A DNA stretch of 64,000 nt, from the IMG/VR virus record IMGVR_UViG_3300001533_000699; one strand, written 5' to 3'. Below are positions 1-64,000 of the stretch, piece by piece. Each line of letters starts with the position of its first letter. Positions within the stretch are counted from its first letter, which is position 1. This stretch comes from a virus. The position numbers and the translations under genes were made by a program. The notes beneath the pieces were generated by a model. The model was not told where the DNA came from, ran no database searches, and saw only the letters and a list, made by a program, of their open reading frames with translations.

Positions 1-37
1 ATATTTGCGTGTCGCTAATAAAGTAATGCATACGGAT

Positions 38-65
38 ATCTTACCACAAAATTTTCAAAAGTCAA
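38..65 (-). promoter_or_regulatory. sigma70-type promoter (leftward), TTGACT-N16-TAAGAT
   Basis: Reverse complement reads TTGACT tttgaaaattttgtgg TAAGAT; an ATG (31-29; MHYFISDTQI...) lies about 7 nt downstream and runs off the window. Confidence 0.6.
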
Positions 66-775
66 GTGCAAAAATTCCTCCTTATAGACTCTATTATGCT
101 TCATATTGATACAAGTTGTGGCTACTATAGTGAGGACTTAACCTGTGTGAGTAATCTGGCGTAATGAAAGAGGGACTAACACGTGTGATTATGTTCTGTG
201 TCGTTGATGTACGGTAGACCACGACAACCTTCCCTGCTTATACTTAACGTAAGGCGTAGCGTGTACGTAGACCTATATCTAACGGTATCATCGAGTGCAT
301 TTGACTTGCCTATATCTATAAATAGGAATTTCATGTGTGTCTGCCCCACGCTTTTATGTTAAAAACAAAGGTAGCGCCGTCATCGCAGACCGACAACCAA
401 AAAGATGGACTGTATTATGTTAAGCGAGCCCGACAGAGTAGAGACAGTGGTCTCTAACTGGCATCGCTACTCGGCTTCAGGGTATCGTCACGGTAACCCG
501 CTACTCCCATCCATCGCCCCCAACGCAAACTCTTTACTCATATATTTTTTAGCCTGTTGAGGTAGGCTACTCTATTATACGCCTCACACCACCCGTTTGT
601 CAACCACTAACCCAGATTTGTACCAAAGTGTAACACATCCGAACACAACGTACGGTTTCGAACACCGTTTTTAGGTAAACCCCCCCTCTCAGAGACACAA
701 TGTTGCGTAATTGGTACAAAAAGTGGCTAATTTAATGCTATTTTGACACGTTAAGCGTTAAATTCGCCGCATCTC

Positions 776-803
776 TTGACTTTTTCGAAATTTATGATAA
801 AAT
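776..803 (+). promoter_or_regulatory. sigma70-type promoter TTGACT-N16-TAAAAT
   Basis: Consensus-like hexamers with the 16-nt spacer seen throughout the window. Confidence 0.55.
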
Positions 804-1224
804 ACGGGTAAGAACTCGAAAAAACCTGTGATATTACGTAAGTCCTTACTGTGTAAGGGTTAAACGAGCCGTGATATATCATGGAGGGCAGTAGTCTTGC
901 TATGCATGGGGCTCCTGCACCCAATTTCCTAGCGAAAAAATCCCCCCACCCCACCAACTCACCCCATAAGGGCTTACAACACTATTTGCTTGTTCTTCTT
1001 AGTGTTTTTGGTTGTTTTCTTATGGTGTTTTTGAGTACATATACCACAAATAACAAAAAAAATAGAATAATAACCACAATACAATTCACACTACGAACAC
1101 TCAATACAAACACCGCTTTCACAACGTTAAGCAGGGAATATCCCACTCACAACACATCATAACGCTTGTTATTCCTATGAAATAGGCAGAAATACAAAAC
1201 AGCGTATTTAAGAAATAGAAAACC

Positions 1225-1512
1225 ATGAAAATATGGCTAGATGACGAAAGAGCCGCCCCTCCTGGGTGGATACATGTGAAAAATGTAGTAGAAGCCATTA
1301 GTCTTTTGCAAACAGAACAAGTTGAGGAAATTAGCCTTGACAATGACCTCGGTCATCAAATGAAAGAAGGGCGTGAAGTCGCTCGATACATCGAAGAGGC
1401 GGCGATTCGTGGAATAATGCCACGCATCAAGATACACGTGCACACAGCCAATCCTGTGGCTCGTCAATACATGTTGGCTGCTATTCGTAACGCAGAAAAG
1501 GCTTGGGGATAA
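1225..1512 (+). CDS. cyclic-phosphate processing receiver-domain protein
   Basis: KIWLDDER..PPGW, EISLDNDLG, HTANPVA motifs typical of this stand-alone receiver family linked to RNA repair. Confidence 0.8.
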   Translation: MKIWLDDERAAPPGWIHVKNVVEAISLLQTEQVEEISLDNDLGHQMKEGREVARYIEEAAIRGIMPRIKIHVHTANPVARQYMLAAIRNAEKAWG

Positions 1513-1666
1513 CTATGTATTTATTTCTGCTGTTGTACGGCGTTATTGGTGTTCTTGTGTGTGATTGTGTGTACCATATACATGCTAATGCACACAAGGC
1601 TTTATTCTATGGGTCGATGTGGCCTATTACTATTACGATTTTCTTTATTAAACATGTGAGAAAACA

Positions 1667-1921
1667 ATGAGATATTCAGATGAAATCACTAGCCTTACTT
1701 TATGGTTTAAGGCTGCACTTAGTTCAGTAGACACTATTGAAATAACGCAACAACAATATGAGTATGGTTTTGGTAGTCTGCCCGTGAACCTATTGACTAT
1801 TTGCAACAATGCGTTTGATGTGTGGTTGATACATCGAAAGTATGAACTTAGCTATAGTCAGATAAGTATTGCATTCTTTACGGCGGCAGAAGCTATCGGC
1901 AAATTAAAAATTCGTAATTAA
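1667..1921 (+). CDS. hypothetical protein
   Basis: ORF in a gene-dense + strand run. Confidence 0.5.
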   Translation: MRYSDEITSLTLWFKAALSSVDTIEITQQQYEYGFGSLPVNLLTICNNAFDVWLIHRKYELSYSQISIAFFTAAEAIGKLKIRN

Positions 1922-1944
1922 CTCTAGCCACACCTTCCCTGCTT

Positions 1945-2457
1945 ATGAACATTTTTGCACTTGACAGAAATCCACGTATTGCCGCCCAATGTCATTGTGA
2001 TGTGCATGTACGCAAGATGACCGTAGAGTCTGCTCAGATACTATGCACCGTTAATCACTTATATGGAACCTACGACAACATTCCGTATAAGTCCACACAT
2101 GTGCACCATCCGTGTGTTAAATGGGCATGTGAGTCTCAACAGAACTATAACTGGTTATGTGAGCTAGGAATCGGGCTTGCTAAAGAGTTCACGTTTAGGT
2201 TTGGACGCTTCCATAAAACCGAGAGCGTATTATACTGGTGTAGGCACCATAACCCGTGTCCTTTTAATCGTACGCTAGGTACATCGCAGCACTTTGCCTT
2301 ATGTATGCCAGAGCGGTGGCGTGGAGAAGATGGAGTATCTTCTTATCGTAGATATTATGCGGCAGAAAAGGCGGATATTGCTAAGTGGACTAAAAGAAGT
2401 AAACCGCCGTGGTGGCTCAGATATAAGATGTTGTACTATTACCCAAATAAATCATGA
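1945..2457 (+). CDS. pyrimidine-dimer DNA glycosylase / endonuclease V-like protein
   Basis: MNIFALD.NP..AA..HCD.HV.KM..ESAQ.L, YK.TH..HPC..W, YR.YY motifs. Confidence 0.85.
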   Translation: MNIFALDRNPRIAAQCHCDVHVRKMTVESAQILCTVNHLYGTYDNIPYKSTHVHHPCVKWACESQQNYNWLCELGIGLAKEFTFRFGRFHKTESVLYWCRHHNPCPFNRTLGTSQHFALCMPERWRGEDGVSSYRRYYAAEKADIAKWTKRSKPPWWLRYKMLYYYPNKS

Positions 2458-2563
2458 TAAAACAAGTCATTGTAATTCGCAAAGACCTTAAAATGAGGCG
2501 GGGTAAGGAAATAGCTCAAGGTGCTCAATCGATAAGATAACTAGACATTTAAGGCTATACTAA
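2454..2563 (+). pseudogene. pth2: peptidyl-tRNA hydrolase Pth2 remnant (internal deletion)
   Basis: 2454-2540 encodes MIKQVIVIRKDLKMRRGKEIAQGA (Pth2 N-terminal motif); another frame at 2528-2563 encodes IDKITRHLRLY* (Pth2 C-terminus); the middle is missing. Confidence 0.75.
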
Positions 2564-2565
2564 AA

Positions 2566-3015
2566 GTGGAAGCGAGACATTACTATCACTTATCGGCTCT
2601 GTATTTAGGTGGTCCAAAAATCACATTAACCCCTCGTGATTTTGGTGTCAATAGAGGCTATGATGAACCAGACAATAAACGTATTTGTGTTGCTCCATCA
2701 CCAGAGCACTGTATGATTGCATTAGGTGGTTTATTATGTAGTGGTGACTACATATATGTGTATAAGACAAAGAATAAGGTTAAGGGTTTCAGTCCTCATA
2801 ATGTTGTTGATGTAGATGTTACTTTAGAACGTTGGTTATTAAGACGTACTAGTTTTGTACTTGAGACTCAAATCGAATTAGAGTGTGCAAATGGTCTCAT
2901 TGATATATTAGAGGATATGAACCATATCGGCACGGCCAAAGGTATACCGATTCAGCGGCTCGCCCTACAAAAATTAAAAAGAATGAAGTTGACATTTGCT
3001 AGTGTTGTTGTATAA
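2566..3015 (+). CDS. hypothetical protein
   Basis: ORF with YYHLS...TLTPR...RICVAPS...DV.VT.E.W pattern seen in phage hypotheticals. Confidence 0.6.
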   Translation: MEARHYYHLSALYLGGPKITLTPRDFGVNRGYDEPDNKRICVAPSPEHCMIALGGLLCSGDYIYVYKTKNKVKGFSPHNVVDVDVTLERWLLRRTSFVLETQIELECANGLIDILEDMNHIGTAKGIPIQRLALQKLKRMKLTFASVVV

Positions 3016-3016
3016 T
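2989..3016 (+). promoter_or_regulatory. sigma70-type promoter TTGACA-N16-TATAAT
   Basis: Perfect hexamers, 16-nt spacer. Confidence 0.7.
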
Positions 3017-3073
3017 AGAATAACAAAGAAGTTTGTTTTTTTTTATTAACTGTAGACAATAAGGAGTGAAAAA

Positions 3074-3313
3074 ATGGCTAGAACAGCAAAGATGAATGGG
3101 AATCAACGACGTTCGGTGGCGAGTCTCGCAAAGCAGCATGGTGCCTCACGAGCAGCGGAAATTTTAGCAGCACCAAACGATACAGAAGATGCTAAGCTAC
3201 GTGCAAAGAGTTTGTTTCCTGAACCTATCACTGTTACAATCGCTACTGTATGTCGATATGCCAAGGAATACGGCATTGCATTGGCGAAGGGTCGTCGCCC
3301 GAAGCAAGTTTGA
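3074..3313 (+). CDS. small basic protein, possibly DNA-binding
   Basis: Strong RBS (AAGGAG) behind a promoter; basic, helix-rich. Confidence 0.6.
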   Translation: MARTAKMNGNQRRSVASLAKQHGASRAAEILAAPNDTEDAKLRAKSLFPEPITVTIATVCRYAKEYGIALAKGRRPKQV

Positions 3314-3429
3314 TATTGACTTTTGCGAAATTTGTAGTAAACTATTGGGAGTGGGGCCAAGCAAACCGCCTCGACCTATGCTTGGCTTCACACCTTATTT
3401 ACAAGCTGCAAATTACATGACACAAAGAA

Positions 3430-3693
3430 GTGAATAATATGTCTAATATTTTAGAGGAAAAGTTCGGTGCAATTTTGGCTTTTCCGTGGCAAAAATCACA
3501 GAGTCAACCGGATGAAATTATTGGGCAATGGGCAGAAGACGGTAATAGATATGTGATAAGTTGCCCAGAACAATTACGCGACCAACTAGTTAATTTACAA
3601 GTACAGTTGTACGCAAAACTAGATGGTGTAAATAAACTGCGTACACAACTTAATGCAGAAGAACTAAGGATTGAAAAGGTACTACTAACATGA
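3430..3693 (+). CDS. hypothetical protein
   Basis: ORF with coiled-coil-like C-terminus. Confidence 0.55.
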   Translation: MNNMSNILEEKFGAILAFPWQKSQSQPDEIIGQWAEDGNRYVISCPEQLRDQLVNLQVQLYAKLDGVNKLRTQLNAEELRIEKVLLT

Positions 3694-3742
3694 AATTTGC
3701 ACTAGATATTATTGTGTTGGTGATGGCGATTGGTATGTTTTT

Positions 3743-4480
3743 GTGCGTTGTGATGCATGGACTACACTAATAAGAAAGATATATGATATGCAGAATGTGC
3801 GTATGTACTACGTTGGAGGTTTTGTTCGTGATAAAATCCTTGGCGTAGTTTCAAAAGATATAGATTTTGCTGTTGTTGCGCCGTCATATGAAGCAATGAA
3901 ATGTGAAATTGTTCGGAGGGGCGGTAGTATCTTCATAGAACACCCAGAGTACTTTACTATACGCGCTAAACTACCACAATACAATCAGGTTGCGGATTTT
4001 GTGTTGTGTCGTAAAGACGGTGAGTATGTGGATGGACGTAGGCCAGAAGAAGTTATCCATGGCACCCTTGAAGATGATTTGGCTCGTCGTGATTTCACTA
4101 TGAATGCCATTGCTATTGATGAAAACGGAACTTATATTGACCCACATAATGGTATTGAAGACCTAAATCATGGGTTGATTAGATGTGTTGGTGATACTCG
4201 CACCAGATTTACTGAGGACCACCTACGTTTGTTGCGTGCAGTTAGGTTTGCTATTACTAAGAAAATGATGTGGCATTACGATATCGTTGAATGTCTACAC
4301 GATGCTGATTTAGTAGATAATCTAAAGTATGTTGCTGTAGATAGAATTAGAAGCGAGTTATATAAGTGTTTTTTGTGTGACTCTTCTCTTACTATAGAAA
4401 TACTTGCTGAGTTGCGCTATGTTAGAGAAGCTGTATTCTCTACTGAGCTTTGGCTGAAGCCAACTACTGAGCAAAAATAA
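3743..4480 (+). CDS. cca: CCA-adding tRNA nucleotidyltransferase / poly(A) polymerase family (true start probably near 3788)
   Basis: YYVGGFVRD..LG...KDIDF, EDDLARRDFTMNAIA, RFTEDHLRLLRAVRFA. Confidence 0.9.
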   Translation: MRCDAWTTLIRKIYDMQNVRMYYVGGFVRDKILGVVSKDIDFAVVAPSYEAMKCEIVRRGGSIFIEHPEYFTIRAKLPQYNQVADFVLCRKDGEYVDGRRPEEVIHGTLEDDLARRDFTMNAIAIDENGTYIDPHNGIEDLNHGLIRCVGDTRTRFTEDHLRLLRAVRFAITKKMMWHYDIVECLHDADLVDNLKYVAVDRIRSELYKCFLCDSSLTIEILAELRYVREAVFSTELWLKPTTEQK

Positions 4481-4501
4481 TATAAGAATGTGAGGTAAAG
4501 T

Positions 4502-5101
4502 ATGTCTTGGATAAGTGTAAATCCTGTAAGACAAGTAAATACGACAGGATTACTTGGTGATATAGAGTCCCAATTAAGTGCGGCTCAATACCGTGTGTAT
4601 AGTGACCCTGATTTGGTTACGTCTGCTCATGAAATGACACATGGTATTTGTGCTCGTTTGCGTAACGCCATGAACGTAAAAAACGTATGGTACGTTGGTT
4701 ATGGTAGGGCATTTCACACTTCACAGTCACACATTACACTAGCAGACTTAGCAAAGAAGATACCATCGCAACATCGAGGTATGGGTTATCAGCTATATCT
4801 GATACAGCAACAACAATACTGGAATGATGATGCTGCGTACCTAGTTGAAGAGTTAACGTGCTATCTTAATGGCACGGCTGTGGGTGTTGAACGAAGTTTG
4901 TATCAACGTACGAAGGGGAGCTTTCAGAGTGCATGCGAGTTTCTATACTATGTAATGCACTTACGACAGTTAACAATGAACGATGAAATCAAAGAATACA
5001 TTGAGTTTGTGCATAAGCGTATGATTGAACAAGTAGCTAAGCTTGGCGACTTAGTGAGTATTGTGGCAAGAAAATACCTAGAGGAAATTACAAATGTCTG
5101 A
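4502..5101 (+). CDS. hypothetical protein with HExxH motif
   Basis: AHEMTHG motif; RBS GAGG. Confidence 0.6.
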   Translation: MSWISVNPVRQVNTTGLLGDIESQLSAAQYRVYSDPDLVTSAHEMTHGICARLRNAMNVKNVWYVGYGRAFHTSQSHITLADLAKKIPSQHRGMGYQLYLIQQQQYWNDDAAYLVEELTCYLNGTAVGVERSLYQRTKGSFQSACEFLYYVMHLRQLTMNDEIKEYIEFVHKRMIEQVAKLGDLVSIVARKYLEEITNV

Positions 5102-5306
5102 ATCTCAAGACGCTATGGGTTCTATTGGTGGTGTGCTGATGGCTATATTTTCTATGTTTATTTGTTTTATCATGATTACAGAAGGATGTATTAAAGGCAA
5201 ACCCATGCCAAAAATGAACATGTTTCAAAGGGTAGAGCCAGAACCTTCTTCCAATGATAGGCGATTACGTCGTGAATACGAACACCAAAACGGGTTAAAT
5301 ATTTAA
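5094..5306 (+). CDS. small membrane protein
   Basis: One hydrophobic segment; overlapping start/stop. Confidence 0.5.
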   Translation: MSESQDAMGSIGGVLMAIFSMFICFIMITEGCIKGKPMPKMNMFQRVEPEPSSNDRRLRREYEHQNGLNI

Positions 5307-5391
5307 GGCCGGTGGTTGCAAAACGAAAATTTTGTGCTATGATGTAAGTGTGGCACGAATAAACCTCTTGGTTATATGGAGAGTCATCTAA

Positions 5392-6036
5392 ATGCTTAGA
5401 ATCATTGGCGACATACACGGCAAACAAGAAGCATATAGTGAATTGGCGCGTGAGGTCAAGCACAGTGTTCAAGTCGGAGATATGGGTCTTAATTACACTG
5501 TGTTAACTGATTCAGTCAACGCAGAACATCATCGTTTTGTACCAGGAAACCATGACAACTACGACAACCTTCCTGCTCATGCGTTTAAGGACGATTACAG
5601 CATGACGGCTTTGTGCGGTATTCCGTTTTTGTATGTAAGAGGCGCATATTCTATAGATAAAGCGTTTCGTACTCTAGGTATAAGTTGGTGGGGTAATGAA
5701 GAGATTTCATGGCAATCAGGATTAAGTCTTATACAATATGCGTCGAGCTATAAACCTTCACTGATTATATCACACGATTGTCCGTATTGCGTATATTCAT
5801 ATGTACTTACTAATGAAGATAAGTGGAGACAGTCGAGAACTGCTCAAATACTAGACGCATTGTTTAAGGCACATCAACCAGATGTTTGGGTGTTTGGTCA
5901 CCATCATAAAGATATTGTGTTCAAATATCCAAATACCAAAACTACATTTGTGTGTCTTGACGAACTGTCTTATGTAGACTATCCATCATTACAGATACAC
6001 CGAGCTGTTCATTTTTTAACACATTTACAGGAGTAA
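5392..6036 (+). CDS. calcineurin-like metallophosphoesterase
   Basis: GDIHG, GDMG, GNHD, SHD, FGHHH motifs. Confidence 0.9.
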   Translation: MLRIIGDIHGKQEAYSELAREVKHSVQVGDMGLNYTVLTDSVNAEHHRFVPGNHDNYDNLPAHAFKDDYSMTALCGIPFLYVRGAYSIDKAFRTLGISWWGNEEISWQSGLSLIQYASSYKPSLIISHDCPYCVYSYVLTNEDKWRQSRTAQILDALFKAHQPDVWVFGHHHKDIVFKYPNTKTTFVCLDELSYVDYPSLQIHRAVHFLTHLQE

Positions 6037-6042
6037 AAAATC

Positions 6043-6378
6043 ATGTTGGTAGAATACGTGCGTGGTAAACGTGGTGGTTTGGTTGGATGCGTTGTGGCCG
6101 TACTAGATAAAAACATGATAAAGCTAGGTTGGTCCAAGTGCATGGTTAAGCCACCTATTAACTCAAAGTTGAAGGCTGACAAATTCGATAAGGACTACGC
6201 ACTTGATAAAGCTATTGGTCGTGCATTGAGCACCAAAGACCATGTGCGTGTTATGCTGCTTGGAAAAGGCAAGTCGTTGAGTACACAACCTATGGATGTG
6301 CCTAGTTCTGTGAGACCGACCTTGCGCAAAATGGAAAAGCGTGTTGTTTCATACTTCAAACAATTTCAAGATGAATGA
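6043..6378 (+). CDS. hypothetical protein
   Basis: RBS AGGAG; GWSKC...DKFDK...A.GRA phage motif. Confidence 0.6.
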   Translation: MLVEYVRGKRGGLVGCVVAVLDKNMIKLGWSKCMVKPPINSKLKADKFDKDYALDKAIGRALSTKDHVRVMLLGKGKSLSTQPMDVPSSVRPTLRKMEKRVVSYFKQFQDE

Positions 6379-6937
6379 ATTTGACAGGCACTTACGACAA
6401 CGTGGTTTAAGACCACAGTATCAGTACTACAAAACTGAGTGTCTGCCAAACAATCATATTGAAGAGCATGTTGTATTTCCATTTGTGATGCCGGGCGGTA
6501 GATATGTAGGACATCAACGGTATTTTTGGCGTAAACCTAAATTACGTAATAATGATGAGCAGGGAAGGTATGTATCTACTTTTCTCCCTGAATACAATCT
6601 TACTGCGTTTTATGGGTGGCCGCAATGTCGTGGTGTTGGCCCGTTGTTTGTCACGGAAGGAATCTGGGACAGTATACGTGTTAGTAACTGTGGTTTTGAT
6701 TGTATTGCTTTACTATGTAATAGTCCTAATATACAATTACGTAAATATATTAGGTTATTAGCTAACGGCGCGGTAATTGTGGCATTGATAGATAAAGATG
6801 AGAATAAGGCTGGAGAACAATTAGCTAGTTCATTTGACTTTAGTTTTGAGCCAGCACATGGATATGTAGACTTCAACGATATGCCGCAAGAAGTCTGTGA
6901 ATTGCGTATGCTAGAAATTATGGGAGAACTTTTGTGA
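6341..6937 (+). CDS. TOPRIM-domain primase-like protein (start probably 6371)
   Basis: LFVTEGIWD, DKDE.KAG, DFND TOPRIM motifs. Confidence 0.75.
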   Translation: MLFHTSNNFKMNEFDRHLRQRGLRPQYQYYKTECLPNNHIEEHVVFPFVMPGGRYVGHQRYFWRKPKLRNNDEQGRYVSTFLPEYNLTAFYGWPQCRGVGPLFVTEGIWDSIRVSNCGFDCIALLCNSPNIQLRKYIRLLANGAVIVALIDKDENKAGEQLASSFDFSFEPAHGYVDFNDMPQEVCELRMLEIMGELL

Positions 6938-7266
6938 AGCTATTAGTAGACATAGATTGGGAAGATATGCTTGCGTGGTATATTCATATACAATCAATTC
7001 CTGTGGCGTATTTGGTAGATACAGAGAATGTAGTGAGAGCTTACATCGCCGAAACAGAGGTGTATATCTATAGCATAGATTTATTGTTGGATATCAAAGA
7101 CATTGATTTGCGCAATGAACTATGGCGTATGCGTGAGGTGGCGTTATCATATAACCGAATGTGTCAGGCCGGGCGTGAATTTTATAAGTGTTTAGATGAG
7201 TATTGTGAGACTAACAGTGAATCAGAGAATACGAACACAAAATACAACCTAGAGTATCTAGTATAA
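6934..7266 (+). CDS. hypothetical protein
   Basis: Coupled ORF with RBS. Confidence 0.5.
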   Translation: MKLLVDIDWEDMLAWYIHIQSIPVAYLVDTENVVRAYIAETEVYIYSIDLLLDIKDIDLRNELWRMREVALSYNRMCQAGREFYKCLDEYCETNSESENTNTKYNLEYLV

Positions 7267-7297
7267 GAGTTAGTTACACCGGCAATGGAGTGAAATA

Positions 7298-8251
7298 ATG
7301 ATTAAAGATGCGATATATCTACCAAGCGGACGCATTTTCTTAAGTGAAGTAGATGGCTATTTGATTGAATCTACGGAAATGCGCGACGTATCTGTAGATG
7401 GCAAACATAGTAAAGTACGTGAATCTACAGATGTACAAGAAATATGGAAACATCTTGTACCCTACAGTAAAAAGTGGCTATTAACTGTTAGTACCCAGCG
7501 AGGATGCACACATAATTGCCAATTTTGCGATGTTGCAAATTTACCCTTCAAAGGCAACCTTACTAGACAACAAATTGAACAACAGGTTTATGACATTTTG
7601 CTTGCATCGCCGTATGTTAAATATAGCGAGAAAGTAAAAATTGGTTTTGCTAGAATGGGAGAACCGGCATGGAATGTCTCCAATGTTTTAGGCGCAATGT
7701 TGAGTTTAGATAGTATTGCGAATTCTTTAGATAGAGACTTTAAGTGGTTACCGTGTTTTAACTCTATTCTGCCACGCAAAGCTCCATGTCTAGAACAAGT
7801 CATAGATTTTAAGGAAAGTGTTTGTGGTGGGCGGCTACACCTTCAAGTTTCCTGTAATTCAACTAATGAGGATAAGCGGAGTGAACTGTTTGGCGGAGCA
7901 GACGTTCTATCTCTTGATGAAATTGTTCATATCGTTAATCAAAAAAAGATTACTAATAGAACTGTGACATTGAACTTCATAGTGATGGATGGGGTTGAAG
8001 TGTCTGTTACTAAACTAAAGAAAATGGGATTGAATGGAGATAAGTTTACTGTTAAGCTTATTCCTCTAAATAAAACTGTTAATTCAGAACATAATGATTT
8101 ACACGCTTATGCTAATTACTCTAATTATGACAAGCTTGTTGATTTGAAGAATAAATTTGAGCAGGAAGGTGTTCCTGTAGTAATGGACGCCATTGCGAAG
8201 TGTGAAGAAGCAGGCTTATGCTGTGGTCAACTTGCACAAATATATCTATAG
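7298..8251 (+). CDS. RlmN/Cfr-like radical SAM RNA methyltransferase
   Basis: STQRGCTHNCQFC (CxxxCxxC), RMGEP (cf. MGMGEP), LIPLN, C-terminal CGQL. Confidence 0.8.
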   Translation: MIKDAIYLPSGRIFLSEVDGYLIESTEMRDVSVDGKHSKVRESTDVQEIWKHLVPYSKKWLLTVSTQRGCTHNCQFCDVANLPFKGNLTRQQIEQQVYDILLASPYVKYSEKVKIGFARMGEPAWNVSNVLGAMLSLDSIANSLDRDFKWLPCFNSILPRKAPCLEQVIDFKESVCGGRLHLQVSCNSTNEDKRSELFGGADVLSLDEIVHIVNQKKITNRTVTLNFIVMDGVEVSVTKLKKMGLNGDKFTVKLIPLNKTVNSEHNDLHAYANYSNYDKLVDLKNKFEQEGVPVVMDAIAKCEEAGLCCGQLAQIYL

Positions 8252-8266
8252 AGGCAATAAACAATA

Positions 8267-8494
8267 ATGAAGGCAAAAATTAAGTGTGGTGTATGTGGCA
8301 ACGAGATTGACATTACTCAACAAATAGATGCTGATGTGTTATTGCTTGCTGATAAGGCCGAACAAGACAATAAAGAGCTGCTTGAATTACTGGACCGCTT
8401 TCGTTCAGAAGTAAGGCCATATTGTCGTCCAGGTTTTGTGAAGTATGATGTGTTTCCAGTCTTCAAGGAGGTAGACGCATTGTTTTCAAAGTAA
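8267..8494 (+). CDS. hypothetical protein
   Basis: CxxC N-terminus. Confidence 0.5.
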   Translation: MKAKIKCGVCGNEIDITQQIDADVLLLADKAEQDNKELLELLDRFRSEVRPYCRPGFVKYDVFPVFKEVDALFSK

Positions 8495-8550
8495 AATGAA
8501 ATGCATAAAGGAATATCAATAATTACCGACTAAGGAAGCGAGTAATCTCT

Positions 8551-8802
8551 ATGAAAATACGACAAGGTTTTGTTAGCAATTCTTCATCCTCAAGCTTTGT
8601 TGTCATCGACAAAGAACATCCAGGCTATCGTTTTCTTTTATCACAAGCAACACCAACTGCTGACTTTTACATAGAATACCAAGACTCACAACAACCACTG
8701 ATATACGATGCCTACGACAACGCAACATGGGACACACTATCTCTGTCGCCAGTCTATTATGACTGGACCGAATTTCTAGACCAGATATCTTTTGACGGTT
8801 GA
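8551..8802 (+). CDS. MKIRxGFVSNSSSSSF-motif protein (paralog 1)
   Basis: N-terminal motif shared with 12263 and 46139. Confidence 0.7.
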   Translation: MKIRQGFVSNSSSSSFVVIDKEHPGYRFLLSQATPTADFYIEYQDSQQPLIYDAYDNATWDTLSLSPVYYDWTEFLDQISFDG

Positions 8803-8826
8803 CTTCCTGAAAATTTGTGATAAGAT
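8799..8826 (+). promoter_or_regulatory. sigma70-type promoter TTGACT-N16-TAAGAT
   Basis: Hexamers with 16-nt spacer. Confidence 0.6.
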
Positions 8827-8855
8827 ATTAGCAGTGCAGACAACCTTCCCTGCTT

Positions 8856-9392
8856 ATGGAGCCACCGACCACAATGTCAGAGACTGTAATTGTCAATCGT
8901 ACTGACGATACACAAATCGAAAAGTGGGCCAAACAAGCGCTCATTATGTTGGATTGCGATATTCGCACAGTGCGTATCGAGTGGAATGGACGATTTACTC
9001 GCCGTATGGGCGATGCTGGTCTGAAAAACGGTATTGGTGTTGTACGTCTGTCTAAGCCGTTGTGGCCACGAGCAACTGAAATGGACCGCCAACAAACCGT
9101 TGTGCATGAAGTGTGTCATGTAGTACAGCGATATAGACATGGGCGATTAGATACTCCGCACGGTAAAATATGGCAGCATTATATGAAAACGTGTGGGTTT
9201 CAACCACGGCGTTGTCACAGTGTTAACCTAGAAGGTTTACGACGTAATATTCCGAAATACGCTGCGAGGTGTTCATGTCAGACACATCAAATCGGACTAA
9301 TCAGAGCACGGCGAATGATGGCTGGAATTTCGTCGTATAGATGTAAGAAATGCAATACACAATTGACTTTAATTGAGGGGTATGACACATGA
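8856..9392 (+). CDS. SprT-like zinc metalloprotease
   Basis: HEVCH, PHGKIW, C-terminal CxC and CxxC zinc ribbon. Confidence 0.85.
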   Translation: MEPPTTMSETVIVNRTDDTQIEKWAKQALIMLDCDIRTVRIEWNGRFTRRMGDAGLKNGIGVVRLSKPLWPRATEMDRQQTVVHEVCHVVQRYRHGRLDTPHGKIWQHYMKTCGFQPRRCHSVNLEGLRRNIPKYAARCSCQTHQIGLIRARRMMAGISSYRCKKCNTQLTLIEGYDT

Positions 9393-10510
9393 GTAAGATG
9401 ATTGTAAAAATCAAGCATATAGACGCAATCACGCCACATAATAACGCCGACGCCTTAGAAATCGCACATCTAGGTGCGTGGACCACATGCGTTAAGAAGG
9501 GTGTGTTTAATGTTGGTGATTTAGTTGTGTTTCTACCCCCCGACGCTATTCTACCGAAGTCTTTGCATCAATTTCTTGGTATCACTAAGTATTGTAGTGA
9601 AATGCCAAAGTATAGTGAAGATTATAAGCAGGGAAGGTGTCGTGTTAGAGCTGCTAGGTTGAGGGGTGAGAGGTCATTTGGTACTTTAATGACGAAGAAT
9701 GACCTATTAAAGTATGTTATGACTTACACCCCAGAAAAGTGTACTAGTTATGGTTTTATGGTCGATGATGACGTTGCTGATTTGCTTGGCATTACAAAAT
9801 ATACACCGCCAGAAAAGATTAAGAGTGGAGATGCTGCGCCAGAGAATGCATTGTTTCATCAATATACTGACATAGAACGCTATCAGAATTATCCGAAAGC
9901 AATTGATGAGGGTGAGCATGTTGTTATGCTTGAGAAGGTTCACGGCACCAACTCTCGTATTGGGTTAGTGATGTCTAATGATGATTTGGTGTGGATGTGC
10001 GGTAGTCATCGTTCTAACCGCAAACAGTTTGATGCTACTGGCGACTTATCATTGTACTGGAAACCTTTGACTTGCAATGTCGTAGATATGTTAACCGAGA
10101 TACAAAACGATACTAAAGCCGTGTCGGTTGTTTTGTTCGGAGAGATTTACGGCAGAGGCATTCAGGATATGCAATATGATGGCAATATTTCATTTGCCGC
10201 ATTTGATATCTCTGTTAATGGACAGTATCTTGATTGGCCTGCTGTGGTGAAAATGTGCGATAAACATTCCGTATCTATGGTTCCAGTTGTTTATGAAGGT
10301 CCGTTTAGTGAAGCAATACTAATGGAGCACACTGATGGACCAACTATCGTATGTGAGCAGCCGATATCCAAATTCAAAGGTAGAGAAGGGGTGGTTGTAA
10401 AACCGATAGTAGAACGACAATCTCAGTATTTGCCGAATCATGGCAGGGTGATACTTAAGAGTGTTAGTGTGGACTACCTAAACAGACGCGGTGGAACAGA
10501 TAACGCATGA
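9389..10510 (+). CDS. RNA ligase, DRB0094/Rnl5-like family with N-terminal OB-type domain
   Basis: H.NADALE N-terminal domain, EKVHGTN (motif I), FGEIYG, AAFDI, REGVVVK, ILKSVS. Confidence 0.88.
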   Translation: MSKMIVKIKHIDAITPHNNADALEIAHLGAWTTCVKKGVFNVGDLVVFLPPDAILPKSLHQFLGITKYCSEMPKYSEDYKQGRCRVRAARLRGERSFGTLMTKNDLLKYVMTYTPEKCTSYGFMVDDDVADLLGITKYTPPEKIKSGDAAPENALFHQYTDIERYQNYPKAIDEGEHVVMLEKVHGTNSRIGLVMSNDDLVWMCGSHRSNRKQFDATGDLSLYWKPLTCNVVDMLTEIQNDTKAVSVVLFGEIYGRGIQDMQYDGNISFAAFDISVNGQYLDWPAVVKMCDKHSVSMVPVVYEGPFSEAILMEHTDGPTIVCEQPISKFKGREGVVVKPIVERQSQYLPNHGRVILKSVSVDYLNRRGGTDNA

Positions 10511-10878
10511 GCAAACTGTATAATCGTCAAGTATGTTGGCCTATGTTTGTCCAGCGATTAGTATTAGACGCGATTAACAGAGCAGACTGTCATCAGTGTC
10601 AGTATAGTTTTCATGCCAAACTAGCTGCTAATAACGATAAATATGGTGCGTTCACTTTACCATTGTCTATTCATATTGAAGCACATAATGTTGTAGAAGC
10701 AGATATAACACAAGATGTATTAGTAAAACTAGTGGTAAGATTACCTTTAGACGAACATAGAAACATATGTTTAGTATTAGTGCCAAAACATTATGGTTTC
10801 TTTGTGAAAACTGTTTGGATAAATTTGGTAACAGACCAACGTCAAACATTACAGAGACATCGTTACTGTGTACAGTAA
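10507..10878 (+). CDS. hypothetical protein
   Basis: Coupled ORF; FVKTVWIN motif. Confidence 0.55.
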   Translation: MSKLYNRQVCWPMFVQRLVLDAINRADCHQCQYSFHAKLAANNDKYGAFTLPLSIHIEAHNVVEADITQDVLVKLVVRLPLDEHRNICLVLVPKHYGFFVKTVWINLVTDQRQTLQRHRYCVQ

Positions 10879-10889
10879 CTATTTTATCA

Positions 10890-12002
10890 ATGACTACATT
10901 CCAGAAAATGGTTGATAACATGACATACCAAATCTCCCAAGAAGGTCCGTTAAAGAGACTGGTGTCTGAGTCGTATAACTATACGTTTAATCTTGATAAT
11001 GGACATTTCATGAGATGGGGTGCTGAAATAGAAGATGACCCAGAATGGTCACCTTTCGGACCTGAGATTCTTGACCTTGAAATATCCACTGGTGAATGTT
11101 TGGGTAGGTGTCCGTTTTGCTACAAGGAAAATGGTGTGCCACGTTCGCCAACTAAACACATGACACTAGAAACCTTCAAAGGTATTCTTGATAGGATGCC
11201 ACCAACGCTAACGCAAATCGCTCTAGGTTTAACAGACGTTAGGGGAAACCCTGACCTATTCAACATGATTCGTGAAGCCGATAGGCGAGGAATCAAGTGT
11301 AACTACACTACTCATGGTTTGGATATGGACGATGATGCCGCCAATCTCACAGCAGAGCTATGTGGTGCTGTTGCTGTATCTATCGTCAATAAAGACAAGT
11401 CATACGATACTGTACAGAAGTTGACTGACCTTGGTATGACTCAGGTCAATATTCACTTTATGTTGTCTAGTGAAAGAATCGATAAAGCCATGGAGTTGGT
11501 GCGAGAAATTAAAACCGACCCCAGACTTGCCAAGCTAAATGCGGTTGTTTTCCTGCAATATAAACCAAAGGGTGGCAATACTGATAAATTCACAACGCCG
11601 TCGTTTGAAGATTTTTCTACCCTCATACGATACTGTGATAACGCTGGTGTCAGCTATGGTTTTGATAGCTGTACTGCACCGATGTACATGAAAGTTATTA
11701 AGGGGCAACCTAACGAAGAACTCTTAGAACAGTATGTAGAGCCATGCGAGAGCGGTTTATTCTCTGCCTATATCAATGTTGATGGTGAGTTCTTTGCTTG
11801 TAGTTTTTGTGAGAACGAACATGGGTGGAAAACAGGCATGAACGTATTTGATTATGATAATTTTGAAGATTTGTGGCGTTCACCTAGATTAGATAAGTGG
11901 CGCAAGACGTTGTTAGATAATGAACGTGCATGTCCAATGTATTCGCTTGGTGACGGTCAAAGCCAACCACTATATCAAATTAAGGAACTTAATAATGCTT
12001 GA
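10890..12002 (+). CDS. radical SAM protein with C-terminal SPASM/Twitch-like domain (start between 10890 and 10920)
   Basis: CLGRCPFCY motif; CESG...YINVDG.F.ACSF and RACP C-terminal cysteines. Confidence 0.88.
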   Translation: MTTFQKMVDNMTYQISQEGPLKRLVSESYNYTFNLDNGHFMRWGAEIEDDPEWSPFGPEILDLEISTGECLGRCPFCYKENGVPRSPTKHMTLETFKGILDRMPPTLTQIALGLTDVRGNPDLFNMIREADRRGIKCNYTTHGLDMDDDAANLTAELCGAVAVSIVNKDKSYDTVQKLTDLGMTQVNIHFMLSSERIDKAMELVREIKTDPRLAKLNAVVFLQYKPKGGNTDKFTTPSFEDFSTLIRYCDNAGVSYGFDSCTAPMYMKVIKGQPNEELLEQYVEPCESGLFSAYINVDGEFFACSFCENEHGWKTGMNVFDYDNFEDLWRSPRLDKWRKTLLDNERACPMYSLGDGQSQPLYQIKELNNA

Positions 12003-12273
12003 AACAAAAACAAACAAATATTATGTTGAGTCCGGTGACCTACGTGTTATTATAGAGGCAGAATGTCCTCTATGGGCTGCTGTACGTGCTCTACATTATA
12101 ATCAACAACGTAAACCCGGTATTTTACATGTGGGTGATTATTGTTTCGTAGATGAACGTGGATTTCGTAAGGGTAGCTTTGCTTCGCATCATATCAAAAC
12201 AATGCAAGCATACGATATTCTGGCAGAAGATATAGTACCATTTATTACTAAGGAAGATAAAGATGAAAATTAG
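11995..12273 (+). CDS. hypothetical protein
   Basis: KYYVESGDL motif; ATG at 11995 with AAGGA RBS. Confidence 0.55.
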   Translation: MLETKTNKYYVESGDLRVIIEAECPLWAAVRALHYNQQRKPGILHVGDYCFVDERGFRKGSFASHHIKTMQAYDILAEDIVPFITKEDKDEN

Positions 12274-12739
12274 AAAAGGTTTTGTTAGTAACAGTTCAAG
12301 TTCCAGTTTTGTATGTGATATTTCAGGCAGAACGGAGTCAGGATATGATATAGGTCTAAAAGAGGTAGAAATGATTGTGTGTAACAATGGACATTGTATG
12401 AGTGAAGAATATGTCTTGGAATATATCGCAGCCTTAGAGCGTAAATATGGTATGGAACATATACGCCAACTATTGCGTAATGCAGACTATGATATTGATG
12501 TAGAGTCTATTATCAGTCCTAGCAAAGTGATTGATTTTATCAACGAATTAGATGATGGTAGATATGAGCTGGAGTCGTGTTTTTGCCCAATGTGTAATCT
12601 AATATACATTGAAAACCACGATATACTTAATTATATTTTGTGGAATTCTGGTACTACACGACAAGAAGTTGTGCAACAAATGCAAGAACGATTTGTGACA
12701 CACGAAGTTTTTCGTGAAGCCGTTCAATCAGACTCATGA
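12263..12739 (+). CDS. MKIRxGFVSNSSSSSF-motif protein (paralog 2), Cys-containing
   Basis: Shared N-terminal motif; C.NGH and CPMC. Confidence 0.75.
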   Translation: MKIRKGFVSNSSSSSFVCDISGRTESGYDIGLKEVEMIVCNNGHCMSEEYVLEYIAALERKYGMEHIRQLLRNADYDIDVESIISPSKVIDFINELDDGRYELESCFCPMCNLIYIENHDILNYILWNSGTTRQEVVQQMQERFVTHEVFREAVQSDS

Positions 12740-12765
12740 GCTAAAGGATAATATAAACGAAGTTG

Positions 12766-12856
12766 GGCTAAGTGTGACGTAATGCGGGAACGGTTTATCG
12801 CACCCTTGGTATAGCCATGGTTGTCCTTGATGCTGGTTCGAGTCCAGCCTTAGCCT
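12766..12856 (+). ncRNA. atypical tRNA-like element (no assignable anticodon)
   Basis: Acceptor GGCTAAG/CTTAGCC and T arm GCTGG-TTCGAGT-CCAGC; D and anticodon region non-canonical. Confidence 0.55.
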
Positions 12857-12896
12857 ATGTTTTTTACTTTTAACAATTAGATGAAAAGAGTGTGTT

Positions 12897-13223
12897 ATGA
12901 AACCAGGTGATATTGTAGAAGTGTTCGATGGCTCGTGGACTATGGCGTTGGTTGATGGTAAATTGAGAGAGACGGGTAGTCTTTCAGGCCAAAAGTTTCG
13001 CGTAGTACATATCGGAGGTGAGTATCCAACCTCAACATCATCCCAAATGATTCACCAATCGAAAGAATGTTGTGATATAATGTTGGCTTCTTTACGCGAC
13101 CCAACATTTGTAGTATTTGCTATGTCGTATTTATGTTGCCCTACTATTGAACGCCAACCAGATGCTGAATACATAGTAGATGTTCCGAAGCGTGCAAAGC
13201 GAGTGGTTTTGAATTTTACTTGA
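12897..13223 (+). CDS. hypothetical protein
   Basis: MKPGDIV start (SH3/KOW-like). Confidence 0.55.
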   Translation: MKPGDIVEVFDGSWTMALVDGKLRETGSLSGQKFRVVHIGGEYPTSTSSQMIHQSKECCDIMLASLRDPTFVVFAMSYLCCPTIERQPDAEYIVDVPKRAKRVVLNFT

Positions 13224-13280
13224 CTTTTCAACATTCTGCTGCTTACAGAGACCGCGAAATTATTTCCTCGCCACCCTCTC

Positions 13281-13308
13281 TTGACTTTTGAAAAATGTAT
13301 GCTACAAT
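13281..13308 (+). promoter_or_regulatory. sigma70-type promoter TTGACT-N16-TACAAT
   Basis: Upstream of rIIA. Confidence 0.6.
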
Positions 13309-13333
13309 ACACGAGTAACACAAATCCAAACCT

Positions 13334-15490
13334 TTGTTGGAGAGCACAATGAGTATGATTGCTAACCCTCAATTTGTACAACGTGACGGCGGCGACTTTC
13401 AGCGTAAACAGTTCCAAATTGCTGCTTCTCAAGAAGCGTTTCGTATTCTTAGCGATGGGCTTTACAGCCGTAAAATCGACGCCGTGATTCGTGAGCTAAG
13501 CACTAATGCACTCGACAGCCATATTGTGTGTGGTAAGGAAGAACCATTTGAAGTGCATCTGCCGTCTATGTCAGAACCTTGGTTCTCGGTTAAAGACTAT
13601 GGAACCGGATTGTCTCATGAAGATGTGATGGAGCTTTACTCCACATACTTTGGTACGAATAAGGCAGAAGATATTAGTACGACAGGGTGTTTGGGGTTGG
13701 GTTCAAAGTCACCACTCGCCAAAGTACGGTCATTCTCTGTTATGTCTCTTCACGGTGGTGTAGAACGTCATTATATTGTTGCTCTGAACGAAGACCGCAT
13801 TCCAGAAGTCAATTACTTGCCAGAACAAGATAGTGCTACCACTGTCACTGGCATGGAAATCAAATTGGCTGTTTCTGCTTCTGATATATACGAATATATC
13901 AATCGTGCCTCGGCAATCTACAGATATTTTCCAGAGCATTGTCGTCCTCGCGTTCTCAATTGTGCTAACTATAGTATTAGTACATCTAAGGCTATGATTG
14001 AGGGTAATGGATGGCGTATCTATAAAGAATCTGGAAACCCAATCGCTATTCAGGGAAATGTTGCGTATCCGATTGTTGCATCACACATTAAAGGCATCGA
14101 GACACGGCATGAACATATATTGTCATGCAATATCGAAATTGATTTTCCGAATGGAAGTCTGTCATTTACGCCTTCTCGCGAACACCTGTCTTATAACAAG
14201 ATGACTACTGATGCATTGCTACAACGATTGGATGAAATAGTAGAGGAAGTGAATGAAAGGATTGCTAAACGATTTGAGAATTGTCGTAGTCTGTGGGAAG
14301 CAAGAACCTTGGCGTCTAGTATGTTTTGGTCCGACGGTGCTTATTTGAGGAAGCTTCGTAAACTAGCAGACACGAGCAATCTGGTTTGGCAAGGTAAGAA
14401 AATCGCCGGGCAACGACTATCATTTGATGACATTGATGGTGTGCATGGACACTCGTTTGAAATTGCAAAACGTAGGAAATCCTATTGGTCAAATACGTAT
14501 TCTATTCGCGTAGTAAGAAGAGAGCGTAAGGAATATGTTCCTAAGACGAATGCGTTGTGGATAGAAAGCGATATTCCACGAGGCGTTTATTCTAGGTGTG
14601 ACACTTATATCAGAGACAATGAAGATACCACTATATATTTGGTGTCGTTCGATGACGCTAGTGCTAAGCAGGCGTTTTGTGATAAAATGGGGTTGTTGGG
14701 TGATGAATTTATTCAAGTATCAACATTACCAAAGCCGGTAAGCAATTATGTCAAAGGCAATAGAATTCATCGCTCTACTTCTCTTGTATATCGGCATAAA
14801 CACATAAGCAATGCTGAACGCCTGCATAAATACTGGGAACCAACTGAAGTAGATTTGGATTCTGAAAACGGTGGCGTATATGTTGAAATGAAACACAATA
14901 AAGTAGTAGACGCATCCAGTAAATGCATAGACCCGTCTATTATCACAACTGTAGTTAATTTAGTGGAAAACGCTACCGAGGAACACATTGATGTTATTGG
15001 TGTACGACCACAAGTAGCTAAGAAGTTTCATAAATCTGATGATTGGGTTGACCTGTGGACATATGTGAAAAACTTAATCCGTATACATATCAACAAACAC
15101 AACCTTGCTAATAATGTGGTGAACACTGAAGCACTACTAGGTATGAAAGACTACAAGCTGTGGGAAAGTATCACAGCATTGCAAAATGTTAACTCCAGTA
15201 AGCGTTTCCATGATTTTGTTGGCGTCATGACAAAAATGACCCAATATTATACCGCATGTAATGGATATAAGGCTTGGCGTGAATTGTGTACTCTTTTATC
15301 GGTAAGCTTGGATGCTAAGCCAAAGCATGACTTAGATAGACTAGTTATTGGTATGTGTAGTGAATTCCCTATGATTAGTGTATTGATATGTGCGAAGCGT
15401 CGAATGTATGATGATAACAGATTTACGCCCGAAGAGCTAGAGGCAATTCGCCATTATCTTGGGTTGACTTCTGTAAAAACCGTGCTATAA
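13334..15490 (+). CDS. rIIA: rIIA-like protein (GHKL ATPase N-terminus)
   Basis: LS..LYS....VIRELSTNALDSH, DYGTGLS, GLGSKSP, TPSRE.LSY; followed by rIIB. Confidence 0.88.
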   Translation: MLESTMSMIANPQFVQRDGGDFQRKQFQIAASQEAFRILSDGLYSRKIDAVIRELSTNALDSHIVCGKEEPFEVHLPSMSEPWFSVKDYGTGLSHEDVMELYSTYFGTNKAEDISTTGCLGLGSKSPLAKVRSFSVMSLHGGVERHYIVALNEDRIPEVNYLPEQDSATTVTGMEIKLAVSASDIYEYINRASAIYRYFPEHCRPRVLNCANYSISTSKAMIEGNGWRIYKESGNPIAIQGNVAYPIVASHIKGIETRHEHILSCNIEIDFPNGSLSFTPSREHLSYNKMTTDALLQRLDEIVEEVNERIAKRFENCRSLWEARTLASSMFWSDGAYLRKLRKLADTSNLVWQGKKIAGQRLSFDDIDGVHGHSFEIAKRRKSYWSNTYSIRVVRRERKEYVPKTNALWIESDIPRGVYSRCDTYIRDNEDTTIYLVSFDDASAKQAFCDKMGLLGDEFIQVSTLPKPVSNYVKGNRIHRSTSLVYRHKHISNAERLHKYWEPTEVDLDSENGGVYVEMKHNKVVDASSKCIDPSIITTVVNLVENATEEHIDVIGVRPQVAKKFHKSDDWVDLWTYVKNLIRIHINKHNLANNVVNTEALLGMKDYKLWESITALQNVNSSKRFHDFVGVMTKMTQYYTACNGYKAWRELCTLLSVSLDAKPKHDLDRLVIGMCSEFPMISVLICAKRRMYDDNRFTPEELEAIRHYLGLTSVKTVL

Positions 15491-15540
15491 TACTAATAAC
15501 TTTCCACTTTCGTCTTTTTTCTTTTAAGGAGAATGAAACA

Positions 15541-16449
15541 ATGTCTATGGTTCACAGTCTAATTTCTGGCGATGGTACAATCTGTTTGGTAGTCGATGGT
15601 CGTCACCATACAGTAACAGCTACGCATCCAGCGTATCGTGAAATTCGAAGATTGATTACAACCCGACCACTCAACGAACAAGCATTATTGGACCTAATTG
15701 ATATTCCACAGTCAATTAACCATATTATGCAGGGAAGGGTGCGTGTCGATTTGGAGGCCGGTAAGGTTTGGTATAACGACACTGAATTTCATGACGAAGC
15801 GTTCTGTGGCCGTATCCTGCGGCTTATGGGGGAGGGGCAAGATGTTCAATATATGCTCAACTTCTTGAATAACCTTGGGCAAAACCCTGAATTTCGTGCT
15901 ATTATGGAAACCTTCAAGTTCATCTGTAATGAAGGCATGCCAATCACTCCAGATGGTTGTTTTCTTGGATATAAAGGTGTGCGCGAAGACTATTATGATG
16001 AATGGTCTGGGCAGATTGATAACACCCCCGATGGTCGTCGCGTTGATATACCAAGAGAAAATGTTTGTAATAACCCAAGTAATGGTTGTGCATCAGGACT
16101 ACACGTTGGTTCTTATAATTATGCTAAGGGTTGGGGCCATACTGTGGTATTGGTAAAGGTGAATCCGAAGGATGTCGTTAGCGTACCAAATCACGAATGT
16201 GAGAAGATGCGTGTATGCGGCTATTGGGTTATCAAGGAGTTTGGTCCTGGTAATTCTTCTCAACCTGCATTGCGGGGTGAAGTCTACGACTCGACCGGTA
16301 AACGGGTGCCTGGAAGTTTGTTTTCTGAACTTGGCCAGTTTGATAATGATGTCAACTCGCATTGGGATGAAGAAGAAGGTCGTACCTATAGTGAGTCATT
16401 GATTGATGATATGGATGACGACGATGATTGGGATTATGAAGACGACTAG
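15541..16449 (+). CDS. rIIB: rIIB-like protein
   Basis: NP......F.F, PITPDGCFLGYK.V, C.SGLHVG...YA, KVNPKDVVSVP, KMRVC.Y. Confidence 0.88.
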   Translation: MSMVHSLISGDGTICLVVDGRHHTVTATHPAYREIRRLITTRPLNEQALLDLIDIPQSINHIMQGRVRVDLEAGKVWYNDTEFHDEAFCGRILRLMGEGQDVQYMLNFLNNLGQNPEFRAIMETFKFICNEGMPITPDGCFLGYKGVREDYYDEWSGQIDNTPDGRRVDIPRENVCNNPSNGCASGLHVGSYNYAKGWGHTVVLVKVNPKDVVSVPNHECEKMRVCGYWVIKEFGPGNSSQPALRGEVYDSTGKRVPGSLFSELGQFDNDVNSHWDEEEGRTYSESLIDDMDDDDDWDYEDD

Positions 16450-16469
16450 TGTTAGTGGTTAGTTCTTAT

Positions 16470-16510
16470 GCCCCGACCACATCAACCGGTATGTGGTTGG
16501 GGCTATGTTT
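16470..16510 (+). terminator. intrinsic terminator after rIIB
   Basis: GCCCCGACCACAT / ATGTGGTTGGGGC hairpin followed by TATGTTTT. Confidence 0.65.
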
Positions 16511-16538
16511 TATATAGAATAACTCAATAGGTGTTGTT

Positions 16539-17066
16539 ATGCCTCGTGGCTCAAAACTGTGTACATATTGTAATTTTGCTAACGGGCCAAGAAGTTGGGC
16601 GTGCTCTAATTGTGGCAAGGGGTTCGTTGTTAAGGGAGAGCGTAAGCCTGATATCAGTGTTACTGCCCAACAGGCTCAGTCTGATACGCCCGCAGAACAG
16701 ACTAAACAGCGTCTTTGGAGCTTGGTGGAGCGATACAATGGTTTGGATGACCAGCAGCTAAGGACTAAGTACGATATAGTTGGCCGAACTTGGCAATCTC
16801 TGTGTGGTTGCTACCGTATTCGTGAGAATAAGACATTTATGGGCGTGGATATGTCTAGTCATTATTCTAGATGTGTGTACCTACTAAAATTCTCAGAAGG
16901 CAGATGGGATATTGTAAGACCAAAAGGGAGATTCAAAACACCAATAGCGGCAATTAAAAGAATGATTATAGACAAAGACGGGGGTAAGCCTAAGGCGACT
17001 ACTCAACAAGAAAAGACAGAGCTACAGATAGCACAAAGGCTTAACAGAAAAACGAGTTACTCATGA
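16539..17066 (+). CDS. zinc-ribbon hypothetical protein
   Basis: N-terminal CxxC...CxxC. Confidence 0.6.
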   Translation: MPRGSKLCTYCNFANGPRSWACSNCGKGFVVKGERKPDISVTAQQAQSDTPAEQTKQRLWSLVERYNGLDDQQLRTKYDIVGRTWQSLCGCYRIRENKTFMGVDMSSHYSRCVYLLKFSEGRWDIVRPKGRFKTPIAAIKRMIIDKDGGKPKATTQQEKTELQIAQRLNRKTSYS

Positions 17067-17455
17067 CCAATAAACTAAAACCAAAACGGATAGAGGTAGA
17101 TTGTGTGTACGTATGCCCAGAATGCGGGTGCGAAACGTGGTATACTGTCCTTGAGTTGAAATACCGCAAGACATTAGAGTGTATTTGTGGTGTTAATACG
17201 CTTTTAGTCCCTGTACGTAATATTAACGTACAATACATTGGTGATGATGACGAAAAATTAAACAAGTCTGGCGAACATGAAGGGCCAGTAATACCGGTCA
17301 ATGATTTTGTATCTGCGCTTTCTAGACTAGGATGCCAAAAAACAGACGCTAAAAAACTAATAAAACAACTACAACCTAAATACAATGGTAATGACGGTGA
17401 TTTTATGAAACTTTTATTGCAGCATAGGTTGACAAATGCCACTATTGATGTATAA
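17063..17455 (+). CDS. zinc-finger protein with RuvA C-terminal-like helical domain
   Basis: CPECG, C.CG; VSALSRLG....A.K pattern. Confidence 0.55.
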   Translation: MTNKLKPKRIEVDCVYVCPECGCETWYTVLELKYRKTLECICGVNTLLVPVRNINVQYIGDDDEKLNKSGEHEGPVIPVNDFVSALSRLGCQKTDAKKLIKQLQPKYNGNDGDFMKLLLQHRLTNATIDV

Positions 17456-17456
17456 T
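17429..17456 (+). promoter_or_regulatory. sigma70-type promoter TTGACA-N16-TATAAT for the Ro60 operon
   Basis: Perfect hexamers. Confidence 0.7.
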
Positions 17457-17492
17457 ATTTTGTCGTGAATAACGGATACAGGAACCAAAAAG

Positions 17493-19070
17493 ATGAATAA
17501 GAACATTTTTAACACTCAACTGAATAATGTACTGCCAGCAGACACTGTCAATGACGCTGGTGGTGTTGCGTACAATATGTCTAGTGCCGCCGCTTTAGCT
17601 CAATACGCAGTTACAGGTACATTTAATACAACTTATTATGTTAATGATAAACAACACCTACAACGTGTACAAAAACTAGCTCAAGAATGTAGTTCTGAGT
17701 TTTTGGCTAAGCTTGCTGTATATGCACGGCAAGAAGCTAAGATGAAGGATATGCCAGCGTATCTATTGGCTGTTCTTGCTGCCAGAAATGAACATAAACT
17801 ATTGCGTAAGATTTTCGATAGAGTATGCGACAATAGTAAAATGTTGTTTGGTTTTGTGAGTATTATTCGTTCTGGAGTAACCGGGCGACGTTCATTCGGT
17901 ACCGCTATCAAAAAAATGATTCAATCTTGGTTGACACAACAACATAATTGGTCACTATATCTCTCTAGTGTTGGTCATAGTAACCCATCTATGGCAGATG
18001 TAATCAAAATGGTGCACCCAAAGCCAACGAACGAGTATCAAGCGGCTATGTTTTCATATATACTAGGTAAAGAGTGTGATATTAGTAAACTTCCGTTAGC
18101 TGTTAGGCAACTAATCGTATGTAATGGCAACTTTGAAGGGGATATACCAGATGTGCCTTTTCGCGTATTGACAAACTATGATTTAAGCAAAGTGCATTGG
18201 CAACGAATAGCAACACGAATGCCTTGGAATACTTTACGACAATCATTAGTGTTGTTGGGTCGTCGCGGTGTATTTGACTCACAAGATACGGTAGAAAAAA
18301 TAGCACAGCGATTGTCTAATAAAAACGAAGTACTACAGAATAATGTATTTCCTTTTGAGTTGTTGGCAACCTGGAAAGCCACAAAGGATTGTATTCCAAT
18401 CGAAATCACAAATGCGCTATACGATGCCATGGATATTGCCACACACAAAGCGCCTCAATTCAATGGTAAGACTTTGGTCGCCATAGATACTTCGGGTTCT
18501 ATGCAGTGGGCATCATTGACCGGAGCGAGTAATAAGCCTTCTATCATAAGTGTTGTTGAAGCCGCTGCTCTTATTGCGTGTTCTATTTTGCGTAAGAATA
18601 AAACAACAAAACTTATTGGATTTGATTGTGCTCAAGTATTTAATTGTTATACATCAAACGGTATTTATGTTATGGATGATATCAGAGCACATGACAGCGT
18701 TTTTACGAATATGTCAAAGATGTATTTTAATGGTGGGGGAACAGATTGTTCGTTGCCATTCAAATACTTGCTTAGTGAAAATTTGAGAGTAGACAACATT
18801 ATAGTATTGTCAGATAATCAAAGTTGGTCTGGTACATATGGTCCTGGTTCAGCTTCATGTAATGCGTGGACACAATATAAGAAGAGTAACCCTAAGACAA
18901 GGCTTATGTGTGTAGACTTAACACCAAACCAAACAACCCAAGTACCTGACAATAAGGATGTCATAAATATTGGTGGCTGGAGTGACTCGATGTATGGTGT
19001 TATGAGCCAATTCTTCAACGAACATACAGTTGTTAACTTTGTGCAGACTATTAACAATACAGAAATATAA
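17493..19070 (+). CDS. rsr: Ro60 / TROVE-domain RNA-binding protein (Rsr-like) with vWA domain
   Basis: N.AGG.AY, LAQYA.TGTF..TYY, RSG..GRRS.G, D...M.HPKP, DTSGSM MIDAS, GGGTDCS.P, SDNQSW, IGGWSD. Confidence 0.92.
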   Translation: MNKNIFNTQLNNVLPADTVNDAGGVAYNMSSAAALAQYAVTGTFNTTYYVNDKQHLQRVQKLAQECSSEFLAKLAVYARQEAKMKDMPAYLLAVLAARNEHKLLRKIFDRVCDNSKMLFGFVSIIRSGVTGRRSFGTAIKKMIQSWLTQQHNWSLYLSSVGHSNPSMADVIKMVHPKPTNEYQAAMFSYILGKECDISKLPLAVRQLIVCNGNFEGDIPDVPFRVLTNYDLSKVHWQRIATRMPWNTLRQSLVLLGRRGVFDSQDTVEKIAQRLSNKNEVLQNNVFPFELLATWKATKDCIPIEITNALYDAMDIATHKAPQFNGKTLVAIDTSGSMQWASLTGASNKPSIISVVEAAALIACSILRKNKTTKLIGFDCAQVFNCYTSNGIYVMDDIRAHDSVFTNMSKMYFNGGGTDCSLPFKYLLSENLRVDNIIVLSDNQSWSGTYGPGSASCNAWTQYKKSNPKTRLMCVDLTPNQTTQVPDNKDVINIGGWSDSMYGVMSQFFNEHTVVNFVQTINNTEI

Positions 19071-19753
19071 TGAAAAACTACTATTCATTTGCTGGTATGC
19101 AACGTGTTGGTAATCATGCAATTGTCAATTGGTGGATGAAACACTTTAGTTCGTGGTCGGTACGCAATAATATACTTGGACTGCGCTATAATGACCCAGC
19201 AGCACAAACTACAGATATCGGTAGTGATAATGTAGTACAAATTGATACATGGGAAAATTATGACCCTAATGATATCATTGTGTGTAGATTGAGCGAGCCA
19301 ATCATTGTCATTATAAGAGACCCGTATAATTGGTGGGCATCGTGGTTTCAATACACAATACCAAATCAAAATATTCAAGCCATAGACAGAGACAAAACTA
19401 TCGATTGGTATATAAGATATGTTGAATATGCGCGCAACACAAAACGTTGGATATCTTTTAATAATTGGTTTGCTGACACAGACTATAGACGTAGTTTGGA
19501 GCGTCAATATGGTCTGCAAGAATCTGACGCTGGTTTACAAGAACTAATGCGTAGTAATAATGAATTTATTGGTAATGGCAGTACCTTTGATAGAACACGT
19601 TATCACAAAAACGCACAACATATGAAGGTACTCACTAGATACCAAAAATTTTTAGCAGATGATAAATATCTTACACCATTACGCCAACATCTAGAATTGG
19701 CAGATATAGCCAGAGAATTGTTTAATATGGAACCGCCGAAAGGAATATATTGA
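19070..19753 (+). CDS. sulfotransferase-like protein
   Basis: GMQRVGNHAI (5'-PSB-like) and IRDPYNW.AS (3'-PB-like). Confidence 0.6.
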   Translation: MKNYYSFAGMQRVGNHAIVNWWMKHFSSWSVRNNILGLRYNDPAAQTTDIGSDNVVQIDTWENYDPNDIIVCRLSEPIIVIIRDPYNWWASWFQYTIPNQNIQAIDRDKTIDWYIRYVEYARNTKRWISFNNWFADTDYRRSLERQYGLQESDAGLQELMRSNNEFIGNGSTFDRTRYHKNAQHMKVLTRYQKFLADDKYLTPLRQHLELADIARELFNMEPPKGIY

Positions 19754-20265
19754 TGACCAGTATACATGAACTAAAACGCAGAATTCAACGACTAGAACAC
19801 ATTACTAGAAGTACTGTAATCGGCATAGATTTTAAGCGACTCAACACTAATGCACAGCTTCCAATTAAAGCAGGACCAGAAGAAGCGTGTTACGATATTC
19901 ATTGTATAGCAGACGAGTCATTTTCTGACCAAGGAACCATATGTCTTTGTCCTGGTGACAGTCATGTATTTCATACTGGATTAGCATCATATATTCCTAG
20001 TGGATATGGTGTGTTTTTGTGGGATAGGAGCGGAATGGGGGCAAAACGCAACATTCACAGGCTTGCCGGTGTAATTGATAGTACTTACAGGGGAGAGTGG
20101 ATGGTTCCGTTGACCAATTTAGGAAAAAAAGAGCAATACATCAAAGCAGGTGATAGAATCATTCAAGCATATATAGCTGTGATATTGCCAAGCACTGTAC
20201 GGTGGGTCGATGAATTGCCAGAATCGTATCGTGGTGATAGTGGCTTAGGGTCTACTGGCGCTTGA
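19750..20265 (+). CDS. dut: dUTPase (trimeric)
   Basis: ACYD, RSG, GVIDSTYRGE, GDRI.Q, RGDSGLGSTG. Confidence 0.93.
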   Translation: MMTSIHELKRRIQRLEHITRSTVIGIDFKRLNTNAQLPIKAGPEEACYDIHCIADESFSDQGTICLCPGDSHVFHTGLASYIPSGYGVFLWDRSGMGAKRNIHRLAGVIDSTYRGEWMVPLTNLGKKEQYIKAGDRIIQAYIAVILPSTVRWVDELPESYRGDSGLGSTGA

Positions 20266-20278
20266 AATAGGGCAAACA

Positions 20279-20833
20279 ATGATTAATAGATTAAATGGAA
20301 TGCGATGCTATCTGATTGGTGCTATGGACCGCACTGATGATGGTGGTGTACAGTGGCGTGAAGACATTAAAGAATTCCTACATACTAAAGGGGTAGTTGT
20401 ACTAGACCCATGTGACAAACCTATTGACATAGGACAAGAACATATAGAAGACAGAAGTGTGAGACAAACACTGAAAAAGTCTGGACAATATAACTCGCTA
20501 GCAAAAACGATGAAGACAATTCGTGTCATAGACTTACGTATGACAGACATGGCAGACTTCGTGATAGTTCACATTGACACAGACGTACATGCTTGTGGTA
20601 CATACGAAGAATTGTTTTGGGCAAACCGCTTGAAAAACCCTGTACTTATCGTTTGTAAGCAGGGAAAGGCTCAGTGTCCCGATTGGTTGTTCGGGGTCGT
20701 ACCGCACAGGCATATATTTGATAATTTTGAGCAGTTACGTGAGTATTTGGAGTATGTTGCACATAGTTATAGTGTATATCATATGCGTAGGTGGACTTTC
20801 TTTAACTACGAGAAATTAAAATGCCCTATATAA
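20279..20833 (+). CDS. nucleoside 2-deoxyribosyltransferase-like protein
   Basis: YLIGAM....G..WR, DP, D......D, GT.EE...A, PV. Confidence 0.7.
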   Translation: MINRLNGMRCYLIGAMDRTDDGGVQWREDIKEFLHTKGVVVLDPCDKPIDIGQEHIEDRSVRQTLKKSGQYNSLAKTMKTIRVIDLRMTDMADFVIVHIDTDVHACGTYEELFWANRLKNPVLIVCKQGKAQCPDWLFGVVPHRHIFDNFEQLREYLEYVAHSYSVYHMRRWTFFNYEKLKCPI

Positions 20834-21129
20834 AACAAAAATTCAAAGATAAAATAGATGAATCAATACATGCTTTAGTCGATGATATTGAGCAGTGTTG
20901 TAAGGATGATGATAGAGACGCATTAAAAGGTGTGTTAAACTACACTATTACATCTATATTACTAGCAACATTTACAAAGCATGGAATAAGTTATTCTAAA
21001 TTTGCCGATGTTATTGGTACTCTAGAATGTTCAAAGCTAGAAATATATCGACGGGCAATAGCGTCATATGAAGACCGTTGTATACGCAACAACGGAGATA
21101 TAGAAGAGTTTATCCGCATGGGCCTGTAA
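20821..21129 (+). CDS. conserved phage hypothetical protein
   Basis: MPYIK, G.LNY.IT, G.LEC.KLE.YRR....YED.....NGD. Confidence 0.75.
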   Translation: MPYIKQKFKDKIDESIHALVDDIEQCCKDDDRDALKGVLNYTITSILLATFTKHGISYSKFADVIGTLECSKLEIYRRAIASYEDRCIRNNGDIEEFIRMGL

Positions 21130-21408
21130 GGTTTCGACGGGTTGTGAAAGTTTGTGACGGCATTCCGTGGTTCGTCTGATGGCCACGTAAAAATCAGACG
21201 AAAAAAGTAACTGGCACCTGCCATACTTTGGCTCTGTGCGCCTGAGCACAGGTTTCTACTTGTAGAAGCAGCTTAATCTTGTGCTACAACAAGAGCGTAT
21301 AAGCATTTGAGACAGTTTTGTTTGTTGTACAGCTTAACAACATACTATGAATGTAGATGTTACTTATAGAAGCAAAGCCGGACAACGGTTCAATTCCGTT
21401 CAGGTCCA
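21120..21408 (+). ncRNA. ssrA: tmRNA
   Basis: 5' GGGCCTG-TAAGGTTTCGAC; 3' T arm AACGG-TTCAATT-CCGTT and CAGGTCC-A; G3.U pair; pk1-like region then TAACT and tag ORF 21213-21245 (GTCHTLALCA*). Confidence 0.9.
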
Positions 21409-21510
21409 CTGAATCTGATAAGGTGTATAATATAGAAGAAAGCCGATATCAACAAATGGTTTGAGCTTGTTCCTTTCTTTTTGTCTTAAAAATTACATAA
21501 GGAAGTATGA

Positions 21511-21852
21511 ATGAATACTAAATTAGCTAGGGCGATTATGGCCGCTGAAACAGCCAAAGCACAAGGCACACTAGACTTTAAGACGGCAACTTGGTTGGTT
21601 GCGGCGTGGGTAGCCTTCGCAGCAGAATCTGTTGTGCAATTAGCTAACCCTAATGAATACGTAGATAAGGCCGCTCTTACAGATATGTTAGAGACCAGTT
21701 GGAAACAACTTAGTGCTGTAATTGATGACATACCTATGAGTTTGTTTACTAACTTCATTTGGGTATCAGCACGTTCAAGAGTGCTATCTGTAATACCATC
21801 AGCCGTGGATTATTTGGCCACAGAACTAGATAAAGGAGAAAATCACTCATGA
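21511..21852 (+). CDS. hypothetical protein
   Basis: RBS AAGGA; first gene of the membrane/secreted cluster. Confidence 0.6.
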   Translation: MNTKLARAIMAAETAKAQGTLDFKTATWLVAAWVAFAAESVVQLANPNEYVDKAALTDMLETSWKQLSAVIDDIPMSLFTNFIWVSARSRVLSVIPSAVDYLATELDKGENHS

Positions 21853-22148
21853 ATTTGATTCAATTAAGCATTGTCATATTAGCAGCAGTGGGTGTTGTTA
21901 TGATGTTCGGTGACCAATTACTGGTGGTGTGGGATAAGGTTAAGTCGTTTTTTAAGTCCGCAGTACAACCTTCTCCATCGCCAGTGTCTGTAGAATTAGA
22001 CACTAACGATATGTTCAGTAAAATACGTCATCTTATTACTTTAGCAGAGCAAAGTGAAGCTGCTGGAGTAGATAAGGCTGGTGAATTACTACGTCAAGCT
22101 GCCGCTACTGCATTATTAGACAAGAAGGTTAGCGTAGTTAATGAATAA
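21849..22148 (+). CDS. membrane-anchored hypothetical protein
   Basis: N-terminal TM segment. Confidence 0.6.
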   Translation: MNLIQLSIVILAAVGVVMMFGDQLLVVWDKVKSFFKSAVQPSPSPVSVELDTNDMFSKIRHLITLAEQSEAAGVDKAGELLRQAAATALLDKKVSVVNE

Positions 22149-22449
22149 ACCATCTCATTATAGTAGTACTGATTTCAAATATGACTGTGCTACGATAGGT
22201 TTTATATTTGGTTTCTTGTGCGTATTCTTTAGTGAGGCTTTGTTTTCACTTGGATTCTTAACTACAGTAGGTATTCTATTAACCATAATGATGCCTTTAT
22301 CTGAAGTTCTTGGAAGTAATGATGCTGGTTGGTTAGCGCTGTTCATTATATATCCTTTAGCTATGTTCATCAACGGTGTTGTGTATGGTGGTATAGGATA
22401 TGGTATTGGTAAATTAATAACACTTTTTATAAAGGATAAAAACCCATGA
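22141..22449 (+). CDS. multi-pass membrane protein
   Basis: 2-3 hydrophobic segments. Confidence 0.55.
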   Translation: MNKPSHYSSTDFKYDCATIGFIFGFLCVFFSEALFSLGFLTTVGILLTIMMPLSEVLGSNDAGWLALFIIYPLAMFINGVVYGGIGYGIGKLITLFIKDKNP

Positions 22450-22853
22450 AGACAAAACAATTTATGGGGGTGATACTAGTTTTAGCTGCATTAGGTCTAT
22501 ACGGCGTAGACCAAGGCTATATAGTATTGCCGGATAGTATTACGCCAAAACCATCGCCACCATCTGTCTTATATGGTATTGTTATAGAAGAGACAAATGA
22601 GCGTACCCCTGAACAAAATATTGTACTGTCTTCGCCAATTGTAAGAGGACTGTTTGACAAACCAGAGCACTTTAGACCTATCGACCCAAACACAAAGGTA
22701 ACACCAGATTTACAGAAATTCAAGGATAAAGCTAAGGCTAGGGAGGGTGATGTTACATTATTCCTAATAGAACCTAATGGTACTATTCATTATGAGGGAG
22801 ACCTACCAAATACGGTTGAAGAATTTCAACGATTATTTAGGGAGATAAAATAA
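22446..22853 (+). CDS. exported hypothetical protein
   Basis: Signal/TM segment, Pro-rich linker. Confidence 0.6.
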   Translation: MKTKQFMGVILVLAALGLYGVDQGYIVLPDSITPKPSPPSVLYGIVIEETNERTPEQNIVLSSPIVRGLFDKPEHFRPIDPNTKVTPDLQKFKDKAKAREGDVTLFLIEPNGTIHYEGDLPNTVEEFQRLFREIK

Positions 22854-23584
22854 TGAATACATACGGCGTCATACCATCCGGCTATCGTACTGGTTGTTTG
22901 CCAAGAACCACCAAACCTGGAGAGTTTTGTCCATTATTTGGGTCGAGAATTCGGGTCATTCCACGTTCTGACTGGGCAACATACACAGGTAAAATCAGCC
23001 TGCGTCATTTTGTTAGAGAAATACTTAATCAGGGTCGTGTAGGTAGTTGTGCCAGCGAATCATCAACACAGTCGCTGATGATTATACGTGCATTTGCTGG
23101 TTTACCACATGTTAGTTTGAATCCTTATTTTGTATATAATACTGTTTGTGGCGGAAGAGACCAGGGCAGTACTATAGATAGTAATTTGAAGTTCTTACGT
23201 GAAGTAGGTGTCCCGCCAATATCTATATGGCCAAGAGATAAGGGGTGGCAAACTAGACCATCGGAAGAAGCAATAGAAGCCGCAAAGGATTTTCGTATTC
23301 TAGAGTTCTATGATATTAGCACTATAGAAGAAATGGTTACTGCGCTTTTCTTAGGATTTCCAGTGGTGTACGGTGCAAACGGTCATGCAGTCGTAAAGGT
23401 GGAACACCTAAATGACAGAGAAGGTTTAGATGTTAATAGTTGGGGTACTGACTGGGGCGACGGTGGTTTTGGCGTTTGGGTACCATACAGCACGATAGGC
23501 AGCAGTCTACGATATGGTGCGTTTGCCGTAAGAACTTCACTACAGAACGACAATCTATTTGATGTTGAAAGGGCGGCTATCTAA
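22853..23584 (+). CDS. papain-like cysteine protease (C1 family)
   Basis: NQGRVGSCAS (Q, C), GHAV (H), NSWG.DWGDGG (N). Confidence 0.88.
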   Translation: MNTYGVIPSGYRTGCLPRTTKPGEFCPLFGSRIRVIPRSDWATYTGKISLRHFVREILNQGRVGSCASESSTQSLMIIRAFAGLPHVSLNPYFVYNTVCGGRDQGSTIDSNLKFLREVGVPPISIWPRDKGWQTRPSEEAIEAAKDFRILEFYDISTIEEMVTALFLGFPVVYGANGHAVVKVEHLNDREGLDVNSWGTDWGDGGFGVWVPYSTIGSSLRYGAFAVRTSLQNDNLFDVERAAI

Positions 23585-23586
23585 TC

Positions 23587-23841
23587 ATGAGAAGGGTTGG
23601 TATAGCGTTTATCGTTATTGCTATAATTGTGTTTTTGTTTAATAAGCAGGCAAGTGCACCTAGACCACCAATACCGCCAGATAATGAAGAAGAACAAGTA
23701 GTAGATTTTGAAAAGTGGTTTCAACATCACCAACTAGAATGCGATATATGTGAACCTGGATGGCCACCACGCTTATGTACAGAAGCATGGAATAAACTTA
23801 ATGCTCAAAGACTCCACCAAAAGGAGATAGAAAATGAATAA
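23587..23841 (+). CDS. membrane-anchored hypothetical protein
   Basis: N-terminal TM segment; CxxC. Confidence 0.55.
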   Translation: MRRVGIAFIVIAIIVFLFNKQASAPRPPIPPDNEEEQVVDFEKWFQHHQLECDICEPGWPPRLCTEAWNKLNAQRLHQKEIENE

Positions 23842-24541
23842 AATATTAGGAGTTACGATATTGTTTGGTTTAGTGGTTCTGATGCTGTTTGGTCCTAGTC
23901 TTAGTTCAACACATGTAGGCGATACTCCAGACAACAACACCACACAAATAGACCTTGGTACACCACAAGTTGCTGAAGAACAACCAGAAACCTTGAATAC
24001 AACAGAGACTAAAGAAGTAGTTGCTTCTATTGGCAGTATTCGCGAGATTATAAGAAACGCACAAAATGAATTACGGTTCTTTGCTAAGGCTAGACTCGTA
24101 ACACAAGAGTGGTTTACTGCTATGGCAAAGCTTACAGCAGAAGATATGCCGCAGATACAATCACACACAAATGTTATTGAAAACCGTGAGTGGGTACCAC
24201 CTCATAAACAAGTAATTTTGGTGTTCTATCAAGACGACTACTATCAAGAACAACGAATGGTGCCACAAGCACAAAAGCTAATGGATGAAGGACACTATGT
24301 ATATAGAATTCCAGCACGACGCACAGACCTATATCATCAGTACGCGGTTACACAAACGCCGATGTGGTTGGTTGTGCGAGATAAAGAAGTAATTTACCGA
24401 CATACAAAACCACCAACCTTCCCTGCTTATGAAGAACAGGTAGATGTACCCGTTAATGTTCAGGAAACACAAATATATTACACTCCATCATCTATGCAAA
24501 AATACGTCCCGTCATCATGTGGTATCGGAGGATGCAGATGA
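23834..24541 (+). CDS. exported protein with degenerate thioredoxin-like domain
   Basis: Signal peptide; LVFY...M.P...Y.V..TP..LV; C-terminal SCGIGGCR. Confidence 0.55.
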   Translation: MNKILGVTILFGLVVLMLFGPSLSSTHVGDTPDNNTTQIDLGTPQVAEEQPETLNTTETKEVVASIGSIREIIRNAQNELRFFAKARLVTQEWFTAMAKLTAEDMPQIQSHTNVIENREWVPPHKQVILVFYQDDYYQEQRMVPQAQKLMDEGHYVYRIPARRTDLYHQYAVTQTPMWLVVRDKEVIYRHTKPPTFPAYEEQVDVPVNVQETQIYYTPSSMQKYVPSSCGIGGCR

Positions 24542-24831
24542 ATCAACAACTTGTGGATTTGGTTACAGACTATGTGCAACGTAGGTCTTGGCGTGCGCGA
24601 AAATCAAATCATACTAGAAGAATAGTGCATATTGCGCTGTTTAATCTACAAAATGCCCAGCGTAATATACCTGTTGCTGAATTTGGACTACAGTCTTATA
24701 TAAAACATAAGGTACTAACACAACTCAAGACAACAGAATCATGGTATGTGGTGCAGTATATATTGTATTGGCTATTAGATGTTATAATAGAGTTAGTTAT
24801 TAAATGGTGGTTAAGTCAGCAGGAGAAGTAA
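24538..24831 (+). CDS. hypothetical protein (similar to next ORF)
   Basis: C-terminal hydrophobic helix ending WW as in 24834-25145. Confidence 0.55.
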   Translation: MNQQLVDLVTDYVQRRSWRARKSNHTRRIVHIALFNLQNAQRNIPVAEFGLQSYIKHKVLTQLKTTESWYVVQYILYWLLDVIIELVIKWWLSQQEK

Positions 24832-24833
24832 AA

Positions 24834-25145
24834 ATGAGCTTTGGTGATGTGGTAAAATCGGCTACAAACTACGTGTTAGAAAATTCATGGACTGCCAGAC
24901 ATAATAGCAAGCATGCCTCTCGTTTGGCAAACGCAGCTATCATGGAGATATATCTTATACCAGCTCATGAACGTAGACATATGAGTAAAAGTGATTTACG
25001 TGCTCATATCAAAGCTAAATTAAAGAAACGTAATGTTGGCAATCCAATAGTTATTACGTTGATTTTGCAAGTGTTAGTTGGTATCGTAGCTAAACTAATC
25101 GTAGATTGGTGGTGGAAAAATAAGAGAGATAATGTATGGCCATGA
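24834..25145 (+). CDS. hypothetical protein
   Basis: RBS AGGAG; C-terminal hydrophobic helix ending WWW. Confidence 0.55.
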   Translation: MSFGDVVKSATNYVLENSWTARHNSKHASRLANAAIMEIYLIPAHERRHMSKSDLRAHIKAKLKKRNVGNPIVITLILQVLVGIVAKLIVDWWWKNKRDNVWP

Positions 25146-25540
25146 ATCAAAATGAGTTGATTACGCCTGACAGTTCAGGTTTTCATATAGATGATATGGA
25201 CTTCATAAGTCCGACTAAAGACCCATGCTCTAGGGAAAACCCAGATGCGTTTTGGGTTGGATATGGTAAGTTTCGTCAAGGTAAGTGGTATACTGATTTG
25301 CCTCGTGATTCTCACTCTTTGGCTGGATGGTTTTTTGGGTTTACTGAAGGTAAACGATGGAAAAAATGGTGGCAAAGTAAATCTCTATGGCTAGCTACAT
25401 GCGTGGGTTTTACGTCTGTTTTGGCGCAGGTCGATGTCGGTGTAATATCAGATAATCCGCGCATAGTGGCGTTTGCAGCGAGTACTGTCGCTGCTGCGAT
25501 AGCCACTCTGAGATTCGTCACGCACACCACAGTAAAATAA
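25136..25540 (+). CDS. holin-like membrane protein
   Basis: KKWWQSKSLW followed by two TM segments and LRF.T. Confidence 0.5.
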   Translation: MAMNQNELITPDSSGFHIDDMDFISPTKDPCSRENPDAFWVGYGKFRQGKWYTDLPRDSHSLAGWFFGFTEGKRWKKWWQSKSLWLATCVGFTSVLAQVDVGVISDNPRIVAFAASTVAAAIATLRFVTHTTVK

Positions 25541-25555
25541 TTTGTTAGGTCGGTC

Positions 25556-25583
25556 TTGACTTTTGGGAATTTTGGTGTAAGAT
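25556..25583 (+). promoter_or_regulatory. promoter TTGACT-N16-TAAGAT upstream of tRNA cluster
   Basis: Hexamers with 16-nt spacer. Confidence 0.6.
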
Positions 25584-25608
25584 ACTAGTAACGAACAACG
25601 CACGTTTT

Positions 25609-25680
25609 TGCACGGTAGCACAATGGTAGTGCACCTGACTGTTAATCAGAGGGTTGCAGGTTCGAATCCTGCCTGTGCAG
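25609..25680 (+). tRNA. tRNA-Asn(GTT)
   Basis: Cloverleaf; loop CT-GTT-AA; TTCGAAT T loop. Confidence 0.92.
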
Positions 25681-25718
25681 CTTGGATTTTTTTAGGACAC
25701 TAATCAAGGAACAAATAC

Positions 25719-26030
25719 ATGCAAAAACCAAAAATCATCAAGTTAGTCAGCGGAGAAACAATTGTTGCACAAGTAGAGTTTATGACAAATAAACTACATT
25801 TGACACGACCTTTGTCTCTAATTGCGATGCCGCGCCCAGACCAAAGTGGTAGAATGAATACTGCTATTACCTTGATGGATTTTATACCTGGAGTTAAGGA
25901 CGAAAAAATGGTGTTGAATAAGGATATGGTTATGCTTGTTGTAGAACCTGACGAACAAATCAAAGAGTTGTATAGTAGGTTGACAAATCCAAATCATATT
26001 GAGGTTGCTAAACCAGAATTGATAGTTTAG
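25719..26030 (+). CDS. Sm-like/phage hypothetical protein
   Basis: IIKLVSGETI.A motif typical of phage Sm-fold proteins. Confidence 0.6.
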   Translation: MQKPKIIKLVSGETIVAQVEFMTNKLHLTRPLSLIAMPRPDQSGRMNTAITLMDFIPGVKDEKMVLNKDMVMLVVEPDEQIKELYSRLTNPNHIEVAKPELIV

Positions 26031-26036
26031 TTATTT

Positions 26037-26110
26037 GGGGTAGTGGACTAGTGGTTGATGTCATCACCCTTTCAAGGTGAAGGTCACGGGTTCAAATCCC
26101 GTCTACCCTA
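26037..26110 (+). tRNA. tRNA-Glu(TTC)
   Basis: TCACC-CTTTCAA-GGTGA anticodon arm; full cloverleaf. Confidence 0.9.
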
Positions 26111-26112
26111 CT

Positions 26113-26202
26113 GTGTATAAGTCAGATATTGGTTAGCTGAACTTGACTGTGAATCAAGAGGCCGTTAAGGCTGTGCGGGTTCGATTCCCGTTATACACCC
26201 CA
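26113..26202 (+). tRNA. tRNA-His(GTG), long variable arm, CCA encoded
   Basis: CTTGA-CTGTGAA-TCAAG; C73; variable stem GCC-GTTAA-GGC. Confidence 0.8.
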
Positions 26203-26209
26203 TATTATT

Positions 26210-26279
26210 AACGGTGTCCTCCTGGGAGAGGCGACGGATTCCAAACCCGTACGATGGCGTTCGACTCGTCACACCGTTG
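26210..26279 (+). tRNA. tRNA-Trp(CCA)
   Basis: AACGGTG/CACCGTT acceptor; loop TT-CCA-AA; short D arm. Confidence 0.78.
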
Positions 26280-26288
26280 CTTTATTAA

Positions 26289-26363
26289 CAGTGTGTAGCT
26301 CAGTCTGGCTAGAGCACGTGCCTTGGGAGCACGGGGTCGAACGTTCAAATCGTTTCACACTGA
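26289..26363 (+). tRNA. tRNA-Pro(TGG)
   Basis: CGTGC-CTTGGGA-GCACG; C1-G72. Confidence 0.9.
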
Positions 26364-26396
26364 CTGTATGGTTAGTATTACTTAGGGGTTCATACT

Positions 26397-26813
26397 ATGA
26401 ATTCGCAGACAGTACGAGACGAATTACTTCAGAGAGCACTATGGTTGGAGTTTCATTGGAAGAATGATGACATTACCATACAAGACGTAGCCGTAGAGCA
26501 TAATTGGTGGAGATATCTAGTAGAAAATCATAAGCGAGATATGAGAATCATAGGCCATTTTCTACTGGATGTTATTGATGATTTGCTTGAGGTAGTAGCT
26601 AAACTAGTTGGTCCTCGTGATATTGTATTTTTCCAAACGACATTACTTGAGGTCATTTCAGGACTATATGATACCATGGTAGAAAAACTCAAAGTGCCAT
26701 GGTGGGTCAAACCCTTTGCAAATAATATTCACAGAATAGTCAAGAGCGTGGTACTGCCACTGATTTTGAATTATCTAGTGCATAAGTTTGTTGCTGGAAA
26801 AATGATAGTATGA
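26397..26813 (+). CDS. hypothetical protein
   Basis: ORF between tRNA genes. Confidence 0.55.
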   Translation: MNSQTVRDELLQRALWLEFHWKNDDITIQDVAVEHNWWRYLVENHKRDMRIIGHFLLDVIDDLLEVVAKLVGPRDIVFFQTTLLEVISGLYDTMVEKLKVPWWVKPFANNIHRIVKSVVLPLILNYLVHKFVAGKMIV

Positions 26814-26818
26814 ATGGG

Positions 26819-26846
26819 TTGACATTCTAAAAATCTATTGTATAAT
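26819..26846 (+). promoter_or_regulatory. promoter TTGACA-N16-TATAAT
   Basis: Perfect hexamers 11 nt before tRNA-Leu. Confidence 0.7.
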
Positions 26847-26857
26847 GTTTTAGAGTT

Positions 26858-26940
26858 GGCCGGGTGGCGAAATTGGTAAACGCATCGGTTTTAAGCACCG
26901 ACGCCCTAGCGGCTTGCGGGTTCGACTCCCGCCTCGGCTA
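26858..26940 (+). tRNA. tRNA-Leu(TAA)
   Basis: TCGGT-TTTAAGC-ACCGA; long variable arm. Confidence 0.92.
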
Positions 26941-26941
26941 C

Positions 26942-27008
26942 TGACGAATGCAGTAATGCTTACATATCATTGATTAGATTGACAAACAGCATTACATTTT
27001 TGTCGTCA
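26942..27008 (+). ncRNA. candidate minimal Y RNA (Y1)
   Basis: TGACGA/TCGTCA terminal stem, GACGAATG motif, GTAATGCT/AGCATTAC second stem; same architecture at 30144 and 54151. Confidence 0.6.
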
Positions 27009-27030
27009 ACTTTTTACTATAGGAAAACAA

Positions 27031-27399
27031 ATGCTGACTGAAATTGCACCAATAGACGTATTTAGTGTTACTACTGGTAAAGTCGTCTATGAAAACGAAA
27101 ATCACAACGCTACTATGTATGCGTTTGATGAAGGCAGGCTCTATAGATATGTCGAGTATCGCAAACTAATTATATACACATGTATACCAACATCAGAAAT
27201 ACTTGAAAAAGCCCAGTATATTCTGAAAATGGCAGCTAAGGATAATCCTAACGTAGTTGATGCGACACATAAGCTATCGATAGATGGAGAAAACATAGTA
27301 TTGGATTTGCGTGACCGCAGCAAGTTTGTGTGCGTCAAACAAGGCAATGTGTGTGGATTGGCAATTTTAGATAGTAGCAAAGTCGGGTCCATCGTCTAG
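27031..27399 (+). CDS. hypothetical protein
   Basis: RBS AGGA; 3' end overlaps tRNA-Lys. Confidence 0.55.
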   Translation: MLTEIAPIDVFSVTTGKVVYENENHNATMYAFDEGRLYRYVEYRKLIIYTCIPTSEILEKAQYILKMAAKDNPNVVDATHKLSIDGENIVLDLRDRSKFVCVKQGNVCGLAILDSSKVGSIV

Positions 27400-27455
27400 T
27401 GGTAAGACTACAGACTTTTAATCTGTGTACCGGGGTTCGATTCCCCGTGGACCCA
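27385..27455 (+). tRNA. tRNA-Lys(TTT)
   Basis: ACAGA-CTTTTAA-TCTGT. Confidence 0.92.
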
Positions 27456-27461
27456 CTATAT

Positions 27462-27537
27462 GGGGCGTAAGGTAAGCCGGTAGCATCCGCGAATCTTATA
27501 AATTCGTCATAGGCAGGTTCAACTCCTGCACGCCCTA
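27462..27537 (+). tRNA. tRNA-Ile(TAT)
   Basis: CGAAT-CTTATAA-ATTCG; GGGGCGT/ACGCCCT; A73. Confidence 0.8.
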
Positions 27538-27573
27538 CTCTGTATTACACTGTCGAGTATTAGTAATAGAACA

Positions 27574-28188
27574 ATGGTTTCAGTAATAGTGCCATATACA
27601 CCGCTCACACCATCTAGAGAGCGCGCTTGGATATACACGCAAAAAAAAATTCATCAAATACTACCGGATTGTGAATTAATTGTTGCCGACATATCTGGCA
27701 ATATAAGAACATACAATAAAGCTCAAGCTATCATAGATGCTACTAAAAAAGTCACGCATGAAGTTGTTGTTGTACACGATGCTGACTGTTGGTGTAAGGC
27801 ATTACCAGCGGCTATACAAGCCATAGAAACCAACCAGTGTATGGTTGCCATACCGCATAAAGCTATCAATAATCTTAATGAGGTTTCTACTCATTGTTTA
27901 TATAATAATCTACCATGTACACATAAATACAAAACACGTGGTATTACTAAGTGTGGTTTGATAGTAGTAATGCATCGTGATGTTCTACAAGAGTTTCCAC
28001 CAGATATACGTTTTGTGGGGTGGGGACACGAGGACCATGCCTGGAGCTATATGATAGGGTCTAAGTATGAATTTTGGCTAGGCAATGGCGTTGCTTGGCA
28101 TTTATGGCATGATAGAGCGAATAAAGAGGTTGTAAATGCAAACAACAGTCAGCTTCTTCAAGCATATAAAAAAATGTACGGACCTTAA
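27574..28188 (+). CDS. GT-A glycosyltransferase (GT2/GT7-like)
   Basis: SVIVPY, HDAD, D.RFVGWGHED, HLWH. Confidence 0.8.
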   Translation: MVSVIVPYTPLTPSRERAWIYTQKKIHQILPDCELIVADISGNIRTYNKAQAIIDATKKVTHEVVVVHDADCWCKALPAAIQAIETNQCMVAIPHKAINNLNEVSTHCLYNNLPCTHKYKTRGITKCGLIVVMHRDVLQEFPPDIRFVGWGHEDHAWSYMIGSKYEFWLGNGVAWHLWHDRANKEVVNANNSQLLQAYKKMYGP

Positions 28189-28209
28189 CAAAATTAGTTA
28201 GGAAAAGCT

Positions 28210-28650
28210 ATGATAGTATATCTAGCATTTGATGGTGGTGGTAATGCACAAATTACACCATGTTATGCCTATACGTTGAAGATGGATGATAAGGTTGTAG
28301 GTCAAGGATATGGCGTATGTCATGATGAAAAACCAACTAGCAATGTTGCTGAATGGTCAGGATTATGGCATGGCCTTATGGCGGTTTGGCCACATATAAT
28401 AACACAGAGTAGATATTCAGACATAAAAGGTTTAGTATTATGCGGAGATAGTCAATTGGTGTTGAATCAACTGACCGGTGCTTACGGTATAACAAAACCA
28501 CATCTACAATTTTATCATGCTAAGTGCGTAGCGTTAGTCGAAAGAATTAAGCAGGAAGGTGTGCCTGTCACAATTAAATGGGCGGGTCGCGATACTAATA
28601 AGGTCGCGGATAAACTCACACACACAGCCAGAAGCATATACAAGGGTTAA
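28210..28650 (+). CDS. RNase HI-like protein
   Basis: FDGG, TSNVAEW.GL..GL, GDSQLV.NQ..G.Y, W..R..NK.AD.L. Confidence 0.85.
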   Translation: MIVYLAFDGGGNAQITPCYAYTLKMDDKVVGQGYGVCHDEKPTSNVAEWSGLWHGLMAVWPHIITQSRYSDIKGLVLCGDSQLVLNQLTGAYGITKPHLQFYHAKCVALVERIKQEGVPVTIKWAGRDTNKVADKLTHTARSIYKG

Positions 28651-28661
28651 AGCCAACATAT

Positions 28662-28745
28662 GGCGATGTGGCGAAATTGGTAAACGCACCACGCTTAGAA
28701 CGTGGCGGACGAAAGTCCTTGCAGGTTCGAATCCTGTCATCGCTA
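28662..28745 (+). tRNA. tRNA-Leu(TAG)
   Basis: CCACG-CTTAGAA-CGTGG; variable arm. Confidence 0.92.
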
Positions 28746-28875
28746 CTTACTATAACTAAACCAAAATGAAAAACAATGTTAAGTAACTATAAACATATAC
28801 GTATATTAGTGTCTTTACTCAAACAATATAACGAGAGAAGTTTATACAGGAGATTTAAGTGCGACATACATCGAT

Positions 28876-29196
28876 GTGATGATACACGCCAACGACATAA
28901 TGAATATAATACAACGTATGATAAACGCCAAATTTGTTTTGACTAACAGTCTACATTGCCTAATATTGTGTATAGCTTATAAGGTGCCATGCGCTGTAAT
29001 TATACGTGAAAATGAGAAATTAAACATGCCGGATAAATGGTTAGATGTATTTTCTACACTCAACACGGATTTTGTTACTGTTAAATCTATGACAGAAGGA
29101 CAGCAATGGTGGAAAAAACACGGACAATATATTCGACCACCCAAAGATGTCGAATGCGCCTACGAACTAAGTAAAAATTTAGCGGCTGTGGTGTAG
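28876..29196 (+). pseudogene. C-terminal fragment of a polysaccharide pyruvyltransferase-like gene
   Basis: A.FVLTNSLH.LI...AY.VP, KW.D motifs; N-terminal part absent. Confidence 0.5.
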
Positions 29197-29252
29197 AGGT
29201 AGCACGTTAGCTTGCCAAGCTGGAGGTGGCAGTTCAAGTCTGCTCAGTCGCA
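29182..29252 (+). tRNA. tRNA-Gly(GCC)
   Basis: TTAGC-TTGCCAA-GCTGG. Confidence 0.88.
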
Positions 29253-29394
29253 CTTGACATTTGAAAAAATTGTGTTATGACAATAGCATACAACGAGGCA
29301 CCTTTCCTGCTTATGTTTGGAGTAAAACAATGACACGCAACACCTTATCCAATAGATGTAGTAATATGTATTAGTTTACAAATTAACTATCTCT

Positions 29395-29955
29395 ATGGGG
29401 TATAACATGAAGAATAAGACTAAGCACCAAAAGTTTTATCGATGCCCACGTACAACACAAGAGCGTCGTATTAACGGTAAGCGTAGTGAATATGGCAGAG
29501 CAAAACGAAATCAATCAAATTTAGTTAATGCTTATTATGATAAGCCTACTTGCGTACAAAAGACCTGGAAAGTCAAACGTAAGCATCAATATAGAGTAGA
29601 TGGTCGTGGTAAAAAATATCAAATCACTATAAATCCTAAAGGGTTACTTAGTGATTGGTTATTGAAACAATGGTTTGATGAGCACGATATTCCGTGTCGT
29701 TTAATACCAATATACAAATTACTGCGTAGTAAGCCACATAAACAGCGTATTAAGTATGTAGAAAGATACATAGAAAAGTATATCACGCATTATGATGGAA
29801 CTGTAGAACATTATCAGCATCCAGTACATGGATATAAATACATTCAACCAAGAGAATATGTGTATAGACATCTTATTGGATATCAACTAACTTGGTGGTG
29901 TCATAAGGACATAGATATTGATAACCTACTACGTTCATTGAGTTTGGAGGTCTAG
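29395..29955 (+). CDS. basic hypothetical protein
   Basis: YR.PRTTQERR...RAKRN...L...Y.D.....K.WK..RK.QY phage motif. Confidence 0.6.
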   Translation: MGYNMKNKTKHQKFYRCPRTTQERRINGKRSEYGRAKRNQSNLVNAYYDKPTCVQKTWKVKRKHQYRVDGRGKKYQITINPKGLLSDWLLKQWFDEHDIPCRLIPIYKLLRSKPHKQRIKYVERYIEKYITHYDGTVEHYQHPVHGYKYIQPREYVYRHLIGYQLTWWCHKDIDIDNLLRSLSLEV

Positions 29956-30022
29956 TGTATGCTGGTGTGCACGGCGGCTTGAAGTACCGCAGGTCTTGAG
30001 GGTTCGATTCCCTGGGCCTCCA
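29946..30022 (+). tRNA. tRNA-Phe(GAA)
   Basis: GGAGGTC/GGCCTCC acceptor; loop TT-GAA-GT; some mismatches. Confidence 0.72.
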
Positions 30023-30023
30023 C

Positions 30024-30051
30024 TTGACAATTGTAAAGATTGTGCTATAAT
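30024..30051 (+). promoter_or_regulatory. promoter TTGACA-N16-TATAAT
   Basis: Perfect hexamers upstream of tRNA-Asp / Y RNA / tRNA-Val. Confidence 0.7.
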
Positions 30052-30067
30052 CAAAATAGAAGTACAA

Positions 30068-30142
30068 CCTCCGTTGGTCCAGTCTGGAGTGGACGCTGCC
30101 CTGTCAAGGCAGAGAGCATGGGTTCAAATCCCATACGGGGGG
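30068..30142 (+). tRNA. tRNA-Asp(GTC)
   Basis: CTGCC-CTGTCAA-GGCAG; G73. Confidence 0.9.
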
Positions 30143-30143
30143 C

Positions 30144-30277
30144 TTTGGTGAATGATGTAAGACATACATGCATTGTAAGCCGTATGTGTAGGTTCAAGTC
30201 CTACTCTCACCGCTTTATGGTGAGATAGCTTAATTGGACAGAGCGACGAAAATTAGTCTTGCTAATTAGTCACCAAA
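30144..30277 (+). ncRNA. YrlA-like Y RNA (Y2) with permuted tRNA-like domain
   Basis: TTTGGTGA/TCACCAAA and GTAAGAC/GTCTTGC terminal stems enclose T arm (30188-30204), closed acceptor hairpin TCTCACC-GCTTTAT-GGTGAGA and D arm (30228-30244). Confidence 0.78.
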
Positions 30278-30279
30278 AC

Positions 30280-30351
30280 GGGCCTATAGTACAATGGTCA
30301 GTGCATATGGTTTACACCCATAAAATGGGGGTTCGATTCCCTCTAGGCCCA
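30280..30351 (+). tRNA. tRNA-Val(TAC)
   Basis: TATGG-TTTACAC-CCATA. Confidence 0.9.
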
Positions 30352-30536
30352 CTTATGACAATGGTTTCAATGGAGAAACAGTTATGAACGACGCACTATA
30401 TATTCAATTCATTGATGAGCGCATCAAAGATGGTGAACTACTGACTGCTTTATTTCACGTTGGTATAGAGGGTATTTTACAAGAATTTGAATGTTGGTTA
30501 CAATCAAATTTCATACTAACACAGAAATAAACATAA

Positions 30537-31262
30537 ATGAAAACTTCTGCCGTATGTTGTATTAGGAATCGCAATAATATTCTAATGCAAACACTACATT
30601 CATGGTTACAACAGACAAAACCATTCGATGAAATAGTGTTAGTACAGTGGGGCGGCAAAGAACAGATACAAGATATAGTTAATGACATAGATACCCGAAT
30701 ACCGATAGCAGTATATGAAGTATTAGACGCTGATAGGTGGATATTAACACATGCATATAATCTGGCTATAAGTTTGTCTAAATATCCAGCTATATATAAA
30801 CTTGATGCAGACTATATGTTGCATCCAAGTTTTACTACACAATACCAAATCGATTACCGACCAAGGTTCTTTGCTGGTAATTGGAGAATGTATCCATCGT
30901 GTAATCAAAACACACGTAATATTAATGGGTGCGTTGTAATAAATCAACAGCTATTTTGGAATGTTGGTGGCTATAATGAACACATAGTAGATTATGGATA
31001 TGATGACAACGACTTGTATGAGCGCCTACAGGCTGCTGGATATTTACGGCTTAACATTAGTTACGGCTTAATCCAACATATACCTCATGATGATACGATA
31101 CGTGCATGTAAACACTCTAACTTACGAGGGCAAATGATTCAACAAAACCAAAAGATAGCTCATTCGCAACGATGGTCAAAAATTAATCAGTGTAGTAGAT
31201 GGTGCGTGAAGCATGTCAGTAATAACCACTATATCGTACGTAAAGTAATAAATGGAAATTAG
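30537..31262 (+). CDS. GT-A glycosyltransferase (GT2/GT7-like)
   Basis: RNR, KLDAD, VGGYNE...YGYDD.DLY.RL, H..H. Confidence 0.82.
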   Translation: MKTSAVCCIRNRNNILMQTLHSWLQQTKPFDEIVLVQWGGKEQIQDIVNDIDTRIPIAVYEVLDADRWILTHAYNLAISLSKYPAIYKLDADYMLHPSFTTQYQIDYRPRFFAGNWRMYPSCNQNTRNINGCVVINQQLFWNVGGYNEHIVDYGYDDNDLYERLQAAGYLRLNISYGLIQHIPHDDTIRACKHSNLRGQMIQQNQKIAHSQRWSKINQCSRWCVKHVSNNHYIVRKVINGN

Positions 31263-31464
31263 CAGGGGATGTGTGTTGGTGAGTGAACTTGGGCAGCTAT
31301 TTGTAGCCATGCATCGCACTCGCATAAATAATAACAACGGATGGAGTGGCATAGGGTTTAATGGTGAGAGTATTGTGTCTCAAAACCCTGAATTTGTATC
31401 TAAGTCTATAAATGTGTATATTAACCAAACATATAGCGATGTTGCAGACGGTTCTGCCGCGTGA
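31252..31464 (+). CDS. hypothetical protein
   Basis: Coupled ORF; end overlaps tRNA-Gln. Confidence 0.45.
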   Translation: MEISRGCVLVSELGQLFVAMHRTRINNNNGWSGIGFNGESIVSQNPEFVSKSINVYINQTYSDVADGSAA

Positions 31465-31506
31465 CTTTGAATCACGTTGTTTAGGGTTCAACTCCTTACG
31501 TCGCTG
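31435..31506 (+). tRNA. tRNA-Gln(TTG)
   Basis: CGTGA-CTTTGAA-TCACG. Confidence 0.82.
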
Positions 31507-31509
31507 CTT

Positions 31510-31578
31510 GCCGACGTAGAGTGGTCTCAACTACACATTGGTAATGTGGGGTTCCCGATTCGATTTCGGGCGTTGGCT
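31510..31578 (+). tRNA. tRNA-Thr(GGT), shortened D arm
   Basis: GCCGACG/CGTTGGC; loop TT-GGT-AA; T arm CCCGA-TTCGATT-TCGGG. Confidence 0.7.
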
Positions 31579-31620
31579 TTGTATAGTTTTTCAATCACAA
31601 TCAGCTAAGGATGTATAGGA

Positions 31621-32253
31621 ATGAACAAAAATCTTACAGACCTAACCATTATCATGGACCGCAGCGGTTCTATGTTTACCTGCCAACAAGAAGCAGAAAA
31701 TGGACTTAATCATCTAATTGAAGAACAACAAAAAGAGACAGGTGATTGCAACTTCACTCTTGTGCGATTTGATAACGAATACGATATTGTTTACGATGGG
31801 GTGCCAATTAAGGATGTGCAACACGTTAAACTAGACCCGCGTGGTATGACTGCGCTGAACGATGCTGTTGGTAAAACCATCAATACGATTGGAGAAAGAC
31901 TAAGCAAGATGAATGAAGAAGACCGCCCTGGCTTAGTGATGGTGGTTATTGTCACGGACGGTGGAGAGAATGCAAGCCAAGAGTTCACCAGCGATATGGT
32001 TAAGCGTATGATTGAGACTCAGCAGAACCAATATCAGTGGAAGTTCACATTTTTGGGCGCGAATCAAGACGCATTCGCAGAAAGTGCTAAGCTAGGTATC
32101 AACCCACAGTTTGCAGCGAATTATGATGTTGGCAAGAGTATGGATACGATGTGTATAGTAAGCCGTAAAATGAGTGATATGAGATTTGCTCATAGTATAG
32201 GACAACCCGTGTCGCACGCATACACAGACAAAGAGCGTAAAGAAATTCAATAA
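31621..32253 (+). CDS. von Willebrand factor A (vWA) domain protein
   Basis: DRSGSM, G.TAL.DA.G, TDG.ENAS, F.FLGANQD. Confidence 0.9.
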   Translation: MNKNLTDLTIIMDRSGSMFTCQQEAENGLNHLIEEQQKETGDCNFTLVRFDNEYDIVYDGVPIKDVQHVKLDPRGMTALNDAVGKTINTIGERLSKMNEEDRPGLVMVVIVTDGGENASQEFTSDMVKRMIETQQNQYQWKFTFLGANQDAFAESAKLGINPQFAANYDVGKSMDTMCIVSRKMSDMRFAHSIGQPVSHAYTDKERKEIQ

Positions 32254-32308
32254 TCTAATTGTGGTTGTTGCTTACCGTTCTACCACTTAACAACTAGAAC
32301 GGTTGCCG

Positions 32309-32391
32309 GGAAGGTAGTGGGAAATGGTGCCCAACAAGGTTTGAACCCTTGGCCACGGTAAAACGTGACCGTTCGATTCGGTTACCTTCCG
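32309..32391 (+). tRNA. tRNA-Ser(TGA)
   Basis: CAAGG-TTTGAAC-CCTTG; variable arm; G73. Confidence 0.88.
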
Positions 32392-32396
32392 CTGTA

Positions 32397-32483
32397 GGCT
32401 AACTAAAGTTCCTGAGTGGAATGTCAGAACAACCTCAATCGGCTGGAAACCGAGAGGCCGGTATAAAGAATTCCATGTTAGCC
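32397..32483 (+). ncRNA. candidate structured RNA with pseudoknot
   Basis: GGCTAAC/GTTAGCC closing stem, two internal hairpins, loop TGGAAT complementary to ATTCCA. Confidence 0.45.
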
Positions 32484-32525
32484 ATTAATGATTTTTAATC
32501 TTAGGATAAAATAAGGATAACGAAC

Positions 32526-33260
32526 ATGACAAAGCTGAATCAAGTGATTGCGTTGGTGAACGGTAAGAAAACCCGTGCCAAGGAAGAACTGACTAAAATA
32601 TACAAGACAGTACAAAAACCAGAGGTGTTTGCTGGTATTTCGCGTGTGTATCAACCTAGCGACGATGAAGGTGAAACTATTCCACCAGAAAAAAAGTTGC
32701 CTCTGTTCACCACTAAACAGATACTGAATTCTGTACAAACAACGCTTACAGACTTGATTGATATTGTGGCAACGCAAGACCATGGTAATACTGAAGCAAT
32801 GGCAGGAATTGTTGTTGATGGTACACTATTAGTAGATAACGTGCCAGTTACGCACTTATTGTTTTTGGAAAAACAGCTTGTAGATATCCACACTTTGATT
32901 GCTGCACTTCCAACACTGGACCCGTCAGAACATTGGATGTATGACGAAAATCGTGGGTGTTATGTTACTGAACCGACACGCACCAACCGCACAAAGAAGG
33001 TGATGCGTAATCACGTGAAGGCTGCCGCGACAGATAAGCACCCGGCACAGGTTGACGTATACACAGAAGACATAAAGGTTGGCGAATGGTCAACCGTAAA
33101 AATGGGCGGGGCACTTCCTGCTGACGAAAAGCGCGATATACTTGAGCGCGTTCGTAAGTTGCAAGACGCAGTAAAAATGGCACGCGAAGAAGCCAATTCA
33201 CATGTTGTGACGCCAATAACTATAGCACCACAGCTATTAACGTACATTATCGGAGCGTAG
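32526..33260 (+). CDS. conserved uncharacterised helical protein (244 aa)
   Basis: KLNQ.IA...G.K, F.GI.R.Y.P..D.GE..P.E, VPVT.LLFLEKQL, AT.KHPAQV...TED..VG.W, K.ARE.AN; a pattern I recall from bacterial and phage hypotheticals. Confidence 0.85.
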   Translation: MTKLNQVIALVNGKKTRAKEELTKIYKTVQKPEVFAGISRVYQPSDDEGETIPPEKKLPLFTTKQILNSVQTTLTDLIDIVATQDHGNTEAMAGIVVDGTLLVDNVPVTHLLFLEKQLVDIHTLIAALPTLDPSEHWMYDENRGCYVTEPTRTNRTKKVMRNHVKAAATDKHPAQVDVYTEDIKVGEWSTVKMGGALPADEKRDILERVRKLQDAVKMAREEANSHVVTPITIAPQLLTYIIGA

Positions 33261-33411
33261 TCTTAGATTTAGTTTTAGTCTGAATCCTATATACTGTCAG
33301 TGTTGGTTCGAACCCAGCTCCCCTCACTTACATATAATTAGAGGGGGTAGCCCAATTGGTAGAGGCAGGTAAGGTGTTTTAGCTTCAGATTATCGCTCTA
33401 ATCTAAACTAC
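33257..33411 (+). ncRNA. circularly permuted tRNA mimic on a long stem (module A)
   Basis: T arm GTTGG-TTCGAAC-CCAGC, acceptor TCCCCTC/GAGGGGG closed by a loop, D arm GCC-CAATTGGTAGA-GGC; outer stems TAGTCTGAA/TTCAGATTA and TTAGATT/AATCTAA. Confidence 0.75.
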
Positions 33412-33414
33412 TAT

Positions 33415-33569
33415 CGTGTTGTTTAATCAAGTTCATTGATGCATTATTGGAAGATGCTAGTTCGATTCTAGCCCCGACATCTTTAGTAATTTAATGTCGG
33501 GTAGCACAAAGGTAGTGTGGCCACTATAAGTATGACATCAATGATTAAACGGATATCGTAAACAACGTG
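33415..33569 (+). ncRNA. circularly permuted tRNA mimic on a long stem (module B)
   Basis: T arm GCTAG-TTCGATT-CTAGC, acceptor CCCGACA/TGTCGGG closed by a loop, D arm GCAC-AAAGGTA-GTGT; outer stems CATTGATG/CATCAATG and GTTGTTTA/TAAACAAC. Confidence 0.75.
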
Positions 33570-33622
33570 GTTAAGCCGATAGACCCGGACCCCCCTGAAT
33601 GCGATAAGATTGGGGGTCTATT

Positions 33623-33709
33623 GGAAGGTAGCCAAATATTGGTTTGTTGGGCTCGCTTGGAAAGCGAGTTTGTCGAAAGGCGATGAGGGTTCGATTCCCT
33701 TACCTTCCG
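33623..33709 (+). tRNA. tRNA-Ser(GGA)
   Basis: CTCGC-TTGGAAA-GCGAG; variable arm. Confidence 0.88.
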
Positions 33710-33714
33710 CTGAT

Positions 33715-33804
33715 GGAAGATGGCCGAACGTTGGTCAGTCGGGGCTGTTTGCTAAGCAGTTGGTGGTTAATAGCCACCCATAGGTTCGATTCCTATATCT
33801 TCCG
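33715..33804 (+). tRNA. tRNA-Ser(GCT)
   Basis: GCTGT-TTGCTAA-GCAGT; variable arm. Confidence 0.88.
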
Positions 33805-33840
33805 CTCATTATTTATATTATTATTGAATCACAGAAAGCG

Positions 33841-34668
33841 ATGAAGAAATACGTTTTATGCATACCGTCAGGCGGTTTTACTGATACCTTGACGCAAATT
33901 CAACGCTCATGGCATTATTGTCGGGCTCACAACCGCACACTTGTTGTAGACACTATGTGTAGTTCCTGTATGCGTGCTCAATTTAGTACGTATCTTAATG
34001 TAGTCGGTGATGTGGAAGTAATTGGTGAAATAACTAAAGAATTGGTTGAACATCTAAACGAACACGGGCAGGATGTTTATGCAGTTACTGAAGCTAGTTT
34101 TGACCATAATCAGAAGTTTGATGAATATTGTTTAGTAGAACGTACCAGGGGTGGCATGTGGTGGTTTAGCCAACAACAAATTCAAGCTTTTGGTGCATTT
34201 GCTGATAATCTACGCATAGACCCTTTAGTGTCTAAGTATATTCAACAACAACTTTGTAAATTACCGTCAGTATACGACGCTATTCATGTTCGTAATACCG
34301 ACTATCAAACAGATTATAGGTCGTTTTTTAATAAAGTTTTGCCTCAACTAAAAACCGACCATGTCTTGGTATGCTCCGATGATTATGATTGCCTACAATA
34401 CGCCAAGGAATTTTTTCCACAAACGATATTGCAAGTAATAAACCTGACTCCAAACCCAGACAAACCTCGTCATAAAATGATGAATGTAGATTATCATAAA
34501 AGAAATTTGGATTTATTATGTGACTTATTTGCTATGGCAAAATCTCAAAGTTTTTTCTATACTCAGTGTCACAATAATAAATGGAACAAGGGTTTTGCGG
34601 GCTTTAGCATGTTGACCAAGTGCTTACACGATAATCCCAATATTACAAGTAAGATACTACAAGGGTAA
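33841..34668 (+). CDS. NodZ/O-fucosyltransferase-like GT-B enzyme
   Basis: GG..D.L, AIHVRNTD, VCSDD, DLF. Confidence 0.7.
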   Translation: MKKYVLCIPSGGFTDTLTQIQRSWHYCRAHNRTLVVDTMCSSCMRAQFSTYLNVVGDVEVIGEITKELVEHLNEHGQDVYAVTEASFDHNQKFDEYCLVERTRGGMWWFSQQQIQAFGAFADNLRIDPLVSKYIQQQLCKLPSVYDAIHVRNTDYQTDYRSFFNKVLPQLKTDHVLVCSDDYDCLQYAKEFFPQTILQVINLTPNPDKPRHKMMNVDYHKRNLDLLCDLFAMAKSQSFFYTQCHNNKWNKGFAGFSMLTKCLHDNPNITSKILQG

Positions 34669-34673
34669 ACTAC

Positions 34674-35291
34674 ATGAAACTATATACTCATGTGACTGAT
34701 AGTCATAGCAAGATGTTTGAACAATGGTTAAAACCAGGGGCTGAACGAGAATTTGAGTTGTGTGTAGGTACGTCCAAGCAGTATGGCCGTGGGCATTGGG
34801 ACGATGCAGAATGGGGCAAAAACACACGCAATAAAGCCAAGACCATGTTAGATGCAGTATCACACAATCTTGGTGATGTTGTAGTATGGTCTGATTGTGA
34901 TATACAGATTTTAAGACCAATCAAAGATAGGCTATTAGAAATACTGGGCGACCATGATATTGCCGTCAGCCATAACGATAAACACAGCGCATGCTCTGGT
35001 TTTTATATAGTTAAATGTAGTATGGATACACACTCTTTCTTTTATGAAATATATCAAGACGATATTTTTACCAAACACAGAAATGGCTTAACAGACCAAG
35101 CTGTATTTTGTAAGCTGTTACCAACACTCAGCTATACAATGTTACCGCCAGATGAATTTTGGTGTAATAGATTTCCATTACAATTAGATAAAATTAGAGT
35201 TCATCACGCTAATTGGATAAAAGGTGTTGACAATAAAGTGTTAGCATTAGAACATCTATACAAGCAATGGAGCACCCAATGTGTAGAGTAG
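34674..35291 (+). CDS. nucleotide-diphospho-sugar transferase (GT77-like)
   Basis: WSDCDI, CSGFY, DQ..F, HHANW..G...K. Confidence 0.75.
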   Translation: MKLYTHVTDSHSKMFEQWLKPGAEREFELCVGTSKQYGRGHWDDAEWGKNTRNKAKTMLDAVSHNLGDVVVWSDCDIQILRPIKDRLLEILGDHDIAVSHNDKHSACSGFYIVKCSMDTHSFFYEIYQDDIFTKHRNGLTDQAVFCKLLPTLSYTMLPPDEFWCNRFPLQLDKIRVHHANWIKGVDNKVLALEHLYKQWSTQCVE

Positions 35292-36199
35292 TTATTACTG
35301 GTGGAACTGGATTTTTAGGTCGATATGTAACACAAGAATGTCATAAACACGATGAATTTACACACATAATGCCTTTGGGAAGCAAAGACTATGATTTGCG
35401 ACATAGCGAAGACATCAAAAAGATGTTTTATGACTGTTGTCCTGATGTTATAATTCATCTTGCTGCTCAGGTTGGTGGTATTGGCTTAAACAAAGCTGAA
35501 CCAGCAAGGCTGTTTTATGACAACGCCATTATGGGAATAGAGTTATTGCACCATGCGTGGATGGGTGAAGTAAAGAAGCTGGTAAATGTTGGCACTGTAT
35601 GCGCATATCCTAAATACACACGTACTCCATTCAAAGAGAGTGATATATGGAATGGGTATCCTGAAGAAACAAATGCGCCATATGGTCTAGCAAAAAAGAT
35701 GTTATTAGTACAAGGGCAAGCATATCGAGAGCAGTATGGGTTTAACTCCATCTATTTACTGCCTACTAATCTATATGGCCCTGGTGATAATTTTGAACCA
35801 AATAGTTCGCACGTTATTCCAGCGCTTATTAAAAAGATTTACGACGCAATTAAGCAGGGAAGGGATGCTGTTGAAGTATGGGGTACTGGAGAGGCGTCAC
35901 GAGATTTTCTATATGTTGAGGATTGCGCTAAAGGTATAGTTGAAGCAACCTTGAAATACGAGTCAGGCGACCCTGTTAATCTTGGTAGTGGTAAGACTAT
36001 GCGTATTTCTACGCTTGTGTATACAATAGCAGAACTCATGCATTACAACGGTAGTATTGTTTTTAACGCCGACAAACCAGAAGGTCAACCAGCTAGATGT
36101 TTAAATACTTCGCGTGCTAAGACATTTGGGTTTGAAGCTACAACTGATATACATACCGGCTTAGAAAAAACTATACTTTATTATCTTAGGAGGATATAG
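35267..36199 (+). CDS. fcl: GDP-L-fucose synthase
   Basis: TGGTGFLG, HLAAQVGGIG.N, C.YPK, YGLAKK, NLYGPGDNF, SHVIPALI, WGTG...R.FLYV.D. Confidence 0.93.
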   Translation: MEHPMCRVVITGGTGFLGRYVTQECHKHDEFTHIMPLGSKDYDLRHSEDIKKMFYDCCPDVIIHLAAQVGGIGLNKAEPARLFYDNAIMGIELLHHAWMGEVKKLVNVGTVCAYPKYTRTPFKESDIWNGYPEETNAPYGLAKKMLLVQGQAYREQYGFNSIYLLPTNLYGPGDNFEPNSSHVIPALIKKIYDAIKQGRDAVEVWGTGEASRDFLYVEDCAKGIVEATLKYESGDPVNLGSGKTMRISTLVYTIAELMHYNGSIVFNADKPEGQPARCLNTSRAKTFGFEATTDIHTGLEKTILYYLRRI

Positions 36200-36201
36200 A
36201 T

Positions 36202-37101
36202 ATGTTGCTAATTGGGCTTAGAGGCCCCAACGACACTAATTTTGGTGATATAAATATGCGTCGTGTTATTGAAAATGCCATTCATAATACCACCAACGAA
36301 GTTACATATTCTCGTAGAAAGCCGTTCGCTAGAGCAGTAGATTTAGTAATTGACGCCAGCGGCTATGCATATTTTTCTTCTATGGGTCAAGGTAATTTTA
36401 TCAGTGCATTAGAATGTCAGGCCACTACGGGTAACTCTCCTTGGTATTTTATACCCCAAGCATGGGGGCCATTTAAACCAATAGATAAGTCACGTACAGT
36501 ATCTATTACGAGCGGTAATTATGTTTGGGCTCGTGATACAACGTCTTATAGATATTTACGAGATTTGGGTATTCCGAATGTGGTTGCACCAGACATAACG
36601 TTTGCTGACGATACTGACTTTTGTGACAACAAAGAGGATTACGTTGCCATATGTCCAAACACACGTATATCAAATGTAAATTATGTTACGTGGTTACACT
36701 CATTATGTCGCCTGTTTCCTAATTATAAAATTATAGTTGGTGAAAAAAACGACATAGGATTTGCAAAACAGTTTGGTGCAGTTACATCAGATGTAGACGA
36801 CGTTAAAGAAGTATTACGACACGCGTCTTTAGTTATAAGTTCACGTTATCACATATTGCTTTATGCTCTTATGTACGCCACACCAGTTATGTGTGTTGGA
36901 TGGTCTCATAAGTATGATGAACTATTCACAGATATTGGTATCAATAAGTGGATTATTAGCGTAGAAACTACACAAAAAGATATTGATAATTTATATTGTC
37001 GTTCAGGTGAGCAAATAGACAAAATAAAAGCTAGTGTTGGTATATATAAGAAACAAGCAACAAACCTTCTCAATAGCGTGGTGTCTATAAAATTATGTTA
37101 G
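36202..37101 (+). CDS. polysaccharide pyruvyltransferase family (WcaK-like)
   Basis: N.GD, PQAWGPF, ARD..S, APD..F, SRYH....AL, GWSHKY. Confidence 0.82.
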   Translation: MLLIGLRGPNDTNFGDINMRRVIENAIHNTTNEVTYSRRKPFARAVDLVIDASGYAYFSSMGQGNFISALECQATTGNSPWYFIPQAWGPFKPIDKSRTVSITSGNYVWARDTTSYRYLRDLGIPNVVAPDITFADDTDFCDNKEDYVAICPNTRISNVNYVTWLHSLCRLFPNYKIIVGEKNDIGFAKQFGAVTSDVDDVKEVLRHASLVISSRYHILLYALMYATPVMCVGWSHKYDELFTDIGINKWIISVETTQKDIDNLYCRSGEQIDKIKASVGIYKKQATNLLNSVVSIKLC

Positions 37102-38207
37102 ACCTAAAACTATGTACATCATGCGGTGCGTGTGCTGGCGTTTGTCCAACCAACGCAATATCTATGGTTCGTGATAGTGTATCTCACAAACCAAGTATCG
37201 ATAAAGATATGTGCGTAGGGTGTGGTCGATGTCAAGAGGTTTGTCCAGGCCCAGGTTTTGATTATGAATACTACCATAAGCAAATTTTTGGAAGTATTCC
37301 AAACCACAAACTAGGTCATTATATCAATGTGTATGCTGGACACACAACAGATGCACAGATTCTTGCGAGTAGTCAAAGCGGTGGTTTTGTATCAACTCTA
37401 TTATGCTCATTATTAGAACAAGGAATCATACAAGGGGCAATTGTCTCAGCAAGACTGCCTAATGCGCCATTAGAGCCAGTGAGTTTTGTAGCGCGAACAA
37501 GAACAACAATATTGAGTGCTGTAGGCAGTATATATAATTCTGTGCCTACTGCTGAACTAATTAAGAATTTACTACAATTACCGGGTAAGTACGTGTTTGT
37601 GGGATTACCATGCCACATACACGCGATGCGTAAAGCTGAGCAACTATACCCACAACTCAAAAACGCTATACAGTGTTATATAGGACTGCATTGCCTGGGG
37701 GTGTTTACGTATAGTATATATGACCGCATATTCAGCATGTGTGGATTATCTCAAAAAGACATTAAGGAGTTTAGGCATAGAGATAAACGGTCTGGTATGC
37801 AACATGGTGGCGCATATATAGTTGACAACAACGATAACGTACATTTAATAGACCCCTATAAGTCTAGACTGCATAAACGAGAGCAATACACCAATCCTAG
37901 ATGTCTCGTGTGTATAGATAAAACTAATCAATTTTGTGATATATCATGCGGTGATTGTAGAATGCCGCGAGCGCATGCAGAATTCAAGAGGGAAAACTAC
38001 GACCCAAACGACGGTCTGTCAGAAATTGTTGTAAGAACACCTAGAGGTCAAAACACCATAGATAGATTACGTAACTTCTTGTATAAAACGTACACAGCCG
38101 ACGAAGTATTAAAATCTATATATGGAGGAATCAATAAAATAGATAGATTCGAAGAATGGTGTGATTTATTAGATATGTATCCTCTATACACCAATAAGGA
38201 TAACTGA
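37095..38207 (+). CDS. F420-reducing hydrogenase beta-subunit-like (FrhB/FdhB family) Fe-S protein
   Basis: Two CxxCxxCxxxCP motifs, SQSGG, GS.Y, VGLPCH, GL.C.G, C..C.D, DIS.GD; this family commonly pairs with pyruvyltransferases in polysaccharide loci. Confidence 0.85.
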   Translation: MLDLKLCTSCGACAGVCPTNAISMVRDSVSHKPSIDKDMCVGCGRCQEVCPGPGFDYEYYHKQIFGSIPNHKLGHYINVYAGHTTDAQILASSQSGGFVSTLLCSLLEQGIIQGAIVSARLPNAPLEPVSFVARTRTTILSAVGSIYNSVPTAELIKNLLQLPGKYVFVGLPCHIHAMRKAEQLYPQLKNAIQCYIGLHCLGVFTYSIYDRIFSMCGLSQKDIKEFRHRDKRSGMQHGGAYIVDNNDNVHLIDPYKSRLHKREQYTNPRCLVCIDKTNQFCDISCGDCRMPRAHAEFKRENYDPNDGLSEIVVRTPRGQNTIDRLRNFLYKTYTADEVLKSIYGGINKIDRFEEWCDLLDMYPLYTNKDN

Positions 38208-39178
38208 TGCAGCACGATATTCCACTAGTACACTTAGATAGTTGTAGGTGGTTAAAGCATAATCCTATGCCAGAACACACTAAAACGCTATATGCTACAC
38301 CTACACGTGATGATTTAGCAGTATGTATATGCTATTTTTCCTATTGCAGATATAAAAAGACATTACGCAATATATTGACTGTATTACAAGACCTACGTGA
38401 AGCAAATATTCCACACTATGTAATAGAGTTGCTATACCCAAACCAAACTAGTGTGGTACCCAACCCACACAAAATAGTTCATGCTGAAACAGTAATGTTC
38501 CATAAAGAAAATCTACACAATGTACTAGAGCCACACATACCATCAAAATACTCTAAGTTGTTATTCTTAGATGCTGATGTACGATTTACAATCCCAGACT
38601 GGTATGACCAAACTTCACATATTCTTGATAACGCAACAGTTATGCAACCAATGGGTGTATCTAGCTGGATATCATTTTGTAAACACACGGTCGCATACGG
38701 CGCGCTACAATGCCCAAATCAATTACTTGGGCTAGTAGAATATCATCCTGGTTTTGCGATTGGTATAACTAGGAGCGTGTTCCATGCTATTGGTGGTTTA
38801 TATGATAGAACAGTACTTGGTGCCGGTGATTCGCTATTTTGGGACAGTATGATACGCGCAACGGGGCATCCTGGGATTCGCTCTAAATACATGACGCATG
38901 TTGATTATGCTTTACAGGGTGATTATTTCAGTGAATATAAAGATAGATGTACCCAAAATCAGAGTAGTATCAAAATTGGTTGTTTATCCCACAATATAGC
39001 AACACATATGCCACATGGAGCAAGAGAAAACCGTCGTTATAGCGATAGGTCTAATGGTTGGAACATAGATGATTACGATATCTATAAAAACTCTGATGGT
39101 GTATATGAGTGGAGTGATAAAAAGTATGATAAATTAGCAAAAGAGTATTTTATCAATAGAAAAGAAGACGAAGATTAG
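38207..39178 (+). CDS. GT-A fold glycosyltransferase-like protein
   Basis: FHKE.L.N, FLDAD, PG.A, LG.GD, H..HG; similar to 42185. Confidence 0.65.
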   Translation: MQHDIPLVHLDSCRWLKHNPMPEHTKTLYATPTRDDLAVCICYFSYCRYKKTLRNILTVLQDLREANIPHYVIELLYPNQTSVVPNPHKIVHAETVMFHKENLHNVLEPHIPSKYSKLLFLDADVRFTIPDWYDQTSHILDNATVMQPMGVSSWISFCKHTVAYGALQCPNQLLGLVEYHPGFAIGITRSVFHAIGGLYDRTVLGAGDSLFWDSMIRATGHPGIRSKYMTHVDYALQGDYFSEYKDRCTQNQSSIKIGCLSHNIATHMPHGARENRRYSDRSNGWNIDDYDIYKNSDGVYEWSDKKYDKLAKEYFINRKEDED

Positions 39179-39180
39179 TC

Positions 39181-39954
39181 ATGGTTGTATTTCTTATACC
39201 GGTGCGACACCCAAATAGCGCGATAGATTATAATACGACATGGCAGCTTTTAATAGATTCTTTGCGTAATATTTATCGACAAACTGACGGCGATTGGCAC
39301 GCTATAATCACGGCAAATAAAATTCTGCATATGCCGCATGATTTACCGCTAGGCAATATCACGTTTTTAACATACTCTGGGGAAGAGTGTGGTCATACTC
39401 TGAAAAAATGGAATCAACAAAAGTTCCTAAAGCACAACAAAGACAAAGCAAATAAAAGGATGTGCGGAGTCAAATACGCTAAAGAGAATCTGAATCCAAA
39501 ATGGTATTTTATGATGGATGCAGACGACTATATATCTAATGATTTAGTGGAAACCATACACACCTTCCCTGCTAATATTAAATGTGTTACAATTGAGTGT
39601 GGGGTAGTTGTAAATACTATGAACGGTGTATGTACTTTAAATAATGACTTTAATAGATGCTGTGGTACATCTATTGGTTTCAAATCACAGTTCTTACACT
39701 TACATCTACATAATCGACAACTCATGTGGGCGTTATTGGGCAAACACATATTTTGTCAAAGTGGTGCGCATATGTGGAAACGACGTAAATTAGAGGATAA
39801 ACCATACGCAACATATATGATTCATGACGATAACCACGGATTACATTTATGGGGTGCTAAGAATTTGGTCGATACACACCATCAGCCAGTTTCCAACGTA
39901 GACAAAAAACGTCTGGGAATTTTAGGGTTGACAAAAAGAAAAATCCAGCTATAA
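39181..39954 (+). CDS. GT2-like glycosyltransferase
   Basis: FLIP, S...QTD, DK..K, MMDADD, CGTS. Confidence 0.65.
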   Translation: MVVFLIPVRHPNSAIDYNTTWQLLIDSLRNIYRQTDGDWHAIITANKILHMPHDLPLGNITFLTYSGEECGHTLKKWNQQKFLKHNKDKANKRMCGVKYAKENLNPKWYFMMDADDYISNDLVETIHTFPANIKCVTIECGVVVNTMNGVCTLNNDFNRCCGTSIGFKSQFLHLHLHNRQLMWALLGKHIFCQSGAHMWKRRKLEDKPYATYMIHDDNHGLHLWGAKNLVDTHHQPVSNVDKKRLGILGLTKRKIQL

Positions 39955-39955
39955 T
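39928..39955 (+). promoter_or_regulatory. promoter TTGACA-N16-TATAAT
   Basis: Perfect hexamers about 300 nt upstream of ssb. Confidence 0.7.
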
Positions 39956-40260
39956 ACAACTAATAATGACGAACAGATGTTCGCAAACATGGTCTTTAAT
40001 TATGAGTAGTGGCCTCGATATGAGGGTTGCCTGGTAACTTGCTATTACCAATCCGATGGTACTTATGTATCTATGTGACACGGGGGCAACGGTGCTATAC
40101 AAGCTGTACACCTATAGTTTTATTTATTTTAAAAAAGTTTTATGCGACGGCGCTTGCAAACCGCCCACAACATACAGCAATGTAGTTGTACACAACAAGC
40201 AGGACGTAATCTGCGTCCAAACATATTTTTCACTCAAAATAAACACAAAGGAGAAGCTGA

Positions 40261-40686
40261 ATGGCTGGAAGTTTTAACAAGGTCATTATCATGGGTAATC
40301 TAACCCGTGATGTAGAGTTGCGTTATATTCCAAGCGGTACTGCTGTAACAGATTTGGGTATCGCCGTGAACGAAAAGCGTAAAAACACCAACGGGGATGT
40401 TATTGAAGAGACGACATTTGTTGACGTAACTCTCTGGGGGCGTAACGCTGAGGTAGCCTCTAAGTATCTTAGTAAGGGCTCCCCAGTTCTTATTGAGGGT
40501 CGCCTACGTCTTGACCAGTGGGAAAACGCTGATGGAGAAAAGCGACAAAAGATGAAGGTTGTGTGTGACCGCATGCAAATGGTAGGCGGCAACCCAAACA
40601 CAAGCTCAGAAACAGCTAAGAGTTCAGGAACAAAGCAAGAACAAAGTTCTGAACCAGTAGATACGGATGATGACATCCCATTCTAA
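40261..40686 (+). CDS. ssb: single-stranded DNA-binding protein
   Basis: [29 protein letters not shown], acidic DDDIPF tail. Confidence 0.96.
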
Positions 40687-41416
40687 GATAGCGTATTTGT
40701 TTTTGGTATATAGCGATGTATACCATCCACAGGTGTGGGAAAAGTATTTCACTGGCGAATCAGACAACGTAAAAATATGTTGTCATGCCGCCAACAGAAA
40801 GCAAACTACCACACCATTTATACGCAACAATCTGATTCCATACTGGGTTTCTACTAAGTGGGCCGGGCTAGGTTTAGTCTTGGCCCACTTAGAGTTAATT
40901 CGTTATGCTTTACGTGACCCAAGTGTACAAAGGCTTGTGTTGTGTTCAGAAAGCTGTATACCGATTAAGTCATATAAAAAAACTCGCCAACTGTTATTCG
41001 ACACAGACGCTACTTGGTTACGCACTACGACACAATATACCTCAAGAATGTCTCGCGTTACTACAATACCAAAACAACACCACAGACATCATTCTCAATG
41101 GGTAGCTCTAACTAGAGAACACGCCTCTATGTTAGTTCGTTTCAACTTTCTAGGAGATTTTATCAATTGTGTAGTACCAGACGAACATTATGTTGGGTCA
41201 GTATTAGTACATCTTGGCGAAGCAGAACGCATATTACAAAAAAGCCAAACATATGCACAATGGTATAAACTGTCACCGGTTCAGTTCACACCAAGAGAAC
41301 ACACACAAATATCTACTCAATTGATACAAAACTTGAAAAAATCCGATGCTTTATTTGCTAGAAAATTTCCCGCAAATAGTTGCATAAACCAACATTGGAA
41401 GGATATCATAGAGTGA
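40667..41416 (+). CDS. core-2/I-branching (GT14-like) glycosyltransferase
   Basis: KIAYLFL, T.W, SESCIP, SQW..L.R, PDEHY, LFARKF. Confidence 0.8.
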
Positions 41417-42246
41417 GTTTTATACAGAAAGTCAAAACCAGAGTTCATAATGCCAACGAATTCGCTAAATTTAAGAATTTAGTAACTGCATACAGCCTAT
41501 GTATCAAACACGATATTATAATACCAAAGCTGTATTTTATTCTTTCACAAGAAGAAGCTACTGCAACATCATACGAAGATTTATATCATCGTTTACCTAA
41601 TCTGTTCACCATAAGACCAAGCATATTTCTAAATAATAAGTATGATTATATGTTGCGTGATGACGGTCTTACGCTGCATAATTTTGCAACCGGTCAAGAC
41701 GACCAACCACAAAACATATATAAGACCCAATGCGATGCAATGCAAAGCATTGATAATTCTTCTTTATTGTTTGAAGAGTTCCCATTAGTAAATCATGTGT
41801 TACAATACCCCACACACTATCGTTTACACACGTTTTACGGTGGTGTAGCACTAATACAAATAGTTAAAGTCGATGGAAAAATGGGTTGGTGCAATAACCA
41901 GGGTAAGATATTGGCGACCACCAATGACAACACATCCTTACAGTCTCACGACATACCACAGCATAAGGCTATGGAATCGTTAGTGAATGCTGGGCGAAAA
42001 CTATCCCTAGCCACAAAACAACCATATATTAGAATCGACTTTGTGTTATCTACTCACGGCCCTATGTTTAGAAGCTTTGCGTGTATCCCAGGAGATGTTC
42101 GTTCACAAACATTCGCAACATTCTATCAACAAATAGACGAACAACTTGATAATGAGTGGATAGCAGCAGAAGAAAGAATAAAGAATGCCGATAATCCTAC
42201 CACAAAACCAACAATTAGTACAGACACGCCAGATGACAACGCCTAA
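41380..42246 (+). CDS. ATP-grasp-like protein (TupA-like, degenerate)
   Basis: LLFEEF, YR.H.F.G, YIRIDF, PG motifs. Confidence 0.5.
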   Translation: MHKPTLEGYHRVSFIQKVKTRVHNANEFAKFKNLVTAYSLCIKHDIIIPKLYFILSQEEATATSYEDLYHRLPNLFTIRPSIFLNNKYDYMLRDDGLTLHNFATGQDDQPQNIYKTQCDAMQSIDNSSLLFEEFPLVNHVLQYPTHYRLHTFYGGVALIQIVKVDGKMGWCNNQGKILATTNDNTSLQSHDIPQHKAMESLVNAGRKLSLATKQPYIRIDFVLSTHGPMFRSFACIPGDVRSQTFATFYQQIDEQLDNEWIAAEERIKNADNPTTKPTISTDTPDDNA

Positions 42247-43195
42247 GATTGATGTAGTAGACCTAACTGGTACATTGTGTTGTATCAGTAGTTATTTTAA
42301 TCCAATTGGTTGGAAAAGTAGATATGATAATTTTTGCATATTCTATGAACGCATGCTGCGTCAAAACGTCAATCTGTTAATTGGTGAAGTAGCATTACAT
42401 GATAGAGGTTTTCAACTACAAAATATTGTCAACGAAGAGCACCTAGCTTTTCAATTATGTGCACCAAATATATTGTGGCACAAAGAAAGCGTTTTGTCCT
42501 TACTATTGGGGCACCTTCCTGCTAATTGTGATAAAGTATGTTGGATAGACGCAGATATTTTAGTACAAAACAATGATTGGGTAGAACAAATAAACAATGC
42601 GCTCAATATGTATCGCGTTGTACAAGGCTTTAATTGGTGTGGAATGCTGCCTCACGGAGTAGAAGACGTTGACCGCATCGGAATTCATAGTTTTCCCACG
42701 GGTTTTCAAGACTGTCATAAATGCTATAGCTACATCAATGGCTTATTGAATAATGAACCGAAGTATTATAGTGGACAGCCAGGAATAATGTGGGCAGCTC
42801 GACGCTCTGTGTTAGAACGCATAGGATTCTATAAACATTGCGTCCTTGGTGGGGCAGACTATCTAACGGCGCGAGCGATGGCATACAAACATTATGACCC
42901 AAAAACATGTGAATTATTTAGTAAATTTAATTTAGCAACATATTTTCCATGGGCGCAAAACTGTGCGGAACAAGTAGACTTTAGCATTAACTATGTGTCT
43001 AATGTGGTATATCATTTGTATCATGGTCATATAGACGATAGAGGACACAACCATAGGCTACAACTACTTCGTGAGCTAGAGTTTGACCCACGAATAGATA
43101 TCAATGAACTAGAGAATGGTCTATGTAACTTCACAGATATTGGGGAAAGATTCATGGAGCCAACCAAACAGTTTTTTATACAAAGGAAAGAATAA
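42185..43195 (+). CDS. GT-A fold glycosyltransferase-like protein
   Basis: YFNP, WHKE..L, WIDAD, PG..WA.RR, LGG.D, HLYHG. Confidence 0.7.
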   Translation: MPIILPQNQQLVQTRQMTTPKIDVVDLTGTLCCISSYFNPIGWKSRYDNFCIFYERMLRQNVNLLIGEVALHDRGFQLQNIVNEEHLAFQLCAPNILWHKESVLSLLLGHLPANCDKVCWIDADILVQNNDWVEQINNALNMYRVVQGFNWCGMLPHGVEDVDRIGIHSFPTGFQDCHKCYSYINGLLNNEPKYYSGQPGIMWAARRSVLERIGFYKHCVLGGADYLTARAMAYKHYDPKTCELFSKFNLATYFPWAQNCAEQVDFSINYVSNVVYHLYHGHIDDRGHNHRLQLLRELEFDPRIDINELENGLCNFTDIGERFMEPTKQFFIQRKE

Positions 43196-44259
43196 TGGAC
43201 CTTAACTATATGGCACCAATCAATCCTCTGGGATATGGCAATGTGGGTGTAAATATTCTATATGCGCTTGTTCAGCAAAATGTAGACGTAAAACTATGGC
43301 CAATTGGTAAGGTATACTGTGCTAAACAATATTCGGCTATCGTAGAACATGCTAGAGATACACGCCATTGGTATAATGTATCAGCAACTAGTCTAAAACT
43401 ATGGCATCAGTTTGATTTAGCTCAACATGTTGGCCATGGCATGCACATCGGATTTCCTATTTTTGAACTCGATAATTTCACAGACCAAGAATATCGAGAG
43501 CTTGACGGTGTGGATATGTTATTTGTGTGTTCGCAGTGGGCTAAGAGTGTAATAGAAAAAAGATTACCCCATACTAAGTCTAAGGGCAACGTAGTTGTTG
43601 TGCCACTAGGAGTAGACCGCAATATATTTCATGAAAATATAGGCACGCCAGAACCACAGTGGACTACATTTCTCAATATTGGTAAATGGGAATACCGTAA
43701 GGGACATGACGTAATATGTGAAGCATTTTCTAAAGCATTTGAACCAAAAGACCGAGTACGGTTATGGATGATGAATCACAATCCATTTTTAACCACAGAA
43801 CAAACACTCAAGTGGCATCAGACATATAAAAAATCCCGCATGGGACACCGCATTAGTTTTCTCAGTCGCGTGGAAACGCAAGAACAAGTGGCGAAAATTA
43901 TGTCAGAAGCTGATTGCGGCGTATTTCCTGCCAGAGCCGAAGGATGGAACCTAGAATTACTAGAAATGATGTCATTGGGTAAGCCTGTAATTACTACGAA
44001 CCTAGCTGGACACACAGAGTTTTGTAATCATAATAACGCACTGCTAATTGACGTAACCGAACAAGAAATTGCGCATGATGGTGTATTTTTCGTGGAGCCT
44101 GTGGGTAGCTGGGGAAAGTTTGAGAAAAAAGATATAGACCAACTAGTAGAATACATGCGATATGTTCATCTACATAAACCTGACAACACCAACGGTATCA
44201 CTACTGCTAAACAATTTTCTTGGCAAAACACAGCCTCAATTATCAAAACCCATATTTAG
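43195..44259 (+). CDS. GT4 (GT-B) glycosyltransferase
   Basis: LGVD...F, GKWEYRKG.D, FP.RAEGWNL.L.E.M..GKPVI.T. Confidence 0.88.
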   Translation: MDLNYMAPINPLGYGNVGVNILYALVQQNVDVKLWPIGKVYCAKQYSAIVEHARDTRHWYNVSATSLKLWHQFDLAQHVGHGMHIGFPIFELDNFTDQEYRELDGVDMLFVCSQWAKSVIEKRLPHTKSKGNVVVVPLGVDRNIFHENIGTPEPQWTTFLNIGKWEYRKGHDVICEAFSKAFEPKDRVRLWMMNHNPFLTTEQTLKWHQTYKKSRMGHRISFLSRVETQEQVAKIMSEADCGVFPARAEGWNLELLEMMSLGKPVITTNLAGHTEFCNHNNALLIDVTEQEIAHDGVFFVEPVGSWGKFEKKDIDQLVEYMRYVHLHKPDNTNGITTAKQFSWQNTASIIKTHI

Positions 44260-44765
44260 GAGAAACAAGTGTTTGTATTAGATAGAGCACGTAAAAAAAA
44301 GACGGTCCATAAGCTACAATCCAAACAAATAGCAGAAATTATCGACAATAATGGTAAACATAGCATTATAAGAGACCATCAAAATAAACACTGGATGACA
44401 GTTCCTAGTGCTAGCGGCGTAGATTTATATCCAATGGAACAAATATAGGAGAATACATATGTCTGTAGAATTTCCAAGAGATGACATTGTAACCGAAGTG
44501 ATTAGCCCTAGTGTAGGGCAAGAAAATGAATTGGAAGCTGGCGAATATATAATTATTGTACCCGAAGGTCAGAAAGCTATAATTAGATATGAAAAAATCT
44601 AATGATATACCAGAATGGATGAAAGAACGTACTATACATGTGATATACTTACGTGATATAGGATATGATTCAAGTACTTTATCAAATGCAACTAACAGTG
44701 ATGTAAAGAAATGGTACGAAGCAGAGAAAACTAAGCAGGGAAGCCCACCCTGCTAATTTTTCGTC

Positions 44766-44793
44766 TTGACTTTTGTGTATTTTGGTGTATAAT
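44766..44793 (+). promoter_or_regulatory. promoter TTGACT-N16-TATAAT
   Basis: Upstream of tRNA-Ala. Confidence 0.65.
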
Positions 44794-44805
44794 ATGGTTG
44801 TCTGG

Positions 44806-44881
44806 GGGCCAAGGGATACTGTTGGGAGTATCACTAGTCTTGCAAACTAGGTTTTCGCCGGTTCGATTCCGGCTTGGTCCA
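44806..44881 (+). tRNA. tRNA-Ala(TGC)
   Basis: CTAGT-CTTGCAA-ACTAG; G3.U70 in GGGCCAA/TTGGTCC. Confidence 0.85.
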
Positions 44882-44883
44882 CT

Positions 44884-45057
44884 ATGCTAATGAAAAAAAT
44901 AGTCATTACACACATAAAAGACCATAGATTAGAAGAAATTGGTCTGTGTGTTGGCCAAGTAGTTTGGTTATTGCAAAAGAACCCATTGATTATTAAGGTC
45001 AATCACTATAGTAAGTTGTGCTTAAGAGACTTGATAGAATATGAGTATCAACAATAA
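44884..45057 (+). CDS. FeoA-like SH3 domain small protein
   Basis: 57 aa, below the ORF-track cutoff: ...HRLEEIGLCVGQVV.LLQKNPLIIKV...SKLCLR. Confidence 0.5.
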   Translation: MLMKKIVITHIKDHRLEEIGLCVGQVVWLLQKNPLIIKVNHYSKLCLRDLIEYEYQQ

Positions 45058-45060
45058 TGA

Positions 45061-45224
45061 TGTGTCACCTACATACTAGCTATAGATGGTAAAGTGGTGA
45101 GGTAATCAGGATAAGCTTAATCCTGGCGAGTAGTGGTTTAGCGGCCATGAAGCGCGACACATGCTACAGAACAGCCCGACTATGAATCGGTAACTGAAAG
45201 TTGTGTGACACGAGGGAGAGACCC
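45061..45224 (+). ncRNA. candidate structured ncRNA
   Basis: TGTGTCAC/GTGACACG closing stem with internal hairpins CAGGAT/ATCCTG, CCGA/TCGG, TAAC/GTTG. Confidence 0.45.
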
Positions 45225-45229
45225 GACAT

Positions 45230-45300
45230 GCGGGTGTCGTATAATGGTAATACTTTTGGCTTCCAACCAAATGATGCCCGTTCGATTCGGGTCACCCGCA
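45230..45300 (+). tRNA. tRNA-Gly(TCC)
   Basis: TTTGG-CTTCCAA-CCAAA. Confidence 0.9.
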
Positions 45301-45316
45301 CTAAATTGATACAAAT

Positions 45317-45388
45317 GGCTCGTTGGTGTCAAAGTAGCATACTTCTCTCTTAAAGAAGTTGGTCTCAGTGCAAGTCTGGGGCGGGCCA
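45317..45388 (+). tRNA. tRNA-Lys(CTT)
   Basis: CTTCT-CTCTTAA-AGAAG; atypical T loop TGCAAGT. Confidence 0.75.
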
Positions 45389-45412
45389 CTATTTATACCT
45401 GGACGTTATTAT

Positions 45413-45482
45413 GGCCCCTCCGAGGGATTGCGGCTTGATGACTACGAATCATTGATGGGCGGTTCAACTCCGTTAGGGGCTA
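45413..45482 (+). tRNA. tRNA-Arg(ACG)
   Basis: GATGA-CTACGAA-TCATT; GGCCCCT/AGGGGCT; weak D arm. Confidence 0.72.
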
Positions 45483-45502
45483 CTTGCGGTAGCTGAATGA
45501 CG

Positions 45503-45550
45503 GCACCGGTCGCGCGATGCACCTGTCGTGCGATGCACCTGTCGTGCGAG
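45503..45550 (+). repeat. 3 x 16-bp tandem repeat matching the D arm of the downstream tRNA-Ile
   Basis: GCACCGGTCGCGCGAT, GCACCTGTCGTGCGAT, GCACCTGTCGTGCGAG versus GCACCGGTCGTGCGAT at 45569-45584. Confidence 0.9.
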
Positions 45551-45559
45551 GCTCCAAAT

Positions 45560-45631
45560 GGTATGTGCGCACCGGTCGTGCGATTTTGCCTGATAAGCAA
45601 AATGTGTAGAGTTCGACTCTCTAACATACCA
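45560..45631 (+). tRNA. tRNA-Ile(GAT)
   Basis: TTTGC-CTGATAA-GCAAA; GGTATGT/ACATACC. Confidence 0.82.
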
Positions 45632-45655
45632 CTTCACTATGTATGAAAGGTTAGC

Positions 45656-46090
45656 ATGTATATAAATCATTGGCGACACAAAATTAACATTGACTCGTAC
45701 GCTCATATGAAAGCAGTACGTTATTGTGTAAAGCATTATGTGTCTGGTGACCCAGAGGCGTTGGAAGCGTACTATTTTCCTTTGGGAACACAAAATAATG
45801 AAATACGCTTGGTGGTTGTAAGTGAATCGCGAACCAAACCACAATATAGTTCAGAAAACGCTACAATAAATTTTGGCGTTAGAGTTAAGGGCTTTCTATA
45901 TACATTGATAATCATAGACTTAAATGAAACAGAGTGGCGACATGTTTTAGACGAAACGTTATCACTACCTATTGCATTTAATATGAACTATGTTCAACAA
46001 GTGTACAATAGAGACATTGTTAAAATTGACAATAAAAACGACATCATCAGTACTCGTTATAGATATAATACAACTAGTTTGTTGGAATAG
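45656..46090 (+). CDS. hypothetical protein
   Basis: ORF with RBS. Confidence 0.55.
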   Translation: MYINHWRHKINIDSYAHMKAVRYCVKHYVSGDPEALEAYYFPLGTQNNEIRLVVVSESRTKPQYSSENATINFGVRVKGFLYTLIIIDLNETEWRHVLDETLSLPIAFNMNYVQQVYNRDIVKIDNKNDIISTRYRYNTTSLLE

Positions 46091-46138
46091 ACATAAAGAT
46101 TCTGTATATACTATGTTTTATGTTAGGAGAATAACGCG

Positions 46139-46435
46139 ATGAAAGTTCGTCAAGGGTTTGTGAGTAACAGCTCTACTACTAGTTTTTGTATTTATGGTGT
46201 TGGCACAAATGAACCTGTTTCTGCCTCAGATATTAAAAAGGCAGGTCTGTCCTATGAGTATTTTCAAGAATATTCAGAGCATAAATTGGCAATAGGATTA
46301 CCATTTACAGACATAGAAAACCATGAAACCGGCGCTGAATTTAAAAGTCGCGTAAGAACAGCGGTGCGCAAGGTATTGCCAACTGTATCAGACGATGACT
46401 TTGGTGTGCAAGAAGACGCATATAGAGATGGTTAA
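46139..46435 (+). CDS. MKVRQGFVSNSSTTSF-motif protein (paralog 3)
   Basis: Shared N-terminal motif; RBS AGGAG. Confidence 0.75.
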   Translation: MKVRQGFVSNSSTTSFCIYGVGTNEPVSASDIKKAGLSYEYFQEYSEHKLAIGLPFTDIENHETGAEFKSRVRTAVRKVLPTVSDDDFGVQEDAYRDG

Positions 46436-46441
46436 TCAGCC

Positions 46442-46714
46442 ATGTTAAAGAAGAGCGACATTAAGATAGAATACACCAAGGGCAAAGGCCCAGGCGGTCA
46501 ACATAAAAACAAAGTGGAGACCATGGTAGTCGCTACACATATTCCGACTGGAATTAAGGCAAGCGTAGACGGTCGAAGTCGCAAGGCTAATCAAGTTGCG
46601 GCTCTTAAAGAACTAGAGTACAGAGTACGACAAAAAGGATTGGAACTACAAGCTAAAGCCAACAGTTGCCCCATCAGATATTGTGCGGACTTTCAAGAGC
46701 ATATCAGCCATTGA
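46442..46714 (+). pseudogene. GGQ peptide-chain-release-factor-like gene, 5' part (disrupted)
   Basis: GPGGQHKNKVET.V..THIPTGI....RS...N...A; reads into tnpA sequence after about 46657. Confidence 0.8.
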
Positions 46715-46868
46715 GTTGTTCAAGAAGTTCTATGCACTTAAAAACTTCTACTCTCGTTGTGGTTCATTGTGGTCGGAAGGAAAATTCATTAGCACTATTG
46801 GTTTTGTCAGTGCTGATACAATTAAAAGATACATTCAAGAGCAAAAAGAGTTTGATGAGGACGAGTGA
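46659..46868 (+). pseudogene. tnpA: IS200-type Y1 transposase C-terminal remnant
   Basis: PTVAPSDIVRTFKSIS...LWSEG.F.ST.G.VS..TI..YI..Q; HUH half missing. Confidence 0.8.
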
Positions 46869-48070
46869 AGATATTAAGAGCATACAGATATAGGTTGTAT
46901 CCAACGAAAAAACAGGAACAACAATTAAAACAACAATGTGGAAACTGCCGTTTCCTTTGGAATAGGTTTCTTGACATGAACCAACGGCAGTATGAAAATA
47001 CAGGCAAGTTTGTGTTTGCTTATGAACTCATTACTTCCATTCCCGAACTCAAAAAAGAACATGACTTCCTCGGACTTACGTTTAGCCAATCGCTTCAACA
47101 AGTAGGTCGTTTTTTTGACAGAGCATTAAAAGACTTTATCGCAGGCATCCGTGAGTTTCCAAAGCACAAGAAAAAGAAGTATCAAGACGGATTGACCGTT
47201 CCACAAAAGTTCCGCTTAAACAAAAAGTTTGTGTTCATTCCAAAGATTGGTGAAGTTCAATGGGTTAAACACAGACCATATAAAGGTAAAGTCAAAAGTA
47301 TCACCGTTAAGCAAGATGGCGACCAGTGGTATTGCTCGGTTTTGTGTGAACTAAGAATTAAACAACCAAAAACAAATACAGATAATGTTGTTGGCATAGA
47401 TGTAGGTCTGAAAACATTTGCCACATTGTCCGATGGGACAACAGTTGAAAACGAACGAGTATTAAGAAAGCACGAAAGAAGGTTGAACAAAGCCCAACGC
47501 ATACTTTCTCGGAGAAAGAAAGGTGGGCAAAACAGAAACAAACAACGGGTCAAGGTTGCGAAACTTCATCGTAAAGTCCGACATGTAAGAAGTAATTTCC
47601 AACATCAAATCACAAGTCGTATGATAGCCAAATATGATGGATTTGCTTTGGAAACACTGAACATTGAAGGTATGATGAAGAACCACAATCTTGCTAAAAG
47701 TATAGCCGATGTTGGTTGGTATAGTTTTAAGCAAAAATTGAAGTATAAGTCAGAGTGGAGTGGCAAAGTGTTTCTTGAAATAGGAACATTTGAGCCGAGT
47801 AGCAAAACTTGTCATTGTTGTGGATGGAAGGACACAGACCAAATGCTTCAAGACCGAACATTCTGTTGTGAACAATGCGGAATGGATATGGACAGAGACT
47901 TGAATGCCGCTATCAACATTAGGAATATAGCGATTAAAGATATACCGTGGGACGCACGGGAATTTACGCTTGGGGATGATAAGAGGTTGCAGTCAGATAA
48001 TGACAGTGCTTGTCGTAGAGCCAAGAAAAAACAATGCTTAGCCCTAACCGAACTTGCATCGGTTAGATAG
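46865..48070 (+). CDS. tnpB: RNA-guided endonuclease TnpB
   Basis: AYRYRLYPT HTH, GIDVG (RuvC-I), ALETL (RuvC-II), PSSKTC..CG...C..CG, DRDLNAA.NI (RuvC-III). Confidence 0.95.
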   Translation: MKILRAYRYRLYPTKKQEQQLKQQCGNCRFLWNRFLDMNQRQYENTGKFVFAYELITSIPELKKEHDFLGLTFSQSLQQVGRFFDRALKDFIAGIREFPKHKKKKYQDGLTVPQKFRLNKKFVFIPKIGEVQWVKHRPYKGKVKSITVKQDGDQWYCSVLCELRIKQPKTNTDNVVGIDVGLKTFATLSDGTTVENERVLRKHERRLNKAQRILSRRKKGGQNRNKQRVKVAKLHRKVRHVRSNFQHQITSRMIAKYDGFALETLNIEGMMKNHNLAKSIADVGWYSFKQKLKYKSEWSGKVFLEIGTFEPSSKTCHCCGWKDTDQMLQDRTFCCEQCGMDMDRDLNAAINIRNIAIKDIPWDAREFTLGDDKRLQSDNDSACRRAKKKQCLALTELASVR

Positions 48071-48106
48071 GCACGAAGCCACGGGGCTTGCCCCGCGGTG
48101 CGTCAC

Positions 48107-48196
48107 AGTAGAGGTGTCGTGACAGACCATAGAACTGGCAAAAAAGCATCATTAAAGCAAATTTTGCAAAAAGGTAAATTAGACCTTTTGCAATAA
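48107..48196 (+). pseudogene. release-factor-like gene, 3' part
   Basis: SRGVVTDHRTGKKASLKQILQKGKLDLLQ* matches the RF1/RF2 C-terminal VTDHR...G.LD motif. Confidence 0.75.
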
Positions 48197-48197
48197 T

Positions 48198-48267
48198 GGC
48201 TCGGCCACCGGATGTGGAGGAAATTCTTCTAAAGTTTCCGTGGTGAGTTCGACTCTCACACGAGCTA
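48198..48267 (+). tRNA. tRNA-Arg(TCT)
   Basis: GAAATT-CTTCTAA-AGTTTC; T arm GTGAG-TTCGACT-CTCAC; compact D arm. Confidence 0.7.
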
Positions 48268-48315
48268 CATACAGACTTAACTCAATCACAACAATTTTTT
48301 CACACAGGCTCAACA

Positions 48316-48930
48316 ATGACAGTAGTATTATGGGACATTAACGTATCTAAGCGACAACAAAACCCAATGTCACAACAATGCCCAAATGACTGGACACTAA
48401 ATGATTACTACACTATAGCACAGCGATGTATTGGTGCTTTTGCTTCATCATCATTAGCAAATAATATGCTACACAACGAAGATGCTGTGTCGTTTGTTGC
48501 AGAACATCTGATGTATGCTGCGTATCGTTGGGACGAAAAACGTGGTAGAACACTGTATAGCTATATGAATCAATGTGCATGTTGGAGTATCAAACGATGG
48601 ATTAATTTATATAAAAAATCTAATTGTGGTGCTATCATATCACTTAATGACACCCTAACTGACCAACACAAGCCACTTTACGCTATTACACCCATAGACG
48701 TAGACGCCCCAGATAAAAACCTAGACGACACAGAAAGTCAACAGGCATTAGCAACCCTATTCAATAAAGCAAAGTTGACTGACAAACAACATTATTGCGT
48801 TGAGCATATTTATATACATGGAATCAAGCCGTCTGAAGTCGCACGTAGACTTGGTGTTACACGACAAGCAGTACACCAATGTTTACGCAAGGGTATATCG
48901 AAATTAAAATTGGTAATAAATGAAAATTGA
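48316..48930 (+). CDS. sigma-70-family-like RNA polymerase sigma factor
   Basis: Region 2-like (A..RWD..RG....Y....W.I), ISL, region 4 HTH (LT.KQ...EVARRLGVTRQAV.Q....I.KLK). Confidence 0.78.
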   Translation: MTVVLWDINVSKRQQNPMSQQCPNDWTLNDYYTIAQRCIGAFASSSLANNMLHNEDAVSFVAEHLMYAAYRWDEKRGRTLYSYMNQCACWSIKRWINLYKKSNCGAIISLNDTLTDQHKPLYAITPIDVDAPDKNLDDTESQQALATLFNKAKLTDKQHYCVEHIYIHGIKPSEVARRLGVTRQAVHQCLRKGISKLKLVINEN

Positions 48931-49427
48931 GTAATTTCATTAAAGACAAAAAAAATGGTCAACACGCCGAAGCGATAGTGTTGAATCTAATGAATAACGC
49001 TGGGTTTAGCAGTAAGGGCGGCGTTGCAACAGATAGAAGATGGGATATAATTTCGCACTATGGATTAAATCAAATTACGATAGAAGTCAAATATGATATC
49101 TATGAACAACGTAGTGGTAACATAGCCATAGAAGTTTATAATCCTAAATCCAATATTCCCTCTGGTATTACTGCGACAAAAGCATTTATATGGGCACATG
49201 TTTTAGCAGAAAACGCAGTATGGTTTACTGTAGTTAATACTCTTAAGCAATATATGGACCATAAACCACCGGCAAAAATCATAGATATTGGCGGTGATAA
49301 AAACGCGACGTTATATCTATATCCAAGCCACGAAATTCTAGTGGATATATTTATCAGAGTAGATAACATACCTTCTAACGATTTACGTAATTGGGTAATT
49401 CAACAATGGGAACAACAATATGAGTGA
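48927..49427 (+). CDS. PD-(D/E)XK nuclease-like protein
   Basis: G..AE, WD, IEVK.D, GNI.IE, PSGI..T.A. Confidence 0.65.
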   Translation: MSNFIKDKKNGQHAEAIVLNLMNNAGFSSKGGVATDRRWDIISHYGLNQITIEVKYDIYEQRSGNIAIEVYNPKSNIPSGITATKAFIWAHVLAENAVWFTVVNTLKQYMDHKPPAKIIDIGGDKNATLYLYPSHEILVDIFIRVDNIPSNDLRNWVIQQWEQQYE

Positions 49428-49881
49428 CGATACTTATAACTGGGAAAAGGACAATAGATTGTGGGAGCGTGTTCTTAATATAGATGTTGTCGCAACAATA
49501 TATGTGTGTGGCGTAGGTGATGACGGTAGTCCAGAAATTACGTGTGGGTTTTTAGACATGGATGATAAGCTTTGCTTACCAAACGCGCCAGTTACACCAA
49601 AATATCATGCAGCAGAAGTGGCGATACAATTATTTAGGGAATACATGGGTGTTGACCTAAATACAATCGACATAGTTCCTTATGGATTTTTTGACCCAAT
49701 ACACCCACCATTACATGATAAACTTAACCGTAATATCATTTTATCTTATGCAACTCGTATTCATCCTGGTACACCCGTACACCATGATTTAAGGTTTATG
49801 AACTATGAAGAAATCAACATCGCTAGAGAAAGAATTGAACGAGGTCATTACGAAGCATATAGAGCAGGCTTTAGTGGATAA
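49420..49881 (+). CDS. hypothetical protein (possible degenerate Nudix fold)
   Basis: LP......A.R..RE..G-like spacing. Confidence 0.5.
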   Translation: MSDDTYNWEKDNRLWERVLNIDVVATIYVCGVGDDGSPEITCGFLDMDDKLCLPNAPVTPKYHAAEVAIQLFREYMGVDLNTIDIVPYGFFDPIHPPLHDKLNRNIILSYATRIHPGTPVHHDLRFMNYEEINIARERIERGHYEAYRAGFSG

Positions 49882-50206
49882 TCAAGACGTTGCTTTAGCT
49901 GGATGCCCATTCCAAGTACTTTTCACTGCTGATAAAGATAGCAACGTAAAAATAAATGTACGTTGGCCAGTAGATGACAATGTTCAGTATAACGGTGAAA
50001 TTATAGCCCGTATGTTAGAATCAATATTCAGCACAGAATGGCTCCAGCCTACTATAGATGCCGTACAGCGTTTTGCTGTAAGTAATAAACAAAAGTTGAC
50101 TGCTACTAACATTATGCAACGACTAAACGAATTACAACAAGAACGCAACATAATGAATCAAGTGTGTGTTAGACCACTAGAAGTTTTCCATAAGACACAA
50201 AAATGA
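49805..50206 (+). CDS. hypothetical protein (start probably downstream, near 49874)
   Basis: Fills the gap before thyX. Confidence 0.5.
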   Translation: MKKSTSLEKELNEVITKHIEQALVDNQDVALAGCPFQVLFTADKDSNVKINVRWPVDDNVQYNGEIIARMLESIFSTEWLQPTIDAVQRFAVSNKQKLTATNIMQRLNELQQERNIMNQVCVRPLEVFHKTQK

Positions 50207-51153
50207 TAGAATTCAAAGACAAATATTTTCCAGTGTTAGACCATGGTTTTTGTGCACTCGTAGATTACATGGGTGACGATACAGCTATTACAAGAGCGGC
50301 ACGGTGTAGTTATGGTGCTGGTAATAGAAGTGTATCTGATGACCGAGGTTTAATACGCACATTGATAAGGGAAAAGCATACTAGTCCATTTGAAATGTGT
50401 GAAGTTGTATTGCATGTTGGCTTACCAATATTCGTTGCGCGTCAATGGATAAGACATAGAACGGCAAGTCTAAATGAATATAGTGGTAGATATAGTATAA
50501 TGCCGTCTATATACTACACGCCAGATAATGATAGACTACAAGTGCAACACGCTAAGAATAAGCAGGGAAGTGGGCCTGTATGTATTGACGAAGACGCAAA
50601 GACCGAAATCAGCACACGGCGTGATGCGCTACGTCATTTTATTACTAACCACTATAATCAATGTCTAGAATTTGACCTTGCGCGTGAATTATCTCGTATT
50701 GACCTACCTCTTAGTACATATACTTTTTGGTATTGGAAGATTGACCTAAAAAACCTACTACATTTCTTACGGCTTAGGCTTGACCAACACGCTCAGTGGG
50801 AAATTCAACAATACGCTAAAGTCATAGCTGGTCTAGTAGCAAAGTGGGTGCCATTAACATGGGAGGCGTTTGTTGATTATGAGTTATGTAGTACAACATT
50901 CAGCAGACCAGAATTAAAAATACTTGATATTTTGTTCTACGCGCAAGAATTAGATATTGGCACATTAACAAACGAGCACATGTATTATATTCGTGGTTTA
51001 TGTGATAAAAATGGTCTTACAGGTAGAGAACAAGATACATTTATAGAAAAGCTCAAATGTCAACCAAACCTCCCAGCTCATATTGAACTAAACGTTAATA
51101 ACGCGAAGACCCCAGAATTTTACCAACAAATGATAAATCAAGGTGTAGTATGA
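50203..51153 (+). CDS. thyX: FAD-dependent thymidylate synthase
   Basis: H.SPFE, RQWIRHRTASLNEYSGRY, RELSR..LP, HAQWEI. Confidence 0.96.
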   Translation: MIEFKDKYFPVLDHGFCALVDYMGDDTAITRAARCSYGAGNRSVSDDRGLIRTLIREKHTSPFEMCEVVLHVGLPIFVARQWIRHRTASLNEYSGRYSIMPSIYYTPDNDRLQVQHAKNKQGSGPVCIDEDAKTEISTRRDALRHFITNHYNQCLEFDLARELSRIDLPLSTYTFWYWKIDLKNLLHFLRLRLDQHAQWEIQQYAKVIAGLVAKWVPLTWEAFVDYELCSTTFSRPELKILDILFYAQELDIGTLTNEHMYYIRGLCDKNGLTGREQDTFIEKLKCQPNLPAHIELNVNNAKTPEFYQQMINQGVV

Positions 51154-51764
51154 CAAAAAAAGTAGTGTGGGAACAATGGAAAGACCCATTGATGTCTAAT
51201 CAAACTGAAGACGTTATACCTGAATATGATAATGACTATAACAGTGGATTAAATAAACCAGTTCCTCAACCGTTCATACATACGCAATTTGGATTGCTGG
51301 CTATTATGAATCACATGTCAGCAAGTAATCACTTTGATTTTTGGATGATGCATACTAATTTTAATATAACTCATGATTTTGCTATTATGATTGAGGCATT
51401 GCCGGGCGTAGAAACAATTGAAGTTTACACTAGATATCGAATGCGTCTTGGTTTTCCAAAGTCTGGTCTATTTAAGTCTAATGAAATCATGAACCACATA
51501 ACAGAAATCATTAAACAGTTAGACACAGAAAAGACTAAACTGTTATTATCAGGTTTTGAAGAACAAATACAACAAAAGGTATTAGAAACTACAGGTCAAG
51601 TCTCAGAAAAATATCCTATATGGGCTATCTGGGTTGCGCCAAATGGCAAGATTGATATAATTGGTGCGGAGGTAAAAGATGAGATTTATGAGCATCAATT
51701 TAGTGTAATAACCAATGCACAAGAAGAGGTTGGTGGCACCATTTTAACATCAGAGGAATATTAA
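51150..51764 (+). CDS. hypothetical protein
   Basis: WE.W.DP, W..HTNFNIT, PGVE......RYR. Confidence 0.6.
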   Translation: MTKKVVWEQWKDPLMSNQTEDVIPEYDNDYNSGLNKPVPQPFIHTQFGLLAIMNHMSASNHFDFWMMHTNFNITHDFAIMIEALPGVETIEVYTRYRMRLGFPKSGLFKSNEIMNHITEIIKQLDTEKTKLLLSGFEEQIQQKVLETTGQVSEKYPIWAIWVAPNGKIDIIGAEVKDEIYEHQFSVITNAQEEVGGTILTSEEY

Positions 51765-52456
51765 TGCCTAGTCCAAAACGTAGAAACATATCTCAACGTA
51801 GTGAGATGATATATGATGTACATAACTTTGGTATTATACTTGATACTAGAGAGATTTTTATTTCACCACCATTAGATGAATCATTAGAAGTAGCTTGTAT
51901 CGACCACAGGGTATATCATCAGTTTATTCGTAATCTACAGATTCTGAATAGTATAGGCAACGAACCAATTTTAGTACATATAGGTAGTTGTGGCGGTGAT
52001 TGGCACTATGGTTTAGGTATATATGATGCTATTTATGCTAGTTGTCAAGATGAAAGGTCTTCAGATATTGTTGTTTTATCGCATGTTCATGCGCGCAGTA
52101 TGTCATCCGTTATTCCCCAAGCAGCCACGTGGCGTGTTTTGATGCCCAACATAGATTATCTCGTTCATTATGGTTCGTATGGGGATGAAGGTAATTACAC
52201 AAATGTGATGGCTAACATGGAGTGGTATAAAAAGGCCAATGAAGTAATGTTGTCTATATATCTTAAACGTATTCGTGAGGGACAGTTTTTCAAGAGAGAG
52301 GGCTTGGACGACAAACAAATTTTGACATGGTTGCGTCAGACAATCGACCAACGCCAAGAGTTTTATATGACACCTAGAGAAGCTGTGGATAAGGGGTTCG
52401 CAGACGCTATCCTTGGCGATGAAGGATTCGAAACCATTGATAAACTACGAGAATAA
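51764..52456 (+). CDS. ClpP-like protease subunit
   Basis: REIF, I.S.GG....G..IYD, ARSMSS (catalytic Ser position), H, YMTP.EA...G.AD.I. Confidence 0.8.
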   Translation: MPSPKRRNISQRSEMIYDVHNFGIILDTREIFISPPLDESLEVACIDHRVYHQFIRNLQILNSIGNEPILVHIGSCGGDWHYGLGIYDAIYASCQDERSSDIVVLSHVHARSMSSVIPQAATWRVLMPNIDYLVHYGSYGDEGNYTNVMANMEWYKKANEVMLSIYLKRIREGQFFKREGLDDKQILTWLRQTIDQRQEFYMTPREAVDKGFADAILGDEGFETIDKLRE

Positions 52457-52458
52457 TA

Positions 52459-52944
52459 ATGAGAAGAAATAAAAAACAAATTACAAATGATGAATTATAT
52501 GAAGCTAAACAAAAATATGCGTACACAATAAAAAGAACAACAGAACAATATAGGCATGTATTATCTATTGAGGTAAGAGAAGCATGTGGGGATATGGCTT
52601 TATGGAAATGCCTTCAATGCTATGACCCAAGCTTTAACCAGTCTGTGTCGTCATCATTATTTCGCTTTATACATTGGGAATGTCGTAGAGCACTAAGAGA
52701 CCTTAGACCAAAAACACCACACAGTCAATTACATGAAAACGTAACACAAGACGAGACACAGTATTTAAACATGATTATAAATGACTGTTTAGGTGTCTTA
52801 TGTAGTAGAGATAGACGTATAATAGAAGACAGATACCTATATCAATACACTTTACAAGAGATAGCAAATAAAGAAGGATGTTCCAGACAGGGTGTTAAGC
52901 ATATTATTGACCGTTGCTTAAATCGAATGTCTAAAGCATCTTAA
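52459..52944 (+). CDS. second sigma-70-family-like factor
   Basis: ALW.....YD, L..RDR.I...Y....TLQEIA...G.SRQ.V......L. Confidence 0.75.
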   Translation: MRRNKKQITNDELYEAKQKYAYTIKRTTEQYRHVLSIEVREACGDMALWKCLQCYDPSFNQSVSSSLFRFIHWECRRALRDLRPKTPHSQLHENVTQDETQYLNMIINDCLGVLCSRDRRIIEDRYLYQYTLQEIANKEGCSRQGVKHIIDRCLNRMSKAS

Positions 52945-53028
52945 TTTTGGTGTATGTACTGTATGGATAGTGGAATCTTTATTGTGGGACACAGGAAAGT
53001 ATTGTGATATAATAAAAAGAGGTAAAAA

Positions 53029-53577
53029 ATGTCTAACAACAAAGCGCACACAGACCTATATAGCAAAGCTATAACAGCAAATGATTTACATGATAATGGT
53101 GCTACTGTTCTAATGGGTGGTGATATTGATAGCTCAAAGACCGTAACAAATGCACCAGACTTAGCTATTACAGGCGCTGGTCGTAAAGCTCAGCCTGGAC
53201 CAGTACAAAGCGCACATACTGGCGCAACATACGCTAATATAAACGGCATATTTGCTAAATTAACAGCGGGTCAATATGCAGTAAAGGGTGGAAACATTAC
53301 TACACAACTTGCTGGTGTAGCATATCGTGGTCTACGAGGCGGCGGTAACGCTAACCAAATTCGCAGCATACACACGCTATTGACACGTTCTACAGTCATT
53401 ATTGATTCTTGGAATTACGCAACTGGTGTTGCAACTATAAATGAAGGTAGCCCAAGTTCAGACGATTTTGATTCTGGTAGTTACGCAACACCAACACGTG
53501 CCCTACCCGGTAATTTAATCGTTAATGAAACAGGTGGTACACCAAGCACAGAAGCTTATCAAGAAAAAACTGGGTGA
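53029..53577 (+). CDS. Gly/Thr/Ala-rich protein, possibly virion-associated
   Basis: Composition; RBS GAGG; own terminator. Confidence 0.55.
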   Translation: MSNNKAHTDLYSKAITANDLHDNGATVLMGGDIDSSKTVTNAPDLAITGAGRKAQPGPVQSAHTGATYANINGIFAKLTAGQYAVKGGNITTQLAGVAYRGLRGGGNANQIRSIHTLLTRSTVIIDSWNYATGVATINEGSPSSDDFDSGSYATPTRALPGNLIVNETGGTPSTEAYQEKTG

Positions 53578-53590
53578 ACTATGATTTAAA

Positions 53591-53624
53591 ATCTGGGGTG
53601 GGAAACCACCCTAGATATTTATTT
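53591..53624 (+). terminator. intrinsic terminator
   Basis: ATCTGGGGTGG-GAAA-CCACCCTAGAT plus T-rich tail. Confidence 0.7.
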
Positions 53625-53660
53625 ATAGTATCTACCAGTAACACCACGGAGTAACCACCA

Positions 53661-54038
53661 ATGAATGAACATAATGAATGCCCATTAACAACTCAAGAAA
53701 TATGTATTATGAAATTTCGTAATATTAAAGGTGCTTTAGCTGCTATACTTGGGTTGTTTACTGTACTTTTGGCTCTTGTAATATATGCCAGTAATCAAGC
53801 TTCTGGAGCAACAAATCAGTATATCAACGTAAAAGAGCGTATGAATACGTTATCGCTAGAAGTCAATACACAAACTATCGAACGCAAAGTTTCTGATAAA
53901 GTAATAATGACAAAAATGGCAGAGCTACAAGAAGAACTAGTGGCACAGAGGCATGAGCAAAGGCAACTACTAGAACGTATTTTATCACTACAGATAGAAT
54001 TTGCTAAACAAATGCGACTTGACAGCAGTCAAAATTAG
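53661..54038 (+). CDS. single-TM coiled-coil protein
   Basis: TM segment followed by heptad-rich region. Confidence 0.6.
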   Translation: MNEHNECPLTTQEICIMKFRNIKGALAAILGLFTVLLALVIYASNQASGATNQYINVKERMNTLSLEVNTQTIERKVSDKVIMTKMAELQEELVAQRHEQRQLLERILSLQIEFAKQMRLDSSQN

Positions 54039-54046
54039 TGTATAAT
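54019..54046 (+). promoter_or_regulatory. promoter TTGACA-N16-TATAAT
   Basis: Upstream of a tRNA/Y RNA cluster. Confidence 0.7.
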
Positions 54047-54081
54047 ACAAGTACCCCGGCGACAGGGATAATTGTCGCGCC

Positions 54082-54149
54082 GCCGATGCGAACGGGTTCG
54101 GGTCTGGTCTTGTAAACCGGACTACTGGGGTCAGCACCCAGCTTCGGCT
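54082..54149 (+). tRNA. atypical tRNA-Thr(TGT)
   Basis: TCTGGT-CTTGTAA-ACCGGA; GCCGATG/CTTCGGC; non-canonical T loop GTCAGCA and tiny D arm. Confidence 0.55.
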
Positions 54150-54150
54150 C

Positions 54151-54222
54151 TGACGAATGCGGTGATGCATACATAAACCAATGACATCGTTTATACGAAG
54201 TGCATCACATCACTAGTCGTCG
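54151..54222 (+). ncRNA. candidate minimal Y RNA (Y3)
   Basis: TGACGA/TCGTCG stem, GACGAATG motif, GTGATGCA/TGCATCAC stem, ATAAAC/GTTTAT apical stem. Confidence 0.62.
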
Positions 54223-54228
54223 TTTTTA

Positions 54229-54299
54229 GGCAGTGTGTGTTTGGTAACACAGTATCCCTCATAAGGATATCATGGTCAGTTCGATTCTGCCCTCTGCTA
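54229..54299 (+). tRNA. tRNA-Met(CAT) (elongator Met or Ile2)
   Basis: TATCC-CTCATAA-GGATA. Confidence 0.75.
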
Positions 54300-54301
54300 C
54301 T

Positions 54302-54375
54302 AGCGGGTGGTAGGCGTGGTCGCCTTTCTGGTCTCATAAGCCAGAGTTTCAGAGGTTCGATTCCCTGGCCCGCCA
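54302..54375 (+). tRNA. tRNA-Met(CAT), initiator-like 1:72 mismatch
   Basis: CTGGT-CTCATAA-GCCAG; A1xC72. Confidence 0.75.
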
Positions 54376-54491
54376 CTTAGGCACACAGAACTTGAAAGAC
54401 CGAATGTGGTTACATCGGTACGGTGGCAGAGAGTTCGTGTGTCTTTTATTTAGTCGGGTTCGGGTTAACATTTATTAATACTGCCACCGAA

Positions 54492-54563
54492 GACCCTATA
54501 GTCTAAAGGTTAGGACAGCAGACTCTCAATCTGCAAATCGGAGTTCGATTCTCCGTAGGGTCA
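54492..54563 (+). tRNA. tRNA-Glu(CTC)
   Basis: GCAGA-CTCTCAA-TCTGC. Confidence 0.9.
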
Positions 54564-54576
54564 CTGTGTGTATTAT

Positions 54577-54660
54577 GGCGTTGTGTCGAAATTGGTATAC
54601 GAGCCTGTCTCAAAAACAGGTGGGTATTAGCCCGTGCGGGTTCGACTCCCGCCAACGCTA
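54577..54660 (+). tRNA. tRNA-Leu(CAA)
   Basis: CCTGT-CTCAAAA-ACAGG; variable arm. Confidence 0.92.
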
Positions 54661-54695
54661 CTTATGGTAAAGAGCCACTATTATTAACAAAAAAC

Positions 54696-55409
54696 ATGAA
54701 GTTAATTTTTAGCGTACTAGACCGAACGGACCTATGGCCTCATTTTCAGGCTCATTATCAAGCACAAGGCGTAACTCAGTTTTTGTGTATTACTTATGGT
54801 CCTAAGCTAGACGGCGCAATAATGATTCCCGCCTCTATTTCTAGTCAATCTTTCACAGGTGTAAATGACGCCAACCAACACAATCGAGTTATTCAGCAGT
54901 TTGTGTCTCAAAATGAATGGTGTGTAATAGCAGACCTAGACGAGTTTGCTATAGTTAATGATGGAAGTTCAACATTAATAGACGCATGTACACAAGCACA
55001 AAAACAGCATTATAATGTAATTACTGGTGTAATGCTGGATAGAGTAACACGAGACGGGCACTTCCCTGCTAACTTGGAAGAGAACATATGGCAACAGTTT
55101 CCCATAGGTATGAATGTCACAGGTAGTATAGTTGGTGGGTGCATAGATAAGGTTGTGTGTTTGCAAGGAAATATTAGAGTGGGTGGTGGTCATCACTATC
55201 CACTGCAAAATGCTCATGTGCGTCAATGGCACAAGAAAATAAACGTACATCACTTTAAGTGGTGGGGTACAAACCCAACACAATTCTTTCTTAAACGTAT
55301 TCACGAAGGAAAAGAACAGCCATACACACAGGAACTAAATCGTTTGAATGAATACTTATGTAACAATAACAACCACATCGATGTATGTATAGAGCAAGAT
55401 AATGTCTAA
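54696..55409 (+). CDS. GT-A glycosyltransferase-like protein (GT2/GT92-like)
   Basis: HF..HY...GV, W...ADLDEF, DR, K, G.H, HHFKW. Confidence 0.7.
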   Translation: MKLIFSVLDRTDLWPHFQAHYQAQGVTQFLCITYGPKLDGAIMIPASISSQSFTGVNDANQHNRVIQQFVSQNEWCVIADLDEFAIVNDGSSTLIDACTQAQKQHYNVITGVMLDRVTRDGHFPANLEENIWQQFPIGMNVTGSIVGGCIDKVVCLQGNIRVGGGHHYPLQNAHVRQWHKKINVHHFKWWGTNPTQFFLKRIHEGKEQPYTQELNRLNEYLCNNNNHIDVCIEQDNV

Positions 55410-55704
55410 GGTAAACGTTCGTTTTCTGAGCAACTTTATAACACGTGTCGTTCGCACACAAGTAAATGGCGACGGCAACCTATCAGTAAAGACCATAGAT
55501 AAGCATATTGGTGTGGGTGAAATTTATAGACTGGAACAGTATGAACGTAATGCTGCCGGTAAACTTGACCTACATCTTAGTGATGGTGTTGTAATGCGTA
55601 ATCTAGAGCCAGAGTGTTGTGAAATAATTGATGCTCAAGCCAACGCTGATAAAAAAGCATCTACTAGTGGTGGGTGCGGTTGTGGTGGTACAGGTAAAAA
55701 ATAA
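55402..55704 (+). CDS. hypothetical protein
   Basis: VRFL N-terminus shared with next ORF; C-terminal GGCGCG. Confidence 0.55.
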   Translation: MSKVNVRFLSNFITRVVRTQVNGDGNLSVKTIDKHIGVGEIYRLEQYERNAAGKLDLHLSDGVVMRNLEPECCEIIDAQANADKKASTSGGCGCGGTGKK

Positions 55705-55716
55705 AGGAGATAAAAT

Positions 55717-56046
55717 ATGGGTTCAGTTCGTTTTCTAGATGACATGGAGTTAATTGTTAATAAAGACGGGCAAGATATGCCAGTAAAAATTAACGCTGGA
55801 GATATTTATGGTGCTACTTCAATCACAGTAGACTCAGATGGTTATTCAGACATATCGCTTAAAGACGGTAGGGTTTTTATGGGTGTTCTGTCATCGTTGT
55901 TTGAAAATATGGGTAACAAAGTAAAATGTATATATGTTGAAGAAGTAGAGCCGCCAAACGTTGAAGAGTTTACAAATGAAGACCTTTTGGATTTAAACGC
56001 AGAGGAATATGATGAACCAGATGCAAGTACGTTTAGAGGATATTAA
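55717..56046 (+). CDS. hypothetical protein
   Basis: RBS AAGGAG; resembles 55402. Confidence 0.55.
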   Translation: MGSVRFLDDMELIVNKDGQDMPVKINAGDIYGATSITVDSDGYSDISLKDGRVFMGVLSSLFENMGNKVKCIYVEEVEPPNVEEFTNEDLLDLNAEEYDEPDASTFRGY

Positions 56047-56221
56047 AACTAACACACATCTTTTACAGTTTTACGCAAAAGCTAGCTGTAAAAAATGTCG
56101 TGGTCGTGGCGTGAATGAATTTAGTGTTTCTAGAGGTAAACAGGTTCATAATTATGTGTTGTTATGTGACTGTGTCATCAAAGCAGTACGCCGTGAGGTA
56201 AACGAGTTACAAAATGGGTAG
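56009..56221 (+). CDS. zinc-finger hypothetical protein
   Basis: CKKCRGRG...C.CV. Confidence 0.5.
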   Translation: MMNQMQVRLEDIKTNTHLLQFYAKASCKKCRGRGVNEFSVSRGKQVHNYVLLCDCVIKAVRREVNELQNG

Positions 56222-56268
56222 AACATTTCGTAAAAAAGATAGAGAACAACACCGTAAACAAAGGAAAC

Positions 56269-56826
56269 GTGAAAAACGTCGCACCAAAGATGACAAAACA
56301 AATGAAGAGTGGGGTAAACCACAACGACGCTCCCCAAGAAGTCCGTGAATACATTGCACAGATGTCCCAGTATCATGTTGAAAATCAACGTCCATGCTGG
56401 GATATTACTTTTATGAATATAGCGCATGAAATAGCTAAACGTAGTCCAGATACACAAACGAAAGTTGGAGCAGTAATCGTCAATGCTGCTAAGCATATCA
56501 TTAGTGTTGGGTATAATGGTTGGATGCCTGGCATAGACGATGACGTTATTCCAAATATCCGGCCATATAAACATGACTGGGTCATTCATGCGGAACTCAA
56601 CGCTATTCTAAATTGTGAGCATCGACCTCATAACGCAACACTGTATTGTACGCATCAACCTTGTATTCATTGCTTCAGCGCTATTGTAGTTGCAGGTATC
56701 ACCGAACTGGTGTATATTGATTCTAGCACTACAAATACTCAAGACAAAAAGATTGAGTGGAAAACAGCAAAATACTTAGTTAAGGACAAGATATCAATAC
56801 GTAAATTAGAGTTGGAGAATATATAG
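56269..56826 (+). CDS. dCMP deaminase (start probably 56362)
   Basis: RSPD..TKVGAVIV, GYNG, HAE.NAI, PC..C. Confidence 0.92.
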   Translation: MKNVAPKMTKQMKSGVNHNDAPQEVREYIAQMSQYHVENQRPCWDITFMNIAHEIAKRSPDTQTKVGAVIVNAAKHIISVGYNGWMPGIDDDVIPNIRPYKHDWVIHAELNAILNCEHRPHNATLYCTHQPCIHCFSAIVVAGITELVYIDSSTTNTQDKKIEWKTAKYLVKDKISIRKLELENI

Positions 56827-56827
56827 A

Positions 56828-59281
56828 ATGCCTAGTTATAAAGAAGCGCTGAAGGCTAGTTTAGAATACTTTGATGGTGATGAGTTAGCAGCAAAAGTAT
56901 TTGTAGATAAGTACGCCTTAAGAACAATTGATAATGAATTAGTTGAGCTTACACCTACAGATATGCATAGACGTATAAGTAAGGCATTGTATGATGTTGA
57001 GGTACAGAAGTTTGGACAAGACGCACTGTCTGAACAAACTATTTTTGATGCTTTGGACAAATTTCGGTACATCATTCCGCAAGGCGGCTGTATGTCAGGT
57101 ATCGGTAGTCCTAGCTTTGTCACATTGAGTAATTGCTATGTCGTAGACCCGCCAAAAGACTCTTATGGCGGCATCATGCTCACTGATGAACAAATTGTAC
57201 AGATAAGTAAGAGAAGAGGCGGTTGTGGAACCGATATTTCTAAACTACGACCAAGAGGCGCTGTAACACATAATTCTTCTCGGACAAGTACTGGTCCTGT
57301 GTGTTTCGCTGATAGATTCTCTCATTCTATTAGAGAAGTCGGCCAAAACGGAAGGCGTGGCGCGTTAATGTTAACTATGGATGTACATCATCCAGATATT
57401 CTTGATTTCATTAACAGCAAAACAGACAAAACGCGACTTACTGGTGCTAATCTATCTGTGCGTTTGTCAGACGAATTCCTTTGTGCTGTGCGTGACAATA
57501 CCACATATGAACAAAGATGGCCGGTAGATAGTGATAAGCCACAAATAAGCAGGGAAGTGTGTGCCGCTGATGTGTGGGAGGCGATTACAAAGAATGCTCA
57601 CGAACATGCAGAACCGGGGGTGTTGTTTTGGGATAAGATTCTAAGTGAAAGCCCAGCAGATTGCCATAAGGAATTCAAAACCGAGGGCGTTAACCCATGC
57701 TCAGAACTAAGTTTGTCAATCTTGGATAGTTGTCGTTTGTTGTTGATTAATGCATTTAGTTTTGTTGAAAAGCCATTTAGTAAAAAGCCTGTATTTAATT
57801 GGCGTAAGTTCTATGAATATGCTCGTATGGCCCAGCGTCTCATGGATGACATTATAGACTTGGAGCTTTACTATATTAAACGTATAATTACAAAAATACA
57901 AAACGATGACGAATCATTAGAACTCAAACACCGTGAATTAGATATGTGGTGGCGCGTATACAATAATTGTGAGACTGGTCGTCGTACTGGTACTGGCATC
58001 ACTGCGTTAGCTGATACACTTGCGGCCCTAAACCTACCATACGCATGTAAAAAGTCATTAAAGTTTGTAGACCGCATATACAAAACCTTGAAATTCGGAT
58101 GCTACACTGCATCTATTGACATGGCTAAAACTATCGGCCCATTTGCTGTGTGGAATGCAGAGAATGAAAGTCGGTGTCCATTCTTTTTGCGTTTCGCTGA
58201 AGAAACATGTGATATAGAAGATACTATTATTGATGGTAGTAGTGTAATGGCAGATATGATGAAATACGGCAGACGTAATATTGGGCTTTTAACTAGCTCG
58301 CCTGCTGGCTCAACAAGTCTAGAAACACAGACTTCATCAGCCATAGAGCCAGTATTTGCTTTGTCAACAACTAGACGAAAAAAGGGTAATCCATCAGACG
58401 AAGATTTTCGAGTTGATTTCATAGACGCAAAAGGTGACCACTGGATGGAGTTTACTGTGCTACACCCAAAACTAAAGATGTGGTGTGATATAACAGGCGA
58501 ACAAGATATAACTAAATCTCCATGGAACGGTAGTTGCGCCAAAGACTTAGACTATACATACAGAATTAAACTACAGGCTACTGCTCAACGCCACATAGAC
58601 CATAGTATATCAAGCACAATTAATCTTCCTGCTGATACCACGGTCGAACAAGTACAAAAGATATACATGCTTGCATGGGAACTTGGATGCAAAGGTGTTA
58701 CGGTATATCGTGATGGATGCAGGGATGGCGTTATTTTAGATAAGGTTGCAATTGACAAGCAAAAATCTTGTGGTACAATACAAGATAAGCGACCACGGAT
58801 ATTGCCGTGCGACGTACATCATACTTCTGTACAAGGCCAAAGCTACTTTGTTCTTGTGGGGTTGCTCGACGGGAAACCATATGAGGTTTTTGCTGGAAAA
58901 AACGGATTTATTCCTAGTAAAGTCAAATCAGGAACTATTACTAGAAAACGAAAGAACTTTTATATAGCGCATTTTGATGATACGGATGACGAATTGTCAC
59001 CTATTACTGCCGCAACTACTGAGATGGAAGAAATGATAACTAGGCTTACTTCATTAGGGTTGAGGTATGGCGCGGATATGCACAAGGTTGTGCAACAACT
59101 AGAAAAGGTTGGGGAAAGAAAGGCTATGAATAGCTTTGCTAGGGGTGTAGCTCGCGTATTGAAGAAATACATAGTAGATGGCACATCGGAGAATGAGCAG
59201 TGCCCTGAATGCAAGTCGGATATGATTAGGCAAGAAGGTTGTGTAAAATGCACTAGTTGTGCTTGGACACGATGCTTATAA
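56828..59281 (+). CDS. nrdJ: class II (adenosylcobalamin-dependent) ribonucleotide reductase
   Basis: LSNCYV, GG.GTD.S.LRP.G, GRRGALM, NPCSE, P.GS.S, SISST.N, KG.TVYRDG, C-terminal zinc finger; no nrdB nearby. Confidence 0.93.
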   Translation: MPSYKEALKASLEYFDGDELAAKVFVDKYALRTIDNELVELTPTDMHRRISKALYDVEVQKFGQDALSEQTIFDALDKFRYIIPQGGCMSGIGSPSFVTLSNCYVVDPPKDSYGGIMLTDEQIVQISKRRGGCGTDISKLRPRGAVTHNSSRTSTGPVCFADRFSHSIREVGQNGRRGALMLTMDVHHPDILDFINSKTDKTRLTGANLSVRLSDEFLCAVRDNTTYEQRWPVDSDKPQISREVCAADVWEAITKNAHEHAEPGVLFWDKILSESPADCHKEFKTEGVNPCSELSLSILDSCRLLLINAFSFVEKPFSKKPVFNWRKFYEYARMAQRLMDDIIDLELYYIKRIITKIQNDDESLELKHRELDMWWRVYNNCETGRRTGTGITALADTLAALNLPYACKKSLKFVDRIYKTLKFGCYTASIDMAKTIGPFAVWNAENESRCPFFLRFAEETCDIEDTIIDGSSVMADMMKYGRRNIGLLTSSPAGSTSLETQTSSAIEPVFALSTTRRKKGNPSDEDFRVDFIDAKGDHWMEFTVLHPKLKMWCDITGEQDITKSPWNGSCAKDLDYTYRIKLQATAQRHIDHSISSTINLPADTTVEQVQKIYMLAWELGCKGVTVYRDGCRDGVILDKVAIDKQKSCGTIQDKRPRILPCDVHHTSVQGQSYFVLVGLLDGKPYEVFAGKNGFIPSKVKSGTITRKRKNFYIAHFDDTDDELSPITAATTEMEEMITRLTSLGLRYGADMHKVVQQLEKVGERKAMNSFARGVARVLKKYIVDGTSENEQCPECKSDMIRQEGCVKCTSCAWTRCL

Positions 59282-59576
59282 TCTATTATTTAAGGAAATA
59301 AACACAATGACACACCCATTAGGAACACGTACTGATGAACCAGTTGATGAACAACTACGGGAGTTCACTATCTGGTTGGAAGGCTATCTCATCACCGGTG
59401 GTGGTGGGGGAGCAGTGTTTGAGGGAACATGGAAGGGGAAAGACTTCCGTGATGCTGTGTTGAGAATGGTGAAAGCCAAGGGTCTTGACGACAGCAACTT
59501 CAACGAGGAACGACTTTCATATTGGGGGTGTCGCTACTTCGATAATGAGGCTGACGCCCGCCGGACTTTTGGATAA
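59259..59576 (+). CDS. conserved phage hypothetical protein (start probably 59307)
   Basis: IW.EGY..TG....A......F..A, WGCR.FDNE.DAR..FG. Confidence 0.65.
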   Translation: MLGHDAYNLLFKEINTMTHPLGTRTDEPVDEQLREFTIWLEGYLITGGGGGAVFEGTWKGKDFRDAVLRMVKAKGLDDSNFNEERLSYWGCRYFDNEADARRTFG

Positions 59577-59587
59577 GGATTGAAGCG

Positions 59588-60691
59588 ATGTTTTTAGACA
59601 TGGAAAAGGTGCGACAGTTGGTCGCGGATGGTTACATATCTGTTCGTAAACATCCAAACGCTCCACTATTTATCTACAACTACACACCTAAATGTCAGTA
59701 CGAATGGCACTGGACACCTGAAACAATAGCGTGTCGCGGTCTCATATTAGACGACCGTGATAATGTGGTTGCCCGTCCATTTCCTAAGTTCTTTACGCCA
59801 GACCAATATCGTGACTTACGTAATAACGTACATAATCTCTTTGGTATTTGTTATAAAGACCTTTATCAGGGTGGATTTAAGGTTACTGAGAAGGTAGATG
59901 GCTCAATGGGTGTATTGTATCATTACAACGGAGCTTTGGCTATTGCCTCACGTGGCTCCTTTGAGTCAGAGCAAGCAGTACATGCCACCAAAATACTTCA
60001 AGAAAAATACGGCGAATTTCCTTTTGTTGTAGACCCTGATTGTACCTACATCTTTGAGATAGTGTATCCAGATAATCGTATTGTAGTTGACTATGAAGGA
60101 TTAGACGACATTGTTTTGTTAACAGTATTAAACAATGAAAATGGTGAAGATTTACCAGACCTTGTTCGTCAATGGCAAGACGCTGGTGGGCTAGCCGCAA
60201 AGTCGTATTGCTTTGCGTTTTTTGACAATGTCTTGAATGAGCAGCAAGTAGGCAGGGAAGGGTTCGTTGTGAAGTTTGATAGCGGCCTGCGAGTGAAGGT
60301 CAAGTTTGAAGACTACATACGATTACACCGTATTCTAACTAATATGTCTGCTCGTGATATTTGGGAGCGATTACGCAATAACGAACCGCTTGACGATTTG
60401 CTAGAAGTGGTTCCTGACGAATTCTATAATTGGGTTCGTAAGATTGAACGTGACCTAACAAACAAATATAGAGAGATTGAGCAACATGCACAAGGCGTGA
60501 TTCAACGTGATGTAGTTAAGTGCAACACGCCTCTTACGCGCAAGCAACTAGCTATCAAGCACAAGAACTACCAGTATAAAGGCATCATGTTTAATATGCT
60601 AGACAACAAAGAGTATGCAGACTCAATATGGCGTATTATTCGACCAAAAGCAGAATTACCGTTCTCAACGACTGACGAAAAGGATAGATAA
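59588..60691 (+). CDS. T4 Rnl1-like RNA ligase
   Basis: CRGLI, RPF.KFF, EKVDGS (motif I), A.RGSF, FEI....RIVV.Y, EGFVV, KVK...Y...H. Confidence 0.9.
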   Translation: MFLDMEKVRQLVADGYISVRKHPNAPLFIYNYTPKCQYEWHWTPETIACRGLILDDRDNVVARPFPKFFTPDQYRDLRNNVHNLFGICYKDLYQGGFKVTEKVDGSMGVLYHYNGALAIASRGSFESEQAVHATKILQEKYGEFPFVVDPDCTYIFEIVYPDNRIVVDYEGLDDIVLLTVLNNENGEDLPDLVRQWQDAGGLAAKSYCFAFFDNVLNEQQVGREGFVVKFDSGLRVKVKFEDYIRLHRILTNMSARDIWERLRNNEPLDDLLEVVPDEFYNWVRKIERDLTNKYREIEQHAQGVIQRDVVKCNTPLTRKQLAIKHKNYQYKGIMFNMLDNKEYADSIWRIIRPKAELPFSTTDEKDR

Positions 60692-61095
60692 TGGTACGGC
60701 TTATTGGCGGCATCACAGTGCCTAGAACTAAATTATTGGAGTTCAAGACTCAGGCGTTTAAACAAATGCTCAATGGATTATTGGTCAACACTAAACTTAG
60801 TACTCGTAAGATTAAATATGGGTTAAATCGATACCTAATGTCTAAGGGTATATTGCCTAAAGACGAAAGCATAATGATGTGGTTGCAGGAAAACCCAGGA
60901 GACACTATAGGTCTATTTATGTTTGAAATTCGCCCACACTCTATAGGATTTTTTATTAAGGCGGGTTCTAGCGAAGAACTGAAACGATTAGGAGAACAAT
61001 ATGGTACAGTCAGTAACAATACTAAAAGGATTACCGGCCAGCGGAAAATCGACATGGGCCAAAGAACAGGTGTTGAAAAACCAAGGGCATACTAA
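60691..61095 (+). CDS. hypothetical protein
   Basis: Coupled ORF between ligase and PNK. Confidence 0.5.
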   Translation: MVRLIGGITVPRTKLLEFKTQAFKQMLNGLLVNTKLSTRKIKYGLNRYLMSKGILPKDESIMMWLQENPGDTIGLFMFEIRPHSIGFFIKAGSSEELKRLGEQYGTVSNNTKRITGQRKIDMGQRTGVEKPRAY

Positions 61096-61897
61096 ACGCA
61101 TCAACAAGGATGACTTGCGTTCAATGTTAGACGCTGGAAAGTACAGCAAGGACAATGAAAAGCTTGTCCTACTTCTACGTGATATGCTCATACTTGAAGC
61201 TTTAAGGACGGGTAAGAATGTTATTGTTGATGATACCAACCTAAATCCTCAACACGAAAAAGATATTCGTACGCTTGTAAAGACTCATATCAGTAGACCA
61301 ATACAATTTATAGTCAAAACATTTGATACACATATGGACGAATGCATAGAACGTGATTTGAAGCGTGCAAAATCTGTTGGTGCAGATGTCATAATACAAA
61401 TGGCAAAACGATGGCTTAAACCATACAAGGTATGCATACCGGAATTAAACCACAGCGAAATTATTACATCAAATAAGCCCTTGTGTATAATATATGACTT
61501 AGATGGCACAGCAGCGATTATGGGAGACCGTTCTCCTTATGACGCCAGTAAATGTTATGAAATAGATAGACCAAACTATGCTTTATTAAGCGTGTTATTG
61601 TGTATGACATACGCAGAGAAACCATTTACCTTTATAGCATTATCTGGTCGAAGCAGCAAATATCGCGATACTACTGTGCGTTTTCTAGACACATACGGTT
61701 TTCCGTACAGCGCATTATTTATGCGCCAAGATGAAGATAGTCGTAAAGACGCAGTGGTGAAAAAAGAACTGTACGAAAAACACATACAAGGTAAGTATAA
61801 TGTATTGGTTGTGTTTGATGACCGTGACCAAGTAGTAGATATGTGGCGTAAGGAACTAAACGTACCTTGTTTTCAAGTAAATTATGGAGATTTCTGA
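61001..61897 (+). CDS. pseT: polynucleotide 5'-kinase / 3'-phosphatase (T4 PseT-like)
   Basis: GLPASGKST P-loop, D.LR, DDTN; HAD DLDGT, SGR, R.D...K, DDRDQV. Confidence 0.93.
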   Translation: MVQSVTILKGLPASGKSTWAKEQVLKNQGHTKRINKDDLRSMLDAGKYSKDNEKLVLLLRDMLILEALRTGKNVIVDDTNLNPQHEKDIRTLVKTHISRPIQFIVKTFDTHMDECIERDLKRAKSVGADVIIQMAKRWLKPYKVCIPELNHSEIITSNKPLCIIYDLDGTAAIMGDRSPYDASKCYEIDRPNYALLSVLLCMTYAEKPFTFIALSGRSSKYRDTTVRFLDTYGFPYSALFMRQDEDSRKDAVVKKELYEKHIQGKYNVLVVFDDRDQVVDMWRKELNVPCFQVNYGDF

Positions 61898-62571
61898 TGT
61901 CTGTTCCAAAAGGAACTAGAGTGCTAGTATTAGGCGATGACTATGTTCCTATAAATATCGTGGGATGGAAAAAGGCCATGAAGAGGTTGTTTGAATCGCC
62001 ATGCCAAAAATGCAAACAATACGGACACATAATGTTTAATGGTAGACCTCAAGAATGCAATCGGTGTAAAGGTACGGGTCTATTACCAGCAGCAATTCCA
62101 GTGGAATACTTTAACGAGTGTTATGTAGTGCGCGACGGGCGTGGTAATGAGCATTTAGTACCTGCTGTTATTGCAAACTCTCATCATATTCAGCGTAAAT
62201 ACCGTAAAGTACCATTTTCTAGACATAATGTGTTACGTAGGGATGGGTTTAGATGCCAATATTGTGGTAATAAATTTCCACCACAAGAGCTTTCGTTTGA
62301 CCATGTTATTCCACGTAGCATGTGGAATGGGTCTACTACGCCTACATGTTGGCAAAATATTGTCACTGCATGTTTAAAGTGTAACAGAAAAAAATCGAAC
62401 AGAACACCAGAACAAGCCGGTATGCCATTAATCAAATTGGTGCGTGGCACGTTCGTAGAATACAAAAAACCGAAGGTTCCGAACTCGCATGAGCTTTTGT
62501 TGGGCGTGGCATACAAACATATTCCAGTAGAATGGGAACCATATATTGCATATTTGCGCGATAAGCATTGA
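61867..62571 (+). CDS. HNH endonuclease (McrA-like) with zinc-finger insertion
   Basis: SR.NV..RD...CQYCG, DHV.P.S, W.N.V.AC..CN..K. Confidence 0.9.
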   Translation: MFSSKLWRFLMSVPKGTRVLVLGDDYVPINIVGWKKAMKRLFESPCQKCKQYGHIMFNGRPQECNRCKGTGLLPAAIPVEYFNECYVVRDGRGNEHLVPAVIANSHHIQRKYRKVPFSRHNVLRRDGFRCQYCGNKFPPQELSFDHVIPRSMWNGSTTPTCWQNIVTACLKCNRKKSNRTPEQAGMPLIKLVRGTFVEYKKPKVPNSHELLLGVAYKHIPVEWEPYIAYLRDKH

Positions 62572-62646
62572 TTTTAGTTGCCAAAACATGGTAGTAAAGG
62601 TTATAATGTACTAGCGTTAATTATACCATAATATAAGGACGACACC

Positions 62647-63057
62647 ATGATAACATACGTATATGAATGTACGAATTGCGGCAGTAATATAGAAATACAG
62701 CAAAGCATAAAAGATGATGCGCTAGTCTTATGTCCAGAATGTAATACGAACTCTTTACGAAGAGTGATATTTAATCCAATGTATGTTCGTGTGATACAAG
62801 AACCAACGACCCTTGGACAAATAGCTGAACGCAATGCCAAATCAATGTCTCGGGATGAAAAAAGCTTAAGGCTTGAGGATGACAAAACAAAGAAGACCAT
62901 AAATAGAATACCAGAAGACATGCGTCCCAAAACTGTCGAACCGAAAGATTCTGGCCCACTACCAGATTGGATGGAAAAACCTCGCACAAAGACACATACA
63001 GAAATCAACAAGTTGTCGCCAGAAAATGTCGAGCGATATGTATATACCGGAGACTAA
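62647..63057 (+). CDS. FmdB-family zinc-ribbon protein
   Basis: M.TY.Y.C..CG...E..Q...D.....CP.C....L.R. Confidence 0.8.
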   Translation: MITYVYECTNCGSNIEIQQSIKDDALVLCPECNTNSLRRVIFNPMYVRVIQEPTTLGQIAERNAKSMSRDEKSLRLEDDKTKKTINRIPEDMRPKTVEPKDSGPLPDWMEKPRTKTHTEINKLSPENVERYVYTGD

Positions 63058-63424
63058 AATGCCAGAACATAAAATAACAAAACCAAATAAAACAGAAGTG
63101 GTTGAACGTGTTGCTGAAGTTGTGCCAGATTTGCAGAACGCATGTGAAGCAATAGTAACAACGCAAGTGATTATTTGTGAGCCTATGACTGATGGTACGT
63201 GGCGTCTAATTACATCATTTCAAGACAATTACAATATAGTGCTGGAAGAGCGCGACCCAGATAAAGCACGTAACGAAGTTACCAATAGATTGATGGAGAT
63301 AAAGAAAAAATGGCACAAAAAAGGTTTGATAATAGCGTTAGAGAATTTGCTAAACAAAGAGAGTCAAATATCCAAGATGGCAAACACAACAACATCTCCT
63401 GCTCAGCCTGTGGAGAGTCCTTAG
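63026..63424 (+). CDS. hypothetical protein
   Basis: ORF in continuous run. Confidence 0.45.
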   Translation: MSSDMYIPETKMPEHKITKPNKTEVVERVAEVVPDLQNACEAIVTTQVIICEPMTDGTWRLITSFQDNYNIVLEERDPDKARNEVTNRLMEIKKKWHKKGLIIALENLLNKESQISKMANTTTSPAQPVESP

Positions 63425-63630
63425 TAGAAATATGGGTCATTAGACCAGAGGCTGAGGTCACTACAGACATCATTGTGGAATGCCCATTCTGTGGTGATGC
63501 ATCTTTCCCGGTAAGAATTACTGGACAGTATTGTATAGGCTATGCAGAGGGCAGTAAAGCCAGAATGACCAACATGACAATCGATGGCGACACACTACAA
63601 AAAGTTCGTGTCCATACAGAAATGAGGTAA
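63310..63630 (+). CDS. zinc-ribbon hypothetical protein
   Basis: CSAC...CPFCG. Confidence 0.55.
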   Translation: MAQKRFDNSVREFAKQRESNIQDGKHNNISCSACGESLVEIWVIRPEAEVTTDIIVECPFCGDASFPVRITGQYCIGYAEGSKARMTNMTIDGDTLQKVRVHTEMR

Positions 63631-63632
63631 TT

Positions 63633-64000
63633 ATGAAAGAATTCGCAATTAGAAAAAATGAATCACAACGTAGTGGTTTTGTTGCAACTGTCACAAACTC
63701 CATTGGTTATGGATTAGAAATAGACAAAGACCCTAAGACTGGTACGTTGGGTTTAGTCCCAATTCCTGCTTTTATAGACAATGGATATGGCGGTCACGAT
63801 GATAACCCAGATTGTTACGCTAAAGCTATACAATATGACAATGAAGAAACTTGGGTATACTATTTACGTATGAATTCTATTGGTGACCTATCTGACCCCT
63901 GGGGATTATTTGCGGATAGCGCACAAAACGCTAGGGTTGCCAAACATAAAGGCATTCCTAAATGGTCGTTTAATCGTGTGACAGAAGAACAGTTTCTTGT
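63633..64000 (+). CDS. hypothetical protein (truncated by window end)
   Basis: GAGG RBS; open frame MKEFAIRKNE... to the end of the window. Confidence 0.55.
   Translation, partial: MKEFAIRKNESQRSGFVATVTNSIGYGLEIDKDPKTGTLGLVPIPAFIDNGYGGHDDNPDCYAKAIQYDNEETWVYYLRMNSIGDLSDPWGLFADSAQNARVAKHKGIPKWSFNRVTEEQFL

What the first reader, a model, noticed from the sequence alone, without database searches (positions are those of the whole stretch)
30144..30277. YrlA-like RNA between tRNA-Asp and tRNA-Val
Seen: a Ro-type terminal stem (GGTGAATG, one change from GNCGAANG) encloses T arm GTAGG-TTCAAGT-CCTAC, a perfect 7-bp acceptor hairpin closed by GCTTTAT, a canonical D arm, and a 3-bp CGT/ACG stem where the anticodon stem would be. 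Established: this is the layout of YrlA tRNA-mimic Y RNAs. A tRNA finder would probably report it as a pseudo-tRNA or two fragments.
Basis: partly seen in the sequence, partly recalled or inferred. Interest (0 to 1): 0.75.

Follow-up and report, generated by a model that had tools for sequence, protein, structure and literature searches.

The report
Phage Y RNA shaped like tRNA
The 136 bases between two tRNA genes of this uncultured large phage encode a small RNA built like a tRNA turned inside out on a conserved "handle"; it is very probably the partner of the Ro60 ring protein that the same phage encodes, a known kind of RNA-protein pair that standard annotation misses here.

Summary
It fills the gap between tRNA-Asp and tRNA-Val to the base.

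The reading as a YrlA-type Y RNA is supported:
- Rfam's YrlA model matches full length at 39.7 bits. That is below its cut-off of 69, but above the scores I got in a Bxz1-type mycobacteriophage (a group with published YrlA RNAs), Mx1 and Gilson (30.8-36.1).
- The same phage encodes a full Ro60/Rsr protein (17493-19070, same strand).
- A model built from three orthologues finds 41 relatives in other Ro60-encoding viral contigs. Across 29 of them all six helices covary (97% of cells paired; slid controls 41-46%).
- The alternative tRNA-like fold has no such support.

Extras:
- The window holds two short handle-only Y-like RNAs and two further tRNA-like modules, the latter probably partners of a DUF7873 protein.
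- Y-like RNAs often abut tRNAs in such phages.
- The acceptor loop starts like this phage's own tRNA trailers (N-C-U). That predicts cleavage into two pieces, as shown for Mycobacterium smegmatis YrlA.

Phage Y RNAs have been known since 2014, so this is a new member of a known kind. This scan has reported similar RNAs in other phages.

The parts
30144..30279 (+). The YrlA-type Y RNA gene (the finding). It fills the whole spacer between tRNA-Asp and tRNA-Val.
   Evidence: Rfam YrlA 39.7 bits, model positions 1-114. Own model R1 148.6 bits. Fold z = -4.16.
30144..30151 (+). 5' strand of the terminal 'handle' stem P1. It pairs with 30270-30277 and overlaps the GGUGAAUG motif (30147-30154).
   Evidence: Sequence. 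Helix 1 of the family alignment is 98.8% paired, and all 6 of its pairs show compensatory change.
30270..30277 (+). 3' strand of handle stem P1, preceded by the conserved UUAG (family consensus CUUGUC).
30157..30163 (+). 5' strand of stem P2 (GUAAGAC). It pairs with GUCUUGC at 30256-30262.
   Evidence: helix 2: 7 pairs, all with compensatory change, 95.4% paired.
30164..30180 (+). V region, beginning AUACAUGC. The family consensus is YUACAUG, which is the 'YUAY' that opens the V loop in published YrlA RNAs.
   Evidence: Alignment consensus. PMC4201824.
30181..30183 (+). CGU, the 3-bp remnant of an anticodon stem. It pairs with ACG at 30246-30248. It is followed by the 4-nt variable loop AUGU, whose last U can form the Levitt pair with A15.
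   Evidence: Helix 3: 3 pairs, all covarying, 93.3% paired. Sequence.
30188..30204 (+). T arm GUAGG-UUCAAGU-CCUAC.
   Evidence: helix 4, 100% paired.
30205..30225 (+). Acceptor-like 7-bp hairpin UCUCACC / GGUGAGA. Its loop GCUUUAU (30212-30218) starts G-C-U, like this phage's tRNA 3' trailers.
   Evidence: helix 5, 96.4% paired; trailer comparison.
30226..30244 (+). U8-A9 followed by the D arm GCUU-AAUUGGACA-GAGC (A14, A15, G18, G19 and A21 present).
   Evidence: helix 6, 100% paired.
30024..30051 (+). Consensus sigma-70 promoter (TTGACA, 16 nt, TG-n-TATAAT). It could drive a tRNA-Asp / Y RNA / tRNA-Val transcript.
   Evidence: 12 of 12 hexamer matches with an extended -10.
30068..30143 (+). 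tRNA-Asp (GUC). Its 3' end abuts the Y RNA.
30280..30352 (+). tRNA-Val (UAC). Its 5' end (the RNase P site) abuts the Y RNA's 3' end.
17493..19070 (+). Phage Ro60/Rsr orthologue (525 aa), the presumed protein partner. It lies 11 kb upstream on the same strand.
   Evidence: Pfam vWA_Ro60 3.3e-18 and TROVE 9.7e-10. Full-length match to D. radiodurans Rsr 2NVO at 1.4e-18, plus matches to Xenopus, an RO60-named chain (9nen) and Thermus-phage Ro60 structures.
26940..27012 (+). Short Y-like RNA with the same handle (GACGAAUG ... UUGUCGUC) and no tRNA-like module. It starts at the 3' end of tRNA-Leu(UAA).
   Evidence: R1 37.7 bits; fold.
54149..54226 (+). Second short Y-like RNA with the same handle (GACGAAUG ... 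UAGUCGUC). It ends 3 nt before tRNA-Met.
   Evidence: R1 34.7 bits; fold.

Best explanation
Window 30144-30279 encodes a YrlA-type Y RNA of a large uncultured phage.

Structure. The two ends pair into a 'handle'. It consists of stem P1 carrying GGUGAAUG, an internal loop, and the 7-bp stem P2. This is the presumed binding site for the phage's own Ro60 ring protein (17493-19070). The middle folds as a tRNA without an anticodon arm: a 3-bp stem remnant, a variable loop, a T arm, a closed 7-bp acceptor stem and a D arm. The usual tertiary partners are present (U8:A14, A15:U48, G18/G19 with the T loop).

Biogenesis (inferred). The RNA is transcribed from the consensus promoter at 30024 together with tRNA-Asp and tRNA-Val. 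The tRNA-processing enzymes then free it. 3' processing of tRNA-Asp makes its 5' end, and RNase P cutting at tRNA-Val makes its 3' end.

Further inference. The acceptor loop is itself treated as a tRNA 3' end plus trailer and as a tRNA 5' leader. The mature RNA would then be two pieces held together by base pairing, as shown for M. smegmatis YrlA.

Function (by analogy, not shown here). The RNA gates or tethers Ro60 to a host exoribonuclease such as PNPase. This would redirect RNA decay or quality control during infection.
For: Shown here:
- Full-length YrlA model match at 39.7 bits, E = 1.6e-7 in the local search and 3e-5 over the whole window.
- The fold gives this layout with z = -4.16.
- A Ro60 orthologue with TROVE and vWA_Ro60 domains lies on the same strand.
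- Orthologues sit at the syntenic place, after tRNA-Phe, in a related 125-kb phage contig. Their T and acceptor stems carry compensatory changes.
- Model R1 finds 41 hits in 51 other Ro60-encoding viral loci, all on the Ro60 strand.
- In a 29-sequence alignment 97.4% of cells pair, against 41-46% for slid controls. 30 of 32 pairs have changes on both sides.
- The family consensus keeps GAAUGC, YUACAU, GGUUCGAnUCC, UAGCUCAnnUGGUAGAGC and CUUGUC.
- 19 of 51 Y-like hits lie within 20 nt of a tRNA. Several are sandwiched between two tRNAs, including one in the cultured phage Mx1.
- 24 of 25 tRNAs in the window have N73-C-U trailers, and the acceptor loop starts G-C-U. In phages whose tRNAs encode CCA, the loops start N-CCA.

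From the literature:
- YrlA definition, Rsr binding, and RNase P cleavage plus CCA addition of the 7-bp-stem YrlA of M. smegmatis (PMC4201824).
- Thermus phage Ro60 binds phage Y-like RNAs and host PNPase (PMC12135203).
Against: - The score is below Rfam's gathering cut-off (39.7 against 69).
- The motif is GGUGAAUG, not GNCGAANG. The change is compensated in the stem, U:A in place of C:G.
- The gene lies 11 kb from Ro60, outside the 4 kb used by Chen et al. In the nearest relatives a different Y-like RNA sits directly behind Ro60.
- No expression, binding, modification or cleavage data exist for this RNA.
- Alignment A3 was fitted to the model, which inflates the pairing counts somewhat.
- Nearly all genes of this region are on one strand, so strand agreement with Ro60 is weak evidence.
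- The match between loop and tRNA trailer holds for about 10 of 15 open loops, not all of them.
Confidence: 0.8

Rival explanations
1. It is a functional tRNA mimic, but Ro60 is not its partner. It might work with another protein, as is suspected for the tandem modules behind the DUF7873 gene. Or it might act as a decoy or sensor for host enzymes and defence nucleases that recognise tRNA.
For: - It lies 11 kb from Ro60 and sits in the tRNA array.
- Two other tRNA-like modules in the window (33268-33555) lie directly behind a DUF7873 gene and lack the CGAAUG/UUGUCG handle.
- Phage tRNA arrays are reported as counter-defence tools (titles and abstracts listed).
Against: - It carries the same handle as the short Y-like RNAs and as the RNAs found directly beside Ro60 in relatives and in other Ro60-encoding phages.
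- That handle is the published Ro60-binding motif (PMC4201824).
- It has no conserved protein-coding neighbour of its own.
Confidence: 0.1
2. It is a decaying remnant of a tandem tRNA duplication, about one and a half tRNA copies, with no function of its own.
For: - The tRNA model gives a weak hit at 30147-30212 (23 bits).
- The 5' strand of the handle (GGUGA) resembles the 5' acceptor strand (GGUGAGA).
Against: - All six helices are kept by compensatory changes across phages whose Ro60 proteins are only 33-56% identical.
- Unpaired motifs are conserved.
- The would-be anticodon stem has 3 non-standard pairs out of 5.
- ARAGORN makes no call.
Confidence: 0.03
3. It is a real, unusual tRNA, for example tRNA-Thr(UGU) in the alternative fold, or a circularly permuted tRNA gene that is rearranged after transcription.
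For: - The alternative fold offers a loop AUUGUAA with UGU in the anticodon position, and no tRNA-Thr is called in the window.
- The phage encodes two RNA ligases.
Against: - 23 bits is below the tRNA cut-off of 29.
- The alternative acceptor pairing is 52% paired across the family, the same as slid controls.
- The 'anticodon' is not conserved in orthologues: AUUUUAA in L004, and absent in the second copy.
- Joining the ends would give a long irregular stem, not an anticodon arm.
Confidence: 0.02
4. It is only a structured spacer that guides processing or stability of the flanking tRNAs.
For: It fills the spacer exactly and abuts both tRNAs.
Against: - The same RNA family also occurs far from any tRNA, directly beside Ro60 genes and in tandem arrays of up to five.
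- Spacers do not need tRNA tertiary-contact nucleotides or a Ro60 motif.
Confidence: 0.03

Closest known systems
YrlA of Mycobacterium smegmatis and of Bxz1-type mycobacteriophages such as ET08 (Chen et al. 2014, PMC4201824)
   Same: - A handle with a GNCGAA-type motif.
- A V region opening with YUAY.
- T arm, closed acceptor-like stem and D arm in that order.
- A 7-bp acceptor stem, the feature that makes M. smegmatis YrlA an RNase P substrate.
- Encoded on the same strand as a Ro60 gene, and in a phage.
   Different: - It lies 11 kb from Ro60, not within 4 kb.
- It is set between two tRNA genes to the base.
- The motif reads GGUGAAUG.
- The V region is 17 nt with a conserved UACAUGC.
- Several paralogues are scattered through one tRNA array.
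Salmonella Typhimurium YrlA (Rfam RF02553; structure preprint 10.1101/312249, listed and not read)
   Same: The overall six-helix architecture and the tRNA tertiary-contact nucleotides. The model aligns end to end.
   Different: - 39.7 bits, below the cut-off of 69.
- A 14-nt insertion in the V region.
- An acceptor stem of 7 bp where the model has 6.
- No rtcBA operon context.
Thermus phage phiLo Ro60 with Yrl1 and Yrl2 (PMC12135203)
   Same: A phage-encoded Ro60 with several phage-encoded Y-like RNAs that carry a CGAA-type motif in a stem-bulge-stem handle. This is the best experimental precedent for function: binding of Ro60 and of host PNPase.
   Different: The phiLo RNAs lie just upstream of the Ro60 gene. 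That paper does not mention YrlA or a tRNA-like domain (0 occurrences of either term).
Bas63 (Felix O1-type) gp130, a Ro60-like protein that counters the ppl defence (preprint PMC11482910)
   Same: A Ro60-like gene next to a phage tRNA array. The authors guess that some of the 'tRNA genes' are Y RNAs.
   Different: No RNA was identified there. Here the protein is a sequence-recognisable Ro60 and the RNA is defined base by base.

Membership tests
YrlA-type bacterial/phage Y RNA (Chen et al. 2014; Rfam RF02553) | GNCGAAN0-1G motif near the 5' end | tested here: inconclusive
   GGUGAAUG at 30147-30154 matches 7 of 8 positions. The C is replaced by U, and its partner changes G to A, so the pair is kept. 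In the family this pair reads CG 16, GC 4, UA 4, AU 3. Orthologue L004_B and both short RNAs of the window have the exact motif.
YrlA-type bacterial/phage Y RNA (Chen et al. 2014; Rfam RF02553) | T-arm-like stem-loop, then a closed acceptor-like stem-loop, then a D-arm-like stem-loop, in that order | tested here: met
   30188-30204, 30205-30225 and 30228-30244. Helices 4-6 are 96-100% paired with compensatory changes.
YrlA-type bacterial/phage Y RNA (Chen et al. 2014; Rfam RF02553) | tRNA tertiary-contact nucleotides, including a Levitt pair G15:C48 or A15:U48 | tested here: met
   Read from the sequence: U8, A14, A15 with U48 (the last base of the variable loop AUGU), G18 G19, A21, U54 U55 C56 A58 and G53:C61.
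YrlA-type bacterial/phage Y RNA (Chen et al. 2014; Rfam RF02553) | V region upstream of the T arm, opening with YUAY | tested here: inconclusive
   The window has AUAC (first base A, not Y). Relatives have UUAC or CUAC, and the family consensus is UACAU.
YrlA-type bacterial/phage Y RNA (Chen et al. 2014; Rfam RF02553) | Encoded within 4 kb of a Ro60 orthologue, on the same strand | tested here: not met
   Same strand, but 11.07 kb downstream (Ro60 ends at 19070, the RNA starts at 30144). This is a search criterion of the paper more than a property of the RNA. Mx1 shows the same distance.
YrlA-type bacterial/phage Y RNA (Chen et al. 2014; Rfam RF02553) | Score at or above Rfam's gathering cut-off (69 bits) | tested here: not met
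   39.7 bits. No phage relative tested reached the cut-off. The best matches in LinStu, Mx1 and Gilson were 36.1, 32 and 30.8 bits. The cut-off therefore seems to exclude phage members in general.
YrlA-type bacterial/phage Y RNA (Chen et al. 2014; Rfam RF02553) | Bound by Ro60/Rsr; carries tRNA-type modifications (D, pseudouridine) | not testable with these tools
   Needs immunoprecipitation or gel shift, and modification mapping.
tRNA (RF00005) | Cloverleaf with a 5-bp anticodon stem and a 7-nt loop; score at or above 29 bits | tested here: not met
   23 bits at 30147-30212, with 3 of 5 anticodon-stem pairs non-standard. No ARAGORN call. The alternative acceptor pairing is not conserved.
Circularly permuted tRNA gene or two-piece (permuted) tmRNA | After joining or cutting, a complete anticodon arm (tRNA), or a tag reading frame with pseudoknots (tmRNA) | tested here: not met
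   The ends form a long irregular stem with internal loops and no anticodon arm. ARAGORN, which detects permuted tmRNA, reports only the standard tmRNA at 21120-21409.

The most novel reading that the evidence does not exclude
In large Ro60-encoding phages, YrlA-type RNAs are built into tRNA operons and are matured entirely by the tRNA-processing machinery.

- That includes a cut inside the closed acceptor loop. The working RNA would then be a two-piece tRNA mimic with a free acceptor end completed to CCA, clamped by the Ro60 handle.
- The loop co-evolves with each phage's own style of tRNA 3' trailer: N-C-U in this clade, N-CCA in phages that encode CCA.
- Such an end could be charged, or could serve as bait for host enzymes or defence nucleases that target tRNA. 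The bait would be coupled to Ro60 and to the phage RNA ligases.
Probability: 0.35. Interest if true: 0.65.

Novelty: new member of a known kind. Interest (0 to 1): 0.5.

Why it matters
Ro60 with Y RNA is a conserved RNA-surveillance particle whose role in phage infection is barely studied.

- **A defined test case.** This finding gives, base by base, the likely RNA partners of one phage Ro60.
- **An annotation gap.** The curated YrlA cut-off misses this whole class of phage RNAs. They are also unannotated in the GenBank records of the cultured phages Mx1 and Gilson.
- **A testable maturation route.** The flanking tRNAs define both ends of the RNA. The acceptor loop looks like a tRNA end, which makes the two-piece maturation seen once in M. 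smegmatis a prediction that can be tested in many phages.
- **Practical use.** It points to where to look for the RNA partner of the Ro60-like protein of phage Bas63, which a preprint reports to counter the ppl defence.

Tried and rejected
- **Close relatives in cultured phages.** blastn of 29900-30400 hit only tRNA-Asp and tRNA-Val look-alikes.
- **Neighbouring glycosyltransferase as a probe in viral contigs.** No relative found.
- **Exact 24-mer of the T arm plus acceptor strand in viral contigs.** No hit.
- **Whole-genome tools.** No genome is held for this window, and the metagenome records could not be searched whole.
- **Handle pattern CATGTAWG-N5-10-CATTCRCCA.** It gave the capped 80 viral loci. 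Apart from L008, which is the L001/L004 contig again, only two weak matches on the opposite strand (L039 and L065, 30.2 bits) came from them, so most are probably chance.
- **Stricter 21-mer in metagenome contigs.** 17 loci, of which only L099 is a new strong orthologue.
- **Looking beside Ro60.** I searched for a Y RNA directly behind the window's Ro60 gene, where relatives have one. An ORF (19070-19753) starts at the Ro60 stop codon instead.
- **Readings rejected.** Permuted tRNA, permuted tmRNA, the tRNA-Thr alternative fold and a decayed tRNA duplicate, for the reasons given under the rival explanations.
- **Papers not reached.** Two reviews on bacterial Y RNAs (PMC10870794, PMC6047535) are not held in the library. 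My statement that tRNA-array embedding is undescribed therefore rests on a handful of text searches only.

Full report
**What is there.** The window is a stretch of a large phage-like genome. It holds 25 tRNA genes and a tmRNA gene, all on the + strand. The finding lies between tRNA-Asp (30068-30143) and tRNA-Val (30280-30352) and fills that spacer exactly.

- GGTGAATG at 30147-30154.
- A terminal stem, 30144-30151 with 30270-30277.
- A 7-bp stem, GTAAGAC (30157-30163) with GTCTTGC (30256-30262).
- CGT (30181-30183) pairing with ACG (30246-30248).
- A 4-nt variable loop.
- The T arm GTAGG-TTCAAGT-CCTAC (30188-30204).
- A perfect 7-bp hairpin TCTCACC/GGTGAGA closed by GCTTTAT (30205-30225).
- TA, then the D arm GCTT-AATTGGACA-GAGC (30228-30244).

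The minimum-free-energy fold reproduces this layout at -43 kcal/mol. Its z-score is -4.16 and none of 200 shuffles folds as well. A script that looks on both strands of the window for a T arm followed directly by a 7-bp hairpin finds three sites only. All three are on the + strand and all are followed by TA and a D arm. ARAGORN calls nothing here.

- Infernal with Rfam's YrlA model (RF02553) aligns the region end to end (model positions 1-114) at 39.7 bits. E is 1.6e-7 in a local search and 3e-5 over the whole window.
- That is below Rfam's gathering score of 69, so it does not appear at the default threshold.
- The cut-off seems too strict for phages. None of seven related Ro60-encoding viral loci reached it.
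- In cultured phages the best YrlA matches were 36.1 bits (mycobacteriophage LinStu, just upstream of its Ro gene; a Bxz1-type phage, the group from which Chen et al. aligned phage ET08), 32 bits (Myxococcus phage Mx1) and 30.8 bits (Streptomyces phage Gilson).
- The only competing model is tRNA at 30147-30212. It scores 23 bits, below its cut-off of 29, and 3 of its 5 anticodon-stem pairs are non-standard.

**The protein partner is in the window.**
- The ORF at 17493-19070 (+, 525 aa) matches Pfam vWA_Ro60 (3.3e-18) and TROVE (9.7e-10).
- It aligns over its full length with D. radiodurans Rsr (2NVO, 1.4e-18). It also matches an RO60-named chain (9nen), Xenopus Ro60 and Thermus-phage Ro60 structures.
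- It has hundreds of Ro60 homologues in metagenomes, many on contigs of 120-320 kb.
- The window also encodes two RNA ligases, at 9389-10510 and 59588-60691.

**Relatives and covariation.**
- Contigs that carry Ro60 proteins 48-56% identical to this one share the window's gene order: RNA ligase, rII-like genes, Ro60, dUTPase, tmRNA, tRNA array.
- One of them (L004) has two orthologues of the finding just after tRNA-Phe. The handle, V motif and D arm are nearly the same. The T stem differs by compensatory changes (GTAGG/CCTAC against GCGAG/CTCGT), as does the acceptor stem (TCTCACC/GGTGAGA against CCGTGCC/GGTGCGG). One copy has the exact GGCGAATG.
- A covariance model built from these three sequences (R1) found one more strong orthologue in a metagenome contig (L099, 91 bits).
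- R1 also found 41 hits in 51 other Ro60-encoding viral loci. All are on the Ro60 strand. Many lie directly beside the Ro60 gene, and some form tandem sets of up to five.
- In the model-based alignment of 29 sequences, 97.4% of cells form standard pairs, against 41-46% when partners are slid by 1-3 columns. 30 of 32 pairs show changes on both sides, and each of the six helices is 93-100% paired. The alignment is fitted to the model, which favours the structure, but the margin is large.
- The unpaired consensus keeps GAAUGC, YUACAU, GGUUCGAnUCC, UAGCUCAnnUGGUAGAGC and CUUGUC. These are the handle motif, the YUAY opening of the V loop, and the T and D arms that Chen et al. describe.
That is no better than its slid controls.

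**Context in the window.** R1 and Rfam also pick up four more elements.
- Two are short RNAs with the same handle and no tRNA-like module. One is at 26940-27012, starting at the 3' end of tRNA-Leu. The other is at 54149-54226, ending 3 nt before tRNA-Met. Both carry GACGAAUG ... U(U/A)GUCGUC. They resemble YrlB-type partners.
- Two are tandem tRNA-like modules at 33268-33396 and 33418-33555 (Rfam YrlA 18.8 and 33.5 bits).
- The tandem modules lack the CGAAUG/UUGUCG handle. They lie directly behind an ORF that is a full-length DUF7873 protein (9.7e-96).
I therefore do not count these two as Ro60 partners.

**How it is probably made.**
- A perfect sigma-70 promoter (TTGACA, 16 nt, TGnTATAAT) sits at 30024-30051, just upstream of tRNA-Asp.
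- The RNA's first paired base comes 1-2 nt after the tRNA-Asp trailer begins. Its last base is the one before the RNase P site of tRNA-Val. The enzymes that mature the two tRNAs would therefore release it.
- This placement recurs. 19 of 51 Y-like hits lie within 20 nt of a tRNA, and several sit exactly between two tRNAs. That includes the cultured phage Mx1, where the RNA is also about 11.6 kb from the Ro60 gene. None of these RNAs is annotated in the GenBank records I opened.

**The acceptor loop looks like a tRNA end.**
- In the window, 24 of 25 tRNAs are followed by C-U after the discriminator base.
- The acceptor loop of the finding starts G-C-U. The loops of the two DUF7873-side modules start A-C-U and U-C-U.
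- The nearest relatives have the same trailer style and the same loop start (L004, L099).
- In phages whose tRNAs encode CCA (L132, L151, L146), the loops start N-CCA.
- Of about 15 loops of 6 nt or more in loci with a recognisable trailer style, about 10 follow that style. Shorter loops (GAAA, UUCG and the like) look simply closed.
- Chen et al. showed that M. smegmatis YrlA, which also has a 7-bp acceptor stem, is cut by RNase P and receives CCA in vivo. Both halves stay bound to Rsr.
- By analogy I predict cleavage 5' of G30219, and trimming plus CCA addition after G30212. This is inference and was not tested.

**What it probably does.** No tool here can show binding.
- By homology and by the shared handle, the RNA most likely binds the phage Ro60.
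- In D. radiodurans and Salmonella, Y RNA tethers Rsr to PNPase (PMC4201824).
- A Thermus phage Ro60 binds two phage Y-like RNAs and host PNPase in vitro (PMC12135203).
- A preprint reports that a Ro60-like protein of phage Bas63 counters the ppl defence. Its authors guess that Y RNAs hide among that phage's tRNA genes (PMC11482910).
- The role of the tRNA-like module remains open.

**Novelty.** Phage-encoded YrlA-like RNAs next to Ro60 have been known since 2014; 22 phages are listed in PMC4201824. The kind is therefore known.

Particular to this case:
- Precise insertion between two tRNAs.
- The distance from Ro60.
- Several dispersed paralogues.
- A score below the curated cut-off.
- The match between the acceptor loop and the phage's tRNA trailers.

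I found no paper describing the last point or the tRNA sandwich. My literature reach was limited, and two reviews were not available. This scan has reported similar Y-like RNAs in tRNA arrays of other phages. First-stage notes on this same genome list the other elements I found independently.

**Verdict.** This is a new member of a known kind, of moderate interest.

Noticed in passing
window 33257-33569 (modules at 33268-33396 and 33418-33555) and ORF 32526-33260: Two tandem tRNA-like modules (T arm, 7-bp closed acceptor stem, D arm) lie directly behind a full-length DUF7873 gene (Pfam 9.7e-96). They lack the CGAAUG/UUGUCG handle, so they probably belong to a different RNA-protein pair from Ro60 and its Y RNA.
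   Followed up: partly
window, all tRNA genes (for example 30142-30145 and 30351-30354): 24 of 25 tRNAs are followed by C-U after the discriminator base, and only one encodes CCA. The related contigs L004 (15 of 15) and L099 (5 of 5) do the same. This uniform partial-CCA trailer may be a clade-specific 3'-processing signal.
   Followed up: partly
window 26940-27012 and 54149-54226: Two short handle-only Y-like RNAs (GACGAAUG ... UUGUCGUC or UAGUCGUC). One starts at the 3' end of tRNA-Leu, and the other ends 3 nt before tRNA-Met.
   Followed up: partly
L001 11695-11830 and L002 11686-11820: The closest relatives carry a Y-like RNA (GGCAAAUG handle) directly downstream of their Ro60 gene. In the window a 227-aa ORF (19070-19753) starts at the Ro60 stop codon instead.
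   Followed up: partly
L005 18075-18222: A Y-like RNA whose 5' part matches the finding's orthologue appears to have a tRNA-Leu(CAA) gene (18149-18219) nested where the acceptor and D part should be. It is also preceded by a tRNA-Phe-like gene that ARAGORN missed.
   Followed up: no
L004 7388-7454 (= L001 18107-18173): A short Y-like RNA sits just behind a sigma-70-type promoter (TTGACA ... TATAAT) and 4 nt before tRNA-Asn. It would therefore be a primary transcript start, not a processed 5' end.
   Followed up: no
L155 248-377 (Myxococcus phage Mx1, OR576727.2) and L156 2909-3050 and 4106-4239 (Streptomyces phage Gilson, NC_048742.1): Unannotated YrlA-like RNAs occur in cultured phages. In Mx1 the RNA is sandwiched between two tRNAs about 11.6 kb from the Ro60 gene. 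In Gilson one starts 2 nt after tRNA-Ile.
   Followed up: partly
window 21120-21411: A phage-encoded tmRNA (108.8 bits) with a short predicted tag, GTCHTLALCA. Related phages have tmRNA at the same place with quite different tags.
   Followed up: no
window 46865-48070: A TnpB/IS605 OrfB-type gene (OrfB_IS605, Cas12f1-like TNB, HTH) lies inside the phage genome. A relative (L002 8471-9739) has one just upstream of its Ro60 gene.
   Followed up: no
window 33841-44259: A long run of sugar and polysaccharide-type genes lies within the tRNA region of a phage. It includes glycosyltransferases, an NAD epimerase/dehydratase, a polysaccharide pyruvyl transferase, an FrhB/FdhB-like iron-sulfur protein and a TupA-like ATP-grasp protein.
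   Followed up: no
L132 2882-2947: A Pistol ribozyme match above Rfam's cut-off (42.5 bits against 34.5) in a 190-kb Ro60-encoding viral contig.
   Followed up: no
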